Source of the DNA: Psilocybe cubensis
Lineage: Eukaryota
Assembly (NCBI GenBank): GCA_017499595.2
Contig: CM039005.1
Coordinates: 372,001 to 436,000, forward strand
DNA length: 64,000 nucleotides
Reading direction: 5' to 3'
Each line of letters opens with the position of its first letter. Position 1 is the first letter of the stretch. The translations under genes were made by a program, and so were the position numbers. The notes under the pieces are model-generated. The model did no database searches, was not told the origin of the DNA, and saw nothing but the letters and a program-made list of their open reading frames with translations. Below are positions 1 through 64,000 of this stretch, one piece after another.

Positions 1-1055
1 CGATGGGTCATTTTCTAGATATTGAGGGTCTTTTATACGCGATTCTGGAGGTACGGCATTTTCCACCCCACCTAGCCAAATCCTTTTGGTTGCTCCAACG
101 CCCTTTTGCAATTTCCGTCAATTCTAATGGAAGAGGAGCGCATAGACGTGAGCATGACAGGTTTCATAACTTCATAAACGATTAGGCCTGCCTGTCCGAA
201 TTTCTTATACAAAATCACAATATTTGGAGCTATGGATGTTGGACCTAGATGTCCTACCTCCGAAACGAGTGTCTTTCCAAGGAAGTTCTAGATGAAGACC
301 ACCTGAAATAGACATATTGGTTAGACATATTCCCACTGACTGGTGCTTTCTAAGCATTTCCAGTCAGGGTTGTAACATTCACCGATACGCCTTTGGACCA
401 AGATGCATACCAGTATCATACTGGCAATTTGTCAATGAAAAACACTGAACCTTCCACTCTATGTTTACGATGTAAAGCTATAAGATTAAGTGTGAATGCG
501 GTTATTAGGTACCTGACATGCAGTCAACATCTACAACTAGTATGAATTGAAGACCACAGAAAAAGATTCCAAGCCCAGATACTCTTCAGATGAAATAGAA
601 TAGCTTTTGTACCCCAAATACAAGGATGCTCTTCACTTTCTCGGTCTTTTCATGTGGAAAATGCTATACGGTTCTAGACTGGCTCATTCTAGCTATGCGA
701 CCTCTTTCGGGAAGTCTTCATGCATGCCAAAAGCCGACGGATATAGCCGCTCGCATAAAATTGCAAGAGCCGCCCGGTGGAAACGTTGGCGCAGTCTGGT
801 TCTACCTATAGATCGCGAGCGCTAATATGTAGGCATGCAAAGTTGAAGTACTCTTGCCATCATTTCTGGTCGAAGCTGAAGAGCTTGCTACATTGAGAAT
901 TTATAGACTTTTGATTATACATGTATATTACACAACAGTCTGATATGTTACAACTATGCTACGTCTTGTATATCTTAAGGATAAGAAATTGAGATATTGG
1001 ATCCCCAGTTTCATAACAAGGTCACTCACGCCTCATTGGAATTGGATCACGAAGA

Positions 1056-1487
1056 TTAGCATACCGCGCCTTCAGGAAGACTGAAACATCTGAGTGGGGC
1101 CAACGGGGTGTAAGCAAATTATCCACTAAATGGAGGTCGTGGCACTTACTTGGGATATGGCACTGCTCGACAACATTTCAAGTTGTGTCTACCTGACAAC
1201 CATACAATATTTAGCACAAGACCACTGCTACTGAGAAACGTTTGTTACAATCCTGCAAAACGAAACATTGTGCGTAAATATCAATTGAAGAACATGGCGT
1301 ATAAATTGACATACAGAATCACTGGCGCCTGGATAAAGGAGCATTATAAATGCGACTGTCAGCCACAACGCCTTTAAACCTAGAAAAAAAACGAACATTG
1401 GGCTCCAGGTCCACCACCTGGAATAGCTAGGACAGCCGAGGTGGAAAACAGCAAGACTAACGCTGTGAAAGTAATGAATTTGAACAT
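1056..1487 (-). CDS. Small secreted cysteine-rich peptide (knottin/ICK-like C-C-CC-C-C), 5 exons, 61-64 aa
   Basis: Hand-spliced exons 1487-1397, 1328-1315, 1252-1240 (or 1252-1249), 1192-1150, 1089-1056. All introns are GT..AG, 47-68 bp and phase-compatible. Product: MFKFITFTALVLLFSTSAVLAIPGGGPGAQCASDSDC(NKR)RHNLKCCRAVPYPKCFSLPEGAVC*. Hydrophobic signal peptide; TATAAAA upstream. Confidence 0.8.
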
Positions 1488-1556
1488 GGTTATAGGTGGT
1501 GAGGTGTCTTGTCGAGCTGAGCGATGCTATTGAAGAATGAGTATCTTAGGCCGCCG

Positions 1557-1563
1557 TTTTATA
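1557..1563 (-). promoter_or_regulatory. TATA box of the secreted peptide gene
   Basis: TATAAAA on the minus strand, 70 bp upstream of the ATG at 1487. Confidence 0.55.
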
Positions 1564-2334
1564 CACAACTGCAAGGCCTCGGTCGGCACTTTCCAGCTCG
1601 TCTAGAGCCCTGCAATTGGGGTATCAACATTTCAAGTTGAATATTGCCAAGAAACACTTTTAATTCTAAAGGTGACGTGAGAGCGCTCCAGGTCACCTTA
1701 CGTATGTCAACTGCGACGCCTACTGCACGTTCCACAGCATTTCCGGACGCCATTCGACAAAAACGGGGCTTAGAGACTAGAGGCAGTAATGGAAAGACAG
1801 GCACACGGAGTCAAAAATAGCGTGCCAAGTGCTTTCCGGGGCCATGTGCGCATAAAATAGATACATACCAGGGCAGAAGGGGCAGTTAGGGCGCTCCAAG
1901 CTTTTGACCCTACAATATTGGAGATCCCTAACATTTTCTTCTTCAAAAGTAGGCACAGCGGGGATATTGGTGGAGCACACGACAGTAACTTTAGGAAGAA
2001 TACGGAGGATGACCTGAGAAATTTACGGAGCAACCCCGACACAAGTTCCAGGTTTACCGTCCAAGATATTGCCTGAGAGCCGACTAGAGCAAGCGAAGCG
2101 AAATTGAAATTCAGGTCTTATTCTTTTCTGATTGTCAAAATATCAAAACTAGAAACCCTTTTGTAATTTTATCCTGTCAAATTTTGAGGTGTTCGAGGGC
2201 GTTCGTTGAAACCATACAAAGATTAGGAAGTCGGGCCAAAGTCGGAACAAAATCGGACCTGAAATAGATGCAGAATTCATTCGGAGAATGAATGCATCAC
2301 ACGTGATGACGATAACTCAATGCCATTCAGCAAA

Positions 2335-2426
2335 CACGTCGGGATATTCAGAATATGAAGTTCCCACGAAGTGGGTAATCGAATGTTACAAAATATTTGA
2401 AATATAATAAGGTTTTAAATGATGCA
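2335..2426 (+). repeat. Left terminal inverted repeat (92 bp)
   Basis: CACGTCGGGATATTCAG...TTTTAAATGATGCA is the exact reverse complement of 8162-8253. Confidence 0.95.
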
Positions 2427-2928
2427 GCTTTAGCTGGTGAAGAGAGATTAAGAGTGTGATTCTCTCGCATTAGGTGAGAATAAGCAAAGGAGTGTATGTA
2501 AAGAATGTATGTAGCTAGCAACCTGATGTCAATGATATCAGGGTTTGGGTGGGGAGCACCACCAAATCTGTGAGAGTCTGAGGTCCATGGTGGTCAGCGG
2601 CTAGACAGGGAAAAACAGAACAAATGGGAGACCAACGTGGAAATGCCGTGCGTAACGCTAAGACTCGCTGATTTTGGATGGTGCAACCAACTCGAAATGC
2701 GAGGGAATACTCCATGAGGCTGTGGAAGAGTCCAAAGTGAGCAAGGACCCCCAAAAGACCAGAGTAGGAGGGAAAGCAATGCCCGACGACGCGTCGAGCG
2801 AAATGGAGGACTCCCACACATCAGGAGGCGGGCAATACACGGGGAAAGGAAAAAACGCGACAGAGGAAGAAAACGTAGCAGGAATAGACACTCACGAGAA
2901 ACACAAGTTCACGGGTTGGAACGTCAGT

Positions 2929-5900
2929 TCATCCCCGAACGGGCGGGATGTTGAGTGTAATGCGATTGAACTCCGCAAAACATGCGGAATTCTGAATATA
3001 GGGTGCCAGGACCTTGGCGTGCTGGCGGAGATAGTTGGCAAAGGCGTCACTAGACCAACGACCCAGTGCCTTCACCACCTCAAAGGGGACCCCGCGGAGC
3101 AAATACTCCAACACCGCGCCAATACGCAAGCCATGTCCGTGCAGCGGTTCAAGACCTGCCGCTGCTGCCGCCTTCTTGATGCGATCCAAAAAGGCTGTTC
3201 TTGTGAGCGGCCGCCGTTTACCAGATGCCGCGTGTGTGTAAGAGAAAAGAGACTCATTGCTGAGAGGGGAGTTGATAAGAAAGTGGTTGGCGAGAGCGGC
3301 TTCGGGATCAGATGGGCCATCTTGACGGGCCCAATACACCTCCTCGCCATCCGTGGGTGCACACTTTGTGCGGGGGATGAAGAAAACGGTTGTAGCATTG
3401 CCGGCGCGGTCGGTTACATAAGAAATGTTGGACTTCTTCACATGAGCATCAGGGTCAAAGGAAGCGAGGTTGCGAACTGTGAATTCGCCCAGGCGTGCGG
3501 CCGACCAGAAAGTTGACGTCAGACAAGCAAAAACGGCGGCGTCGAGTGGGACAGCAAGGTCAAGATGAGTCCGTATCGAGCTGATAATAGAAGGAGTGAA
3601 AGGTGCCCGCTTGGGGCGACGAGAGGAACGAGGTGCAAGCTTCATGCCAGCGGCAAGGGCGGCATCCACTTCAAGCTTGTTGTACACAAGCTGATGCCCA
3701 TGAAGTGTATGCCATGCACGAATGCCATAGAACATGTTAGAAACCTGCGCACCAGAGTACAGACCCGCGCACGAGGAGAGAAAGGCAAGGAGAAGGATGT
3801 TGGTTAATGGGCAGCGCTGTTCCTCGGGAACTTCACGAAGATCACACCAGACATGAAAAACAAGAAGCGCACTGCCATATGCGCTACTCGTTCCATCAGC
3901 ATATCGAGCACCCAGGACAGTAAGAACGCGGTCTAGATCATGTTCTGACAGAGGAACAGCATGACCTGCAGCGTCGAAGGCGGTCCGCGACGTTGCTGGG
4001 ACCCATTTGAGCAAGCGCTCCGCAGCTACACAGTGTGGGCAAAGTGGGGATGGAGCTGGTACCAGATCTGCACGGTATGGACGGGCGCGACGTCGAGAGG
4101 AAGGAGACTTCGTGGGCAAAGCAGGTCTCAAAGGGGAAAGGAGAAGCGCACGCGAGCGACGGGGTGTGATGGGGTTACCCAGCACGGCTGTCCCAGTGCG
4201 GGCGATAGAGCTCAAGTTCGTCAACGAAGAGCCGCGCGTTAGTCGGCTCTCGCGATGGGCGATCAGCTGCTGGAACTCTGTGTTTGAGGGTTTGGCTAGA
4301 AAACGCGGCGGATCTGGTGGTGGTTGCAGCGGGGCTGTCAAAACTGACAATGAGGTCGTGGAGACACGAGGGCAAGGTACATGGTGGGAGAAGAAGCGAC
4401 TGCGACGGATAGATGCCCCGTGAGGGGCCGTCGGCTGGATTGTCATCGGAGGGGACGTATGCTGTAAAGATGGACTCATCGCGGTTGTTGCTGGAGAGAA
4501 ACGCGAGTATGCGTTTGAAGACCGTGTTGACGGCTGGATTTCTGCTCCGCCGGTTCCACCAACCTTCAACAACGCCCATGTTGTCTCCGTAGATTCGGAG
4601 GCGAGGGGTGTCTGGTGCAATGGCACAGAGTGTGTAGACAAGAAGCTCGAAGCCGACAGCTTCAGCCCATCCAATATCCCGTTTGCCATTAAGGGTCTGC
4701 CATCCGGGAAGAAGGCACCATGCACGCCAGCGGTTTCCAATGATGATTGCGATGCCAAACCCAGAGCTGGCGTCAGAGAAGGCTCTGACATCAGTGACCG
4801 CAACCGGGACTGGGATGGGACGCGCGAGGATGGGTTGAGATAATTTTCCCTTCCACCACTCGAGGTCGGCAGCAAGTGATTTGGGTGCGTGGCGAAGAGC
4901 GAGAGGACGCAAACTGGTGGCAAATCCACGGAGCATTGCTTCAAATCCAGTGAGATACGCGCGTCCAGCGGGAACCACACAGGTACAGTGGAGAAGCTTC
5001 CCATACAGTTTTTGGACGTCTTCGAGAGAATGTTGAGACGCAGACAACCACGCCGCAATAGCATCCAGGTATTTTGACTTCTTGCTGCCTTCAATGCACA
5101 CTGTGCGAGTTTCAAGGCACCACCCATAACCTGTGAAAGTGGCATAAGATGAGAAAGGTATGTCTTTAGCAGCCTCCCATGGTGTCCCGGTCTCTGAAGA
5201 AATAGAATCGATATCTGCAAAGCAATAAGAAAAACGGCTATCCTCCAGGGACCTGGAGGAAACCTGAGAGAGGTCCTGCAAAGGAAAACGGCAATCATCA
5301 TCAGATTCCTCAACCGTGCCATCCACCAACAAGCCTCCAGTATAAAACACCCGACCACCCGAAAACTGAGGGCCCGACTCAGCAAACCGAACCGCAGCGC
5401 GGGTACGCTGTGCATTGTACTGTAAAAGAAACTTGCGAAGAATGCGAATGAAAAGATGATCATCAACCCACTTGGTGATGGGGCCAATGCCACGAGAGCG
5501 AAACACATCCACTGTGGCATCTTGAATGAGGCCAAACACACCGCCGGATGGTGATGCCCCAAACGCGCCTCGGGTGTCAACGCAAAACTGGTCATCTCCA
5601 ATGCGGACAGCAGCAGCAGGCCACTGCGAAGGATGCAGAGGTACGGTGCGGAAGGCCTCAGATACATCCCGCACGGCAAGCTGTGATCCAGGTGGAAGAC
5701 GGCCCAGAAGCAGAGATACAACCGAAAAGGAACCCCAGGTGCAAGGAAAATTGGAAGCACAGGTATATGAATTGATAGAAGGGTTGGGAAACGAGGAGGA
5801 AGGTGAGGAGGGAAAGGAGAAATTCTGAATGATGCGGAATTTTCCTGGGCGGCCTGGCTTTGGAATGATCGAGAAAGGAGAAGTTTGGAAAGGGCCGATG

Positions 5901-6354
5901 AGAGATTCAAGATCGGCCCTCGTGAAAGGACCAATATAACGACCTTTCTCGAGCTCGAGTGCAATAATGTCATTGAACTCTTGTTGGAATTGCTTGACAG
6001 ATGGGCGATTAGGTGGGGATTGAGTAATGGAAATAGAAGGAAAATCAAAAATGAAACCGTGTTGAAACCCGTATACAAGAAAAGGGTATTTTTGGTGAAG
6101 GCCAGACTCGTCAAGTAAGCGCTTCCAAGTGGCAGCTGGGTAGAGACACTTAATTTGAGTGCGCCTGAGCTCGAGAGCATTTCTGGGCGCCATGGGTGAA
6201 TGAACCACACCCTGAACAGCGGTGTCTGTCTCCATGGCTGGACTGTGTGCACCCTTGTGTGGTCTGCCAATCGAAGCAGAGGGTCTGGCGCGAAGATTTG
6301 ACGACGAGTGTTCTGCCCTCGCGGTCTGCGAAGGACGGGTGACTTCCATCCCAA
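2929..6354 (-). CDS. Tyrosine recombinase ORF of the retroelement (YR domain in ~2929-3950; true start unknown)
   Basis: Catalytic motifs FWSAARLGEF (R), RTKC (K), GHGLRIG (H-x-x-R), LGRWSSDAFANYLR (W, Y). The frame stays open across most of the RT ORF. Confidence 0.9.
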   Translation of the reverse strand: MGWKSPVLRRPRGQNTRRQIFAPDPLLRLADHTRVHTVQPWRQTPLFRVWFIHPWRPEMLSSSGALKLSVSTQLPLGSAYLTSLAFTKNTLFLYTGFNTVSFLIFLLFPLLNPHLIAHLSSNSNKSSMTLLHSSSRKVVILVLSRGPILNLSSALSKLLLSRSFQSQAAQENSASFRISPFPPHLPPRFPTLLSIHIPVLPIFLAPGVPFRLYLCFWAVFHLDHSLPCGMYLRPSAPYLCILRSGLLLLSALEMTSFALTPEARLGHHHPAVCLASFKMPQWMCFALVALAPSPSGLMIIFSFAFFASFFYSTMHSVPALRFGLLSRALSFRVVGCFILEACWWMARLRNLMMIAVFLCRTSLRFPPGPWRIAVFLIALQISILFLQRPGHHGRLLKTYLSHLMPLSQVMGGALKLAQCALKAARSQNTWMLLRRGCLRLNILSKTSKNCMGSFSTVPVWFPLDARISLDLKQCSVDLPPVCVLSLFATHPNHLLPTSSGGRENYLNPSSRVPSQSRLRSLMSEPSLTPALGLASQSSLETAGVHGAFFPDGRPLMANGILDGLKLSASSFLSTHSVPLHQTPLASESTETTWALLKVGGTGGAEIQPSTRSSNAYSRFSPATTAMSPSLQHTSPPMTIQPTAPHGASIRRSRFFSHHVPCPRVSTTSLSVLTAPLQPPPDPPRFLAKPSNTEFQQLIAHRESRLTRGSSLTNLSSIARTGTAVLGNPITPRRSRALLLSPLRPALPTKSPSSRRRARPYRADLVPAPSPLCPHCVAAERLLKWVPATSRTAFDAAGHAVPLSEHDLDRVLTVLGARYADGTSSAYGSALLVFHVWCDLREVPEEQRCPLTNILLLAFLSSCAGLYSGAQVSNMFYGIRAWHTLHGHQLVYNKLEVDAALAAGMKLAPRSSRRPKRAPFTPSIISSIRTHLDLAVPLDAAVFACLTSTFWSAARLGEFTVRNLASFDPDAHVKKSNISYVTDRAGNATTVFFIPRTKCAPTDGEEVYWARQDGPSDPEAALANHFLINSPLSNESLFSYTHAASGKRRPLTRTAFLDRIKKAAAAAGLEPLHGHGLRIGAVLEYLLRGVPFEVVKALGRWSSDAFANYLRQHAKVLAPYIQNSACFAEFNRITLNIPPVRG

Positions 6355-6601
6355 ATGCGCGGGAGGCGACAGGATCGAAAGTCGTGGGAACGGCGGCCCA
6401 AACAGACAGCGCAGGCGGGCTCCGATGCTGCGCCGCTCCGAAAACCCTGAGGCTGCTTGTTGTTCTCACGGGGTTGGCGGTAGGGAGAAGGAGATCGACG
6501 ACGTTTGGAGTCACGATGATTGCGAGGAGGGCTGTCAGAGCGCATATGGGACTGAGTGGAACGTCCCAACCGATGGGTGTCTGCTCTGTCGTGAGACCCA
6601 C
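4175..6601 (-). CDS. Reverse transcriptase / RNase H ORF of the retroelement
   Basis: SPFSIIPKPGRPGKFRIIQNFS, RDVSEAFR, FGASPSG, WVDD (~5460-5471); RNase H motifs FSDASSGFG, WAEAVG, YGDNMGVV, DNPADGPSRG. Confidence 0.93.
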   Translation of the reverse strand: MGLTTEQTPIGWDVPLSPICALTALLAIIVTPNVVDLLLPTANPVRTTSSLRVFGAAQHRSPPALSVWAAVPTTFDPVASRAFGMEVTRPSQTARAEHSSSNLRARPSASIGRPHKGAHSPAMETDTAVQGVVHSPMAPRNALELRRTQIKCLYPAATWKRLLDESGLHQKYPFLVYGFQHGFIFDFPSISITQSPPNRPSVKQFQQEFNDIIALELEKGRYIGPFTRADLESLIGPFQTSPFSIIPKPGRPGKFRIIQNFSFPSSPSSSFPNPSINSYTCASNFPCTWGSFSVVSLLLGRLPPGSQLAVRDVSEAFRTVPLHPSQWPAAAVRIGDDQFCVDTRGAFGASPSGGVFGLIQDATVDVFRSRGIGPITKWVDDHLFIRILRKFLLQYNAQRTRAAVRFAESGPQFSGGRVFYTGGLLVDGTVEESDDDCRFPLQDLSQVSSRSLEDSRFSYCFADIDSISSETGTPWEAAKDIPFSSYATFTGYGWCLETRTVCIEGSKKSKYLDAIAAWLSASQHSLEDVQKLYGKLLHCTCVVPAGRAYLTGFEAMLRGFATSLRPLALRHAPKSLAADLEWWKGKLSQPILARPIPVPVAVTDVRAFSDASSGFGIAIIIGNRWRAWCLLPGWQTLNGKRDIGWAEAVGFELLVYTLCAIAPDTPRLRIYGDNMGVVEGWWNRRSRNPAVNTVFKRILAFLSSNNRDESIFTAYVPSDDNPADGPSRGIYPSQSLLLPPCTLPSCLHDLIVSFDSPAATTTRSAAFSSQTLKHRVPAADRPSREPTNARLFVDELELYRPHWDSRAG

Positions 6602-7774
6602 CCCATTTTGCTAGTGCGTCGGACTGGACAGCGAGTAAAGCATAAACAGCAAAGTATAAGGCATAAAGCGGAAAGCAGGGTGCATGGTTGGAGAGAGTAA
6701 GGGTCGAGAAAATAAAGCAGCGGTGATAAAGCGGCGGGGGGTAAAGCAAAGAACGGCAAGCAACGAGCGTAAAGCAAACGGCGTGTAAAGCAATATGTGT
6801 GATGCACGGGGGAGCAGAATGAAAATAACAGCGGGTTAGTTTGATACACTACTGAGAAAGAGAGGAGCACGCACCCTCGCTAGTTCGTGTTGTGCATCTC
6901 TGGCATCGCGGTCGTCGTCTATAACCTTGGCTTTGATTTTCCTGTACAGCTCGTCGCTGAAGCCCGCCAGATCCCAGCCTCCTTCACCGGATGCAATGGA
7001 GATATGCCAATCCTTGCGAATACTCTCCTGGTAGGTAAAAAGCGCGAGGCGATTGAGGCGACCAGGGTCAAAACGCGACGAGTGGTTCTCGATGCCTTCG
7101 AAAAAACCAATGAACATGAGAACACGTTCGGCTGGCCAGCCGGCGCGGCGAATCGCAGTAATAAATCTGGCAGTGGCAACATGAAATTCCTCCCACGTCA
7201 AGTCTTTATCCGGGACGATGCTGCGTGAGTCTTTAGTTACAAGAGAAGGAACAAACGAGGCAACCCCAGATTTCCAAACAATGGACATGGATTCGTCGGA
7301 CGTGGCGGCATGGGCGCTAGCACGGGCGTCTGCAACGCCGGCATTTGTGAAGTACCAAAGTTCGACGTACTTGGCAGCGTCTAGACGGCGAAGGGCGGCG
7401 GGGTTGATGACGACAGGGAGGTCAACCGGGATTGGGCGATCAAGAACAGGGCAAAACTTTGCTCGGTTCTTTTTCACTTCCTCCAAATGGGCAGCCTCTG
7501 CATCTTGTTTGAGAAGCTGTGCGGCCTGGTCAGCCGCTTCCTTATCGAGGCGCGCGCGTTCCTCGGCCCTGGCAACCTCGTCTTCGCGCTGTGCTTGCCA
7601 CGCGGTTTTTTGAACCTCGTTCATGGCGTGCCATATAGCAGTCAGCGCCGCTACGGCTTGTTCGTCGGTGGCGCCCGGGACGGCAGTTTTGTGGGCGTCG
7701 CGAACGGCTTGAAACGCAGGGAGCGTGTAATCCGGAGGGACAGCGTCCGTAGGATCGTCTACAATGCGTGCCAT
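6150..7774 (-). CDS. Gag-like ORF1, two exons (7774-6875, 6623-6150), C-terminal Cys/His zinc fingers
   Basis: ATG at 7774 (MARIVDDP); YVELWYFT motif; phase-0 intron GTGCGT..TCCAG joins HELAR to SDALAKW; CAVCLGRRSH...C and CSGCGSFTHGAQKC zinc knuckles. Confidence 0.75.
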
Positions 7775-8161
7775 GGCGGGAAATTTTTTCTGAGAGGCCG
7801 ATTTACTGAGTTCTGACGAACAGAGACTGAAAGGAAATTTTCTTGGACGATCTAAGGGTGGATGCGTCCAAAAATTGTTGCTTCGTCTGTGTGGTGAGAG
7901 GGAAAGCGGTGTCGCTCTCACCCGCTGACTCAGCACATAGTAGCCGTTCAGCGATCGTAGCATTTCATTACACTTCACACTGAACATAATTGATATAAAA
8001 TATCTTGGTCTCAAAGAGGATGATTCAGATTTAATATACAAGTCATTCTTGAAATGTACTTTATGTATAAAATTTATCACAACATTCTTTAAAGATTTGG
8101 ATGTTGCCATGTAATTACAATCTTAGTTAACATATGTATTTCTTTTGTATTTAAAGCATGT

Positions 8162-8253
8162 TGCATCATTTAAAACCTTATTATATTTCAAATATTTTGT
8201 AACATTCGATTACCCACTTCGTGGGAACTTCATATTCTGAATATCCCGACGTG
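8162..8253 (-). repeat. Right terminal inverted repeat (92 bp)
   Basis: Exact reverse complement of 2335-2426. Confidence 0.95.
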
Positions 8254-8404
8254 AAATGCACTCCACTTCGATTCGGCGATTCTGAATGTTTTTTTGCGTC
8301 TTGCCTAATCAAAATGGCATAACAAAGTGATCTGAATATTACTTCTATTGCTTATAAGCGGCCAAAGTCCTTTTTATAAGGTAGCTAAAGGCATGCCATT
8401 AAAT

Positions 8405-10410
8405 TTATTCTGCAACCTTCTTAAACTTCATGTAGCAAGGTTCTCCTAGCGGTCGTGCCTATTGAGAAAAAGAAAGTAGGAAAACTAAGTTAAAACAGAG
8501 AACTTGAGGTATTTTGGAAAACGTACCTGCTGGATATCGTTCCTGTCTGGAGTTGGAAGCTGCTTCGGGTACTTCCCGGAACCATCAACGAGTTCATACT
8601 CGTATCCAAGAAGGATTAAAGCCAGGATCAACTTGATCTCAAGTTTCGCGATTTTCATACCAGCACAAGGATGACGGCCTGATGCATCACCACGAAGACA
8701 CTCAAATTTAGCGATTGGGCTTTCTCACAATGGCATAAGCCCAGGATGATACGCACCGACACCCCAGCCAATGAATGCAAAGGTCTCCTTGCGATCTTCC
8801 TCCCTGCCCTCAAGGAACCGTGACGGATCGAACTGCATCGGATCCTTGTATATCTCTGGGTTCAAATGCACGTCTGCGAGCTGGTACGTCAGGAAGTCTC
8901 CGCGCTTGACAGTGACGCCATCAACCGTGACGTCCTTGTGCATGTTCCGCCTAAGGGTAGACCCGGTCGCTGTTATTCTGAGCGTCTCGCGGATGGCAAG
9001 GTCAATGGTTGGGAGTTGTTCTTCCCAAGCGTTGAGCGGGATCGCGGCGAGGCGCTTGTGCAGTGGCTCGGAGGAGAGGGTGTCGGTGTGGTTCGCGACG
9101 AGGGCTTTGAGCTCATCGACGACTTTTTTCTTCCACACTGGGTTTGAGCCGAGGAAGAGAAGAGTCCAGCATGCTATAGGAGATGATATAAGATAAATGG
9201 GCATAATTTATAATGGTAAGAAAATAGAACTTGCAGTTAACCCCGGTGTTGATTACCCCTGCGAAAATTATGCCCATGATGGTCTACAGTTAGGTGGTGA
9301 AGAACATCAATTTGACATCACAAGATCCGCAGCAGGACTAGATGACGTACTCCGATAATAGTATCGTTTGAATCTCCTTGGGCAATAAAGAGGTCGATGG
9401 GGTCTGAGGACGGGACAGTGGCATTACGGCGGCGTTCTACGAAGGAGTTGAATAGATTGTACAGTGCGACCGTCGACTTCTCCTTTGCTCGCTTAGCGGG
9501 GCCAGGGAACCAGGGGAGGAGAAGCGAGACGGGTGTAGCACTCTTCTCGAGGGCCCAGTAATGCTTTGCCAAATCGTTCATCGCCTTGCGATCTTCCGCC
9601 AGCTCCTTGCACGTTGCCATTCGAATGGTCATTTGGAAGACGAGCTAAAGTGAAGACAGAATCTGTTTAGTAGATTAAATGTGTCAACATCCATTTGACT
9701 ACTTGCATCGTAGACTTGGCTGAAAGGGTTGATTTTTCCTTCGGTCCCCCACTCTGTCATTCGAGTGTGCATATCATCGAGAAGAGTAGGCAAAGCTGGA
9801 AAAGTTCTATAATTTAGCCAACTTTGCGCAGTGAAATTTAAGTGCTTGAGTGCCCATACTGTCGGTGATTCTGTCCCTTCTGAGAAGCAATAATAGTCGC
9901 TTTATGAAGCCATCCTCAATATCAGCATCAGTGACGCTGGATTGGACATGAGCATCCTTTAATTCAGGCGCACCACCCATGAGGATTCTGTAGCCTTCCG
10001 ACATGCTGAAACCCGCCTCGTTAAAGTAGACTTTTCGCGACTGCTCTCCATTAAACGCAATCACGCGGTGCTGTCAACAAAAAGACATCCATCGATGGGC
10101 GATGAGTATGCGTCGGGCGACAGCTATGGATCCTCACCTGAAGTACCCGGAAACGGAACGTTTTCCCTCCACTATTCTTGAACTGCTCCCTAATAAAATC
10201 GTACCTCTTGGTAAAGAATGACCATACGGTCAAGATAGGTATCCCTCCAAGATCATAGACCTTTCCATCGTAACTGGGGCGTAGCAACACCGCAGAGAAG
10301 ACAACGACGGAGAGTGCGATGATAACCGCCGCACGCACATCGTTTGACCATTCAGATGGTTTGTTGATGATATTAGCGAGGGGGCTGAAGCTGGCTGAGG
10401 CTGCAGCCAT
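8405..10410 (-). CDS. Cytochrome P450 monooxygenase (multi-exon)
   Basis: N-terminal TM anchor; I-helix GIIFAGVINTG; ETLR (ExxR); FDPSRF; heme motif GWGVG|RHPCAG split by an intron; stop at 8405-8407. Confidence 0.92.
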
Positions 10411-13279
10411 CGTGACGTGGGTTGATGGAAGAAAGACAGACACTCAAGACCTTTCTGTTGACAAGGGTGACTATATAAACGAATCAATGGATCGTAGCCT
10501 GCCTGATTTGCACAGAGCTGGAAGATTTGGCATTTTAGACTGGTAAGGACAAACATAGAAGTGCATGGACAGCGCCTTGGATCCAAAATATGGGAAAATT
10601 TGTTCAAATGCGGCGATGTCGAAGATTCAGTGTGAGATCTTCTCGGCGCAATTTCCCGGTGAAGCCACATCTGAGTAATACCTCAGTGTCATCCTTGTTC
10701 AGTTCAGGCATATTCTCCTTTCCGGACAGGGACTCTGCCGCGGAATTGTGCATTCTGGCCTTAAAAACAGATGGAACGTCTAGAAGGATAGCCAGAATTC
10801 TTTATGGGAGCATGTCATTGCCAGTGACCGGTACGTTTTTCCCGGTGACCTTGTCGTCTATCATGGAGTGCTGGCAATCAGTCAACTAAGCCATAGTCTG
10901 ACTCACCATACTGACCTCTGACCGGCGAAATAAGCTATGTCTGCTGAATCATGAGTTACTATCTTGCCCAGAGAATGGTGGAATCATCGAGAGAAGAGTA
11001 ATAGAACTGGTCATCAAGCAAAATTGAAACGCCGTCTTAAATTATTCCCGACGCCACTGATTTTTCAGCGACTCATTCTTGACCCTCACTTGAACATTCT
11101 AAACTATACTGCTGCGTCCAATGGTTTATCCACTGTGCAAACACTCTTGGTCGTCTTGCATTTCACATTTGCTGCGGGAGAAACAGTGGCTTGACTTGCA
11201 CACTGGTATCGCATCAGCTGATTGCGATAGTGTTGGCATTCTATCTGTCGTGTGTTCCCTTTATACGACGCTATCTAGCAGGCCATCCTTTTCAGCTCCT
11301 TTCACTCTTGCCGGGACCCGAATACGGCGATTAGCCTCTGAATAAAGGCGTATCCATGTTTAGCACGGCGGGAATGGTATAGCAATGTGCTCAATCCAAT
11401 GCCTTTTGCATTCCACACGACGTCGTCTTGCAAATGGAAAGCAACTTATTAGCTGAATATGTGTTGTATCCTTTATTCTAGGACTGCAGGGGCAATGCTA
11501 AACAATAGAGCAACAGTGGGCTACAAGATTTCTCCCGAGGGCGTTGATATCGGGGTCTTGATGCCTTAGTGGGATCTAACTTGAACATGGACCCGTGCGC
11601 CAACATTAGGACAGCTTTCACAGTACGGCGATGACACCGAGGCATGCTCGATGCATTCTCCGTCGTTATTTTTTCTTACATTCCCCAACGATGGCTTGAT
11701 TTGCTCATGGGAAGGAGATGATTACCTGCCCGTGCATATATCCTGTACACCAAAAAAAGACAATGCTGGACAGTGGACTACGAGGGCCATTGCCCGAAAG
11801 TGTTGATATCGGCATCTTGATGGTTTTTTCAGCCGCGGGCTACACACGAACCCAAATTGATCATTGGACTGTGCACACGGGTGCGCCCACATTCAGCACA
11901 GCGGAAACTCTGGTATGACGACGTCACCGACTCGGCCTGCTCTATGCAATGCTTTCTCTACCGTTAAGGTTTTTTAGCATTTTACAACGATGATTGATTT
12001 CTATGCTCTGTACCCTGTATGCTCGGACTACAGACAGAGCGCTGTTCTGTGGACTAGAAACTTTCTTCCAGAGCGTTGAGATCGGCGTTGTGATGAACTC
12101 TGCTAGCGACCCGACAAGATCCCAAGTATGGTCGCTGATTGTGGATAAAGCTGCTCCTACATTTAGCACGGTTCACCGAGCCTACTTATAGAATAGTATT
12201 TTTGTCTTTCGACAAAAACCAAAAATAACAGCCTCTGCGCCATCCACAGTCATGCTAAGGCCGCTCGATATCAAACAAATCATACCTCTCAAATTGGTTG
12301 CCAACCGTCTACGTTCAAATGTCATCAATTACGACAAAGGGAGGCCATTAACAGTCCAAACTTGCATTGTGATTGAACTAACTACATTGACGAGATAAGA
12401 ACTCAGCTCAATAAGATAAATACCTTTGTTCACCCCCTTTAAAGCATCCTGATTCACAGCGTCATGTGGGATGACATTTTCTGTAATACGTGAGCCGGGG
12501 ATATTTCTCTGGGCGGGGATTTAATTGGGACAGAGTTTCTATTGATAGGCGCACTGCGCCCACGCTGTGATATCAGCCCATGAAATTTGCCTACGTTCGG
12601 TAACGCCGCTTGCTCCTACGCTGTCACCTTTCTACAATTGGTATAGGTGATAATCAAGAACCATCGAAGGCTAAAATATAGATGAAGAGGCGGTGAGGGC
12701 TGTTGGTGATCTTGCACTGGCCTGTGCTCTGAGCTCCCAAAAATTCCCCAAAAATCGTAAGATCTTCGCGCCATGTTGGAGAACCACATTAGAATGCTTC
12801 TCAGGAACTTTTGAATACACTTTTTTGTACTGTGAGCCTCGTTCTAGACACTCGTGGCAACGCTTTGCACGTGGCATGTGTAATTGGCGATCTAAAAAAG
12901 ATGGGGCTACGTGAGAATTTGGAGAAGTGCCTTGATGATGTTCTGTCAATCAAGCGGTACGTATGTAAGAATCGTTTCCTCCTTTCTTTCCATCATCAGT
13001 TCGCTCACCCAGGCCGTGAAGGGCCTTACAACCTTCTGTGGTGGTGGTAGAGACGACGAAAGATTTTAAGGTGAGTAGTGAAAGTAAAAATATCTCATCA
13101 ACTGCACATACCAACACTGAACGAACTATCCGTTTTTTTTTCTGAAACGGTTCATGTTTTCAAGAATTCAAACGGGTACCCCTTTTTCATATTTTCCTTC
13201 AACCACCTTTTTGTCCTCTCGATACATCCTTTAAGGACGTCTGGAGACAAAATTTCCTCCTCTTCGGCCCCTTTTATTC

Positions 13280-16200
13280 ATGCCTGTTCAGGCGGCTTTG
13301 AACCAACCATTTTCCATGTTCAGCCGCGGTAGTTTTGGTTTATCGTCACGCAGTCGCGATAAGAAAACCGAAAACACCGACGAAGACTGGTATATCCCAT
13401 ACAATGGCCCGTACGAACCTCCTAAGGAACAGCCACGGAAGCAGAAGGCGAGGGATAGCTGGGGGTTTCCGGTAGATGATTATGAGGATGACAGCATGCT
13501 TGCTGATAGAGAGCTCCACCTGCGGTATGGAGGGCACAACGACTTCAACCCTCGCGGCAGCAGTGACCAGCCGGCAGAGGAGGAGAGGAAAGGGAGGAGC
13601 AGGGATCGTACGCTGTCGGTCATCTCAGGGCGTACCACCTCGTCTGGCGCGATGGATCCGAACCGGCCAAGTCTAACGCTACACCGACGGTCGACAGTGT
13701 CAGGAAATCCGCCCCCTGTGCCATCCTATATTAATCTCGATAGTATGGGCGGCGTCGGTGAATCCCCCGTGCCCCATGTGCGACAGTCGAAAGACACGAA
13801 CCGGATCAGCATCGCGAGTATTTTCAGCTTCGGTGTCGCCGGCCGCAAGGTAGCACAATCCCCCAGTCTCTCCGCCGTTGGGCGTAAATCGTCGACACGG
13901 CTGCTAAAACCCACGTCAGATGGACCCTATGGCATGGTAGATTCCCCAACTCATACACGGAGGGACAGTTCGTCGTCTGGCTCGCGACGGCCATCTGATG
14001 CTACCACCACGGGGAGGCCCAACCCTCATCAAACAGACCAAACCAGTTTGATTGTGACAGACGAAGAAGATTATTACAATTCATACTACGAAACACTTTT
14101 AAGACCCAATGAAAGCACGGTGAACCACCCGTATCAATCGCGGTCGCCGAGCTCATCAGGCGCCTCAAATAGCTCTCCGAGAACACAGACCAATTCGATA
14201 TCACGGCAAAATTCCAATTCTTCAACTTCTGCTCATCCTTATGCTTACGCCTTCCCTCGAACAGAGGCACCCGAACCCCGCACGGCGCCCCTGACTCCTG
14301 CTCCACGCCTGATGCCCGCCCAAGGTTTACCCAATCCTCCTCGGCTGACTTTTACGACACCACAACCTCATGCTGGTCCAAGCAACTCTAACGGCGTACA
14401 TTCCACTCTCCCCCCGCCTTCAGGAGCCGCCAGTAAATCGCTCAAGAACTCAACCTCCACCCCCGATTTCCGCACGCAGACACTCGTATTTGGCAAGACG
14501 ACGACGATACCCAACAAAAATGGGCCAAACTCGCCAACGTACCAGTTGAGGAGGGGCATGGACAGGTGGTTGTCTGCAGAGACATGGTGCGACGCCCTAC
14601 TGTTTCCGCGCCCCCGACTACGCATCAAACAGGAGCCGATAGAAGGACCGATCAAGGCCAAGGAAAGCAGTGGACGGATCGTGAGCCCCCCACTAACGCC
14701 GACAGAGGAGGAGGAGGAGTTTGGGTCTCAGCAGCTGCAGCCAAAGCGTGAGCCCGGATTTGCGTCGCGTGTGCTCGCGCACTCGCGCTCGATGGTGGAC
14801 CTACACAAAGGGAAACGGAAACCCGAAGATGTGCAGCATGCAAATCCGTCCAAGGGCCCGCAAGGTTCGCGTACGGGAGGTGCACAGGCGTCGTCCAGCG
14901 GCGGCCGACCCCCAAGGCCCAAGAGCTTCGCGATGGATGATTTGGCACTTCTGCCTACCCCGGTTATGTCGTTGGCACAGTAAGTCGATTAACTTGAACT
15001 TTCCTTTTATGGTACTTTTTTTCTTAACCATGTTTTTAGCGTTCTGCGTGAAGGAGAGCTATTGGAGACAGAAAGGCGTGAGTGGCAGCGGCAGGCTAAA
15101 CATTCCTTTGGAAACAAACGAGCGCGGAGTATGTCGCGGACGAGAACCAAATCGTTGACTCAGAAGGGCAGACAGGGAAAACATTCGCATCAGTCTAGCA
15201 TGGAATACATCGCAGCTCGTGCGTGTTTGGGTACTCAAGACCTTACTCCTGTCATCGCGCCGGCTCAGTTCACTACGAGCTTCACTGAAAGCAATGCTAC
15301 AACATCACTGTCAGCCAAAACGCATTCCCATACCAACTCCTTAGTCAAAACCTTGACGAAATCATCGAAGGCTCATTCACGCACTCACTCCCGTAATGAT
15401 TCCTGGGGCAAATCAGCGATGAAAGTGGCCAAATCTACCGTCCTTTGCGGCCATGACACTGCTTCGTCACTGAACGTACCTAATGCCGACGCAAAAGGAT
15501 CGGAGCTCGAGGGGGCACTGGCAAGGAACGAGACCAAAGTGATTCGTCTCGCAGATCCAGCTATGTTGCCTGTGGATCGTGGCCAGCCTGGACAGTCCTA
15601 TCAAAACTTGACGGTTCGCAACTCCCCTTCGCCTGCTAACTCTGGCATCTCTGATTCCAAGGTGGGCATCGCACTCGGCACGCCTCCGGAAGAAGAGAAC
15701 GAGTACATGCCCAACCATCCATACGCTCAAGGCGGTTTGTCGTTTAGTCATGGCACTAGTGCTTCTGCGGACCATCCTCCTCGTCATACTGACTTCGCTG
15801 GGCCACATCCATCTATCAACATGGGTATGAAGGTTCCGGCTATATCTGACATCATAGCCAGGCACAAACTACCTCCATATATGGTTCTTCATCCGTACGC
15901 TCAGACTCAAAGGGACAGCTACCTCGATGCAAATGGTCTCGTTGGACAATTTAGGTCTGAAGATAGTACCCCTCACGGATCGAAAATGTGGGCTCAGTTG
16001 TCGCCGGGCGTTGTTCGTGAAATTCTTCCTCATGACCTACAGTATTCGCCCTTTTCGCCAAACCACGGAAGCCGGTTGCCTCACACACCTGATCGGTCTA
16101 CATTGAACATTAACGATACTGTTGGAGTCGGCGAAACTCTAGTCAATGCAGCGCGGTTCCGTGCGGACAACGATAAAGGAACACTCGCCAGTGGCAAAAG

Positions 16201-17457
16201 TCTCAACCTTTCGCCAAAAGGACAAGACCAATTGCCAACGTTGCATTTACAATCCTCGCAGCCTTCTTGGGAACATGAAGAGGAAGACGATCAGCTGGCC
16301 GAACTCAACCCCATCAGTCGTCGCAACGGTGTGCTGTATGGCTCCTCACAACACGGAGACGAGGAAGATATACAGATCCTGCGTGTCCCTTCATTCGAGC
16401 GCACTCAATCGGCTTCTTCTGGCAACACTTCGACTACTTCCTCTCCTCGCACTTTGCCTCAGCCTCTAGGCAGTCCCAATGACCTGGACAACTTCCAAGA
16501 CCTTTTCTACAGACCAACTGGTCCTGGTGTCGGTCGCACACCTAACGAAGCTGCTCTGCCAGAAACACCTTCTCCACCTAATCGCGGGTCGACACCCTGG
16601 GAGAACATGCCCAATCGTCGCACCGGCAGCAGTCTGACTAGCCTGGCTCGCAAATTAAGTGAAGAGTTTGAGATGCTGTCTCATGAACGTGAACGATCAT
16701 CGAATAGCCAGTACTCCCAATCACCGCCATCGTCACAACGGCCCAGCCGCATGAACAGACATCCAACAGAAGGAAGCTTGCAGTTCGTGTTCGAAGAAAT
16801 GGGTGTATCTGGATCTCCGCCCAACGACAGCAACGATCCTATACTTGCCTTCCATGCATCTGGGGTGCTGCCTGAAGATGTTCAAGCTGATTCTCGAGCC
16901 TCATCGTTTATCCAGGGCACTGACGAGGACGACGATCAGACTGGTAAGTATCATTTGTGCTTCGTGATTGCTATCTGAAAGCATGCTGATCCTGCTTTCT
17001 TCCGAATTATCTAGCAAGATTCCGGATGGGCGTCGTTGAATCAGTCTCAACCCCTCCCGCTGTCTCGGCCCATCACGTTTCGTTTGATGGTCAGATGGCA
17101 TACGTTCATGACAACCAACTTCAGCGGCAAGATATCGACACGGCAAACTCCTCTGGACGTATACTTTCCTCCCTCATGCCGCCAACCGAAGCTACTCGAA
17201 GTAGCTACATGACTACATCAACCCTTTCCAGAATGTCAGGCCTGTCCGACTTCCCTGCGCCGCCCAAAGACGAATACATCACTCCCAAGCATATGTCTAT
17301 CCTCAGCTCCTACTTTGACGAGGCTTTGACGCAGAGCGAGTCTCGCTTGGAACCTCTCCCGCCTCCGCCCATGTTGCTCCAGGAAGAACGCGTGACGTTC
17401 GGTGGTAATCAAGATGCTAAAACTGTCGCTCAAACTCTTTCATCCAGCACCTCCTGA
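13280..17457 (+). CDS. Large Ser/Pro-rich, mostly disordered fungal protein (3 exons)
   Basis: Long ORFs (567, 638, 143 aa) joined by GTAAGT..AG introns at ~14981 and ~16944; ordered-looking islands EDWYIPYNGPYEPP and WLSAETWCDALLFPRPR. Confidence 0.8.
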
Positions 17458-17768
17458 CCATGATTATAAATTTAACCTTATTCAACCCATTCTATCTATT
17501 ACTATATTGTATATTTCGATTCCACCCTTTACCTTTCTATCCACATTCATGTAGATCCATCAGGTTCTGTTGTAAACATGTATTCTTTTTCATCTTTATT
17601 CGCTAATATTCCCATCTGTATTGGTGTTCTTTTCATTTTAGTGAATGGTATTACAATCTATGGAAATGACGAGTAATGGTATAAACTAAACACGGTACAA
17701 TGTACATACAACATTTAAGATTCAGCAGCAAGCGAAACAGAGAAATGAAAAATAAGAATATGAACTGC

Positions 17769-20700
17769 TCATGACTCGCCATATTTGGTCAACTGGAAGA
17801 GTATTTATCACGTCAGCGAAAGTCGATTGATAGATGCTTGAAACTTACGTCTAGAGTTAACGATGTAGAACTGTTGACGTCTTGGTCACGATAAATGCCG
17901 ACCAGAGATTGACCGCGTTCGTAAAGCGTGTTCTTCAAACTGATAACGACGAATTGGAAGGTATCAGATGCATGAGTTCGAATATAGTTTGCCACTTTTG
18001 CGACATTAGTGTTGTCCAAAGCAGCATCAACCTCATCGAGGACGAAGAACGGTGCTGGTTGGTAGCTAATTATATGATATGAATAAGCTGATGTACGAAG
18101 AAGAAGAAACACCCGTACCTATGGATTGCAAACAGCAGTGCCAAAGCCGCCACCGTCTTTTCTCCACCCGACAGTTGTTCCATGTCACGGAACCGTTTCA
18201 TTGGAGGCATAGCATGATACTTGACACCACCGTTATAGGGTTCCTAAGCAAAACCTTCATTAACATCTCTTCTGGACTGTCTATATCGAAAAGTATCATA
18301 CCTCGCTGTCCTCCAGAGCCAGATATGCGACACCACCCATAGGCGATGCTTTACCCTTTGTTAGCTCTTTGTAAACTGAGTCAATGTTTTCTGAGATATG
18401 ATTATAAGCTTTGTTGAAAAGATCGCATCTGCCAATAAAATAAATACTTCGTGACTTTCAAAAATGTGAATAGCAGACAAACCGTCGCTTCTTGACATCG
18501 TTGAAGTGATCACGTGCAACTTTGGAATCTTTCCTGGCTTTCTCAGCCTCTTTTTCTGTATCCGCCAATTTGCTTTCCACATCGTCGAGACTGGATGAGA
18601 TAGGCGTCGGTACACGTAGCGTAGGCTATGTAAAGGGTGCACTAACCGTTCCATTGCTTTCATATTGGGTGCCATGCGTTCAATTTCGGCTACCTTGTCG
18701 GTAATTTCTTTGTCGAGTTTTGCGAGCAATTGTGCTGGGTCTTCGCCACTATCCTGGTCAATGGAGTCAAAGTCAACTTGGATGCCATAGTCTGCGACGA
18801 CCTTCGGTCGTTGAGTTGCATTTTCGTCCTCATCGACATCCATGGCCATTTCTTCACGAAGGTTCTGGTCTCAAAGTATGAGAAAGGGCTAAGGGATAAA
18901 AGATGTCAACGCACCTCTTCCATAGGAACATGTTTGAGATCTCCCTCTAATAGTGGCAACTGGATCTCCTCCAGTCGGCATTTACGATAAATCGCAGATC
19001 GCTCCAATGCGAATTTCTCAATTTCGTCATTCTGAGAATAATACATGTCAGGACCCGAAATCAAGACAACACTTAAGACACTTACACAAAGAGCAATCTC
19101 TTTCAATGCCTGGTCAAGGACCTTGGATGATTTCAGAGCAGCCTTTTTAACTTGGTCCACAACCTTGGACTTTTCATCCAAGATTTCTTGCACCGAGCCC
19201 AACTCTTCCTTCAATCTCTCCACAACCCTCTCAGATGCCTCAATGTCTTGCTCAGCCGCGACCTTCTGCTCTTCCAAATTGACAAGATTGGCACGTTCAG
19301 CTTCAATCAAACTATCCACACGAGCTAAACGCTCATGGATCGCAGTGAGTCCTTCATTTTCAAATGCAGCTCTGGAAAGGAGTCACACAAATGAGAAAAC
19401 AAGTTAGAAACGAGAAAGACTTACTGGTTGCTGAGACGGGCGATTTGGGTATCATAGCGCAGACGGGCTTGACTTTCCTCCTGGGCAACTTTGAGCTGTC
19501 GCTCTTCGTACTCTCGGATGTTGGAGACACCGATTTTGCGACAAAAAGATACAAAAACACTATCTTCAGCCGCGTTGACAGTCGTTGTGAGCTGTTCAAT
19601 TCGCTGCTGCAGGGATCTATGCGACGCCCTCGCCTAAGGGTGTTGTCCGTCAAACACATTTCTGAAATGTACTAGGAAACAAACTGCACCTTTTTCAGTT
19701 CCGGTGATACCGCCTTCAGTTCACGATCAATATGCTTCAGTTCATCTTTGAGACCAGTGATGCGCAATTTGCAAGCTCTCTGTAGCAGGGTGTTAGGTAG
19801 AAGCAGGTGGCGTAACATTTTGACCTACAAGATCATCTTTCGCTACTGTGATATTGGCCTCTAACCGGGAAATGTCGGCGATGAGTGATTCATCCGTCTT
19901 GCCGCGGGGTTTCTGCTTGCTGAGTTCACGTTGCTCTGCTAGCAGATTGTCTCGAGAGCGAATCCAGCCTGAAAACTGCATTAAGGGTTGTCAAATACAA
20001 AAATGTAAAAATCAATTCACCTTGAACCTCCTTTTCGTCCCATTTCTTGCTGTTATCACGGGTACTCTTGCCACCGGTGATAAGACCACTCTTGTGGATG
20101 ATGGTGCCCTCCAGCGTGACAGCTAGCAAAGAAGTGAATACTTTAGTCTCTTAAAAATATCAACAAAATTTATCACCTTTGATTTCTTGTCCCTTTTCAT
20201 AGCATACAAATCTCGCGATCGCCATCGTATCACAAACAAGTGCGTTGCCGCAAGCGTGATGAATAGCTCTCTCGATGGCAGGCTCATACTGGACTAAATC
20301 AACTGCCATACGGGCACCCTTGGCGAAGGAACGGAACTTGTCGTTGATGGGTTTGACTTGGATGGTGTCAAGAGGTATGAAAGTGGCCTGTCCTGCTCGC
20401 TGGTTGCGCATGTACTCGATGCAGTCGATAGCCGTCTTTTCTTCATCCACCACAATTGCGTCGATGTTGCGTCCAAGAATGACGGAGATAGCTGTTTCGA
20501 ATTTACGTGCACTGGGTTTACAAAGGTCGACGACTCGTCCACGCACACCTGAAAATTTATCATCAACTTCTAAAAAGATAGAGAGGCAAAAAGAGAAATG
20601 GAGAAACACACCTGGGAATAGGCGTTGTAGATTTGCCAGAGTTTCTTTGAGCTTCGCCTCCTTCTCAGACTCGTGCTTTTCAACACCGGCTTGCAGAAGC

Positions 20701-22563
20701 TTCTGATAAATGCTTTGCAGCTTTTCATCACATTCTACTTGCAATTTCCTGACATAGGGTGAGTTGAGGTGAGATGATTGCGGAAAGAGAAGTGTTCTCT
20801 CACATTATTCTTGCCTTTTCTGATTGTTGGTTGTCTAGTTCCTGTCTGACGCCAGCAAGTTCATTTTGGAGGGATGCAATTTTTTCCTCCAACTGTCTAA
20901 GATGTTAGTCTGGAACTCTCCAAGCTGCGTGGGTGCGACAGACCTCTTCCTTCTTTGCATTTTGAGATTCGAGCTCTTCTGCTCTGGTTTTTTTCTTTTC
21001 TAGGTAGCTCTCTTCCCGTTCTGTCAGTTGTGCCAGTGCCCGAGTTGACGTCTTCTCTTCGCGAGTCAGTGTTTCTAGGGATTGTCTTTCGTCGACAGCC
21101 AGTACACTTGACGAAGCTTTGCTGCAAATTAGGAAACATCAGAACAAGGTATGCTACTGCCCGAAAATGGACTTACAGCTTGCGGTACTCCTCTAAACTT
21201 TCTTCACTTAAAGCAACGTTGTGCTGAGATGCCTTTCGTTGTTCCTCTACAATTGCAAGGTGAGGATAATTGTCACAAGGGTAGCAATAACCACCCAACC
21301 TTGTGCACGTTCAGCAGCCTTTCGCACGCTGACAAGCTCCTTCTCCAGCGATGTGACTTTGGTCTTGAGTTGTGTTTCGTTCTTCGTGAGCTCTTCTTTC
21401 GTTTTCAGACCATTATTGAGCTTCCGCGTCGAATGTGTGATTTGTGCCTCTTTCTCGACAAGCTCGGGCCTCTATGGAGAATTGTGAGAATCCATCCAGG
21501 TAAAAGCTGACAACAGGTACCTTGCCCTCCAATGCTTTTTCAGCCTTTTTGATTGCCTTCTCTTTCTGCATAACTGACGTCCTAGCCTTAGCTTGATCGG
21601 CGCGTGCAGCTTCCAAGGCTTTGTCGTGTTCCTTCTGCTCCTGCCTCAGCCCAGTAAGTTCTTTGTTCTTCTGGACAATTTTTCGCGTATTGTCTTCGAT
21701 ACCCATGTCAATATGGTAGAGCTTGGTCAAAACACGCTCGAGAATGAGCTGGTCTCGCTCCTGGCACAACGCATCAAATCGGTCCGCCTCGGTCTTCTGC
21801 TCCTTGTACTGCTTGATCTCGCCTGCGATCCCTCTTCGCTTAGTAAAATTGAAGGTGGCATTCTCGGTCGCGCGTTCCTGGGCTTCCTTAGCCTTTTCGT
21901 ATTCAGCTGAGAGCTCCAGCGACCCGCTTATCTGTTCGATGAGGCGCGAAAGTTCGCGAGGCGACTGCGAGGCCACCGCTTCAACGTCTCCTTGGAACAC
22001 GAGAAAGTTCTTTGCTTTGACGAGGATGTTGTGAGAGATAAGGGCGGCGTTATACGCCGAGTAGGTGACTATTTTATTGTTGAGCTTGTATTCCGATGCT
22101 CCAGCGGTCGATATCCTGCAAAGTCTCTCAGAAAGACGCGTCAATGGCACATTTTGGAGAATCTCACGTTCGTTGAAACTTCCATTCCTTCTTGTTCTCA
22201 TCGACGTAGACAGCCATAACCCATGCCTTCTTCGCCGTTCCCTCGCCTTCTTCTTCTTCCTCGTCTTCTTCCCCGGCAACAGAACCTTCTGCGTTGTCCC
22301 TGGCCAAACGTCGCCCACGGTAAACAAGGTCCTTCAACTGCGAACTGCGAAGCTGGGCACTTTTCACACCCAACACAAACGAGATGGCATCCATCAGATT
22401 AGACTTTCCCGCTCCATTGGGGCCGACAATCGACGTAAAGTTCATAAAAGGACCTATCGTCTGGTGTCCTCTATTCATGGTTAGATTTCTATGTTGAACC
22501 AAGCAGTGGTTTGACCTACCTATATGACTTGAAATCGCATAATTCAATGCGTACAAGCGGCAT
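17769..22563 (-). CDS. SMC1: Cohesin subunit SMC1 (multi-exon)
   Basis: [14 protein letters not shown]; Walker [32 protein letters not shown]; hinge [19 protein letters not shown]; signature [26 protein letters not shown]. Confidence 0.96.
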
Positions 22564-23063
22564 CTTTGGATCGTTTTCCCTCTCCTCGACCTCCTGATAC
22601 GGTGTTTATAATTTAAAAGCGCGTATGTTGGAGTTTGGACTACAATTTAATTAGTTCTCGACGCGCTCAAGCAGAACAAGAGATTTTGAACTCCGATGTC
22701 ACATGACTACGTGATGAACTAGGACGGAGGTGTGTAATTGGAAAACCTTTCTAGGTTTAGAGCAATAAGAACATAGGAAAGAAATTTAGAGGCTTCAAAA
22801 CCATTCAAAAAAATCTTGTTAAAAGAACCATTGGGTAGATTACTCAATGGCAGCTCTGAACTTGAAGTATCTTATCTTCAATGATTGGGATTAAATTATT
22901 TGAACTCCGACGACGCTACTATCATCGCTCTGTTTCAATAATGATACCTCGTAAAGCTTTACCGTGGTACATTTCCCCGCCAAAAACGCATCTCATACAT
23001 TTATTTATCTGGAGGCTCGCACTCGCTGATTAACATTGGAACTCCCAGAGGTTGATCAAGGGC

Positions 23064-23496
23064 ATGGAAAAGGCTCTGTTGAAATTACCAGATGAGCTGG
23101 TTCGTATCATAACTGAAATGTCTCTTTTTCGACAGACAAGCTCTTCACGCTCTGACTTTGGTGAGCAAAATGTTTCATTGGGAAGCTATGTGCTTGCTGT
23201 ATCGATCCATGACGGATTCCAACGGGACAGTGCACTATAAATTCCTTACCAAATTACGGAAACGTCCACGGCTTGCAGAGATGGTGCACACATACCATAT
23301 CCCCACCACCCCACATTCACAGAAAATCTCTCTGTGGCGCCTTATACAAAAGTGCATGCACTATATGATCAACCTGAAAGAGCCAGCATATACCACTCTA
23401 TTTTCATACCCCTTGACGCCATTTCCTACGCCCAAGAAAGGGCAGTTGAAGATGCCATTTCAACTCGAAACATTTATCTATGAGTACCTACTGTGA
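23064..23496 (+). pseudogene. Frameshifted, truncated F-box-like gene remnant
   Basis: MEKALLKLPDELVRIITEMSLF continues as DRQALHALTLVSKMFHWEAMCLLY in another frame; shift at the T-run near 23125-23129; ends after ~140 codons. Confidence 0.5.
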
Positions 23497-23574
23497 CCTG
23501 TCACTATAGACCTCGGCACATTGTATAACATTTTTGGACCTGTCAATTGAGTGCTCCATTCGGGTGCTCGAAAA

Positions 23575-25259
23575 TTACCACCATGTATGGCCAGCCCCCT
23601 CGGAAAGAAAATTCGCAACGACAATGGACCCTTCGTCCAGTAGTGATGCATAGCATAATCGTCCAGAAATTGGATCAAATGTGAACTCGCCGTATTGTAG
23701 AAGGTTGTCACCCGTGTTTTCCAAGCTGACGACTGGATCATAATACGAATAGATCCGGTCTGCTGCTTTGGTTATGCTGTCACCAGAAACAGAAAGCTGT
23801 ATTGTGTCGAAATTACTGAAACATTTGAATATTTGGCCTTGTAATATTCGCCAGCTGTCCCACCCTATAGAGAAATCTCCGTAGTTAAGATCTTGGATTA
23901 AAGTCGTTGCCCATTCTTCAATGCTTTCATAGTTTTCTCTGCCGTCAACCGAAGAAGCGTTTATTTTGTAAGACACGGTGAAATACTCTGAGCTACTCCC
24001 AGATTCAATGATGTCGAATAGAAACGGTGCAACCGAGTGACCATTATACCAGGAGTTTGCAGACCTATAAACCGACATCTGATTTCGTGAGAGATGGTAA
24101 CTTGGGTTGGACGGCTGATTAATGGGTAGTATGAAGTCGGGCGAGAAATCAAATGGTGTCGCTTTCTCCAACCCAAGCCATGATCGACTACCAGGAATAG
24201 GAAATTTCCAGCCACGAATCCAATTGAAGCTAACCAATATGACTCTGCAGCAGTCAATAAAAGCCTAATTAACGACGTCTTACTTTGAGAATGATTATTA
24301 CGGTTGAAAGTGACTGTACTCACAGTTAAAACAGCTTCTAACCCGTGCTTCCAGGATAACCATATATCTCGGACGATATCCCACATATAGATACAATTGT
24401 CGTCTATTTCGACGAAGATATCTCCGCTCATTAGTCGAAGCATGATATTGCCTGGATATCGTGGAGCACTGGCTCTGTAGATATGGGTCGTTGGCGGTGT
24501 TGAAGCGAGTTGACATTCGAAAACATGATATTGAGGTACGCCCCTTAGTTCGGTTCAATATTGTCGACATCGAAAGTTCGGTATTATGAAACACGTACAA
24601 CAGGTCATCAGAGATTGAGATAGCCAGTGCCCCGATTCGAATGGCAGTCCCCGTAGGATCCTGAGAGCACACAATGGGTGTTTGTAAGCGATATTTCCAC
24701 TCAACCAGAGGTTCAGCCACTTTTGAGTGTTTGTTTGTGACAGCGTCCAAATCCCACACGCACAAATTTCTCCAGTACCCTGAGTAGCTTACGAGGAAGC
24801 GGCCACCAGGGATGAGGAAAAGGAATCTGGTAAAGTTTCCAGCTATATCTAAAACACCTGGAATGGTTAATCGCTTAGAGGTAGCCGGTAGAATACGGTC
24901 GCCTGAGCAGAGATGTTTGTTGTAAAGAGAAATGATTTTATCTGGACTAAAAACAACGCGTTGAATTTCTATTACGGATAGTTGGGGGATATTGTAGGTC
25001 GGTTTGAAGAGAGCGTTGGACGCGCATATCTTGTTAAGTAAGGGAATCCAAACCGAGCGGTGCGCAGAGGCTTCTCGTAAAGAACGGCATGTCTGTCGAC
25101 TGTCAGCTTTCTCTTTATATTATTGAAGCTGGTAATAGAGAAACCCACCATACCAAGTTTTACCACTTCTAAAGGATCCAAGAGTTGTATCACATTCAAA
25201 AGTATATCGAAATGGATATTTTGAAACGATATATAGGTTTGCTGAGAGCTTCCAACCAT
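23575..25259 (-). CDS. F-box-like protein, PGGR/FDPxSGR family, paralogue 1
   Basis: N-terminal IHFDILLNVIQLLDPLEVVKLGM|TCRSL; FLIPGGRFLVSY; CVWDL; C-terminal FDPISGRLCY. Confidence 0.75.
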
Positions 25260-25668
25260 TCGTCGCCAAAAATTTGATGTAGGTCAGCGTAGGTCATTCC
25301 ACTGTTGTTGCCAATGAATGTTCAATGTTGACGGTGTAAAGCAATTGGGATATTGAACAGGTCCTGAGATGTGGAATTAAAAGGTATAAGGCCTCTGGGT
25401 TGGCAATAAGACTTTGAATCAATCTTAAGTGAAGGAAATGCCAATTTGCCAAGGGCAACACCAAAACATTGTGCAAACATGGCGTCAATTTGATCCTATT
25501 GGCTATGTCTTGGGAGACAAACATTGCAATCATCGGCACATGACATGATGCTGACATATGTCATGTCGAAACATATGTCGACGCCCATTACGTCTACACA
25601 CCTTGTTTCTACCTCAATCAATCAACAACATCGAAACGCCATTCGATTGTATTATTCTTTGAACCAAC

Positions 25669-26626
25669 ATGGCCTGGCGCTGCTCTGGTAGAACTAATTC
25701 TCAACTCATCTCTAACATGAAATCGAATGGCATAATTCATTCCGACCGAATTATGAAGGTAAAACCAAAATACTGATAGTGTCCTCCAAGAGGCACATTG
25801 AATGAGTGTCATACAGGCAATGAATTCCGTCGACAGAGGCAATTATGTACCTAGGAAATCGGAAGCATACGAGGATTCTCCACAGTTCCGTTCCTTGACA
25901 GTCATCTTATTAAACCTGCGTTTGAAACATTGCATCTAACAGGCTTATTGGGCATGGGGCGACGATAAGCGCACCGCACATGGCAAGCATGATTATGGCG
26001 TTATTTCTCTGTATAATGGAGCTCACAATTTGGTAGCACGCGTATGCAACGGAACATTTATTGCCATATCTTCATCCAGGAGCGAAAGTACTCGATATCG
26101 GAAGTGGGTCTGGTTACCTTGTGTCAGTCCTTCACGAACTTGTCAGTCCGGGTGGGAAGGTTGTTGGCATAGATCATATCCCTGAACTGGTTGACTCTTC
26201 TATTCACAATCTCAAAAAAGATGGGCGAGGAGAATCCATCGAAAACGGAGAGATCATAATGATTGCAGGAGATGGGAGGCTTGGATATCCTTCTGCAGGT
26301 GTGTTTTTGGTCGGCGTTTACTGTAATGTTGTTTAACATATTTTATAAGGGCCATATGATGCAATTCACGTCGGAGCTGCAGCATCTAAAGTTCCACAGG
26401 AATTGATAGACCAACTCGCAAAACCCGGACGGATGTTCATTCCTGTAGGCGACTACTCCCAATACATAGAGCATATCGATAAAGATGAGCATGGGAATGT
26501 AACACGCTCTCAAGTAATGGCTGTTCGGGTAAGTTGGTTCTCTGCCAAAGTTTATTATCTAACGTACAATTGCAGTATGTTCCCCTCACTGATAAAGCCC
26601 TGCAAACTGGTGGCCCTATGAATTGA
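25669..26626 (+). CDS. PCMT1: Protein-L-isoaspartate(D-aspartate) O-methyltransferase
   Basis: MAWRCSGRTNSQLI; ATISAPHM; SAM motif VLDIGSGSGY; GDGRLGYP; PYDAIHVGAAA; LAKPGRMFIPVG; YVPLTD. Confidence 0.93.
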
Positions 26627-27328
26627 AATGAACGTTGTATCAAATCATAATCGCTACCTGTATATTACACATCATCAAAACAAATTCATGTCAATTTCCT
26701 TACTATCTTTCCTACTGAAATACTCAGAAAATTTCTTTAAGCCAAGTTTTCTTAAATTCAAGATTGGAATGTAGAGGTTTTGGAGATTGGACTAGCATGT
26801 GGTTGTAATGTGGTTGTCGCAACATCTAGATGAGATTAAGGTAGATGAAGGTACACAACTTGGCGCTGGAATGGTATGGGCAACCAGGTTCAGAACATGA
26901 AGCCTACCAAACCGCTGTCCAATTCCAAGATCAGTATTCCATTATGAATGATAAAACCGAACCAGTCGGTCCAAGGATTTTCAGCAAATCTTCTAGCATG
27001 CCTCAAACTAGCCTGCAATTCATAATATGGATTGATGTGATCTACCCGTTAGAAGGGCATTATACACCAGCTGATTGTGACTCAACTAACTTTAAGTAAA
27101 GTTCAAATGGTATTCGATGCTACTTCGGCACCGATTTTTTTCAAGTCCAAGTGCCTACTTGAGTCGCCGCTTCAATGACTTAAAGTATATCAACCTTCCA
27201 GGCAGTTGCCATTCCCACATCCCAAATACACACCACAACCATACTTGAGTCCACTCACACATATTAAACACGTCTCGGGTCGAATAGTCTTCGCTTTATA
27301 CTGCTCTCTGTTCCGTGTCCTAGAAGTC

Positions 27329-29362
27329 ATGGCGCTCACTTTCAATAACCCTTTGGATGTACTTGGACCAACAACGTCGATGTACCGGCTTCAAAGCACA
27401 CCGCCTGATGTGGTTCTTGAAATAATGTATCAATGTAGGGTGAAAGATATATTCTCTCTCCGAAAGGTAAGCCTCGAACGTATTTTTTCATGTATAAATG
27501 TGCCCATAAATTTTGAAGACTTGCGTGAAACTTTGGGAGATTTCTCAAGAAAGAAACCTATGGATAAAAGCTCTCTACGACACTTGCTGCCGTAATGAGA
27601 TACCGAGATCCAGTTTTGCAGTTTCACAGATGTCACTTTCTGAACTTGAAAAAGCCGCCTTTGCACCAACCAGGATACTCCAGCACCTCTGGAACCATCA
27701 AAACACTTCAAATGGATTGGAGCTCCAACCATACTACACCAGGAGAATCTCTGGAAATGAAGACGGATATAAGTTCCGATCTGTTTTCATTGTGCCAGGT
27801 GGACGATTCTGTGTCACGGTCGTTTCGACTGCGATACATATATGGGATCTTTCCTCGTCATCCATGAGCGAAAAACCGCAGAGAGTCAAAACTTGGTACA
27901 TCGAAGAATCTGACCTTCTTACCGTTTCTTTAAATCCCGATTCAGATGGAATAAGGATTGCAGTAGAAAATGAGGGTGCTAATACCGCTCGGTAAGCATG
28001 AGTCCGACCCTAGCATCTTTCAACGCTAAAAATGGGTACAAAGCCATATATCTGTTTTTGAATATCACCCATCGTCTGGCCGTTCAAATGAATGGATTTG
28101 GAATCATTTTCATGAAACTGAGAACGTGGTTGTCGACTTGATCACAATGTCTTGCAACTATCTCCTTATAGCAACAAGCGCCCATGTTTGTGTCTGGGAC
28201 TTCGTCAACGATAAAGAAGCAATGTGGACGTATGATCGCCTGGGAATTAAATCCAGAACTCTTTCAAACGTGAGTTTTTTCTTTACTTCTAAATATATTG
28301 CTTTGTTTGACAATCATTCAGGTTATGCTGGACACAGAAGAAAATGTTGTTATTCTCTTCACTTTTAACCGAGTCATTTGCTGGAAAATCTTACCACTCG
28401 GAATGAAAGAGGCGGGTATTTCTTCTGTCTGCCATCACGACAAAATGGAACTCGTCTTTGATATCAATTTCGAGAAACCCCGATTCCCTGGCAGAACACC
28501 GTTAGCAACGGACTTCAAACGAGTTGCCGACTGGTACAAAATAACACCATCGTCCAGAATCTTTGACATTCGGCTCAATTTCAGGTCTAGAAGTGACACA
28601 AGAAAGTGGATTTGGACAGGCTACCAAGTAGTTGATACACCGGTACCTGGTCCTCAATCGGAGACGAATAGTTCTGGAACCCATACCAACCTGCAGTCGA
28701 TATATAAAGTCGTTAGACTTGAGCATTGGTCAACTCATACCGAATCTCAGGGTGTTCTTAGCTCAATTGAACATATCGATGACGATGACGACTCGGATGG
28801 CGATGACAATGACAATGAGGGTGAAGGTGACTCGGTACATCAATATGGAAGTTATGTGGACGTTACACGATTCGGCCTTGAAGGCGACGAAGAAAGATAC
28901 AACTCAGGTGATGATGGCAATCGCCCTACAATCTTGGATGGTGGGGAGGAATATGACGACGCGATTGAGAACGACGATGAAGTGCAGCCCGACACTGAAA
29001 ATGACGATAGATACTACAGCAGCGGCAGTGAGGACTTCTTCTTTGAGTTCGGAGAAGGAAGTAACGAATATCGAAAATGCGACGACTACTTAGTGAAATT
29101 TTGCTACTCAAGGACTCACCTCAAGATACGAACCATGCGACTACCTACCACATCCGATCCCTCGGTTTCGAGAGAGAAAAAACTTGATTCTTGGGTATCA
29201 ATTAGACTCACCCCCTTTTCGGAATGCCAGAGTATCTGGGCGGGCCAGTGCAATTGGTTGGCGGGATCGGATTCCATCTCCTTCGACCCAGTTTCTGGAC
29301 GATTAGCCTTTGTGGATTCAAAGGACAACGTACTCCACATTTGGGATTTCTTACCTGCGTAA
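27329..29362 (+). CDS. F-box-like protein, PGGR/FDPxSGR family, paralogue 2 (with acidic insertion)
   Basis: PPDVVLEIMYQCRVKDIFSLRK|TCVKLWEI; FIVPGGRFCV; IWDL; SFDPVSGRLAFVD; D/E-rich tract ~28777-29060. Confidence 0.78.
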
Positions 29363-30122
29363 CTATGCTTTTTCATGACTGTGATTGGAGGAACCCCAAG
29401 GTTGTTTAATATTTACCGTCTATAATCTACGAGTATCCGAAACCGTGGTAAATAGAAAAGGATAAACAGAGGAAGAGGAGGAAAACGGGATGTAGATTGA
29501 TGGAAATAGTGTACATAAGAACAATCATTTCTAAGTCCTTGTTTCGAATATAAAAAAGAAAAGGAAGAGATGATAGAATATCATACAGGAATGACTCGGG
29601 GCAGGGGATGGTCGGGAGCTGTTCTAAAGACAAAACCAAGAAAATGATACAAATAAGAGCTGAAGGAGGGACATCTATCAAAGTACATGAGGGAGACAAG
29701 TGAATGACCGGGTCAACAAGAAAAAAAAAAGGAATGCCGAAACAAAATATAAAAAGAAAAAACTTCCCCCATGGTATACTCTAGATGTCTTTCTTTCCCT
29801 TCTTCAGACTCGCACTGCTCCCAGGACGGCGAAGTCCGAAAATGCGTCCCAAAACCGAATGACCCCCACCTCCGCCACCACTTCCGTGACCATGGCCCGA
29901 ACCAGAGGGCACATCCATGCCCAAGCTCAAGCTCATCGCCCTCCTGAATCTTTTCCCCATACCATTCTCTGCGATATTCGCGGCGAAGACCGACAGACCG
30001 ACCGATCGAAGAAAAAGGAATACGGATGGCAAGGTCCGCAATGCAGTATAGAGCGCCACGAATGAAAACAGATAGAAGAATGCAAAAGCGGTTTTGGAAA
30101 AAAAGAGATGGGGAGAGAAAGA

Positions 30123-33100
30123 TTAAAGGTTAGCTTTCTCGGGAGTGTCCCGGGCCCCATCCCAAGACGCACCAGCTGCAGCAACAGGTGTCCCCTGCCT
30201 CTCCGGGGTAGGCACATACGGCACATCCTTCACCAACGACAGCATATGTTCCACCACCTCTTGCGGCGTCGTCACATGCCAGGCTGCCAATGTGCGCTTG
30301 CTGCTGTGGCCGACGGCGGTCGTGAAAACGGCCTGGGGCTGGATGGCCAACTCGACGGGCGGGGCGTTGGGGTTGTCGACGAGCTTCACGGCCACAGGGG
30401 CCTCCATCGTCACTTTTGACGTTTGTCCTGGTTGGAAGAGAAGAAGGGATCGGAACATATCCTCATCGGTCTATAGAACGCCGGCGGAGGAACATTATTG
30501 AATGTAATTAAATTGGATTAAAACAGCGTCTACCTTGTCGTCACCCGCGCAGAAAATGAACTCTGCATCAGGGTTTTGGTACAAAATACGCTTGACAATC
30601 TCGCCCTGCACCGATATCAGCCATGAATCCATACGGTAGAAAGTACTCAAACCGAGAAAACACCGTACCTTATTTACAGCAATGGGTCTAACTTCGAGGT
30701 TCTTCTTTCCAAGAAGCACTGTCAAAAAGTTGGGAATGTTGAGTCGTCGGCACTATGTCGGTGGCAACGAGATGCATACCTTCAATTGGCCTCTTGTGAG
30801 CCAGATTATTTTCCAACAGATCCTGACATTGTCGGCACTGGAATTGACTGAATTGATTCCAAGTCCAGAATCAGTAAAAGACCGAACATTAACCTCGAAA
30901 AACCTTACCCCCACTCGGGATCACTCGATCGATAATGCCACGTAATCGAGCTTTTCTTCATCTCGATATGACTTCCGGTTGTTCTCTAAAAAAAGTAAAA
31001 AAAGCGTAAGAGACCGTATTTATCCGACATTGTAACCAATCTCAGACGTACCTCAGTGTAATATCTGAAAATTTCCTCAACCTCTGCCATCCAGCTCATG
31101 TCCAAGTTCTTCGTGAAGTTCGTCCACTCGCTCGAACCGCGTTCTCGAACAAAGCCACCGTGCTCTGCTGAGAATCCGACATTCTTAAGGTGTCCCAAGT
31201 GTTGTTCGAGGAAAGCGCCATCACGGCCAGAAATGATGTAGACGATGTTATGAGGATCGGCGGATAGCTTCTCGAGAGCCTCTAGAGTAGCCGCTGATGG
31301 AGTAGCAGCGGAAGGAATTTTGACGATGGGTGCTAATGTTCCCTGATAAAAAACACAACTTATAAGCCACTGCTTTTCTGAGCCAAGATAAGCGAAAAAA
31401 CATACATCGTAATCGAACAAGAAAAGCCTCTTCTTCGCCTTGGCATACAGACCTTCCAAGAGGTCCTTGGGGATGTAAGGCGTTTGGCGTGCCATACCCT
31501 GCAAACCCAACTGTCCCAGGAGCATCTTGTAGAGGACAGCCGCCCACGTGTGAGATGTGTGCACGGTGACGACTTTGTAAAGCTTAGCATGACGCGAAGC
31601 CTTCTCCGCTGGGCTCATGACAAGTCCTTGGTTAATTGCAGCGGCGACATCCTATCGCGATAACCAAAATCAGGACTTTGAGGTAACTCAATGAAGAGAA
31701 AATCTTACACCAAGATTCCAGGGGTTGACGAGGAGCGCGTCTTCCATATTTTTGCTGATTCCCATAAACTCACTGAGGACGACGGGGCTCTTGGCTGTGT
31801 CATTTTGAGCGATGACGAATTCCATGCTAGTGGTGTTCATGCCATCTCTCAGGGGCGTAATGACAGCAAGGTCAGCAACACTCAATAGGGCGTAAAACTC
31901 GTCCTTCTTTAGCGTCTGGTGGCTGGAAAATATAACGTCAGAATCCCGGGGCGATTCAAGAAAGAGGTTAAAAACGGACTAGTGGTGTACGGGGATGAAG
32001 TCCAAACTTCCGTATTCGCCATTGATATGTGCCACGAGCTCACTGACCATGCGCTCTAGCTTGGGCGAGTCGGTCAAAGCGGGGCTCGTTACTTGGATCA
32101 TGACAACATTGCCAATCCACTCGGGATAATCCTGCAAGAGTTTCTCAAAGGCGCGGAGCTGCATGATTAACAGTCACAAAGTTAATTTGGGCTGCAGAGA
32201 CCAAAGGTTTGAACAGACCTTCTGAAGGACACCTTTGACAACATCGAGCTTATCCCGCCCAACGATGATTTTTTTGCCCTCATAAAGGTTTCTCAGTGCA
32301 TCCAGCTTGGGCTTGATACCAGGACGCGTGCTAAAAACAATGACCTTGAGATTAATTTGACCCGTTAAATAAGGCAGGAAACGACGCGTACATGTCCCTT
32401 GCAACGCGTTCCGCGTCAATACCGACAGGGCAATGCATGACAGCCGTGACATGGCCTTCGACGTCGATCCCGCGCGAAGTCGTTTCGTATCCACATACGC
32501 GAATACAGGTGGAAATAAAATGACGCGAATACGAATATGTCTGCAATGCAATACTGTTGAGAAATATGTATATTGAAATGTAAAGGTCGAACTAACTTGG
32601 AAGCATACGAGGTTGGCTCCGAGCATACCATCCAAGATTTCCTTGCGACCTGGAGTTGATTGGCAGTCAGTAACTCGAGTCTAAAGGGTCTGGGTACGAT
32701 AACCCCAGGCTTTTAGATACATCTCGAATGGTTGGAGGCTTTCGAGATACATCTCGAAACCACAACCATCAGACATCAACGCTATCAAAAGCACGTGTAA
32801 AGAAGAGAAGGGCATTCGTCGTTGGCGCGTGGATGACATAGCCAATGACCCAACGCAAATCCGAACGCCCCGACGCTCGGGCCGGCATCCCGCAATAACC
32901 GACGCGTCCAAAGAACCTACACCAGACGAAGGAGACTGGATGAACATTAGATACTCACGAGGTAGACATCTGAACACTTCGGAACTTGGGAACGGCGTAT
33001 GTACAAATAGCCCAAGCACGGCATCTGGAATAGATTCGCGTACTAGCCTGTACCCAAAAAGTTAGTTTGATGACGAAATTAGGAGAGGGGTACGTGTGTG

Positions 33101-33950
33101 GGGTCGTATGATGAAGTCAACACATACCTTGGGACGAGGAGCAAGTGGTAATCGTGGACCCAGATGAGGTCACCAGGACGATACACATCGGCAATACGCC
33201 TCGCGAAAGCAGCGTTGGCTGATTCGTAATAAGGGTAATGTGAGTCGGCCGAAGCATATTCTGTGGCTACATCTTGCCAGAGGAGGTAGTGGAATAGTGG
33301 CCAGAGAGCTGCAAGACAGTTGGAATGAAAGTTGTCATCTGGGAGCGTGTACAACACGCACTCTGTTTGCAATACCCGTCGTAATGGCCGTGCGCGACCT
33401 TATCGTCCAACCAGACAGGGACATACTTGGTCTTCCTATCTCTCTCGTCATCAGGGTCGCTCTCCTTCGGGTGGTAATTGTTGAGGGCCTCTTCGAACTC
33501 TTGCCGCTCTTTGGGAGAGGTTGTGTCTGAAGAAACCTTTTCGCCTGTGGGTGTCTCAATGTCCCCGGTCCAGCCAATAATAAGCTGCTCATGAGTATGA
33601 GACATGGAGCGAATGCCAGAAATCATGGCAGCGTGGCCATGGCGAGGTGCCATAGACCATTTCGCCTGTTCCTCCTGTTCTGTCTTCTGTTCGGTTGGTA
33701 GAGAACCGTCCTCCTGAGGAACATCCGCTGGTTTGGAAGGCGGGGTTGCTGGCGGACTGAGCACACCCAACGACGGTTTGGGTAGAAGGGTCGCAGTTAT
33801 AGGTAGATAGTGGCAAACATGTAGAATACGACCAGACAAAGGAATTCCATTCTTGCGGTGTTGTTCTTCGAGAGAGGCGATGTTCTGGCGAACTTGTTCC
33901 AGTGAGATGTCGTCCCCCTGACGTGTGTACGGCTCTGCGAATGAGTCCAT
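30123..33950 (-). CDS. TPS2: Trehalose-6-phosphate phosphatase subunit (GT20 domain + HAD phosphatase), multi-exon
   Basis: LWPLFHY, WVHDYHLLL, FVHTPFPSSE, GRDKLDVVKG, RDGMN, LSEF; HAD motif LFDYD|GTL; SGRD; AEHG; AGDDK|TDEDMF. Confidence 0.92.
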
Positions 33951-36900
33951 AGAGGAGAGTAATTTGGCGCTCGCTGTCGTATACGGTGAGGGGGTACCAG
34001 GCGGTGGGGAGAAAGAAAGACAAAAACCGGTTAAGTAGATGGTTAAGATTCAGAAATGTAATCGCGATGCTCGACAAATCGTCATAAAATGCCCAAAATG
34101 GCAACTCCCGTCCCCGATGTTCGTCCGGTCCGGCCTTCACCGAGATATCTCCATACCACGTTCTTTAACCGCGACCAGGGTCGCCAGCTCCTTTTTTGAA
34201 CTGTCTGTGAGAAGCATTGTGGTATATCTTAACTGAAATTTACTCATATTATTCTCTAATTAAGCAGGAAAGTGGCGGAAAAAGAAAGTATCCAAAGTCA
34301 CGCTGCTCTTCGGTGTTCTAACGTAAGTCCAGAGTTCATGAAAGAATCGAGCAGAAAGGTCTTCTATCTGATTTGAGAGCCTTTGACACTCTCATTCCAG
34401 GCGCATGTGAATGCCCCAAGCAATTTTTCATATCGTATAGACACTGCTCACCGCGTTATCGCACGTTCGAATGTGCCATATATACTCACCTTTTCTCCAT
34501 TGCGAGCCCGCTCGTGCGTCCTGATATCGTTCTCGAACAACCACTGACGTCGGGTAAGATCTTTTTGGAAACAGTATATGAAGCACTGAACACAGATTCT
34601 ATCTTTGGAAGCGCCTCACCGTTATAATTTCGATCGAACAATGTGCTTCAGGCGCGTCTTTCGTTCGCATCAGATTCTGCGAGTGCAAACAGCGTCATCG
34701 CATTTGATCACACTTCGCTTGATCAGGACTTTAATAAGGAAGAGGACGTCCTTTCTGCCTAGTATAGCACATTGATCGATCATACATGAAGAAGTGAGCA
34801 GGAGCAGTCCCCTAGAAAACCCTGTGGTTCGAGCAATATTTTGACAGAGCAACCCGGCGGCCGAGGATGTTCTGTCACTTCTATTATATATATTTTTCTG
34901 TCCTGTTTGCCTTCCTCAAACTCTTCGAGACGTCGGTTACGGTGATCTACAGGAGAGACTACCGAAATAGAAATTAAAGATATGTACACAGCACGTGCTC
35001 CGATTGGAACAATGACGCGTTAGCGCGACGCGCGACCTTGGCTTCAGATAAGATAACAACAGACCCATTGCAAATGGGCCGCAACTTGCGTATGCCATGT
35101 AGAAGTCCAAAAGCCTCCATTTCTATCTTTTATTATTATGTTGAAGGATAATTTCAAATCTTGACCTAATACACGTCCGATAAGTCCACGCTCAGTCTCT
35201 GGTATAACGGATAAATGGGCTGTGCCTTACAAGGGCAATCATGTTTAACAAAAGAATTTATTATTAAAGAAAGAGATTTCATTGAAAACACGAAATATAG
35301 TGAAAGAGAAAGAATTTGAAAGGGAACACACGTGTAATAAATGCCAACAGAGTGTTTGTATTCCAACGTGATATTCCATACTGCCCAACACTCCTAGTTC
35401 CACCTTACCCATTCTGATGACCATGTATATAGGAAATATACTCTCAGTTAGATACACGCGAGGTAAGTAGCACAACTCGTTGGAAGAAACATAAACAAAC
35501 CGAGTGCACTGACCCTGACGGAATTGAGGGGCAGAACGTACATGTAGTATGCAGCATATGGTAAGCCACCCCAGATTCCTAAGCATTGATTTATCACTGT
35601 TCAACAAGTTGTGCTATGCCTTACATTAATTAATAGGACAGTGTTACACGTCCCAGTCTACCTCTCATACATTTTTGCTGATACAATTCAAGTCTGCATA
35701 TTTCATTCCGCTGCTCAAGTGACCTTGAGCATTACTAATTCCAGTAAATTGGCACAATCCGAAACAAGTGCAGATGTGCTGATGGAGATGCAACAAGTGC
35801 TTACGAGACTCGAAGGAGGGTTCCGCACAAAGTAAGCTAGACTTCTGTGAACATTTGACATGATGTAGTTTATCGCACTGGCACTGACTAATTGTGCCGC
35901 ACCGAGGAACGCCGTCCCCGCCTTTGCCAATCGTCACAGATTCGTCTATTATTATTATCGCGAAATCAGATTTATGGAGTTATAAATATAGTCATTCCGT
36001 TCCGAACGTTATAATCCCGACCTGTCGGGAGTCGGGACGCACGCGTTCTCGGGATTGCAGGCTCAGTGCAAAGCAGTGTACCCTCCATAAAATAACGCAA
36101 CTTGATTGATAAGTTAAACAAGCCTTAGTATAGCAACAGTAGGAACAGAAAAACCACCGGAGAGATGACATTCTGCCGGGCGACTTCTGTGCGATATCAG
36201 AGTAAACGCTAGCTAAAAACACTCTCGCCAGCAAGGCGAACCGTCAAACACGCTCGCTCAACCGATGTGATGTCGGGTAGACGACAAGCGTGCTACTTAT
36301 CACAGCGCTTACATACCTCGCGACAAGGGTGATCCCGACTTTACACTGGCAATTCCGAGATTCCCTCCGTCGCCTGCGCTCCCGATTCCGTGGGATGGGT
36401 TAACTGACCATAGACCACTTTCTCGGCTTTATTGCATCGGCAGCATCTGTGTGACTGTGTCGCAGCGCGTCGGGCCGTTCAACATGGGAAATTATATCCT
36501 CTCAGTTTCCGCCTCCATGTCAACATCCGAGAAGGGCTATCATTCTGCGTCGTAACGCCTCCTAGCCTATGTTAAACACGGTGGGGACTCCCCATTACAT
36601 TAATGTGATATAGATCATATTTCGACGAGCTTATTTCTCATATTTGGATCTAGAGTGGTCAAGTGCTGATATAATTGGTGACTCTGGACACCGTTGGACA
36701 GATTGACCAATCTAGAGAACTCGCGAACCAAGCCGAGAGCAACGGCAGCGGAATCTGTACTTTAAATAACTTCGACTGGGAGATGGAAACAGATGATAGA
36801 AGAAACTTCAACCTTGGCGCAATAGTCGCGACACTTCCCTGCTGCTCACCACAAAAATAGGTGAGAGTAGTGTCCTACATTTCTTAATACTATTCTATGT

Positions 36901-37322
36901 ACATTTCAGACCACCAGATACCGAGAAATTCGAGTCTAACACACCAGGGTTGTTGGAACGTAAGAAATCCCGGTTTGTTCGCTCAATAATATCAATTGTT
37001 AACGCACCGTTCCAATTTCCAGGAACCTGTAACTTTAATTATAATTCCTAATGTCATCTGGAACGGACATGTTGATTGCCACAGGCCTGCTTCGGCTATC
37101 GTGCCTTCCGCATTCAAGTCCAACGGACAGGGTTCGTGAGAAAATTAAAAATTGCCTTTAAACACCGTTAAAGCACCTCCATTCACGCCTGCCCCACCTC
37201 ACCCCGCACACGCGTCACAACCTCACTGCAGGTGTGTATACCTGATGTAGGGTTTTTCGATACCTTTCATGATCGCGGATTATCTGATTCACCTTCTCCA
37301 CAACAGTCATCGTGTGCCTACA

Positions 37323-39120
37323 ATGTCTATGATGCCGCAACGGAAAGAGCTAACCAGTCTGCCAATGGATCTCCTTGTTCTTATCCTCGAATTCCTTGAT
37401 CCTTATGATATACTTGAAGCGAGAAAGGTGCGAGTGCATGTTCAACCTGCTGAACAGGCCAATCTGATTTGACCCACTATTGCGAACAGACCTGCAAATT
37501 GTTGCACGGTGTGACAACGCAGCGTATAGTTTGGATTAACGCTCTTCGTCGAACATGCTACCGAAATTCCATCTACGAAGGCACATTTCCGCTATCCAGA
37601 ATGTCTCTATCAGACCTCGAACATGCAGCCACGGTTCCTAGTAAATGGGCGTCTCTCTCATCGAAACCGCGTAAAAGCGAGGAACCCCTATCCAGCGCCA
37701 CCACTCGCCGTCTCCACTGCCCACGGAGCTTAACATACGATATCGATGAAGAACTCGGTGAATTTACCAGCTTCTGTTTGGTCCCTGGGGGTAGATATCT
37801 TGTAACGTTCGCTCGGAATTGGGTGGCAGTTTGGGATTTGGGATTGAAGCCCGGACCTGACACAATCACGGATTTCCAGCCCCTTGGGGTGTCGGCGGTA
37901 CATTTCACGGGGATGTTCCTCGTTCACCCCACAATCGATGGAAAGGGACTTCATATTTTTGTCTCTGCCGCTGAGCAAACGATGTTTAAGCAGGATTGCT
38001 ATGAATCGTGAGTATCAGTTATGGCGCCTCTGTGCGTCAAATCTTTCTGATGATGACTGATGAAGACATAATTAGCTCTGTTCTTCTGATATACGAGATA
38101 TATCCTCAAAACGTCAACCCGAAATTGGAACTCATTGCCCGCCTGAATCATGTTAACACCGACGAAATCAATTTTTTTTCGCTTTCTAGAAATCGCCTCA
38201 TATTCATGGAAGGGTCCATTCTGAAAATTTGGCATTACACAAAAAACTCTTGGGCACATTGGACGGTTGAGAAAGATTATTACCAGGTACCATCTAATAT
38301 AACTTGGCACACATACATTATTCACAACTCACCAACTAGATTATCGTTGGTGAATCAACAGTAACTCTGCTGTCCCCGACTGGGGTCTCTGTGTGGCCTA
38401 TTCCTGCTCTCTCCTCGTCATCTCCACCGTTCTTAAACCAACCGCCTCAGGCGATATCCCCCCTTGTCACCCTTCCCTATCCAAACCCACGTCCCTCAAA
38501 CACCGACTGGTGCGAGGGACCCTGCGACTGGTATTCGGGAACCACTCAACCTTTTCTCTACGATCTTGTAAACTGGGATAGTGATTCTGAAACCATAACA
38601 ATGCGCCGATACGAGGTCTCATTGGCGCAGGACCTCAAATCCTCCGAGCTGATCGAACGACAGGCGTTCACTTTCCATGGCCCAGACGAGCCTGATATTC
38701 TGTTCCAACCTTCGGCGTTTAACGATAATTCCCTCGTCACGATCTTTTTTGACTTCACGTGCGATTCTATCAAGCTGCATACTGGTTCTTTCTCTGGTCC
38801 GTCTTCTCCTAACAAAGACGGTAAATTGCCCGACCCGGAGGCATCCGAGACTATTACCCTCGTCAAGGGGGAGCATATCACAAAGGGCTATGCGATGGCG
38901 TTCTGTCCAATTTCTGCACGTTTTTTATACCTGGACAGCGAGAAGAATATCTGCATTATCGATTACATTTCTCAGCCTGCGTCGGAGGTAAGTCTTCATC
39001 CTCGACTTATATCCCCTCGGGACTTATGTACTGTGGCAGGTCTCTTGGCTTGATATTCAAAGAGGCAGCCGCGACTATCTTGTCGATGATGCGGTTCTGG
39101 AACTTGTTGAGACTTGTTGA
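37323..39120 (+). CDS. F-box-like protein, PGGR/FDPxSGR family, paralogue 3
   Basis: LTSLPMDLLVLILEFLDPYDILEARK|TCKLL; FCLVPGGRYLVTF; VWDL; AFCPISARFLYLD; last exon 39040-39120 (stop at 39053 if unspliced). Confidence 0.8.
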
Positions 39121-39831
39121 GCCTCTTTCTGCCTAGCTGTCCGCCATCTTTCACATGCTGGCGTTTCATCGTTTCATCGTCGTCGTCACTAAAGCTATTC
39201 CACATGTAACATCATCGCATACCACACGCATTCAATGTACAATACAAGTTTCGCACCGGAATTTTAGCTCTTCCTTTGAATTCCTGGTAGTGGCTCCTCG
39301 GCGGCTGAGCGCCACTAAACTATCCGTGATAACGCTTAAACATTCGGAATCACCATAAAATCGGGAAGGACAGACTTCAGTCTATAAACTGAACTGAGAT
39401 ACACTATTTCATCATATTTGATCAGTGATCTAAAGAGGTGTTAGAAAAACGCTTTCAATCACTTTGGGGTATCATTGATAGCCACTGCCTTCCAACTGTT
39501 TTTCACAGTGGGGAGTGTATGTAACTAAATCAACTCTGATTTCGAACATATCTTCTGCCTTGATCAGTGTAGATCACCCCTCCATCTTCAAAGTTACGTC
39601 TGAGGTGGCCATGCAATGAATTTCGAGCATGTTGGGGTTTGAACTTTGAAACCCAACAACAACTGATGCAGTTCATCGCAAGTTCATTGAGATTCCTTGA
39701 AAATATTTTCCCACCATCACCTTATCTTCCCAGATGATCTCATTTGGCCCGCAGCTGACGACTTCAAAGTTCCAGAGGAACATCGCTAGCCTCGTACATC
39801 ACACCAACTGCTTGGATATCTTTACTCTGAC

Positions 39832-40744
39832 ATGTCGAAGAAAATAATCATTGTTGGTGGCCACGGAAATGCACGTACCATCCCCTTTTCGCTCCTAATT
39901 CGCAGTCGGAGGCTGACATCGCTTGGCATTCACACAGGTATCTCTAAGGCTGACCAAATTACTCACCCCAAATCACTCTGTAACATCTATAATCAGAGAC
40001 CCTGCACAAGAGCAGGACATCAAAGATTTATCTGCAACACCGCTCGTGCTGTCCTTGGAGGATTCACCCGTGTCTGACTTTACCGCAGCGTTCACCGGGA
40101 AGGATGTTGTGTATTTCTCCGCAGGAGCCGGTGCGCGAGGTGGGGAGGAGCGAACGAAGAAGGTAGATTACGAAGGCGCTCTGAAAGTGTTCGATGCCAT
40201 CGAGGCTGTCGATAGCCCAAAGCCGAGGCTCATTCTCGTGTCAGCAGTGGACATACGCGACCCAGCAAAGATACCTGCTCACTATGTAAGTGAGACGGTC
40301 ACCATACCATCAGCGGAGTAAAAACGCTGATCATATTCGAGTTCAGAACGAAGAAGACATCGCTATGTCGAATAGAATCAGAAAGGTTATAGCTGCATAC
40401 ATGCACTGGAAATATGAAGCGGATAAGAATCTGGCCAAACGCACCGCCTTCAAATGGACTATACTCCGTCCTGGAGGGTTGACTAATGCACCAGGCGTTG
40501 GAACTGCCTCCATCGGAAGGACACATTTGACCACAACCATCACAGTAAGCATATGAGTTTAAGAAGAGTTCCAATAGTTCTAACAATGTTATTTTAGAGG
40601 GATGATGTGGCTAAAGCCCTTGCACTTCTTGTGGACAGAGAGGATGCAGCTAGCTTGGCAATTGATTACGTTGGAGGAGACACGCCTATCGAAGAGGGTC
40701 TAAACGCTTTCATTGCCAAGGGTGAAACAGATTTTCTAGGATAG
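39832..40744 (+). CDS. NAD(P)-binding Rossmann-fold protein (atypical SDR, yeast YMR090W-like)
   Basis: IIIVGGHGN; DVVYFSAGAG; KVDYEGA; WTILRPGGL; DDVAKAL. Confidence 0.85.
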
Positions 40745-43015
40745 CAGCAATGCTGTAGGTAAAAACTCAAGAGGTGTACTAAAATGTTTCTATACAATTT
40801 GAAACTTTTCCCCTGGTACATCTGGTATATGATCTGGATTCTGAGGTCCGTTTCTGATCTTGCTTGACAAATATGATTTAAAAATTCGCTCACTTTCCCC
40901 CAATATGAGAATAATATCGAAAGTGTGACACCTGCGTTCCATCGAAAAGCAGAGGACCGTGGCATAGAGATAAGTAGAGTTGAATCACCAAAGCCGACCA
41001 CGAGCAACTGTGGCGTCGTGAGATGTGGAACAAGGGCAGTAGTTAGTCCAAAATTCAGTCGAAGATATAATGATGGATCTGTTAAGCTTAATTTTTTTCG
41101 CTGACTACTAATTTCTCAACAACCCTTCTTCGAGGGATTTCGGGGATGTGATCATTTCAAATACAGACTCGTTAATTTTGCCGCCAATGAACACTCAATG
41201 TTGACTTGTGAACCAATTCAAACAGTCAAAGGACTAAGCAATTATTTAGAACGTACCTTTCTCATCTCTGTAAGCCTATTGCAAAGGCTGCAATCTCAAA
41301 CTGGCTGTGGGTCCATACACAAAGAGCGTCGGCAATTGCTTCTCCGACATTAAGAACGGTATTTTTTCCGTTGGCAACACAAAGAACAGAGCCAGCCTTG
41401 CCGCTTCAAGAGAAGAGGCCCTGAGTTCATTGTACTTATCCTTATGCTTACCGTAGTCCCACAGAAAAGTTCAAGTTTTGAGTGTGTGGTGGTGGGGCCG
41501 TAGGCGGTGGACAGACTAATCGATGATGTGCGCATTGTAAAGCCCAAAATGTCGCTGAGCAATGCCGCACAACTTACGAGAAGATCACAGACAGGGACAC
41601 CTGGCTCAAAGATAAGACGGGATTGAAATGTTGATAGCTCAGATCACGTTTCCTCATTTGTTGACTGGGCCCACGTAGTGCTTCCACTTACCATTTGTTA
41701 TAGAAATGTGTCACAGAACTCACTGCTTGGTTGGAGATAGAGAACAGATTTGATATGTGCGAGGATTGCAGACCAAAGTTGGATCTCTTAAGATTCAATC
41801 AAAAAAAACATCAGCTACTCCACCCCTAGCAATTTCGAAGTAAAAAAACGATCCTTAGTGCAAGTTATCATTATTTGGCTTTTCACCAAGCTGGAGTTCT
41901 TCTGGCGTCCACAGAAGCTGGTGGCTTAGGAACGGGAAGACAATCGGGGGTAGGCAAAACATAAATGATGTGGAGGGATGTTAATAGTCGATCCAACGAA
42001 TAAAACGGGTATGGGACTCACAGGGGCCAACGCCCCGGCTGCCGTTGGATGTTGTCCAAAAGGATGATAAAAATGACATTCGGGTATGCCAGCGGAATTT
42101 CCAGAGCAGGAAGACGGCGGCAAGAGAGTTCTAGTTAGAGGCAGATACTTGAGACGTCCCAAAGCAATAGCCAACATGCGTGCGTTGCAGCCAGTACTAC
42201 CAGGGAATCAGGGACAAAAGCAATTAACGAGAGGCCGAAGTCGACGCAAAAAATAACAGTCCAAGCCTCAGAGCAACACGGATAGACACGAGTATCGATT
42301 CCTATTCGAGAGTTGCATTGATGAACACCCAAGATCAGAGCATTGGACGATTTCTGCAAGCCCAAAAGATGACGCCCTTGAACATAGGGGTAAAGCCAGA
42401 TTATACTTGAGCCAAGACGTTAAGACCAAAGGCGCAGTAGAAACAAAGAACGAATCCTATAGGTCAAGACGCAACATTAGCGCTCACAAGACAGCAAATC
42501 AGTCCACATGGTGGCCGAGAGTCGGAACAGTCAGTGAGCATACAAAAAAGTTCCAGCAGCATAGCAAGGTACGATCAGATAGATCCAAGATAAAGTAGCG
42601 AATTTGAGTAGCAAGGAAGAGAGGGAGTAGCGCAAACACAGCAAATTAAAAACAAAGAGTTCAAGCCAGAGATTGATGGTTAAGTCCAGAAAAGCCAAGA
42701 CTCAGCGATCAGAGGGCGCACGTGACAGGTTCCGATCGCGTCAAGCTATAAATAGACCAGTGCCACTCGATTAGAATTGCGATCGACAAGACGTGAAGGA
42801 AACGCGAAGATGTCCATCCAGGTAGGCATGCTACAATGTTGAATAAGAAGTGGATTAGTGGAGCTTACATTGTACTGCATAATGAGGCTTCAATAAATTC
42901 ATCGAATCATCGAATGCCAAAATTCCCGCAAAGTCAACTCACAATGTGCCACACTACGTGGGCTCATTGAATACCGGTGTATCTGCACGGCTAATTTCGG
43001 ATATGCATCACATTG

Positions 43016-43521
43016 AATATTGGAATGCGGCGGGATATTGGAATGCGGGTCGGGATGAATAGGGTCGGAATCTTTGAATCGGGGTTGGGATAGTGGATGT
43101 GGTCGGGACGTTGAAATGGGTCAGAATCTTCGAATCGGGGTCGGGATAGTGGATATGGTCGGGACGTTGAAATGGGGTCGGAATGAATGGAATGCGGGGC
43201 GTCGGGTTGTTGGAATGCGGGGTCGGGATGAATGAGTTGTCGGCCTATTGGAATTGGGTCGGGTTGTTGGAATGCGGGGCATCGGGTTGTTGGAATTCAG
43301 GGTGTCGGGTTGTTGGAATGCGGGGTCGGGATGAATGGGTGTTGGCCTATTGGTATTGGGTCGGGATGTTGGAATGCGGGTCGGGATTGATGCCAGCATC
43401 GAGATATTTGAATAGGAGTCGGGGTATTGAAATGGGGTCGGAATGTTGGGTTGGGATGAACGGGTTGGCAGGATGTGTTGGCATAAATGGGGTCGGAACT
43501 TTGCAACCAGAGGCGGGATAT
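43016..43521. repeat. Subterminal minisatellite, ~21-bp unit GGGGTCGGG(T/A)TGTTGGAATGC
   Basis: About 20 degenerate tandem copies; strongly G-rich plus strand. Confidence 0.9.
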
Positions 43522-43695
43522 TAAAACACTACTGTACTAAATGCCGTCGACGGCGTTTGGATTTCAGTTTACCGTAGTGATACTTGTTAGGATCAATGCT
43601 ATCACACTGGTACATGAGAAAGGAGAAAGCATACAAATGTTATTCAAAAAAGTACACAAGCTATATTCAAAATAAAGAACACATGTATGTACAGA

Positions 43696-45421
43696 TTAGT
43701 CAAAAAGATCCAGCTCCAAGTTGCCCGCAAAGTGCTCCGACGTGAACTGTGGTTGAGCAGAATTCTCGTCAACGTCAATTGAATAGTCCGATTCTGCAAA
43801 TGAGTTACTAATAGTCAGAAACTTTTTGAATATGATTTAAGCTAGAATACTACATACCTTCTGCAGAATCAAAGAAAAGGTCGGCAGCTTCATTGGCTAG
43901 GTCCGACAAGGTTGAGCGACTTGACTCATTGTTGGTATCTTGAAGCTCATCAGCAAAGAGCTCTAATGCCTGATTAATGGCATCCGAGTTAGTTTCGCTG
44001 ATGTCGGAATTATTGTCGGTATGCTCTTGAACATTCCCCGACGCCCCAGCCTGTTGGTCTTCTTCAGCGTCAAAGAGTTCGATCGCAGCCTTGACCATGT
44101 TTTTGAGGTTTTCTGCAGAGTTATCGGTACTGAGATTTTCTGCAGAGTTATCGGTACTGCGTTCGCTGACGTCAAAGTCCGCCATCTCTCCGCCACTAGA
44201 ATCTGAACCTTCTGTCCCTGTTTTGAAGTACCTGGGAAGATCAAGATTGTTAGATGGAGGTGCCTTGATATCTTCGCGGGACAAAATGGAGTTTGTCGGA
44301 AGGAATAAAGTGCGCATTTTTGAATCGCTGAGTTCGGATCTTTTGCCCAAGTCCCCGCCATCTCGAAGACTCTTTACATATCCCGAATGAACTGTTTTTG
44401 TGGCGACACCAAGAGCACGAACCTGCGAAACTATGAGACATCAGGTCAAATCCACTTTAAAAACAATAGCATACCTGCTTGACAGTGAGTTGTGCATCCC
44501 AAGTCCACTTGGATGAAGGTGTGTTGGGGATGGGTTCGGGCTTCAACGGCAATAATTGGGAAGCTTTGTAGAGCTTGAAAAATCCTGCAGCGCGGTGTGC
44601 AATACGGTCAACGCTGTGGCTTGACTGACCCGCGTTGGCCATCAACATGGTTTTAAACCCTTGTAGCTGGTGAAGTACGTCGTCAGCAAGAAAAGAAAGT
44701 CGGGAACATGAGTCGCATGTTGCAGAATTGGCGTTGTTGAGAAGCATGAGAATCGGTTTGATTTGAGTCGGAATAACGTCGGAAGGCACCGACGATGTTG
44801 GCTGCGATGCCTTGGCCAGATCTTCACGTTCTTTGTCCAGGCATTGCTTCAACTCACCCTCATGATACTTCATGACGTCGGTAAGATTGCTTCCATTTAA
44901 AATGTCGTTGTCGTCAGACGGCGGAGTGTTTTTCAACCACCACGCACACATGTACGAGTTGACACGTCTGTCGAGGGCAGTACAAGGTGCCCCCACCGCC
45001 AATAAATTGATCATACTTGGGTCAATATCCAGCGGGAGCAATTCTGTTCTAGCAACAGCCAAAGTATTGCACAGAGAGCGCAGAAGGAGTGGCATTTCAA
45101 TAACCTGAGATCCTGCGTAGGCGGCACCAATACACGCTAAGACAACATCCTGGTCGGAGTGCGTGATTTTCATATGATAAGTCCGACGATCATGTGATAG
45201 AAAAAACTTACTAATTCAATCTGCAGAGTCTCCTGCATCCACTTTTTTTGACGCGCAGTAGGAGCCTTAACGATGTGTTCCAGAATCTCTCGGAATCGAG
45301 ATGTTGCAAATATAGCAGTTTTTTGGATTTGTCTGCCCTTCTTCAACCGATGCGCATAATTGTGGTCAAAAGGATTGAACACAGTGATGACTTTGATAGC
45401 TTTGGGGTCTCCTGCACTCAT
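43696..45421 (-). CDS. KDZ cargo gene 1: hypothetical protein with acidic C-terminus (4 exons)
   Basis: ORFs 45421-45170, 45173-44457 and 44350-43850 joined by GT-AG introns; final exon ends LELDLFD*; internal duplication STDNSAENL x2. Confidence 0.6.
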
Positions 45422-45489
45422 GATGGATGTGGATATGATGGATGTAGATAAGAAAGATGGGTTTGGATAAGAAAAATGTGTATTTGAAA

Positions 45490-48400
45490 TTACATTGGTT
45501 TGTAGAGGGAATTTATCCGCCTAAATAAGTAATCTCCAGCCACCGCCAAGCTATACCAAGCATCTGACTTGCGATATGCATATGCTCTCCTACCCGCACT
45601 AAGTGTCGGCTCCAACATTGTATATGTTTTCCACTTTTTACTCTGATGTATAAAAAATGCAACCATCCATTGCATTTCGTATCGTACCAGTGTCGCCTCT
45701 TCTAGCCACCTGTGATATAACACTCGTGCCCTCAACCAATGTACTCTTTTAACTGTATAGTCGGGTAGTCGGGTCGGAAATTTATAAGCGCCCGTAATAT
45801 ATCATTAAAATAACTCACATTCAAGCACAGTGGCGGGATCTGCTTCCTCTGATAATGTGTTTGGGTCGGCATCGGGAGTAGCTGTCGGATCAAGTGCCCA
45901 CCGCGGTCCGAATCTTTGGTGTACAGAATACCAAATCCATGACAAACGGAATTTGGTTGATCCCGGCAAATTTGGATTAAGAATTGCAGTACTTGATTTA
46001 ATGTCTTCTTTTGTTAAAATGCGCAACTCCTGAAGAATTTCATCATTGGCCCCCAACTTGACAATACGAGTTCGGCAGTGTGAGTATGCCTGCGCATGCA
46101 TTGAAATTTGGTCTTTTAACTCTTTTACCGCCGTTTGACCTCGTGTGCGTACCCCTTTGCGTGGACCCTTTTGGACAACTTCTTTGAACTGGAAAGACCG
46201 CTCTGCTATTAGTTCTCGGATCTGGTTAAGGTGACTTCTAGCTTTTGATATTCTGGCTTCAAGTTCATCTGATGCATAAATTTTGCTTGCAGCACCATTT
46301 GATGGTAAGCATATTGGCTGTAGATCAATATCCTCGTTTACTGTCGGACCCAACCCAGGAGCTAGAACATCTTCTTCGTCTTCCCAGTCAATTAAAATCT
46401 GGTCGGATATGTCAATGTCTTGTCTCCCGGTAGCAACAACACCTGCTTTGGCCTGAAGTTTATTGAGTTGAACCATCAATGTTTTGAGGGAGTCTCGTAG
46501 CTTTTGAAGCTTGACGCGGTCGGTAAGACGATCATGATTGACAAGCCGACGTGCACACATCCGTATGTCCAATCTAAAATATTAAAACTTGCATTAGAAT
46601 AGTTTCACTTAAGATAACTATACATACTGTTTCTCTTCAATCACTAAAGCAAACTGGATCCATGATTGTACTGGAGTCAGTGGTGTAGAAGGACAGGCAC
46701 AGTCACTGGTATTGACTGTCGGAGCGGATCCAGGCCACTTAGCAGTATAAATGTCCATTAGCTTTGGGTCTTGCAATCGATTTTTTTCTACATGTTCAAT
46801 CTGCTGTGTCCATAATTTGATGGCTTCAGGATCAGCAGAGTTGGTAAGATTGGAAAAACATATCCGATATTTGTCTCTTGTTTCTTCAGCTTCTAGATAC
46901 CGTTGGCAAAGATACTTGGTTATTCCAAGAGCCTTTTTGTGGTTGGAATCACATGCATGATCATCAAGTATTTCTGCTTGATGAGCTAATGTTGCCGTTT
47001 GAGCTGCAGGGGATATAGCATTCAAGTCGGCCCACAATGATTCAAGAATCTCTCCGCAGACACAGGAGGCACCAGGAATAAATGTCGGAGCATATCGGAA
47101 AAAGCACTCATCCTTGTGAGCATGGACATGGAACATACCAATTGCTCTGTCAATTTTGAGTCCATTGGGGAGATGGTCCTTAATTCGCTTGAGTAGCCAG
47201 ATGATATACTGGCAGACAATATCATATATAACCATGGTGCCTTGGTCAGGATGGACACCAGTTGATGCAAGTGCAGCTAAAAATGCAAAGTCTACATTTT
47301 TCTGCTGCTCACCTTTAAAAAGATCAACTAGTGCATTTGGAGCATAGCACCCATGTCGGGCACATGCAATGCCGACAATTCCTGTAACATTGCAAGATGA
47401 CTTGGACAATAATGAATTTTGAATTGCATGAAATGTATTCTTGCATGGAGCACCCTAGTATTAGTTAGTTATACTGATTGTCACAGTAAAAAAATGGTTA
47501 AACAGACCGTCAATGCCTCAATAGCAGATTTAAGAAATGCATGGTACTCTGCGCGGTCAGGTATCATGCCACTACCTTCTGAAAGCCAGACATCTCAAGA
47601 TGGCTTTTCTGAGCGAATATGATCAGCCTTGAAGTTTCCATCAGCTACAAATATCCGTTTGTAAACCCAACGATTTGGGTCTTCTCTCCAATTGTCGGGT
47701 AAATTAACTCCAGGTTGTGGGCATGCGGGACAAAAAATTCCAAGTTCTCCTTTTCCAACAGACAGCGCAGCCCTCCCATTATGCCCTGCAAACCCCGACC
47801 ATTTGAGTTTTTTCATCCACCTCCATAGTCGCGACATTCTTCGGAACTCATTGTATAGGTCCACAACACTTGAAGGAAACATTGGATTTGTCACTTGTCG
47901 GATAAGAGAGTAGAACTGATATGCTGATGCCTTGAGTTCTAGGTTGGATAAACGGAAATAGTCTAGAAGCTGGGCGGAGAAAACTGTACGAATGCGGTGA
48001 AAACTTGTTGGCAATAATCGACTTGCAATGAGATCCAGAGGAAGATTGTTGGCTCCATGGCATACACAATAAACCATGGCTAGGTGGTGGACACCATTAG
48101 TATGAATTGCCCGAATATAGGCATTGTTGAGTCCGTCAGTCTTTGGAGTCCCTGTCGGAATGCCTTTGTTTGCCGACTGTGGTCGGAGATATTGAGGCAT
48201 GTCCCGTACATCTGCCTCTGCTTTGCTTACTTCTTCTTCATTGTCACAGTCTTGAATATTGTCTAATGAATGAGGATCTTCTCGGCACCTGTTTAGGTAT
48301 GCCTCAAACTCCTCATCTGTAGGGCCATTTGGATCCAAATTCTCTGGGTCTTCCTCAAGATTTTCCATCTGAATATCAATACTGTTTGTGTATTCTGTCG

Positions 48401-49191
48401 ACTGCTCGATGGGCGCTTGTTTCCATTTCAATTGTTGTAGTTGATTTTGTTCCTCCTCGTCCTTGGTTTCTTCAATATTTTCAAGATAATTAATCTGGAA
48501 GTTCAATGAAGAACATATAGAATCTCCTGTATGATGGGGTATAAGGATATAGGTACCAGTCTCCCATAGCTGAGCCGGCTGGAAGTGTGTGCCTGTCCAA
48601 CATTCCACTTTGTGCAAAGGATTGACGCGGTGAGTATGCCGCATACACTTTCTGCAAATAAGGGATGGTAAGCTACAATCCTTGCACCGCCATACCGCAA
48701 TCAAATTGCTATCACAACTAGAGCAAATAGGAGGTTCAGAATCCTCAGAAATATTGGGTGCTTCTTGGCTCAGTAATGCCCCTAGTAAATCATCCACACG
48801 CAAAACAAATTCGTTAATATAGTCTCGTTGTGTCTATCCACATTATGCTGGTGAGATTACTTTGTAAAATAATAAAATATGTTCATACCTTCCGAATTTT
48901 TGGGACTACATTTTCATCATGGTGAGTTGAAGGTAGACTGTTTTCATCCTGACTAAATCCAGCATCCTTGTTGAATGTACCATGCTCCTGTTCTTCTAAA
49001 CCTATTGGCTTCTTCTTATGAGGTCGATTTGTGGTACTCAAAGAAACCTTCACTAGCTCTGAAACCACCTTTCCTGCTCGCGTGGTTCTGGTTTGATTCT
49101 TGTATGTAACAGCATCTGCTGCATTAGCATCATCTTTGTATAGTGCCTTCTTCCTGGATTTCCTGTTACTTGATGTTCGTTGAGATGGCAT
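45490..49191 (-). pseudogene. CxC2 + KDZ transposase with in-frame TGA at 47595-47597
   Basis: CRKCMRHTHRVNPLHKVECWTG; HTNGVHHLAMVYCVC; CPACPQPGVNLP; ADGNFK; ACARHGCY; YDIVCQY; FHVHAHKDEC; GEILESLW; RARVLYHRWLEEATLVRYEMQW. The reading SEKPS*DVWLSEG continues in frame. Confidence 0.9.
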
Positions 49192-49502
49192 AATAGAAAC
49201 AAGAGGAGAAATGATCCCTATCTTGGTTAGACATTGCTATATCTTAGGGTGGCTTATTCCAACTGCATAGTTTATCCTTACCTAATATGCATATTTTCTA
49301 CTTGTGGGCTGGTATAAAAGGAGCAGGGTTCTTGACGGTATTTTTTACCATTCATTCTTCCCCCACATTCATTGTTTTTAGGGCAAATCTGATTATTGCA
49401 ACCCAAGCCTGAACATATTCACAAGGTTAGTCTGTTCTTGTGCTATTTGACTATGTGAAGAACTTACTGCATGAATATTTTACATATTCTGTTTGATATA
49501 GC

Positions 49503-51831
49503 ATGGCCAGTACTGAAAATCCTGTACTCGAAGACATTTTTCGAACCCATGATAGATTAGTAAGGGTGTACGATTGTCAAGAGCGCGAAATAATTGAAAA
49601 ATACAAAGATAATTACACCAAAGCTACAACTAATCTTGATCGTAAGCAGGTGGTTTGTGAAATACTACCTGCTCTTTTCAATCACTGGAGTAAAAGTAGG
49701 ACTGTAAGCCGTAGTAGAGATTTTATGCAGGAGGAGGCAAAGGTACGTGCATTGGCTGTGGTTGGAATAATTTACTTTTATTGAGACAAGTGTCGGGCCC
49801 GACCATACAATAGGTATAATAACAATCTTGGTTATAGCTTAGTCGGAACTAATATTGTATATTATAGAAACTACTGGCTTGGATTTGAAATAATTGGAGA
49901 GGAGAGCGACTTACAAAGGCGGCTACAATGGGCAAAAAATTGAAGCGTACAACTGTACTCTGGTATAATAGAAGAGAGGAGGTCTACAAGGAAATTGCCA
50001 GTATTCTAGGAATAGAATTAGCAGGAGTCGGGACACCAGGCGTTTTTGAAAATCGCATGAAAGCGATGAGTAACATTCTTTCCCGAATGTCCGACCGCGA
50101 AAAAAGACAGCTTGATGTGGAAGCATCAAATTATGCATCGGTGGTTTATTCCAATGAGGACAAGCGCAAGTAAGTGTTTAATTGAAATACAAGATCAACC
50201 TACTACTTAATTCTTCTTTAGAAAAGCAAAGAAGTATGCTTTTAAGAAGCTAGATGAGACAGCAAATCAACACTGGGCAGAAATGGGATTGATGAGTATC
50301 ACATTTGTTTGTCAAATTAATGAATCTGGCCAACTATCAGTCCAAGTGTGCGTTTTCAATTACAAGTCCACTTTCTAGTTGCTCATTTTATGATTCCGAC
50401 CATCTCCAACTGATGTAATATCCGACTCCGACTGATTGAATAACTCCAACAAACTCTATGACTCCGACACTCTCTGACTTGTATAGTCATGATCAAGTAG
50501 CCAGTGTTATTGGAGTTTGCTCAACTTTATTTGAAGAGCAAAAGCCAGATGAAGTCATACAAATGAAGCGGTTGATCAGTACTTATGTCCGTGGGTTATT
50601 AAATGCTAAAGAAAGAGCAACATCTGGAATGCAAATAACGGCAAAATCGGACTTATTTATACTTGATCAAGATGCCGATGGATTCCCAATCTTACCTCAA
50701 GACTTTGATGCCTCCAAGGTCAATAGAAAAGATTTAGAGTCTCTGCTCCGCCTTTATCTTGGTCAAAACTATAGTAAGCATAAGACTTTTGAGTTCAATT
50801 GGTGTGCTAAATTTTTAATAGAACTTGCAACACACGGTCGCACTTCGCAAACTCCTTACGAGGCTATTGAACTTTATCAATCCAAATTTATCTCTCCTGA
50901 GTACTTACCGCCCCGCTTCAAGCTAAAGCGGCCCCGATTTCTTGATCTTGAAGACTTGCGCAAGTTATTTACACATCTCCGATCACGTCAAGAAACATTT
51001 CCACTCAGTCAAGTATTTCGCTTTCGCAAAGTTAAAAAGGGGAGAAAAGGAGATGACCTGGAAGATACATGGTATCCTGATGAGACTCGCAACATTGATG
51101 CAGAAAGGAACAAACGTCGGCCTCCACCACCAAAAAAACCTAAAAAATCCAAGACAGCTCCGATGCGAATTGAGGAGATGGAGGGTGCATCAAGTTTGAT
51201 CACATTTGATTCCACTCAGGAAGCTATGCAGACTGGGACTGCAACACCACATGGTAATACAATTTTAGATTCCATGATTGACCCAGCTTTACGGAGTGAA
51301 TCCACTGCCAGTCATAATGTTCTTCCGGATCCAAAGGCTACTACAGATGAACAAATCACAATAAATGTTTCTAGTATACAAATTCCTCCTGCTGAAAATT
51401 CTCAACCCCGACCCCGACCCCGACCTCGTAAACCACCTACCACCCCGGCTGAGATTGCACAGCATCAACAGAACCTTCAAGATTTGGATAATGCATGGCG
51501 GATTTCCAATGAGCTTCTTGGATTGCAGTTGCCCACTTCAATTGAACCTGCACCCGCACACGCACCCGCACCCGCACACGCACCTGCACCCGCACCCGCA
51601 CCCGCACCCGCACCACCTGCACCCGCACATGCACACACACACACACCCGCACCCACACATGCACCCGCACCCACACACGCACCACCTGCACCCGCACCCG
51701 CACATGCACATGCACCCGCACACACACCCGCACCCGCCCCTCTGGCAAATAGAAGAAAAAGAAAGGAAGTAGAGGAAACATTGATTATTGAGGGTAAAAG
51801 GACCCGCCGCCCTCGAGAGAGAACTAGTTAG
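49503..51831 (+). pseudogene. KDZ cargo gene 2: multi-exon hypothetical protein with Pro/Ala tail and basic C-terminus; in-frame TGA at 49886
   Basis: Divergent from the transposase; exon 2 reads KLLAWI*NNWRGER in frame with ORF 49928; 457-aa terminal ORF with NLS-like RRKRK and KRTRRPR. Confidence 0.6.
51547..51740 (+). repeat. (GCACCC)n repeat encoding PAPAHA
   Basis: Tandem hexamer visible in the sequence. Confidence 0.9.
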
Positions 51832-52000
51832 TTTTTTGCTATATCAGTTAGAGTACTTCTTTTCAAGTAGAAGTTTAGTTATAATAACTTTCATATTTCA
51901 CACTTCAAAAACACTTGCAAATCCTCAATATTATACAAGAACAAAAACATAATATATTGAGAGAAAAAAAAATATTTTTAAGAAAAACAAAAACCCCGCC

Positions 52001-54698
52001 CTACAAGGCATTGGCATCTACAGAGGGTGGCGGAGGCGACAACGGAAGTGCTGGTGGTGTGGTGGGTGGCTGAGGGGGAGTAAAATCAACCGGAGGATTG
52101 AGAGAAGAAGCACCTTTGGCACCATCGACATTTTCCACATTTTCCGTTCCGATGGCCTGAACTCTGTGATCCGCAGCAGGATTGGCGTTGTCGTCAATGG
52201 CGTGATCGGCAGTGAGATCTATGACGGCATGATTGGCGTTGTGGTCAGAAGCGGGATCGACGTTGTTGTCGGATGCGGGATCGGTGTTGTTGTCGGAAGC
52301 GGAATTGGCGTCATTGTCGGAGTCGGGATCGGTGTGATTGTCGGAAACGGGGTCGGTAGCAGAATTGGGATGGTAGTTTGCAGAGGTGCCTGCCTTGTCA
52401 TCTGAAGACAAGTCCATCGGAATTGAACCATCCGTCGGACCATCCTCAGCGGCACTCTCTACGTCTTCCACAAACTCCTCAGAAAGATACGCACCATCAC
52501 TGTTCATCTGATGCATCTGTATCTTGTCAATGCAGCCTTCAAGAGAGAGAAGAGTATCGTCGGTCCTGTCAAGAGAGTCGGAAAGATGCTTAACCTCTGC
52601 CTTCATCTTTCTCATTCCAGCCTCCCACTTTGCTCCAAACGCCGACTGACGATCGACCACGGCATTTCGATGTCTGCTAACTCGCTCGCATAGGTTGTCG
52701 TAACTGCGCTTGAGTGAGGTATACGATGCTTTCAAATTGTAAAGCTCCTCCTGAAGATCTTCATTAGTTGTTTTCAGAATGGCCAAGTCAACCTGAGTTG
52801 CGCAACCCATGATTTCCAACTCGTTAATCCGCTTTGCGAAGTCGGCAATAGTCGGAATGTCGGTGATGTCGGAGTCTTGCAATCGACGTGGAGGAGTAGC
52901 CCTCTGAACTGTTGTTAAGGGTGCAGGAGTAGGTGTGGGTTTGGAAGGGGCGGGTTTTGAAGGAGCGACATTTGATGGACCAGCTTTCAAAGAAGCGGGC
53001 TTTGCAGGAGCGGGGGTTTCAGAGCCAGAGCTAACCTCAAGATAATCAACTTCAAAATATGAGTTTCAATGTACAGATGAGATAAAACTTAATTGAACAC
53101 ACCTGATTCTGACGGTTTGGTTGTTTTCTGTGTCTCAGTACCAGATTTTTCCTCCTCTGAGGCGTCATCAGTGTCTACCACATCTGCAATAAGTGAATAA
53201 AAATGAATATTCAAGAATAGAACAATTAGATAGCACGTACATTGTTGAGACTTCACCCGTTTTTTGGGTGGCATGGCCTCCTTGTTGGAGTGAGTAACAG
53301 GTTCTGACTGCTTGCCCTTTGGTCCCCGTTTTGATGCTTTCGCCGCAGAAGCCTTGTTAGCCCGACGACTTTCGGAAACCAACATACCTCCCCATGTGCA
53401 ACCCTTCTTGTGCTTGCTGCAAAAGGCACAAGTGCGTTTCCCTGTGTTGGTGATAATCTCCTGGCACTCCTTGTTGTTATTTTTGAGGCATTGATCGCAC
53501 TTTGTGGCTGGAGCCGTTGGAGTCGCTGCCTTGACCGACCTTTTGCGCTTTACCCCTGTCTCCACCCCCGACTCCTCATTCTCCGATGACTCCTCGTATT
53601 CGGAGCCCAATTTTGGTGGTTGAGTAGGATCTTCTTTAAGCATTCTTTGCAGCTTCAACGCCCTAAACTTGTTTTCAGGGCTATCGGGGCAATCAAAGTG
53701 TACCATTGCAACTTCGTGAGCAAATAAACCAACTGACTTTGTCGGAAAGCTTTCCTTCGATGCCTGTTCTTTCTGGACACGGGGTTTTGACTTTTGATTT
53801 GGTTTGTCGGCATGCGAAGGAGCATGGCGGGACAAAGATTTGGGATTGGGATGAACAGGATGGGACGACGAAGCGGAACGGTTGGAAGTAGCCAGTTCTT
53901 GTAAATATAGAAGTTTTTTAAGAATATTATATACACAACAACAAAGGTACATACCTGCAAGAGCTCTTGAAGCATGGTTTGGCTTCAAAAGCACATTAGA
54001 CAGTGCTACTGAGTCGAAGAAGACCACCACTAAGTCAATACAAATTTAAATTTCAATACTGAGAACAACACTCACAGACTGTAGCCTCAGAGGGCGTCAA
54101 CTTAATCGCAGCGGCTTGGGTGGACACAGTTCCAGCAACAGTACTATTGGTGGAATTAAGAGCCTTGTGATCCCAACCAGAACTGGACTCCGTGGGTCCC
54201 TGATGTGCAACGACGGCAGGTGGGTACTTGCGCCCTCGAGACGAAGTCGACTCGATGTCTGACACCTGACTTGCAGGTGCCTTGCGAGTTGGGCCCAACT
54301 GCGACATGTCGGAAGTACGAGTCGGGGCCGACTGCGACATGTCGGAAGTACGAGTCAGGGCCGACTGCGACATGTCGGGTGTGCGAGTCGGGGCCGACTG
54401 CGACATGTTGGGTGCGCGAGTTGGGGCCGACTGCGACATGTCGGGTGTGCGAGTCGGGGCGGACTGCGACATGTTGGGTGCATGAGTCAGGGCCGACTGC
54501 GACATGACAGGAGCACGAGTCGGGGCCGACTGCAAAGCATCGGGAGCGCGATGGGGCAATCCATTCGACGTTGGGGTCGGAGTTGCCTCAACGGCATTGG
54601 AAGCAATTGAGGTGGAGGTTGCCATTGCACTGGCAACCTCCAATTTTGCCAGCGCATTGCGATGCTTGGAGACAAAGGTGGCGCCGTCAAAGTCGCCC
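52001..54698 (-). CDS. KDZ cargo gene 3: multi-exon protein with 11-aa repeats, Zn2Cys6-like cluster and coiled coil (5' end unresolved)
   Basis: ORFs 54053-54643, 53089-54030 and 52001-52990 with GT-AG junctions; CDQCLKNNNKECQ...CAFCSKHKKGC; heptad region; DPASDNN repeats. Confidence 0.6.
54284..54535 (-). repeat. 33-bp coding tandem repeat (MSQSAPTRTPD), 7-8 copies
   Basis: GGGGCCGACTGCGACATGTCGGGTGTGCGAGTC-type unit repeated in tandem. Confidence 0.92.
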
Positions 54699-56310
54699 GC
54701 TGAAGATCGAAGTTTGTGATTGGTTATAAACTATATGTAATCCAACAAACACAAACCCCAGGGAAAGAGTGGTCCAGACTGGATAGGACGAAACCTTCTC
54801 CTAAGTTTCTTAAGGGAGGACGCTGCCTAGGATTTAAGTAGATTAGGATGGTGTGGATTGTGAAGGGTAACGAAAGCGAAATAGTAAGAAGAGGATAACC
54901 GGGTCATCTGGGTACAATAGTAAATAAGCCTTCCGAAAATGGGATGGAACCGTGGAATTGGATGGCGGGTGTATATGGAAAGCGTGAAGAAGATGCGTAG
55001 AATGCGTATGAGAAATCAATAAATGTGAATCTTAGAGGGGTGGTCGGAAGTGAGTGGGGAACGTTCCGAGGGGAGATGAGAAGATGACTAGGAGTTGGAA
55101 TGTCGTTGAATGGCTGAATCTTGATAAGCGGATGGTAAAGGCGAAAGTGTCCTTAAATTGACAATCTTTCTGAAGCTTGGAATGAAGCTATACGTTGCAG
55201 GAGTATTGATTGAATCGAGGATGAAAGACTAAGTCTGTCTCGAATGAAATTGCTCCAGATGAGTTGACGGAGGGAAAGGATGTCTTGAATACACTCCTAA
55301 CGGCAATGGTTGGAAGGTGTAGAAAGAGTAGGAGCAGTGACGGATTGAATGGAGGAGAGGAAGTAGGGAAGTACTGGAGGTCTGGATAGAAGTTGGATAT
55401 TCAACGCTGAGAAGAAGAGGCGTTGGATGAGGAGGATGACTGGTCTCAGATGAAATCCTCTCTTAATGGAAAGCAAGATGACTTCGGATGAATGGAAGTA
55501 AACTTGGTCTCGACGGAGGGTAGAACTGATGACTGAATTGGACTTGGGTTTGGGCTTGGCTTGAACTTGAGCTTGGAATTGAAATGAATCGATGTGGATT
55601 GACTTGAAATTGACTTGACTTGGATGAAAATTGACTTGCTTTGAAGAAAGTGGGGACTGGGTGTAACTTTCCTGTCATTTCATGTAATTCTACTACAGCT
55701 TTTATACTAAAAGCTACGTGAACAAAATACCAATCTGAGCTACTGAAAACCAAGTCATATACTGTACAAAGTGTCAAGAATGAGGCTACGCAAGTGTAAC
55801 AATAAGCAAGAACAATAAGACATGTCAATATCAACACGACAACAGATAAGAAATGAATAGGATGAGTAAGAAAGAAGTGTATGACGAAGGTGAATGGTAA
55901 TACAGATTAGATAAAAGAAGCAAGGATGAGTCAGAAAGCATAGAAGATTGGTAAGACAAAGACAATAAAAGCGCAACAGACAATAGAAAAGATATAAATA
56001 AACACAAAAGGATGAGTAAGACAAACCAAAAATAAGTTGGAATGAGTAATCCGCAGCCTGACGCTGAGTAAGACCATTGAATTGATAAAAATAGAGTTGA
56101 CAGTCCGGCTGTGCAAGGCAGTGTAGAAAGCTGTGCAGTTTGATGGTTGACTGATCCGTCGCATAGCCTTGATGATCCGACGAAGTGACATGATCCGGAA
56201 TAACGTGGCTCCCATGTGACAAGTGTTGATAAGATAAGATGTGTGGATGACTTATGGAAAGAATGACTGCTTGGGTTGAGGGCGTCGTGTGTAGATCCAA
56301 AATGAACATC

Positions 56311-56629
56311 TCATCTCCAATCAGGATTGGGGTATGATACCGCGGCATTGGATTTCTTGTAATCCACAACAACCGACCACAGAAACTGTCCGAATTCCTT
56401 GAAAATCTCAGGATGTGTCTGGGCCTTTTTGACACGTAAAACCTCCTTCTGCACCAGGAATTTAGTAATGTATTGCATGAAAAAAAATTTCAACGGGGCG
56501 CACCATGACCTCGTTCGACTTCCTCATCATCTTTTTTACCTCCCCCCTCTTTACTGCATCCTTGATATTGGCGTCGAGTTGTGCGAGAGCGGCACGAAGA
56601 GATTCGGCGGTGCTGATTTTGAAGGCCAT
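56311..56629 (-). CDS. KDZ cargo gene 4: small two-exon ORF (possibly truncated by TGA)
   Basis: MAFKISTAESLRAALAQLDAN..SNEVM|KEVLRVKK..YPNPDWR*; intron GTGCGC..ACTAA..GCAG. Confidence 0.45.
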
Positions 56630-56902
56630 TTCGTATGTATATGCAAGTTTGAAGATGTGAGCTTGTAGCGAGCTGGTGGTAGTGGTGGTAGTGGGAGAAG
56701 GAAAGGTAAGAAATGGACAGTGAGCCCCCTGTGCTCGATATCGGCTACCTACACGATCACATGATCGTTGAAATTAAATTGGTGGCACGCGTGTCGGATT
56801 GATTGCGTAGATAGCAAAGCTTGGTATTCTTGTCCGACCAATATAAATAGGCTTAAGGATCCGGTAAGTCGCCCATTTGCTATCATCAAATTTTCCCCAG
56901 AT

Positions 56903-57472
56903 ATGAGTGTCCAGAATTCCTCACCAAACATTCTGGAAGGCTACGTTGCTATTGATGGCCCGGACAACATCAAGTATGTTGTCCCCCGCTTTATAATCTC
57001 CTCATTGGAGAATGATTTGGCAGCCTTAGGTGCTAAAGAGGATGCCAATGTTGTTACTGCCGACCTGACTCGAGTAAGTCCAATCTAAATATGACTGATT
57101 CATAATTAACATCCTATTCTAGAAGAATAATTCTAAACAATCGGACGCGTATGTCACCTTGTCAGGTATTTTGCGAGTGCCCCCCCGAAAATGTGAGTCG
57201 ATTCTAGTCATGTATACTCTGGGAACTAAAATGGGTTTTAGTCTTTGACCGATAATGAGATGCTCACACTTCATGCCGAGGTGTGTGCTTTGCAGAAGAG
57301 TCTTGGCATTTCGTATCAGGATGCCGCGCATCGGCTCTATATGGCGGAGGTCGCAAAATTGAAGGTGGCGGACGGGGATAGGAGATATCATGCATACATG
57401 GATCGATGCATGACCAAAACTCTCATCAAGTTGGAAGAAAGGCATACCTTCCGTGAAGATCTTAGAAAGTAA
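56903..57472 (+). CDS. KDZ cargo gene 5: small multi-exon hypothetical protein
   Basis: TATAAATA at ~56842; MSVQNSSPNILEGYVAIDGPD..; GTAAGT donor at ~57074; last exon LHAEVCALQKSLGISYQDAAHRLYMAEV. Confidence 0.55.
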
Positions 57473-57559
57473 TGGGCTAGTTTACTGTAGCAATTTTTGA
57501 TATGAATAAATTTTGTGTGTCCGACCTAATGTGCACATTAATTGAGTGCATGACCACAT

Positions 57560-57730
57560 TCACACTTGCACCCAAACCCAAACTCGCACCCACACCCGCA
57601 CCCATACCCACTCGCACTCGCACCCGCACCCACACCCAAACCCAAACTCGCACCCGCACTTGCACCCGCACCCAAACCCGAACTCGCACCTGCTTGCACT
57701 CCCACCCGCATCTGCACCAACACCCACACC
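57560..57730 (+). repeat. Degenerate (GCACCC/AAACCC)n repeat, probably non-coding, near the right end of the KDZ element
   Basis: Tandem hexamer variants visible in the sequence. Confidence 0.85.
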
Positions 57731-59083
57731 ATACTGGCACTCATATTCACAAGCACTCACACTGGTATTTGGGTCATATTGTCTCACCATCTTGCACACA
57801 AGTCAAACACCCAGAACCAACATTCCGCTCCTCCGACACCGTGCAAATTCCACTAAGTTGAACATTTATTGATATACCCAACCCGCCCATGTGACGGGTA
57901 CTAGACCTCTCCATATTCAAGAATTGCGCAAGGTATAGTACAATGTAAACTACTGTGTATAGTTATGTGATATTCAGTGTATGAATGAATTTATTGAATC
58001 CATATTATACGATACATTATACCAGTCCACTGTACCATGTTATACAGTACTATGTAGTGTTAGTATGTGGTCCATCCTCCAAGCGAGAAAAGCGCATATA
58101 TCCAGTGAGAATGGAGAATTAGATCGAAAGGGGCCCGATAACCTTGAGAAATTTGGGGAAAGTGTGGCATGCCTGGAGAAAAAATCAAGCAGCAAGTCGT
58201 AAGCATATCAAAACTCAACGCGCCGGTCGACCAAGATATCCAAGTCGAGAGCCAGAGTAATAAAAGCAGTACCATAGCAGAAAATATAGTACTCCAGACA
58301 GAGTCAAGGCGCATATACGAGCGAAGAGAGACCAGCAAGAACTCCCGCAGTGCACAGGCAGGCAGATCAACAAACTGGTGGCATGGATCAGACGGAACGA
58401 AGGTTAGAGAATCAAAAAATAGGGCACACCTCATCTGCATAGATATCAACTTATCGTAAGAGTAAGCCTGTGAGCAATCCAATGGGAGTCAACCAGGGAA
58501 AGCGCGTCATGCCACAGTACATCGGTAGATCAGTGGCACCAAGTCAATTGCGACATCAAACCCACAAGAAAATTGCGATCCCACAGAAGGGAAAGACTAA
58601 CAGAACAGCATAAACGTCCATGCAAATGTGATGAGTGGATTCGGGAGGAGGAGATGATGAGAGAGGTAAGGAAAAAAGTGGGCGGCCTCGAAAGAAAGGA
58701 GCCCGAGTTTTATAGAATCGGTTCACGTGAGGTTATCTCCGGCCCGCGAAAAGTTTCGGGAACTCCCTTGCACTCAATGAGGCAATTTGCAGTTCCTCTA
58801 ACGCCTTTTCATCCAACTCGGTACATAGCATCGCGTCCGACTCCAAGATGGATGTAATTACGAGCCGTCTTTTGTGCAAATGGCAGAGATATCACTGCAG
58901 ATCAAGATATATCACTGGAATTGAATCCCAAGACCGGAGCCAAACAATGACCGGATCACTCTCGGAACAAACACGGCATGATCGACCAGTCACAGTCACC
59001 GGGCTCCCGAGGGCCGATAAGGGTTATTGTCAACCATCAACCACACTGAGGGAGGACAAAGCTCTTTGGTGTTTTGCCTCGAT

Positions 59084-60754
59084 ATGAGTTCCACACTCTT
59101 TTATCAGACTCAACTTTCTGTGCTATCCTGTATCTGCGTCTTTGCTCTTTTTCTGGATAGACGTGCGACCCGCAAAGTTTGGAATACATCACCAAATTCA
59201 CCGCATTCAGACGGTACACCTGGAAATGATGTACAAAGACGACTCGCTGCCGCATCTCTGTTAGCTTGGAAGTACCTTACCGTGTACGGGATTGTTATGA
59301 GTAGGGTATTACTATTTTTTTAATTGCGCATTCGTTTGACAAACGTCTCCTATCTTTAGCTGCAGATTGGTTGCAAGGGCCATACCTCTATTCTTTGTAT
59401 CGAGAGCAATATCAACTCTCGGAGAGGCTGGTAGCCTCCCTTTTTGTGGTTGGTTTCATATCTGCTGGCCTTGCGGCACCATTAATCGGTGTATGGGCAG
59501 ATCAGCAGTAAGTCATCCTGAAACATCCTCAAACCTACCAATCAAACGCAGGGTGTTTTTATACTCATAATAAATCTCACTAGTGGACGTAGAAAGTTAT
59601 GTCTGGCGTTCTGTATAACATACACACTATCCTGCCTCTGTATCACCATGCCTCACCTCGTTTTACTTCTGCTTGGAAGAATTTTGGGTGGCACATCGAC
59701 CTCTATACTCTTCTCAGTCTTTGAATCATGGGTGATATCGGAATCGACAACTGCATCTCTTCTTCCCGCCGATCTCTCGACTATCCTAGGGCGTGCAACG
59801 CTTCTGAATGGGTTTGTCGCAGCCGGTGCTGGAATCTTAAGCAACCAACTAGTTTTAATGACGAGCAATTTCGCATCTCCTTACATGGCCAGCGCGTCTC
59901 TGCTTTTGTTATCCTGGGTTCTTATTCGGGTGCTATGGACAGAGAACTATGGTGGCGGTGGAGGGCTCCCAAATAAGGATGTTTGGCAAATGAGGCGCCT
60001 TGGGCAGGCATGCACCATCGTCCGTCAAGGTTAGCTTGTATTTGAGTTATGAGATTCATTCAAGCTCATTATGAAAGAATAGACCCTGTACTACTCGTCC
60101 TAGGCCTCGCCCAAACATGTTTTGAGGGGTCTATGTACCTCTTCGTCTTTCTATGGGTCCCATCTCTCCAGGAAAGTTCATCAGACCCTCAATTGCCTTT
60201 AGGCTACATATTCTCCTCTTTCATGATATCGATGATGCTCGGCTCCCTTCTATACACGTTGATCGTTACGCGTCATCAACAACTCTCCGACCCGAAGCCC
60301 TCATCTGTCACACTGCACGCCCAACTCAGCAGCATCGTCTGTGCAGTCAGTGCTCTGGCGTTTCTAACTAGCACCATATTCTTCAGCGAACACACTAGGT
60401 TCTGGGCATTCTGTTTATACGAAGTATGCGTTGGAATGTATTATCCAGTCCAAGGCACACTTCGCGGGGCTCTAATTTCAAATGAACATCGTGCTACGGT
60501 GAGTAACAAGGCTTTTTTTGTCCAGACTAACTTGTTTACCACAAGGATTCTCACAGTTATCTTCACTGTTCCGGGTTCCGTTGAATATTTTCGTGGCTGT
60601 CTCGTTGTTGACCGGAGTTTCTTCGGCGAGGAGAACGGTGCTAGTGACTAGCGCTGTCATGTTGACCGTATCGTCGCTACTGACTGCCATAGTCATCGTA
60701 GACCGTTCTAAAGAACCACAATCCCCTCCATCTCCACGCCCAAGTGATGATTGA
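59084..60754 (+). CDS. MFS transporter, MFSD5/DUF791 (molybdate-anion transporter-like) family
   Basis: ADWLQGPYLYSLY; GRRKLCL; LGRILGGTSTSILFSVFESW; FEGSMYLFVFLWVP; SSLFRVPLNIFV. Confidence 0.88.
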
Positions 60755-60860
60755 TTATTACAAGTATGTTCCTACTGTACTATTTCTTCTGTAAATGAGC
60801 TAAACACGGGTCCTTAGCCGCCTCAAAAATACCCTTGAATTTAAAACACTAATGGCAAGT

Positions 60861-62272
60861 CTAGGAATAAAACGAGGAAATGCTGTAAGTCGTCAAAATG
60901 GAGATAAGAGCCTCCGCAGTGCTGAATCCGCTGAATTTCTCTCTAACCAACTTTCCCATCGCCTCTGCACAGCGAACTTTATAGGAAGTGCTCCTTCTAT
61001 CTTCGTGGTCGCTTGTATTTCCTTCCGCCATTGAATCATCGCTCGGCAAATAATCCATGTGCAACGATAACACGGATTTCCTTGCTAGACATCTTCGAAT
61101 TTGCTCGGAGAATCTGTCCCAGTCCGCCTCTAATATGGCTTCCGGCTCCTGGTTTACCCAGTAGCCCACATGGACTGTGAAGCGAAAGTCGTGGAGCTGG
61201 TTTGGATTGGGTATGTTCGATAGGATGCGACAAATGTTATCCAGATCGTCCATGTCATCTTCAAGTAACACACTCCGGCCAAAGTTGACGTCCAGCTCGA
61301 GCACGCGTAAATGCGAACAACCACGCAAGTTAACAAATCTGTCGGCGGTGTAATTTACTTACCAGAAGGTAATAGAAAAAAATCGCACACAAATCAGCAT
61401 CGGTAGATCTATCATGTTGAGATGAGACAACGTATGCACTCACTTTCATGGCACTCCAGATCGGTGATATGAAGTTCTCGCAAAGTGTTACCGGTTGCAT
61501 CAATAATCCTTTGCTCGAAGCTCAGGTTGTTGAATGCCTCTATACCGATAGTTAGGATTGTGAGTTGCGAAATATCGAGGCATGGTCTGGTTCCGTTCCA
61601 ACCCAGTAACATCGTGAGGGCATTAGGCGAATGATTATATGTCAAGCGGCGCAGTTTCACCGGACGGGAAAGTATCTCGACTTCCGGTGAAGCCAGAAAG
61701 CTTGTGTCAACTCCCGTCCACGATAACACGAGATGGGTAAGATTAACGCAGCTGGAAACTACTTCCACTGGGATGCTCGACAGTCCATATATTTGAAGAG
61801 ACGTGATTTTTGGCCCAATGAACGGTTTGATGAATTTCTGGACCATTGCGCGACCATCCTCAATATTTTGAATCACATGCCTGGTCCTGAGAGACAGTGT
61901 CCGTAACGCTGATCTCGGGAGCGCTAGCGCATTCATGATTCTCATGAAGCGCTGATCCTCCCACAACCATTTGTAGTCATTGTGGGTCAGCAGTAACTCG
62001 AGGTCTTCAACATAACCCGCGATGATACCACTGTCCATGATCAATCTGTAAAACGAGTCTACACGGTGAACGTCAATGGTAACATGAGAATATAAAAGTT
62101 TCTGCGAGCGAGCACGAAATGAACGACAGATTAACGAAGAGCTAAAGAGGGCGCTATTGTGGCTTGGGCTTGAGTTTAAGCTTGCCAAGTTCACTTCGCT
62201 GGGCTCGACCAGGGCGTCGATGATCCTGTCGATAAGCTCTTGCGATAGTTTCGAGATGGGGGAAGGAGCCAT
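60861..62272 (-). CDS. F-box/LRR-like hypothetical protein
   Basis: LSQELIDRIIDAL..SSLICRSFRARSQKLLYSHV followed by LxxLxL repeats (LRTLSL, LTHLVL, LRRLTY, LRELHI, LRVLEL). Confidence 0.75.
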
Positions 62273-62946
62273 GGTGTGAAATCGATTAATCTTTCCAAAT
62301 TCCGGCTGACTGCTCCACCTCCCAGGATTACTGTGCATCCGAATAGCAAATCCGTTTTATGCACAGAGTCTAGACCTCTTGAATTAGAACGACAAACAAA
62401 TGCTGTGTCACAAAGGAGGAGTAAAATTTGGACACATTCCAAAGCTAGCCGCCTCAGTAGTTAGCTTTGAGTGAAAACGACCGTGGCATGTGTCAGGTCC
62501 ATGTCTGCCGACTTCCAGCCAAAGGGAACAATCGATCAATCAAACCGAATCTGTAAACTTCAATTCTTCATGAGCGCCTACCCTGTGCACCAAGAGTATA
62601 TAAATGTAATCTTATTGTCCAATCACATTGCAAGAAAATATTGTTTTGGTCCATTCATTGCTACAATTTCTAAACGCGAAGACAAATCAGGTTGACTATA
62701 GGATGACTAGCTGGCACTTAGCCACGCACCACGCATCACAAAAATGGACCCGCTTCACTCGTTTGCACGGATGGTGTTCACATACATAATCAGAAACACA
62801 ACGATAAAAAATCCAAAAGGCAGACAGACAAGATGGAAAGGAATCGAAGAGTCTGTCATCAACATTACAAGAAAATCAAAGTTCAAACGCTCAGATTGAA
62901 TAATTCGAAAAAGCATAATTTCAGAGTAATGGAAATATTTGAAAAA

Positions 62947-64000
62947 TTACATTCCATCGGACTGCATGGGGGCGATTTGACCACCCTTAGCGGCAGATGG
63001 AGTGAAGGTATGCCAACGATCATTGAAACGGACGTCTGTGTAAGGGTAAGAAAAGCATGGATGAACGTCGTCAATATAGTGCCACAAACAATCAACACTT
63101 TTAGCAACATACCCAGTGGGCGGCCGCCATACATATATTGTTGGAATTTAGCTACAGAGGGAAGATATGATGAGGAGACATTGCTAAACAGTTAACAGGT
63201 GACTTACCGATAGCCGTTTCAGCCTCCGCTGTTTGTGCGAACTGGACGACACCACAGCCTTTGGAACGAGTGCCGTCAAATAAGATTTCAGCCAGCTCGA
63301 CCTGACCAGTGGTTTCGAACAACTCGACCAAGTCCTCATTTGCAGTAGACCAGGGCAACTGATTATCAAAAACCTTTTTTCAGAAACCAATTTCCGCAAA
63401 TGGTGGAGTAGAATGACTTACGTTGCGAACCATGATCTGCTGACTTGGGTCGCCTTCACTGAAATTACCCGCGCCGCCATAGCCGGATCCTCCACCATAG
63501 CTGTTCATGCGCAATCCCCCGCTGCCACCTGAAGCACCCTGCTGATCAGGGCCAGGATAGTCGGCATACAGATCCTGATCAGAGAAATCGCGGCCACCAC
63601 CTGCCTGTGAAAATCCACCGCGGAATCCTCCTCGCAATCCACCACCGCGCAGTCCGCGTCCGAGGCCACGAGGCCCACCGCGCAAGCCGCCTCGGAAACC
63701 GGAGCCAGAAAGACCAGCATATCGGTCCTGTCAAAAGATTGTCAAAATTGGGTAAAATTGCGTGATAAGACAGGACGTGACATACTTCTCTGACTTCAAG
63801 TGTGCGACCGTACCAGTCGAAGCCGTGATACATACCTGCCGAGAAAATAAGTCAAACGGATACGGTGTCGCCAAAGGACCTACTGATAGCTTGTTGAGCA
63901 TCTTTTGGTGTTTCGAACACCACGGTACCAGATCCTTTGGGCCTTCCGTCTGCGCCAATGTTAATATCAGCGCGGATGATGTTACCAGCAGACCGGAAAA
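62947..64000 (-). CDS. RRM RNA-binding protein, Gbp2/Hrb1-like (3' part; runs off the window)
   Basis: RADINIGADGRPKGSGTVVF; RGG-rich linker; IMVRN|LPWSTANEDLVELFETTGQV; SKGCGVVQF; YGGRPL|DVRFNDRWH. Confidence 0.85.

Follow-up and report, generated by a model that had tools for sequence, protein, structure and literature searches.

We identified a transcribed gene of six exons, five of them coding, on the minus strand of the analysed window, a 64,000-nucleotide stretch of Psilocybe cubensis DNA (G000:C8:372001-436000, equal to CM039005.1, from an assembly of 46.6 Mb in 21 contigs). This gene, referred to as gene A, belongs to a family of conserved, expressed, fungal secreted three-disulfide mini-proteins which apparently has no annotation, and we have hardly any doubt that both the gene and the family are real. 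The conserved secreted family is dropped by prediction pipelines, with a core of 31 residues spread over five exons, and the core is short enough to be synthesised, which makes its fold and activity directly testable.

Structure and transcription of gene A

The TATA box of gene A (TATAAA, starting at 1563 and covering 1558-1563, minus strand) lies 76 nt before the ATG. Exon 1 (91 nt, 1397-1487) encodes the predicted signal peptide, a Gly-rich linker, and the first base of the Cys1 codon, and is followed by two micro-exons, exon 2 of 14 nt (1315-1328) and exon 3 of 4 nt (1249-1252), the latter providing an Asp codon and the first base of Cys2. Exon 4 (43 nt, 1150-1192) carries Cys3-Cys4 and a loop of basic, small, Val, Pro, and aromatic residues, whereas the 34-nt coding part of exon 5 (1056-1089) carries Cys5, a Pro-x-Gly turn, Cys6, and the stop codon. 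All of these exons are on the minus strand, and in the minus-strand sequence the introns between them are all GT..AG, with lengths of 68, 62, 56 (or 47), and 60 nt. The first-pass annotation had placed the five in-phase exons, their GT-AG introns, and the upstream TATA box at the same coordinates. Beyond the stop codon, a further GT..AG intron of 56 nt (974-1029, minus strand), which the first-pass annotation lacks, starts after 26 nt of 3' UTR, followed by the non-coding exon 6, which covers at least 855-973 on the same strand.

Public sequencing runs were compared over positions 700-2400, namely X1 and X3, which are DNA-sized, and X4 and X5, which are putative RNA. The transcript evidence is one 348-nt contig from one run, X5, whose RNA label is presumed, none of the listed runs that contain the locus being recorded as RNA. 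Its pieces correspond to 855-971, 1030-1089, 1150-1192 (0 differences), and 1396-1490, and intron sequence is absent. Exons 5 and 4 are joined at 1089/1150, and the 17 letters that connect exon 4 to exon 1 at the joint 1192/1396 correspond to what remains of exon 2 plus the 4-nt exon at 1252-1249. The contig, therefore, removes all the predicted coding introns, crosses the junctions that had been proposed for a spliced transcript, and selects exons of 91/14/4/43/34 nt. It also skips the 3'-UTR intron, with a joint recorded as 971/1030, an offset which probably stems from a 2-nt deletion at 969 displayed by X1 and X3. The contigs of X1 and X3 retain every intron, indicating that in these runs the joined form does not come from the genome. 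Despite the single contig and its presumed RNA label, it is difficult to see how five GT-AG introns could be removed exactly other than by splicing.

Two donors had been proposed for exon 3, both said to keep the six cysteines. Indeed, translation gives an open frame with six cysteines for the 4-nt and for the 13-nt option, and we retained the former because it is used in the X5 contig, where the 13-nt form was not seen, and is also found in 6 of the 7 family genes. The 13-nt form may still occur as a minor isoform.

The resulting precursor has 61 residues, with cysteines at positions 31, 37, 43, 44, 52, and 61, which corresponds to a spacing of 5,5,0,7,8. Its N-terminus shows a Lys near the start and a hydrophobic core (KD11 of 2.63 in the hydropathy analysis), and we predict a signal peptide of about residues 1-21, the cleavage site being placed by eye. 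This signal peptide would direct the precursor into the ER, and a peptide some 40 residues long would form its three disulfides there before being secreted. The product has the attributes of the small secreted cysteine-rich proteins of fungi, i.e. a signal peptide, a short length, many cysteines, and no known domain, and it presumably acts much as other disulfide-rich peptides do. The proposal that a hidden micro-exon gene encodes a secreted peptide with six cysteines is thus borne out, by the X5 contig for splicing and by hydropathy for secretion.

A conserved family absent from protein collections

The family comprises seven genes from three sources: genes A, B, and C in this genome, a number which is a lower bound, gene D on the metagenome contig L050, and genes E, F, and G on the metagenome contig L051. 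Paralog B, found by an exon-1 search, is directly downstream of gene A on the minus strand (G000:C8:371520-371960, L003 1150-1590), with its coding exons just outside the window, its ATG at G000:C8:371960, and its TATA box at positions 32-37 of the window (minus strand). Paralog C, found by a motif search, lies on the same contig at a distance of about 975 kb, also on the minus strand (G000:C8:1347428-1347892, L029 1392-1856). The three paralogs have identical exons (91/14/4/43/34 nt) and cysteine positions, and have 27-38 of their 61 residues in common.

Contigs L050 and L051 are the two confirmed among 18 metagenome candidates. Neither locus has a DNA-level match to this genome, so that genes D-G, all predicted from DNA only, are probably from other species. 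Gene D has exons of 103/14/4/43/34 nt, and gene E, with 85/18/43/34 nt, has one intron fewer; genes F (spacing 5,5,0,10,6) and G (5,5,0,8,6) are more distant, the Cys4-Cys5 spacing of 8 in gene G being that of the preferred model, as an alternative donor gives 10. The three genes of L051 form a tandem array of 2.6 kb (163-588, 1293-1667, and 2319-2731), and in the middle one a single 18-nt exon replaces the 14- and 4-nt exons, which suggests intron gain or loss inside one array.

Intron phases are common to all seven intact genes, exon 2 is 14 nt long in six of them, and a TATA-like hexamer occurs 42-91 nt ahead of the ATG in all seven. Candidate 3'-UTR introns, recognised by their pattern only, are present at similar places in B, C, and D (26-44 nt after the stop across A-D); this intron, shown for gene A only, appears to be conserved in four genes of the family. 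The precursors of all seven genes have 59-65 residues, six cysteines, and a hydrophobic N-terminus, the signal peptide being judged by hydropathy only. Residues invariant in genes A-E comprise the six cysteines, a Gly three residues before Cys1, the Asp before Cys2, Val-Pro and a Lys in the Cys4-Cys5 loop, and a Gly three residues before Cys6, which is also found in F and G. We also observe that the five close homologs all conserve an aromatic residue at one position of the loop, that the net charge of A-E is 0 to +1, and that genes A-E have no dibasic processing site ahead of Cys1.

The distribution of changes points to purifying selection on the gene and on the family. In the interval 1056-1487, X1 differs by 7 substitutions and 3 indels, which are all intronic (10/10, binomial p 0.004, with an expectation based on 186 coding and 246 intronic bases). 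In X3, these ten changes recur together with a synonymous one (10/11 intronic, p 0.019), X1 and X3 being from one study, with most changes in common, and thus not independent. The four position-listed coding changes of X5, in exon 1, are all synonymous, with two further differences unclassified, including one in the piece with exon 5. Between paralogs A, B, and C, pS is 0.72-0.79, which is saturated, versus a pN of 0.23-0.38.

Several controls address the specificity of this gene architecture. The exact exon architecture gave no match in a chance control made up of 349,792 strand-bases from unrelated loci, and a relaxed architecture scan of 516,122 strand-bases (51 loci and the window) recovered the seven family genes and nothing else. 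The motif search gave 30 matches, of which 3 passed the architecture test and 27 were discarded for failing it. A second pattern search gave 7 matches, three being A, B, and C and the other four failing the relaxed scan; two of these four, L043 and L040, turned out on reading to be chance matches in other sequence. At the DNA level, a search of the own genome found gene A alone.

The full-length family protein was found in none of the protein collections searched, as expected from the first-pass annotation, which had considered the gene probably unannotated. A search of 1.84 billion protein representatives gave two matches, P0003, a wrongly called frame from a single Logan contig that ends in a further exon-1 homolog, and P0002, which was dropped because it matched intron text. 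Profile searches recovered one protein among 2622 candidates, P0003 itself, and none among 25 in another search. None of the proteins of 30-77 residues among 5.8 billion had three 5-residue words in common with the read-through of exons 1, 4, and 5, and the exon-1 scan of metagenomes was negative (0 of 598). Pfam and PDB sequences gave no match at an E value of 10, with a query which held intron text and lacked exons 2-3, and Rfam gave no match. A bacterial promoter scan was at chance level, the method being not applicable here.

We attribute the absence of the gene from databases to its micro-exons of 14 and 4 nt. Such tiny internal exons appear ordinary for mushrooms, since in Coprinopsis cinerea about 9% of the gene models are described as having an internal exon of ≤15 nt, which breaks annotations (PMC12230235, passage cited). 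Micro-exons being common in mushrooms, they are not the novel part of this finding. In the literature covered (listings and the beginnings of abstracts, with subscription journals outside this coverage), no description of the family was found. Fungal ICK peptides are reportedly the subject of Zhao et al. 2018, to judge by its title, and this work could cover relatives of the family.

The absence from protein collections is what would be expected if the gene were a decaying pseudogene, or if its splice path had arisen by chance; the putative RNA run X4 also gave no contig over the locus, to which we give no weight. This explanation is contradicted by the spliced X5 contig, by the intact state of seven genes that agree in their intron phases, by changes which avoid the coding exons or are silent in them, and by the lack of any control match, and we consider it extremely improbable.

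Fold of the six-cysteine core

The C-C-CC-C-C arrangement was initially read as an inhibitor cystine knot (ICK). Spacing by itself does not establish this reading. The spacing 5,5,0,7,8 lies within the broad knottin pattern, C-X2-7-C-X3-10-C-X0-7-C-X1-17-C-X4-19-C (PMC6889267, passage cited). The strict ICK consensus, CX3-7CX3-8CX0-7CX1-4CX4-13C, with a Cys4-Cys5 loop generally of ≤6 residues (PMC4942781, passage cited), is not followed, however, since this loop has 7 residues in A-E, 10 in F, and 8 in G. Moreover, conotoxins with the C-C-CC-C-C framework can fold as an unknotted mini-granulin (cited part of PMC11035057); this framework being common to both folds, it is not diagnostic of a knot.

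We favour a different arrangement, in which the 31-residue core would fold as an unknotted disulfide-directed beta-hairpin (DDH), with the half-granulin pairing Cys1-3, 2-5, 4-6, or, within the same fold, with the adjacent Cys3 and Cys4 swapped. The pairing I-III, II-V, IV-VI is the one given for a natural half-granulin in the same cited part (PMC11035057). Judging from sequence, we consider this hairpin, in either pairing, the probable fold, a true knot rather unlikely, and any other fold quite improbable.

Three features favour the hairpin. The first is the motif Cys2-x-x-Gly-x-x-Cys3, which is found in 5 of the 7 genes as in the DDH consensus, CX5-19CX2(G/P)X2CX6-19C (PMC10779620, passage cited); Cys1, 2, 3, and 5 conform to this consensus in the same proportion of genes, gene A having Asn instead of the Gly/Pro. 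The second is the long and variable Cys4-Cys5 loop, which is the hairpin site of DDH peptides and granulins, whereas the ICK loop is short there. The third is that granulin cysteines I, II, III, IV, V, and VII, onto which the six cysteines of the family map, form a fully paired set with nearly the family spacing, the granulin bonds being I-III, II-V, IV-VII, and VI-IX (PMC7463432, passage cited).

The comparison with granulins extends to their N-terminal spacing, C-X5/6-C-X5-CC-X7/8-C, which is observed in 6 of the 7 genes in the preferred models, the exception being F with 10. For the paragranulin or mini-granulin fold, the granulin N-halves in Table 1 of PMC7463432, in its cited part, have spacings of 5-6,5,0,7-8, compared to 5,5,0,7-10 for the first five cysteines of the family, and Gly is found three residues after Cys2 in 2 of 3 of these N-halves. 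Nevertheless, the family has six cysteines with a single Cys-Cys pair and contains neither the 12-cysteine motif of granulins (PF00396), X2-3CX5-6CX5CCX8CCX6CCX5CCX4CX5-6CX2 (PMC1310530, passage cited), nor a half-module ending in Cys-Cys. It also lacks an aromatic-Gly directly before Cys5, and its exon layout differs from that of granulins. The granulin profile was uninformative on the own genome, with no match there or for any of the 14 controls, and introns break such a match. According to the cited passage of PMC4527844, granulin modules are undetected in any fungus, and if the family were a granulin remnant, this reported loss would need revising. DDH peptides, for their part, are known from venom, whereas the family is fungal and would have a third disulfide.

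Four observations count against the hairpin: gene A lacks the Gly three residues after Cys2, the broad knottin pattern is followed, granulins are undetected in fungi, and the loops have 5-10 residues, instead of the 2-4 to which the mini-granulin fold is tied in conotoxins (cited part of PMC11035057). The corresponding alternative, a true ICK with knotted Cys1-4, 2-5, and 3-6 bonds acting as a defence peptide, gains from the preference of longer loops for ICK over mini-granulin in conotoxins (PMC11035057, same part), and from the Gly three residues before Cys6 in all seven genes, which suits a C-terminal hairpin turn. Fungal knottins also exist, such as MLP124266 of Melampsora larici-populina (PMC6889267, passage cited), and knottins resemble the family in being secreted with six cysteines in C-C-CC-C-C, but the family differs by a Cys4-Cys5 loop of 7-10 residues, beyond the 1-4 of the strict consensus. 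In one tick peptide whose Cys4-Cys5 loop is long, the cysteines are described as pairing as in an ICK but forming no knot (PMC4942781, passage cited).

The position of the loop signatures also argues against the knot. Those that we take to be typical of ICKs, Gly-x-x-Cys, Asp-x-Asp-Cys, and (x-x-)Gly-Leu-x-Cys, here occur one cysteine too early for a knot. Overall, a knotted defence peptide is possible, albeit doubtful. If the core is unknotted, as we favour, it would provide a natural fungal scaffold for the open question of what decides between ICK and mini-granulin (cited part of PMC11035057).

Possible function and genomic surroundings

Directly after the Cys-Cys pair, genes A-E (5/7) have Arg/Lys, then Ala/Ser, Val, and Pro, whereas in F and G, the distant homologs, Gly occupies the P1-like position. 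The hairpin would display this conserved stretch, and Arg/Lys as P1 could allow a substrate-like inhibition of trypsin-type proteases, serving in defence against grazers or competing microbes. We put protease inhibition first because the basic-small-Val-Pro stretch partly resembles the Bowman-Birk trypsin-inhibitor loop, CTP1SXPPXC, in which Lys or Arg at P1 leads to trypsin inhibition (PMC7760496, passage cited). With Bowman-Birk and amphibian BBI-like loops (PMC7760496, same passage), 5 of the 7 genes share Cys at P3, a basic residue at P1, a small one at P1', an aliphatic one at P2', and Pro at P3'. The full nine-residue loop is absent, as Cys replaces Thr at P2, only one gene in five has Ser at P1', the second Pro is replaced by an aromatic residue, one extra residue lengthens the loop, and the scaffold differs (PMC7760496, same passage). 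The likeness would, therefore, be convergence and not homology. Trypsin inhibitors, cospin among them, serve mushrooms as a defence against insects, and if trypsin-type proteases were inhibited here, the family would add a new class to the defence inhibitors of mushrooms. We only tentatively propose this mechanism as the leading one, and its combination with the unknotted hairpin is itself doubtful. As for the two roles suggested in the first-pass annotation, defence would be plausible, and nothing points to an effector role.

The surface residues conserved across distant organisms would suggest a conserved binding partner. Another explanation is that the peptides are developmental or signalling ligands, or components of the cell surface or matrix, whatever their fold. 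The selection, which is purifying rather than diversifying, the near-neutral charge, the Val-Pro, Lys, and Asp surface residues invariant across distant organisms, and a granulin-like spacing which recalls growth-factor modules are all consistent with such a role. A small tandem array whose members differ in their loops, such as the three genes within 2.6 kb on L051, is typical of genes for interaction or defence, which makes a ligand or matrix role harder to accept; we regard it as unlikely.

A defence peptide acting otherwise than on proteases, i.e. an antifungal, antibacterial, or insecticidal peptide with a protein or glycan target, such as a hevein-like chitin-binding peptide, would equally be small, secreted, multi-copy, and stabilised by three disulfides, and the aromatic residue retained in the close homologs also speaks for it. 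A cationic antimicrobial acting by membrane lysis is hard to reconcile with a net charge of only 0 to +1, and the family lacks the Ser-x-aromatic-Gly-aromatic motif and the 5-residue loop of hevein. We likewise regard this possibility as unlikely, and protease inhibition remains our first candidate.

A mobile element of 5.9 kb had been described some 770 bp upstream of the TATA box of the gene. Its extent (2335-8253) and its distance of 772 nt from the TATA box are correct, but it is a nested composite rather than a single element. It has perfect terminal inverted repeats of 92 nt, with AAA on both flanks, and the interior (about 2416-7994) is a tyrosine-recombinase retrotransposon (PF00589) which is 100% identical to C5:2555443-2561021. 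Several short elements elsewhere in the genome, about 1.3-1.5 kb in length, match the inverted ends. These two matches indicate that a retrotransposon is nested in a non-autonomous DNA element, and the complete identity to the C5 copy that its jump was recent. The terminal repeats of the retrotransposon and the middle of the host DNA element are missing at this site. The retrotransposon is presumably Ngaro-like, the C5 copy having extra repeats beside it.

The contigs of X1 and X3 span the gene, then diverge from the window at 2299, and do not carry the inverted end, so that the insertion appears to be polymorphic. With the element apparently absent in X1 and X3 and the gene intact there, the element is not needed for the existence of the gene, to which it is probably incidental.

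Directly beyond the mobile element is a cytochrome P450 gene (PF00067, 8725-10443, minus strand), and a trehalose-phosphate synthase is also among the neighbouring genes. Together with a nearby P-type ATPase and the short GT-AG introns, these neighbours are consistent with a fungal origin. Further into the window, multi-exon genes at 23575-29362 and 37454-39053 have similar N-terminal segments which look F-box-like by eye, the one piece checked having no Pfam match, and a Kyakuja-Dileera-Zisupton transposase with a CxC2 domain (PF18758, PF18803) is found at 45805-48833, in an element-like region that extends to about 55000. The neighbours of the family genes on L050 and L051 have no Pfam match. 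A P-type ATPase gene, by eye similar to plasma-membrane proton pumps (L004 5773-8884, G000:C8:367773-370884), converges on paralog B, and paralog C adjoins an ORF which by eye resembles an old-yellow-enzyme-type oxidoreductase.

Follow-up and report, generated by a model that had tools for sequence, protein, structure and literature searches.

Introduction

Ngaro elements belong to the DIRS order and are built as A1-[gag, RT/RH, YR]-B1A2B2, and fungal Ngaro elements of the Agaricomycotina have been described (PMC3783388). In Cafeteria burkhardae (PMC8547959), Ngaro types of the structure A1-[ORFs]-B1A2B2 are inserted in EMALEs that bear terminal inverted repeats (TIRs), and solo AB repeats also occur. 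DIRS1-like elements (PMC3266345, PMC7192593) have inverted terminal repeats (ITRs), an internal complementary region (ICR) and the same trinucleotide at both ends. One example in PMC3266345 has TTT..TTT termini and the circular junction AAA.

The window analyzed here is a stretch of 64,000 nucleotides from Psilocybe cubensis, in which an earlier note had marked a retrotransposon with a tyrosine recombinase (YR) between two inverted repeats. It offered two readings: (a) nesting of an Ngaro element in a short MITE that is AT-rich and ends in CAC, or (b) an undescribed end structure of a YR retroelement. Duplications of 3 bp are made by DNA-transposon superfamilies such as CACTA/EnSpm and PIF/Harbinger, which have non-autonomous forms of the MITE or foldback kind. 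The evidence presented below makes it probable that a young Ngaro-type YR retrotransposon unit (2422-7989, minus strand) lies inside an unrelated, AT-rich, multi-copy TIR element. On this reading, nothing about the locus departs from ordinary nesting except a few odd details at the junctions.

Results

The repeat search of the window and a self-BLAST at word size 7 both confirmed the perfect 92-bp TIRs described earlier. The two arms, which start with CACGTC, were 100% complementary at a spacing of 5,735 nt, and they gave the sole above-noise match of the self-BLAST in the whole 64 kb. Allowing up to three mismatches, a search with the first 41 nt of the arm gave just two sites in the window, and 0 of 100 dinucleotide-preserving shuffles reached two matches. 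Complementarity was lost abruptly past arm nucleotide 92, where 2427-2596 against the reverse complement of 7990-8161 scored -14 compared with -22 ± 5 for shuffles. Direct reading also bore out the AAA on both sides of the element (TTT on the coding strand). Given a frequency of A in the flanks of 0.29, a second AAA would be expected by chance in about 2% of cases; the match only suggests that the TIR element may have produced a 3-bp target-site duplication. The GC content changed in steps, being 0.33 in the arms, 0.24 in the subterminal part, 0.47-0.48 in the A and B repeats and 0.54 in the interior.

Neither the repeat search nor the self-BLAST detected a split direct repeat in the window. 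The 41-nt search and BLAST at word size 7 placed the arm tips at no internal position. The arm tips are absent from the inside of the element, and thus there is no ICR. Both features had been looked for by eye in the earlier note, with the same outcome.

As shown in Table 1, four ORFs are open, all on the minus strand; unbroken ORFs had been noted before. The order of the unit on this strand is A repeat, gag, zinc-knuckle ORF, reverse transcriptase/RNase H (RT/RH), YR and B repeat. The gag-like ORF matched no Pfam family. The zinc-knuckle ORF lies in a different frame from the RT ORF, whose beginning it overlaps, and its match to Pfam zf-CCHC_4 was weak (E 2.9). Since the relatives share the gap and the frame change between gag and the zinc-knuckle ORF, these are not damage.

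Table 1. Features of the nested element (window coordinates).
Feature	Position	Strand	Evidence
AAA, putative 3-bp target-site duplication of the TIR element	2332..2334	.	Direct reading; matched by AAA 8254-8256
Left arm, 92 nt, outer remnant of one arm of the multi-copy TIR element	2335..2426	+	Repeat search, self-BLAST, read loose ends
B repeat, 332 bp, 3' terminal region of the Ngaro unit	2422..2753	-	Joints 2753 -> 7829 and 7989 -> 2422; depth
Tyrosine recombinase ORF, 516 aa	about 2929..4479	-	Pfam PF00589; homology of relatives
Reverse transcriptase/RNase H ORF, 724 aa	4175..6349	-	Fold match and homologues
Zinc-knuckle ORF, 131 aa	6150..6545	-	CX2CX4HX4C motif in translation; 36-61% identity in relatives
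gag-like ORF, 312 aa from ATG at 7774	6836..7774	-	tblastn, 26-36% identity to first ORF of relatives
A repeat, 161 bp, 5' terminal region of the Ngaro unit	7829..7989	-	Joints 2753 -> 7829 and 7989 -> 2422
AT-rich (24% GC) subterminal part of the TIR element	7990..8161	+	GC, depth, read breaks
Right arm, 92 nt	8162..8253	-	Repeat search, self-BLAST, read loose ends
AAA beside right arm	8254..8256	.	Direct reading

The RT/RH ORF gave nothing above threshold in Pfam or in PDB sequence and profile searches. Its AlphaFold2 model had a pLDDT of 76.5, with the folded part ending near residue 670, and the best Foldseek matches were the RTs of foamy virus, MMLV, XMRV, CaMV and Ty3 (E 5e-11 to 3e-9). 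In the protein collection, 439 RT homologues were found at E <= 1e-3, with a best identity of 65%. The YR ORF, counted from the first ATG within the overlap with the RT ORF to the stop at 2929-2931, matched Pfam Phage_integrase at residues 407-483 (E 4.6e-7, 30.2 bits against a cut-off of 27.1), and tblastn aligned it at 42-54% identity with the ORF that follows RT in the relatives. No protease, DDE integrase or methyltransferase was found, and beyond the YR only weak Pfam noise appeared at E <= 5. The Pfam search of the 724-aa RT/RH ORF at E <= 5 agreed with the earlier remark that no methyltransferase-like domain was seen.

Read evidence was taken from four public runs (X5, X7, X11, and X12), each of which holds 94-96% of the sampled words of the stretch. 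The depth of the flanks was 31.3 in X11 and 33.2 in X12, and that of the interior (2970-7649) was 13.1 (0.42x) and 12.4 (0.37x), respectively. At about 0.4 times the flank depth, the interior fits one hemizygous copy in these two runs. The bins 7884-8117 and 8118-8351 reached 231 and 183 in X11 and 248 and 242 in X12, which places 7884-8351 at 6-7.5 times the flank depth. In X7, all 20 interior bins had zero depth, and a 544-bp contig over 7990-8247 had a depth of 296.8 compared with 25-35 in the flanks (about ninefold). By the data of X7, X11 and X12, the TIR segment is multi-copy with varied flanks and occurs independently of the retroelement.

Reads breaking at 7990 (284 in X11 and 322 in X12) entered one shared consensus which is not retroelement sequence, with an agreement of 0.99 and 0.98. 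The loose ends at the arm tips behaved differently. Before 2334/2335 there were 116 reads in X11 and 119 in X12 with a consensus agreement of 0.49-0.63, and behind 8253 there were 82 and 129 reads with an agreement of 0.44-0.45. Such low agreement indicates many different flanks, which were mostly A/T-rich. The multi-copy segment starts at 7990, almost exactly where the interior of the TIR element had been placed (about 7985-8161).

The proposal that the host is a short MITE held in part. The host is an AT-rich, multi-copy TIR element, and it looks like a DNA transposon. It does not amount to a short empty MITE that was merely interrupted, because most of its interior is missing from the window copy, which retains the outer 87-92 bp on the left (2335-2426) and 264 bp on the right (7990-8253). 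An intact empty host copy was not seen in the reads, in which the known consensus interior amounts to 30 letters; as the left arm is not adjacent to these 30 letters, a short MITE with a clean insertion is not what is found. One X7 contig runs unbroken through the inner end of the arm, which suggests that the arms are much longer than 92 nt. No DNA similarity links the arms to a KDZ transposase that is encoded at another place in the window.

The retroelement's own ends were defined by two types of joints in the reads. The head-to-tail (B-A) joint 7989 -> ACT -> 2422 was found in one X5 contig, 16 X11 reads and 17 X12 reads, and was not found in X7; the depth of the X5 contig was 10.6 compared with 10.8 in the flank. 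The internal-deletion (A-B) joint 2753 -> 7829 was found in two X5 contigs, one X7 contig, 5 X11 reads and 12 X12 reads. Both joints are assigned at the level of the family, and their source is the window copy or another locus. Together they delimit A as 7989..7829 and B as 2753..2422, and they correspond to the kinds of junction that the split repeats of Ngaro contain. The unit boundary given by the joints (7989) abuts the boundary of the multi-copy segment (7990), and the left boundary (2422) lies at most 5 nt from the inner end of the arm (2426). Moreover, the depth of the B repeat was about 50-55, compared with about 13 in the interior, and the X5 interior contigs reach about 29 nt into A and B before they end, which is the behavior expected where the graph branches. 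A 106-bp segment of the window B (2567-2672) is missing from other B copies, as indicated by the joint 2566 -> 2673 in 30 X11 and 27 X12 reads. The window copy has no A2-B2, so it does not itself display the defining repeat pattern of Ngaro.

That pattern was found among the relatives. In a comparison set of 80 related metagenome loci, three (L032, L045, and L049) carry full A1..B1A2B2 and nine more carry part of it, and the RT of these loci is 44-52% identical to that of the window. Of the 16 relatives whose sequence continues for 1 kb or more past the YR, 7 showed no split repeats. Inverted repeats outside both gag and YR were found in none of the 35 loci holding the YR C-terminus, within a search range that extended at most 1.2 kb before gag and 1.8 kb past YR. 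In BLAST searches, the arms, UTRs, A and B had no DNA match in the 80 loci; only the coding regions were similar. The nearest relatives, L001 and L003, are truncated, and the ends of L001, L003 and L041 are not readable owing to truncation or rearrangement. In a quick tree that kept 32 of the 80 loci and was built without named reference Ngaro sequences, the family of L002 and L005, which has partial split repeats, fell in the half of the window. By identity and by this tree of relatives alone, the RT groups with relatives of Ngaro architecture.

These results bear on the reading in which the retroelement itself ends in the inverted repeats, that is, a DIRS1-like or new YR architecture with 92-bp ITRs, the same trinucleotide at both ends and the short copies as non-autonomous derivatives. 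Derivatives that share termini are common among transposons, and the arms are perfect with AAA/TTT beside both. In addition, DIRS1-like ITRs of 66-316 bp with the same trinucleotide at both ends are given in PMC3266345. This reading is nevertheless very improbable, since the arm tips recur nowhere else in the element, there is neither an ICR nor a methyltransferase domain, the family joints 7989/2422 and 7829/2753 fall inside the arms, an X5 contig containing A enters non-TIR sequence after 7994, and the relatives have split direct repeats and no ITRs. Option (b) is not supported.

The insertion is polymorphic. The whole composite of TIR element and retroelement is absent from the other haplotype, the empty allele of which bridges 2293 -> 8257 with 45 letters, and no TIR-only allele was seen at the locus in the read runs. 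The interior differed at 2 listed positions in X11 and X12 and at 11 listed positions in X5. The absence from one haplotype and these few differences agree with the earlier suggestion of a recent event. It could be supposed that the composite is itself mobile, the TIR element having brought the retroelement to the site as the cargo of a DNA transposase. Both arms and the AAA are intact, the other haplotype lacks both parts, and X5 has the interior at single-copy depth although the locus is empty there. However, these data are also accounted for by two insertions, one after the other, on a single haplotype, at least one X5 copy of A has a non-TIR flank, and no transposase was identified for the TIR family. 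Furthermore, there is one full-length copy per genome (about 0.4 times the flank depth in X11 and X12) and hence no sign of amplification as a composite. We regard such mobility as unlikely.

The odd details lie at the junctions. The last 5 nt of the left arm (2422-2426, ATGCA) overlap the end of the B repeat, and TTGAT (7990-7994) is common to the host consensus and to the flank of one X5 copy of A. In the host consensus, too, 7990 is preceded by ACT, as found at the B-A joint. Under a trinucleotide-crossover model, ACT would be expected at the junction of A and host in the window, where it is absent, and the fit fails.

These details could also point to capture, in which unit-length A-interior-B DNA, either cDNA or DNA copied from a donor locus, would have been taken up by microhomology during break or gap repair of the palindromic TIR element, replacing its interior, with no integration by a recombinase. 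Retrotransposon cDNA is reported to be captured at breaks in yeast (PMC11372161), and here each junction shows a 5-nt overlap (ATGCA between arm inner end and B end, TTGAT between host consensus and X5 A flank), the junction trinucleotide is missing, and so are the host interior and A2-B2. We consider capture quite improbable, because the piece ends 0-5 nt from the element's own ends on both sides, which is the prediction for a recombinase and is unlikely for random template switching. Moreover, the TTGAT overlap comes from a single X5 contig, and the shared ATCAA could equally be a target preference of the recombinase.

Misassembly, with the retroelement misplaced between two arms of a repeat, has hardly any probability. 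Repeats do favor misjoins and A2-B2 may be collapsed, but the words of the stretch are present at the same high share in all four runs, and the junction overlaps of only 5 nt are too short for a k-mer misjoin. In addition, an A at 8158 in the host segment which is specific to the window was seen in 6 of 329 X11 reads and 15 of 433 X12 reads, about the share expected for one hemizygous copy.

Discussion

Nesting of an Ngaro unit in an AT-rich, CAC-terminal TIR element, as in option (a), is supported by the depth, the X7 data, the joints, the mixed flanks of the arm tips and the relatives. The comparison proposed with it, of split repeats in other RT/YR copies and of free TIR copies, gave relatives without boxing inverted repeats and a TIR that is multi-copy without the interior in X7. 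The host element leaves only its outer ends in the window copy, so that the inverted repeats and the AAA are host ends and a probable 3-bp target duplication. The inverted repeats are therefore not an end structure of the retroelement.

Under this nested reading, the retroelement would copy itself via RNA and cDNA, and the YR would integrate it, as in the published Ngaro/DIRS model. Entry into the TIR element may have occurred directly behind the motif ATCAA (sense strand). Two TGCAT pentamers could later have marked the ends of a deletion that removed A2-B2 together with the remaining host interior; alternatively, A2-B2 may have collapsed in the assembly. If the loss is real, the published model predicts that the window copy can no longer regenerate its ends, which would make this copy a natural test case for that model. 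There is a small chance that the locus is something else, either a working hybrid, in which a TIR element with intact ends has a complete and recently active YR retrotransposon as its cargo and which could move by reverse transcription or by cut-and-paste, or else a capture of cDNA at a break in a palindromic element. If cDNA capture were true, the ATCAA beside A at two loci would mark either the recombinase target or the microhomology used.

With this interpretation a false lead is removed, since inverted repeats with an identical trinucleotide mimic a DIRS-type terminus and are here borrowed from a host element. The Ngaro family is polymorphic between haplotypes and strains, with copies that differ at few listed positions per 5 kb, and this young family is probably still mobile in an agaric genome. 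ATCAA is a possible insertion motif of the family.

Compared with known systems, the locus resembles DIRS1 in that inverted repeats of a length within the published ITR range box the ORFs, the same trinucleotide stands on both sides, the ORFs overlap and a YR is encoded. It differs from DIRS1 in having no ICR and no methyltransferase, in that the depth and junction data assign the inverted repeats to a separate multi-copy family, and in that its RT relatives are split-repeat elements. The host element is like TIR elements of the CACTA/EnSpm or PIF/Harbinger kind in its CAC...GTG tips, AT-rich subterminal sequence, about 6-9 fold depth, varied, mostly A/T-rich flanks and the AAA on both sides; no transposase is linked to it.

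The comparison with Ngaro is set against the related loci. The best RT identity in the protein collection is only 65%. Unlike Ngaro, the window copy consists of A-interior-B only. Like Ngaro, the unit has gag, RT/RNase H and YR and lacks protease, DDE integrase and methyltransferase, B-A and A-B junctions occur in the reads, solo A-B is found in a strain without the interior (X7), and the RT relatives carry full split repeats. As with the Ngaro elements of C. burkhardae in EMALEs, a GC-rich unit lies within an AT-rich, TIR-bearing host element.

Coding content of the retroelement

The retroelement is a Ngaro-type element nested in a multi-copy element with terminal inverted repeats (TIRs), hereafter the host. 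Its genes all lie on the minus strand, and the tyrosine recombinase (YR) ORF was the sole ORF recognised by Pfam (Phage_integrase, E 4.6e-7, above the cut-off). The 724-aa ORF had no match in Pfam and none in a PDB profile search. Its AlphaFold2 model (20 homologues as input, pLDDT 76.5) resembled the reverse transcriptases of foamy virus, MMLV, XMRV, CaMV and Ty3 in a fold search (E 5e-11 to 3e-9). The protein collection held 439 homologues of this ORF at E <= 1e-3, with a top identity of 65% and the majority at about 50%, including proteins of Agrocybe, Panaeolus, Sparassis and Rhodofomes. In relatives, too, gag and the knuckle ORF are separated by a gap of 300-450 bp and often differ in frame, so the window copy is intact relative to its family.

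Coordinates of the composite (host plus nested retroelement) and its neighbours
Feature	Position	Strand	Basis
Left arm	2335-2426		repeat search
B	2753..2422	minus	joints in reads and contigs
YR ORF (overlaps end of RT ORF)	~4479-2929	minus	Pfam Phage_integrase
RT ORF, 724 aa	6349-4175	minus	ORF reading, fold match
CX2CX4HX4C knuckle ORF, 131 aa	6545-6150	minus	ORF reading
gag-like ORF	7774-6836	minus	ORF reading
A	7989..7829	minus	joints in reads and contigs
Right arm	8162-8253		repeat search
Cytochrome P450 gene, C-terminal part	8728-9204	minus	E 1.5e-21
ORFs with KDZ (Kyakuja-Dileera-Zisupton) transposase domain and CxC2 cysteine cluster	46621-48833	minus	E 8e-36 and 4e-16

The composite lies about 470 bp past the stop codon of the cytochrome P450 gene. 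The KDZ ORFs belong to a separate DNA transposon, which had no DNA in common with the 92-nt arms by BLAST.

Inverted repeats and flanking trinucleotides

The perfect 92-bp inverted repeats described in the earlier note were recovered by the repeat search as the one long inverted pair in the window, 100% complementary, and nothing besides this pair came up when the element was compared with all 64 kb by sensitive self-BLAST. The complementarity breaks off sharply past nt 92. With up to 3 mismatches allowed, the 41-nt tip of the arm matched the window at the two arms only, and none of 100 shuffles gave two matches. The same note had seen neither split direct repeats nor an internal complementary region (ICR), and this held in the window: the repeat search and self-BLAST found no split direct repeats, and motif search and self-BLAST found no internal copies of the arm tips. 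AAA stands directly before 2335 and directly after 8253, as had been claimed. Its status as a 3-bp target duplication is suggestive, since a second AAA would arise by chance in about 2% of cases at 29% A in the flanks.

Copy number of the host

Two public contig sets (X5 and X7) and two raw-read runs (X11 and X12) were compared with 1800-8800. In X11 the depth was 31.3 in the flanks, 13.1 (0.42x) in the interior 2970-7649, 231 at 7884-8117, 183 at 8118-8351 and 50 at 2502-2735; the corresponding values in X12 were 33.2, 12.4 (0.37x), 248, 242 and 55. The flanks were heterozygous, with an alternative letter at 1954 in 13/30 reads (X11) and 20/42 (X12), and the interior therefore fits a single copy on one of two haplotypes. 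In X7 the interior had zero depth in 20 of 20 bins, and a contig across 7990-8247 had a depth of 296.8 against 25-35 in the flanks, so the TIR segment does occur without the retroelement interior. Reads breaking at 7990 (284 in X11, 322 in X12) ran into one non-retroelement consensus with an agreement of 0.99 and 0.98. Numerous reads also broke at 2334/2335 and 8253, where the low agreement (0.44-0.63) indicated many different flanks. These results indicate that the arms and 7990-8161 form a separate multi-copy family, present also without the interior. The arms and the AAA thus belong to the host, and the suggestion that the TIRs are an end structure of the retroelement itself is not supported. 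The window-specific A at 8158 was found in 6/329 reads (X11) and 15/433 (X12), about the share expected for one hemizygous composite copy.

Boundaries and joints of the retroelement

The ends of the retroelement were delimited by two joints that define A and B. The B-A joint, 7989 -> ACT -> 2422, was found in one X5 contig (depth 10.6, flank 10.8), 16 X11 reads and 17 X12 reads, and in none of X7; these three runs are exactly those holding the interior, and the joint stands at about single-copy level. The A-B joint, 2753 -> 7829, was found in two X5 contigs, one X7 contig, 5 X11 reads and 12 X12 reads. A split-repeat element and solo AB repeats have junctions of just these two kinds. The depth of A and B was about 3-4 times that of the interior, which together with the level of the B-A joint fits A1..B1-A2..B2 in the X5, X11 and X12 strains; A2 and B2 may there enclose cargo, as they do in L005. 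The window copy is without A2-B2, either collapsed in assembly or deleted. On the right the unit ends at 7989, directly beside the start of the multi-copy segment at 7990; on the left it ends at 2422, 5 nt within the arm. The multi-copy arms and 7990-8161, X7, and the element's own joints at 7989/2422 support the earlier reading of a Ngaro element nested in a TIR element.

Other B copies lack the 106-bp segment 2567-2672 of B (30 X11 and 27 X12 reads with the joint 2566 -> 2673), and position 2588 is C in the reads (26/26 X11, 20/20 X12) versus T in the window.

Insertion junctions and the empty allele

Both junctions have 5-nt overlaps: ATGCA is common to the inner end of the arm and the B end, and TTGAT at 7990-7994 occurs both in the host consensus and in the X5 flank. 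The window copy does not contain the interior of the host. In the preferred account, the retroelement would have integrated right after ATCAA (sense strand) in the TIR element, and a deletion between two TGCAT pentamers would have followed. The rival account, in which unit-length retroelement DNA was captured via microhomology, also bears on these overlaps. TTGAT (plus strand) stands directly beside A in two contexts, the host and a GC-rich X5 flank, where one contig follows A as far as 7994 and continues as non-TIR sequence; it is possibly a recombinase target motif or microhomology. ACT lies at the B-A joint, and the host consensus has it before 7990 as well, which would suit the trinucleotide model outlined in PMC7192593 and PMC3266345. 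Contrary to that model, ACT is absent from the A/host junction of the window.

In an 8,260-bp X5 contig, 45 other letters take the place of everything between 2293 and 8257, and X5 carried solely this empty-site allele at all listed flank positions. Yet the interior was present in X5 at single-copy depth (9-12, 11 listed differences), so its retroelement sits elsewhere. The insertion is young and polymorphic, in line with the recent event proposed earlier.

The flank itself is strongly polymorphic between haplotypes, with a 42-bp indel at 2135-2176, a 26-bp insertion at about 2228 in the other allele, and strong divergence at 2294-2334, just left of the insertion.

Related loci in metagenomes

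A metagenome scan gave 80 loci related through RT (identity 41-60%), none with DNA similarity to the arms, UTRs, A or B. The full pattern A1..B1A2B2 was found in L032, L045 and L049, and partial patterns or head-to-tail permuted contigs in 9 further loci (L071, L037, L055, L067, L070, L009, L080, L005, L002). Sixteen loci have 1 kb or more of sequence downstream of YR, and in 7 of them (L008, L016, L021, L023, L028, L039, L063) split direct repeats were undetected; the reason is either that this group often has copies lacking A2-B2 or that its repeats escape detection through shortness or decay. Among the 35 loci holding the YR C-terminus, 0 had gag and YR enclosed between inverted repeats, in a search reaching at most 1.2 kb upstream of gag and 1.8 kb past YR. 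L037 has an inverted pair with one arm within the element and the other past B2, and in L016 the contig ends, separated by 11.5 kb, carry a 133-bp inverted match whose far arm lies 6.2 kb past YR.

The quick tree held 32 of the 80 loci, the rest being excluded for a best hit not spanning residues 110-600 or containing stops. The window paired with L001 (support 99), followed by L024/L030; the L002/L005 family fell on the window's side and the full split-repeat family on the opposite side. L001 and L003 are one family (80% DNA identity), both truncated or rearranged. In this closest family, the gag start is inverted beside the knuckle ORF (L001 8-353), and about 1.1 kb extra separates the knuckle ORF from RT (L003 3015-4139).

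The L002 and L080 contigs show circular permutation or direct overlaps of their ends (1-366 / 5465-5830, 91%; 1-139 / 5209-5347, 100%), a form expected when such elements are joined head to tail, arrayed in tandem or circular. Compared with L002, about 1 kb of unrelated sequence separates A2 from B2 in L005 (4332-5338).

Comparison with known systems

DIRS1-like elements, according to PMC3266345, have ITRs of 66-316 bp and one trinucleotide repeated at either end, TTT..TTT with the junction AAA among them; the composite resembles them outwardly in the length of its inverted repeats and in its identical trinucleotides. A DIRS1-like identity is very unlikely, with no ICR by tip search and self-BLAST and no methyltransferase by Pfam, a domain that had not been seen by eye either. 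The CAC tips and putative 3-bp duplication of the host recall CACTA or PIF/Harbinger as candidate superfamilies. PMC8547959 describes Ngaro elements as A1-[ORFs]-B1A2B2, leaving solo AB repeats behind, and as known inserted in TIR-bearing EMALEs; fungal Ngaro elements are on record in PMC3783388. The likeness to Ngaro lies in the B-A and A-B joints of the reads and in the three relatives with the full pattern, although the window copy itself is without A2-B2. Hybrid mobility, with the composite movable by reverse transcription or by cut-and-paste as cargo, is quite improbable. Overall the case is one of ordinary nesting and adds a member to a known element type.

Follow-up and report, generated by a model that had tools for sequence, protein, structure and literature searches.

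Among the mobile elements described so far, those closest to the locus analysed here are DNA transposons that encode KDZ transposases. According to the accessible part of Kojima 2025 (PMC12730594), Kyakuja elements generate 7-bp target-site duplications (TSDs) and have 5'-CA..TG-3' termini without terminal inverted repeats (TIRs), and Zisupton and Dileera elements generate 8-bp duplications. The same portion of that source places the first complete Kyakuja elements with defined ends in December 2025, in families bearing TET/JBP genes, and families lacking TET may be listed in its Table S1 or Data S1 (PMC12730594). Zisupton is characterized by a CxC4, SWIM and KDZ architecture, as given in the available part of Huang 2024 (bioRxiv 10.1101/2024.08.15.608186). 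The locus lies in a window of 64,000 nucleotides, the whole stretch of DNA that was analysed, and is very probably a single KDZ DNA transposon insertion in an agaric fungus related to Psilocybe, the transposon being of the cut-and-paste type, low in copy number, recently mobile and most likely of the Kyakuja lineage (Table 1). The initial annotation, made from the sequence alone, had pointed to the 8-bp TSDs of Zisupton, but Kyakuja, with its 7-bp duplication, CA..TG ends and lack of true inverted repeats, is the better fit. The locus documents a known transposon type in detail and represents no new kind of element.

Table 1. Features of the element and its target site (positions in the window)
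Feature	Position	Strand	Remarks
Left target-site duplication copy, GTCCATC	42812..42818		single copy in the empty form
Right target-site duplication copy, GTCCATC	58070..58076		
Whole element	42819..58069		15,251 bp, CA..TG; from the empty joint and the end of X7 record 13
Left terminal region	42819..42948	+	resembles the right end in inverted, degenerate form; 14-mer at 42889-42902
Left subterminal G-rich repeat array	43017..43503	+	units of 18-56 nt, GGGTCGGGAT / TTGGAATGCGG-like
ORF2	43853..45391	-	about 3 exons; no stop in aligned exons
Transposase gene (CxC2 + KDZ)	45493..49191	-	about 5 exons, about 1,175 aa expected
ORF3	49503..51831	+	4 exons, divergent from the transposase
ORF4	52001..56629	-	about 850 aa; coding exon split by the nested repeat
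Nested high-copy repeat	54701..56339		1,639 bp; flanked by CCGC at 54697-54700 and 56340-56343
Right subterminal C-rich repeat array	57561..57714	+	CACCCG-type units
Right terminal region	57940..58069	+	14-mer at 57985-57998; ends TG

In the window sequence, GTCCATCC is present at both junctions (42812-42819 and 58070-58077), and the element begins with CA at 42819-42820 and ends with TG at 58068-58069, bearing out both the GTCCATC(C) flanks and the CA...TG outline that had been proposed. The octamer is not rare in itself, with three matches in the window against 2.09 expected and 40 of 100 shuffles reaching three. What gives it weight is its placement at the two junctions, together with the empty site. 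The duplication consists of seven bases followed by an identical eighth, and as this is a single insertion, lengths of 7 and 8 bp look alike; the eighth matching base, the C at 42819, may be either target DNA or the first base of the element. The right end is confirmed by a 9,902-nt contig from another strain (run X7, record 13), which matches 57043-58069, stops exactly at 58069 and continues into 8.7 kb of unrelated DNA from off the window. Of the ends that other copies were predicted to share, the right one was thus recovered, whereas the left end of the second copy was not directly seen among the matches listed from public reads and contigs, so that only the CA..TG pattern separates a 7-bp from an 8-bp duplication and a start at 42819 from one at 42820. 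Without its nested repeat the element measures about 13.6 kb.

The tips carry no long or exact TIR; instead, some 130 nt at each end resemble each other in inverted orientation, in degenerate form and with an exact 14-nt core 70 nt inside. This core, TTCAATAAATTCAT, occurs only twice in the 64 kb, in inverted orientation and with inner edges 84 and 85 nt from the left and right element ends, against an expected count of 0.10 and with none of 100 shuffles giving two, in agreement with the earlier observation of an inverted core at these distances. When the first 130 nt are globally aligned with the reverse-complemented last 130 nt, the score is 25, compared with null maxima of 6 (500 shuffles) and 8 (500 random window pairs). 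With the first 70 nt on their own it is 12, where 1000 random pairs reach at most 5; the further patchy inverted similarity reported beforehand is therefore real. Subterminal repeats, also reported beforehand, were measured at 43058-43498 and 57561-57690, the right array having a strand polarity opposite to that of the left. The left array, which differs among copies (a joint from 43012 to 43095 in run X1), probably holds transposase binding sites.

Four public sequencing runs (X1, X7, X9 and X13) were compared as reads and contigs. An element-free form with one GTCCATCC, expected by the initial annotation as an empty allele with one GTCCATC(C), is found in three of the four (X1, X7 and X13). 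Its joint connects 42819 to 58088, with the letters TCCAACCAAGA replacing 58078-58087, and the empty form thus reads as the single octamer and then a variant right flank with an 11-for-10 nt replacement. The X7 contig of this form is colinear with the right flank over 2,413 nt, and the raw reads of X13 include 19 from 15 starts, and a second variant is represented there by 10 further reads. The empty junction of X1 and X7 lies at the ends of a contig of ~24.4 kb, and these two ends are inverted copies of one another, so that some of these "empty sites" are a paralogous copy of the target region and not an allele. The left flank is represented in X7 by 46 nt only, with a depth of 0 on 40600-42591. 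In X9, which is labelled as another organism, the depth is 5-38 on the element, 0 on three left-flank bins and 0.49, 0 and 0 on three right-flank bins, and X13 covers the element at about 60-108 compared with 16-30 on the flanks. Divergence of the copies from the window amounts to 0.6-2.3%, and both X7 and X9 are colinear with it for the whole gene set. A metagenome scan with a 33-nt left-end pattern gave 0 matches. A right end shared between copies and an element-free form were both found, and the locus therefore stands as a bounded multi-gene KDZ mobile unit. An insertion into the first exon of a gene (ATG TCC ATC C...) was also considered and rejected, as this frame closes after 44 codons and is shifted by the 11-for-10 nt replacement in the empty form.

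The transposase recognized inside the element by the initial annotation is confirmed by Pfam, with a KDZ domain (PF18758, E = 8e-36, 124 bits against a cut-off of 26.6), profile positions 1-51 of which lie on the preceding exon, and a CxC2 zinc-chelating cluster (PF18803, E = 4e-16). A homologue search returned 102 relatives in agarics, nearly all with CxC2 and KDZ, the best of which shares 61% identity over the query exon. Identity to this relative, a 1,175-aa Psilocybe cubensis protein, is 62-65% over two long tblastn alignments and 57% over a short N-terminal one. The relatives include many CxC2 and KDZ proteins of Coprinopsis cinerea and one Pleurotus protein fused to Tet_JBP. A putative place in the Kyakuja clade has indirect support from CxC2, as opposed to CxC1 or CxC4 with SWIM, and from the Coprinopsis cinerea and Pleurotus relatives. 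Pfam finds neither SWIM nor CxC4 in the element. The TET/JBP dioxygenase domain (PF12851) matches 0 of 20 ORF pieces, picked from 54 ORFs of at least 90 aa listed over 41-60 kb, in line with the earlier failure to see such a gene, although Pfam may miss a very divergent PE type. Giant cargo elements of the Starship type carry a tyrosine-recombinase "captain" gene at one end, and this domain is absent from all ORF pieces scanned in the element.

The element contains four genes, namely the transposase and three accessory genes that lack any known domain. ORF2 lies downstream of the transposase and shares its strand, ORF3 is transcribed divergently from the transposase, and ORF4 converges on ORF3. 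ORF2 aligns by tblastn at 27-40% identity with fused gene models from Psilocybe, Flammula and Agrocybe (P0002, P0004, P0041 and P0019), being joined to the transposase in four annotated models, and its identity to the fused C-terminus in P. cubensis is 36-40%. ORF3, with a basic, Pro/Ala-rich tail coded by an (ACCCGC)n array, is 75% identical overall to P. cubensis JR316_0006155 (74-92% per exon). ORF4 contains an 11-aa repeat region (33-nt repeats), a six-Cys cluster, basic stretches, a coiled coil and acidic repeats, and shares 56-65% identity with its P. cubensis homologues. The ORF3 and ORF4 homologues JR316_0006155 and JR316_0006154 have adjacent locus tags, and a further ORF4 homologue, JR316_0002977, is six tags from the best transposase homologue, JR316_0002983, on the same contig. 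As relatives of ORF2-ORF4 occur together or near the transposase in P. cubensis, they are taken as genes of the transposon family, and the earlier label of cargo, if meant as host genes picked up by the element, is not supported. The count of about five other genes was likewise too high, since three are conserved and the additional ORFs at 54.7-56.3 kb belong to the nested repeat and match nothing. Neither ORF2-ORF4 nor their P. cubensis homologues match Pfam above the curated cut-offs, and a PDB sequence search with the accessory proteins returned nothing below E = 0.09. In the Atlas, ORF3 falls near unnamed basidiomycete clusters (score 0.94) and ORF2 gives nothing usable (score 0.76). The middle exon of ORF4 retrieved no homologue when searched against proteins of 174-557 aa, and of 71 pattern matches in a metagenome scan with the ORF3 homologue, none was confirmed by tblastn. 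AlphaFold2 models from shallow alignments reach a mean pLDDT of 38.2 (ORF3 homologue) and 41.0 (ORF2), too poor for a fold search.

The nested repeat within ORF4 has no inverted ends and no Pfam match and is an unclassified, solo-LTR-like sequence. Its depth in the public runs is 430-1800 compared with 10-50 elsewhere, and many loose ends, all different, start at 54701 and 56339 among the matches listed. A joint from 54696 to 56340 that lacks it is present in X1, X9 and X13 (24 reads). The description of the element as complete thus holds for its structure and fails for its genes. This copy is coding-dead, with CGA>TGA stops in the transposase (47595-47597, where the homologue has Arg516) and in ORF3 (49886-49888, where the homologue has Arg), and with ORF4 split. 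The observed/expected CpG ratio is 0.78 in the element and 0.92-0.97 in the flanks. Counts of A>G plus T>C versus G>A plus C>T, taken over the whole compared stretch with flanks and nested repeat included, are 154:65 in X7 and 152:84 in X9, and X1 and X13 show no A/T excess. Taken together, the stops, the reduced CpG ratio and the A/T excess match decay by deamination of methylated cytosines. The element would now move only with proteins supplied by an intact sister copy.

Identity of eight bases on both sides also suits a KDZ transposon of the Zisupton or Dileera kind, with an 8-bp duplication GTCCATCC and an element of 42820-58069 that reads AG..TG, as these kinds duplicate 8 bp in the accessible part of PMC12730594 and Cryptococcus KDZ duplications measure 4-8 bp in that of bioRxiv 10.1101/2025.05.19.654958. 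However, a chance match of the eighth base is expected in one of four insertions, CA read inward from both ends is the Kyakuja signature, and the element has neither long TIRs like the 139-241 bp of KDZ1-KDZ3 nor the CxC1 of Cryptococcus Dileera-clade elements or the CxC4 and SWIM of Zisupton; assignment to these kinds is therefore improbable. It is far less probable that the locus is a composite of a KDZ core (about 42.8-51.9 kb) lying beside unrelated DNA (52-58 kb), a reading suggested by the internal (ACCCGC)n array at 51546-51737, which is 60-73% identical to the right array at 57561-57690 and could mark an old right end. The internal array codes for the ORF3 tail, and the P. cubensis homologue also has such a tail; moreover, ORF3 and ORF4 adjoin in P. 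cubensis as well, the X7 and X9 contigs are colinear over 43.3-54.3 kb and to 58069, barring deletions and the absent nested repeat, and the empty site drops all 15.25 kb together.

Presence and absence of the element could also arise by deletion or another rearrangement between short repeats without transposition, given that the target region belongs to an inverted duplication spaced by about 24 kb and that the filled and empty forms disagree in the 10 nt past the right repeat. Against this, the X7 unit ends at the same base beside different DNA, X9 has the element without either flank, and the transposase family is known to be mobile, with insertions of Cryptococcus KDZ1-KDZ3 observed according to the accessible portions of bioRxiv 10.1101/2024.08.15.608186 and 10.1101/2025.05.19.654958, leaving rearrangement as the least credible explanation, with a minimal probability. 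Under the preferred reading, insertion of a Kyakuja-type transposon, the RNase-H-fold (DDE-type) KDZ transposase would bind the terminal and subterminal repeat regions with its N-terminal zinc clusters as a guide and cut at the CA..TG ends. Integration through staggered cuts 7 bp apart, followed by repair, would then yield the GTCCATC duplication. From their basic stretches, six-Cys cluster and coiled coil, the accessory proteins look nuclear, and they would probably aid transposition or counter silencing.

As a copy, the element is an ordinary insertion undergoing decay. The locus offers a cleanly bounded family without TET, backed by an empty site, by another site of insertion and by strain polymorphism, in which three accessory genes accompany the transposase across genera. 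ORF2-ORF4 are concrete candidates for factors in the movement of large fungal transposons or in their evasion of methylation silencing. A more speculative suggestion, possible but doubtful at present, is that a Kyakuja lineage without TET keeps them as a conserved module of three genes, needed for transposition or escape from silencing, with ORF3 as the key factor because of its 74-92% identity per exon between genera, compared with 61-65% for the transposase and 56-65% for ORF4. For annotation, the results account for several proteins of Psilocybe and related agarics, so far listed as "hypothetical proteins", as products of transposon genes; the P. cubensis relatives carry only this label.

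In comparison with known systems, the large (9-11 kb) Cryptococcus elements KDZ1-KDZ3 likewise combine a CxC and KDZ transposase with extra ORFs, and like the present element they are of low copy number and polymorphic among strains (accessible parts of bioRxiv 10.1101/2024.08.15.608186 and 10.1101/2025.05.19.654958). [quoted passage not shown] Zisupton shares the transposase superfamily and a similar duplication length but differs by its TIRs, as far as the available text describes them (PMC12730594), and by the CxC4 and SWIM domains stated in Huang 2024, the element here having no clear TIRs. In P. cubensis, the same gene set is found at JR316_0002977 to JR316_0002983 and at JR316_0006154/0006155, a comparison made by proteins and locus tags only. 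Closest in build are Kyakuja-1_LB and Kyakuja-2_LB of Laccaria bicolor, also an agaric, which, in the accessible part of PMC12730594, share with the present element a KDZ transposase, CA..TG ends and several genes, and whose 7-bp TSD is compatible with the duplication seen here. The Kyakuja elements of Kojima are described there as lacking TIRs, whereas the present element shows weak but significant inverted similarity over ~130 nt together with subterminal arrays. The Kyakuja elements described in that part of the source carry a TET/JBP gene, in place of which the present element has three accessory genes without domains; if the suggested module is real, ORF2-ORF4 would do by another route what TET/JBP does in TET-bearing Kyakuja.

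The KDZ transposon at 42819-58069 of this fungal window is flanked by GTCCATCC at both junctions (42812-42819 and 58070-58077), in agreement with the GTCCATC(C) flanks and CA..TG ends of the initial annotation; the sequence between the two copies starts with CAGG and finishes with TGTG, and both element ends open with CA when read inward. As GTCCATCC by itself is not rare, with 3 matches in the window versus 2.09 expected and 40 of 100 shuffles reaching 3, its weight rests on the junction evidence. The inverted core previously noted near the ends is the 14-mer TTCAATAAATTCAT, which occurs exactly twice in the 64 kb, the copies being inverted to each other and extending to 84 nt inward of the left end and 85 nt inward of the right end of the element (0.10 occurrences expected; 0 of 100 shuffles yield 2). 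The patchy inverted similarity also described there is borne out: aligned globally, the first 130 nt and the reverse-complemented last 130 nt score 25, whereas 500 shuffles reach at most 6 and 500 random window pairs at most 8. For the first 70 nt, TTCAATAAATTCAT excluded, the score is 12, with 5 as the highest among 1000 random pairs. Since these scores exceed all controls, the inverted similarity of the ends is degenerate yet real. The subterminal repeats mentioned in the same annotation form two arrays (see table). An (ACCCGC)n array at 51546-51737, which codes the Pro/Ala tail of the accessory gene ORF3, resembles the right array at 60-73% identity, a likeness that may reflect simple-repeat convergence or a coding repeat that seeded or arose from the array.

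Alignment of four public sequencing runs (X1, X7, X13 and, under another organism label, X9) to window positions 40600-60500 revealed an empty form of the insertion site, joining 42819 to 58088; at the joint, TCCAACCAAGA (11 letters) substitutes for 58078-58087 of the window (10 letters), so that the left flank is followed by a single GTCCATCC and then a slightly altered version of the right flank. In X7 this form lies on a 24,421-nt contig colinear with the right flank over 2,413 nt (80 differences, 9 gaps); in X13 it is found in 19 raw reads with 15 starts and a shorter side of up to 68 nt, with a second variant in 10 reads; and in X1 it is found in one contig with a shorter side of 20 nt. 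The 9,902-nt X7 record 13 matches 57043-58069, halts exactly at 58069 and has a further 8.7 kb absent from the compared stretch, placing the element at another locus. The expectation that other copies end at the same bases thus holds for the right end, and a left end of a second copy is absent among the pieces listed from the four-run comparison. In X9, a contig follows the window as far as 42852, beyond which come 38 nt of related but plainly distinct sequence; the left end thus varies between copies or species over its terminal 40-90 nt. Element depth in X9 is 5-38, nested repeat excluded, whereas the three bins of the left flank are at 0 and those of the right flank at 0.49, 0 and 0. The X13 depth of about 60-108 over the element versus 16-30 over the flanks implies several copies. 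Element copies diverge from the window by 0.6-2.3%, and the X7 right flank by 3.3%. The element is recently mobile within the species group, and its description as a large multi-gene mobile unit stands, the empty form and the X7 homology end at 58069 being the tests set beforehand.

The empty junction occurs in X7 at both ends of one contig, in opposite orientations, and a contig of near-equal length and depth in X1 starts within the last 29 nt of the element; we infer that its far end bears the empty junction. It follows that the target region belongs to an inverted duplication whose copies lie about 24 kb from each other, and that the X1 'empty site' represents a paralogue rather than an allele. 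The predicted empty site with one GTCCATCC was recovered in X7, X13 and X1, with the X1 case discounted as allelic evidence, and in X7 both copies of the duplicated region are empty. X1 may be the sample behind the window. The duplicated region, corresponding to about 42774-42819 plus 58088-58529 of the window, appears in X1 and X7 once at each end of a contig of about 24.4 kb, in opposite orientations, and the second copy has several small indels at 58190-58369.

Gene models were obtained by tblastn of Psilocybe cubensis homologues against the window. The transposase reported inside the element is confirmed by Pfam (CxC2 4e-16, KDZ 8e-36) and can be aligned over its whole length with a P. cubensis protein of 1,175 aa, at 62% and 65% identity in two long alignments and 57% in a short N-terminal one. 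The count of about five other genes is reduced to three. ORF2 is conserved as the C-terminal portion of gene models, four in number and each a fusion, in Psilocybe, Flammula and Agrocybe, and ORF3 is 75% identical overall to JR316_0006155 (74-92% per exon). The last exon of ORF4, used as the query, is 65% and 56% identical over its length to two P. cubensis proteins (847 and 857 aa, respectively), the sole matches among 1.84 billion representatives. In P. cubensis the ORF4-like JR316_0006154 adjoins the ORF3-like JR316_0006155, and the ORF4-like JR316_0002977 is on the same contig as the best transposase homologue, 0002983, six locus tags apart. Given this linkage, the three accessory genes, initially regarded as cargo, are family members rather than recent captures, and the conserved three-gene module is the part of the element meriting follow-up.

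Coordinates of the element's genes and arrays and of the adjacent host genes
Feature	Position	Strand	Remarks
Transposase	49191-45493	minus	about five exons
ORF2	45391-43853	minus	27-40% identity
ORF3	49503-51831	plus	four exons
ORF4	56629-52001	minus	
Left subterminal array	43058-43498		G-rich units
Right subterminal array	57561-57690		C-rich units; polarity opposite to left array
NAD(P)H-binding protein gene	39917-40318		about 2.5 kb left of element; PF13460, 1.9e-12
MFS_5 transporter gene	59522-60648		about 1.3 kb right of element; PF05631, 2e-28

Besides its 11-aa repeat region, ORF4 contains a conserved block, a cluster of six Cys, a coiled coil, acidic repeats and basic stretches. In ORF3 the N-terminal part is conserved and helical, and basic stretches and a Pro/Ala tail are also present. 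These features suggest that the two products may be nuclear, nucleic-acid- or chromatin-associated proteins; no function could be assigned to the accessory genes from Pfam, PDB sequence search, the Atlas or two AlphaFold models of low confidence. The 11-aa repeat is coded by a 33-nt tandem repeat (54251-54580, 7.5 copies) whose copy number differs among element copies (joints 54103->54415 and 54445->54637 in X13 and X9). The nested repeat at 54701-56339, within an ORF4 coding exon, shows read depths of 430-1800 across the four runs, is bordered by CCGC on either side, and has numerous distinct loose ends beginning exactly at 54701 and 56339; neither inverted ends nor a Pfam match were found in it. 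Other element copies are without it, as seen from the joint 54696->56340 in X1, X9 and X13 (24 reads). Being high-copy, missing from other copies and inside an ORF4 exon, its ORFs, possibly counted in the initial annotation, are therefore not element genes.

The window copy is whole in structure and coding-dead. In-frame TGA codons interrupt the transposase (47595-47597) and ORF3 (49886-49888), each where the homologue has Arg, and both fit CGA>TGA changes at CpG; ORF4 is interrupted by the nested repeat, and no stop was found within the aligned exons of ORF2. CpG observed/expected is 0.78 for the element and 0.62 for the transposase gene versus 0.92-0.97 for the flanks. The window has an A/T excess, with A>G plus T>C against G>A plus C>T at 154:65 relative to X7 and 152:84 relative to X9, and the same comparison shows no excess relative to X1 and X13. 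Decay through deamination of methylated cytosine fits this pattern, short of proof.

The element is inserted between genes, not demonstrably within one. At 2335-8253 lies another mobile element, 5,919 bp long, whose terminal inverted repeats (CACGTCGGG...CCCGACGTG) are perfect over 92 nt. It has AAA on either side as a possible 3-bp duplication and, on the minus strand, an open frame of 1,178 aa whose C-terminus matches the tyrosine-recombinase family Phage_integrase (E = 1.4e-6, 28.6 bits versus a cut-off of 27.1). This match points to a DIRS- or Crypton-like tyrosine-recombinase element rather than a CACTA transposon.

As described in Kojima (2025, PMC12730594), the only paper that a literature search yielded for Kyakuja together with 7-bp duplications, Kyakuja families have 7-bp duplications and 5'-CA..TG-3' ends without TIRs, and Zisupton and Dileera have 8-bp duplications. 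Huang (2024) and a Gusa laboratory preprint describe Cryptococcus KDZ1-3 as 9-11 kb, CxC1-bearing members of the Dileera clade with TIRs of 139-241 bp and extra function-unknown ORFs, and Zisupton as CxC4+SWIM. Against these accounts, the element differs from KDZ1-3 in having CxC2 instead of CxC1 and in being without long TIRs, and from Zisupton in having CxC2 and no SWIM, whereas it shares with Kyakuja the CA..TG ends. The 8-bp duplications of Zisupton cited in the initial annotation would accommodate the matching eighth base, but the domain architecture and ends favour Kyakuja, and the duplication is most naturally taken as 7 bp, the eighth base probably matching by chance. None of 20 scanned ORF pieces of the element matches a TET/JBP gene, as the initial annotation had observed. 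By the lineage features so described, Kyakuja is the best fit because of CxC2, no SWIM, no long TIRs, CA..TG ends and a 7-bp-compatible duplication, and the element is a new, well-bounded, TET-less KDZ transposon of, by that best fit, Kyakuja type.
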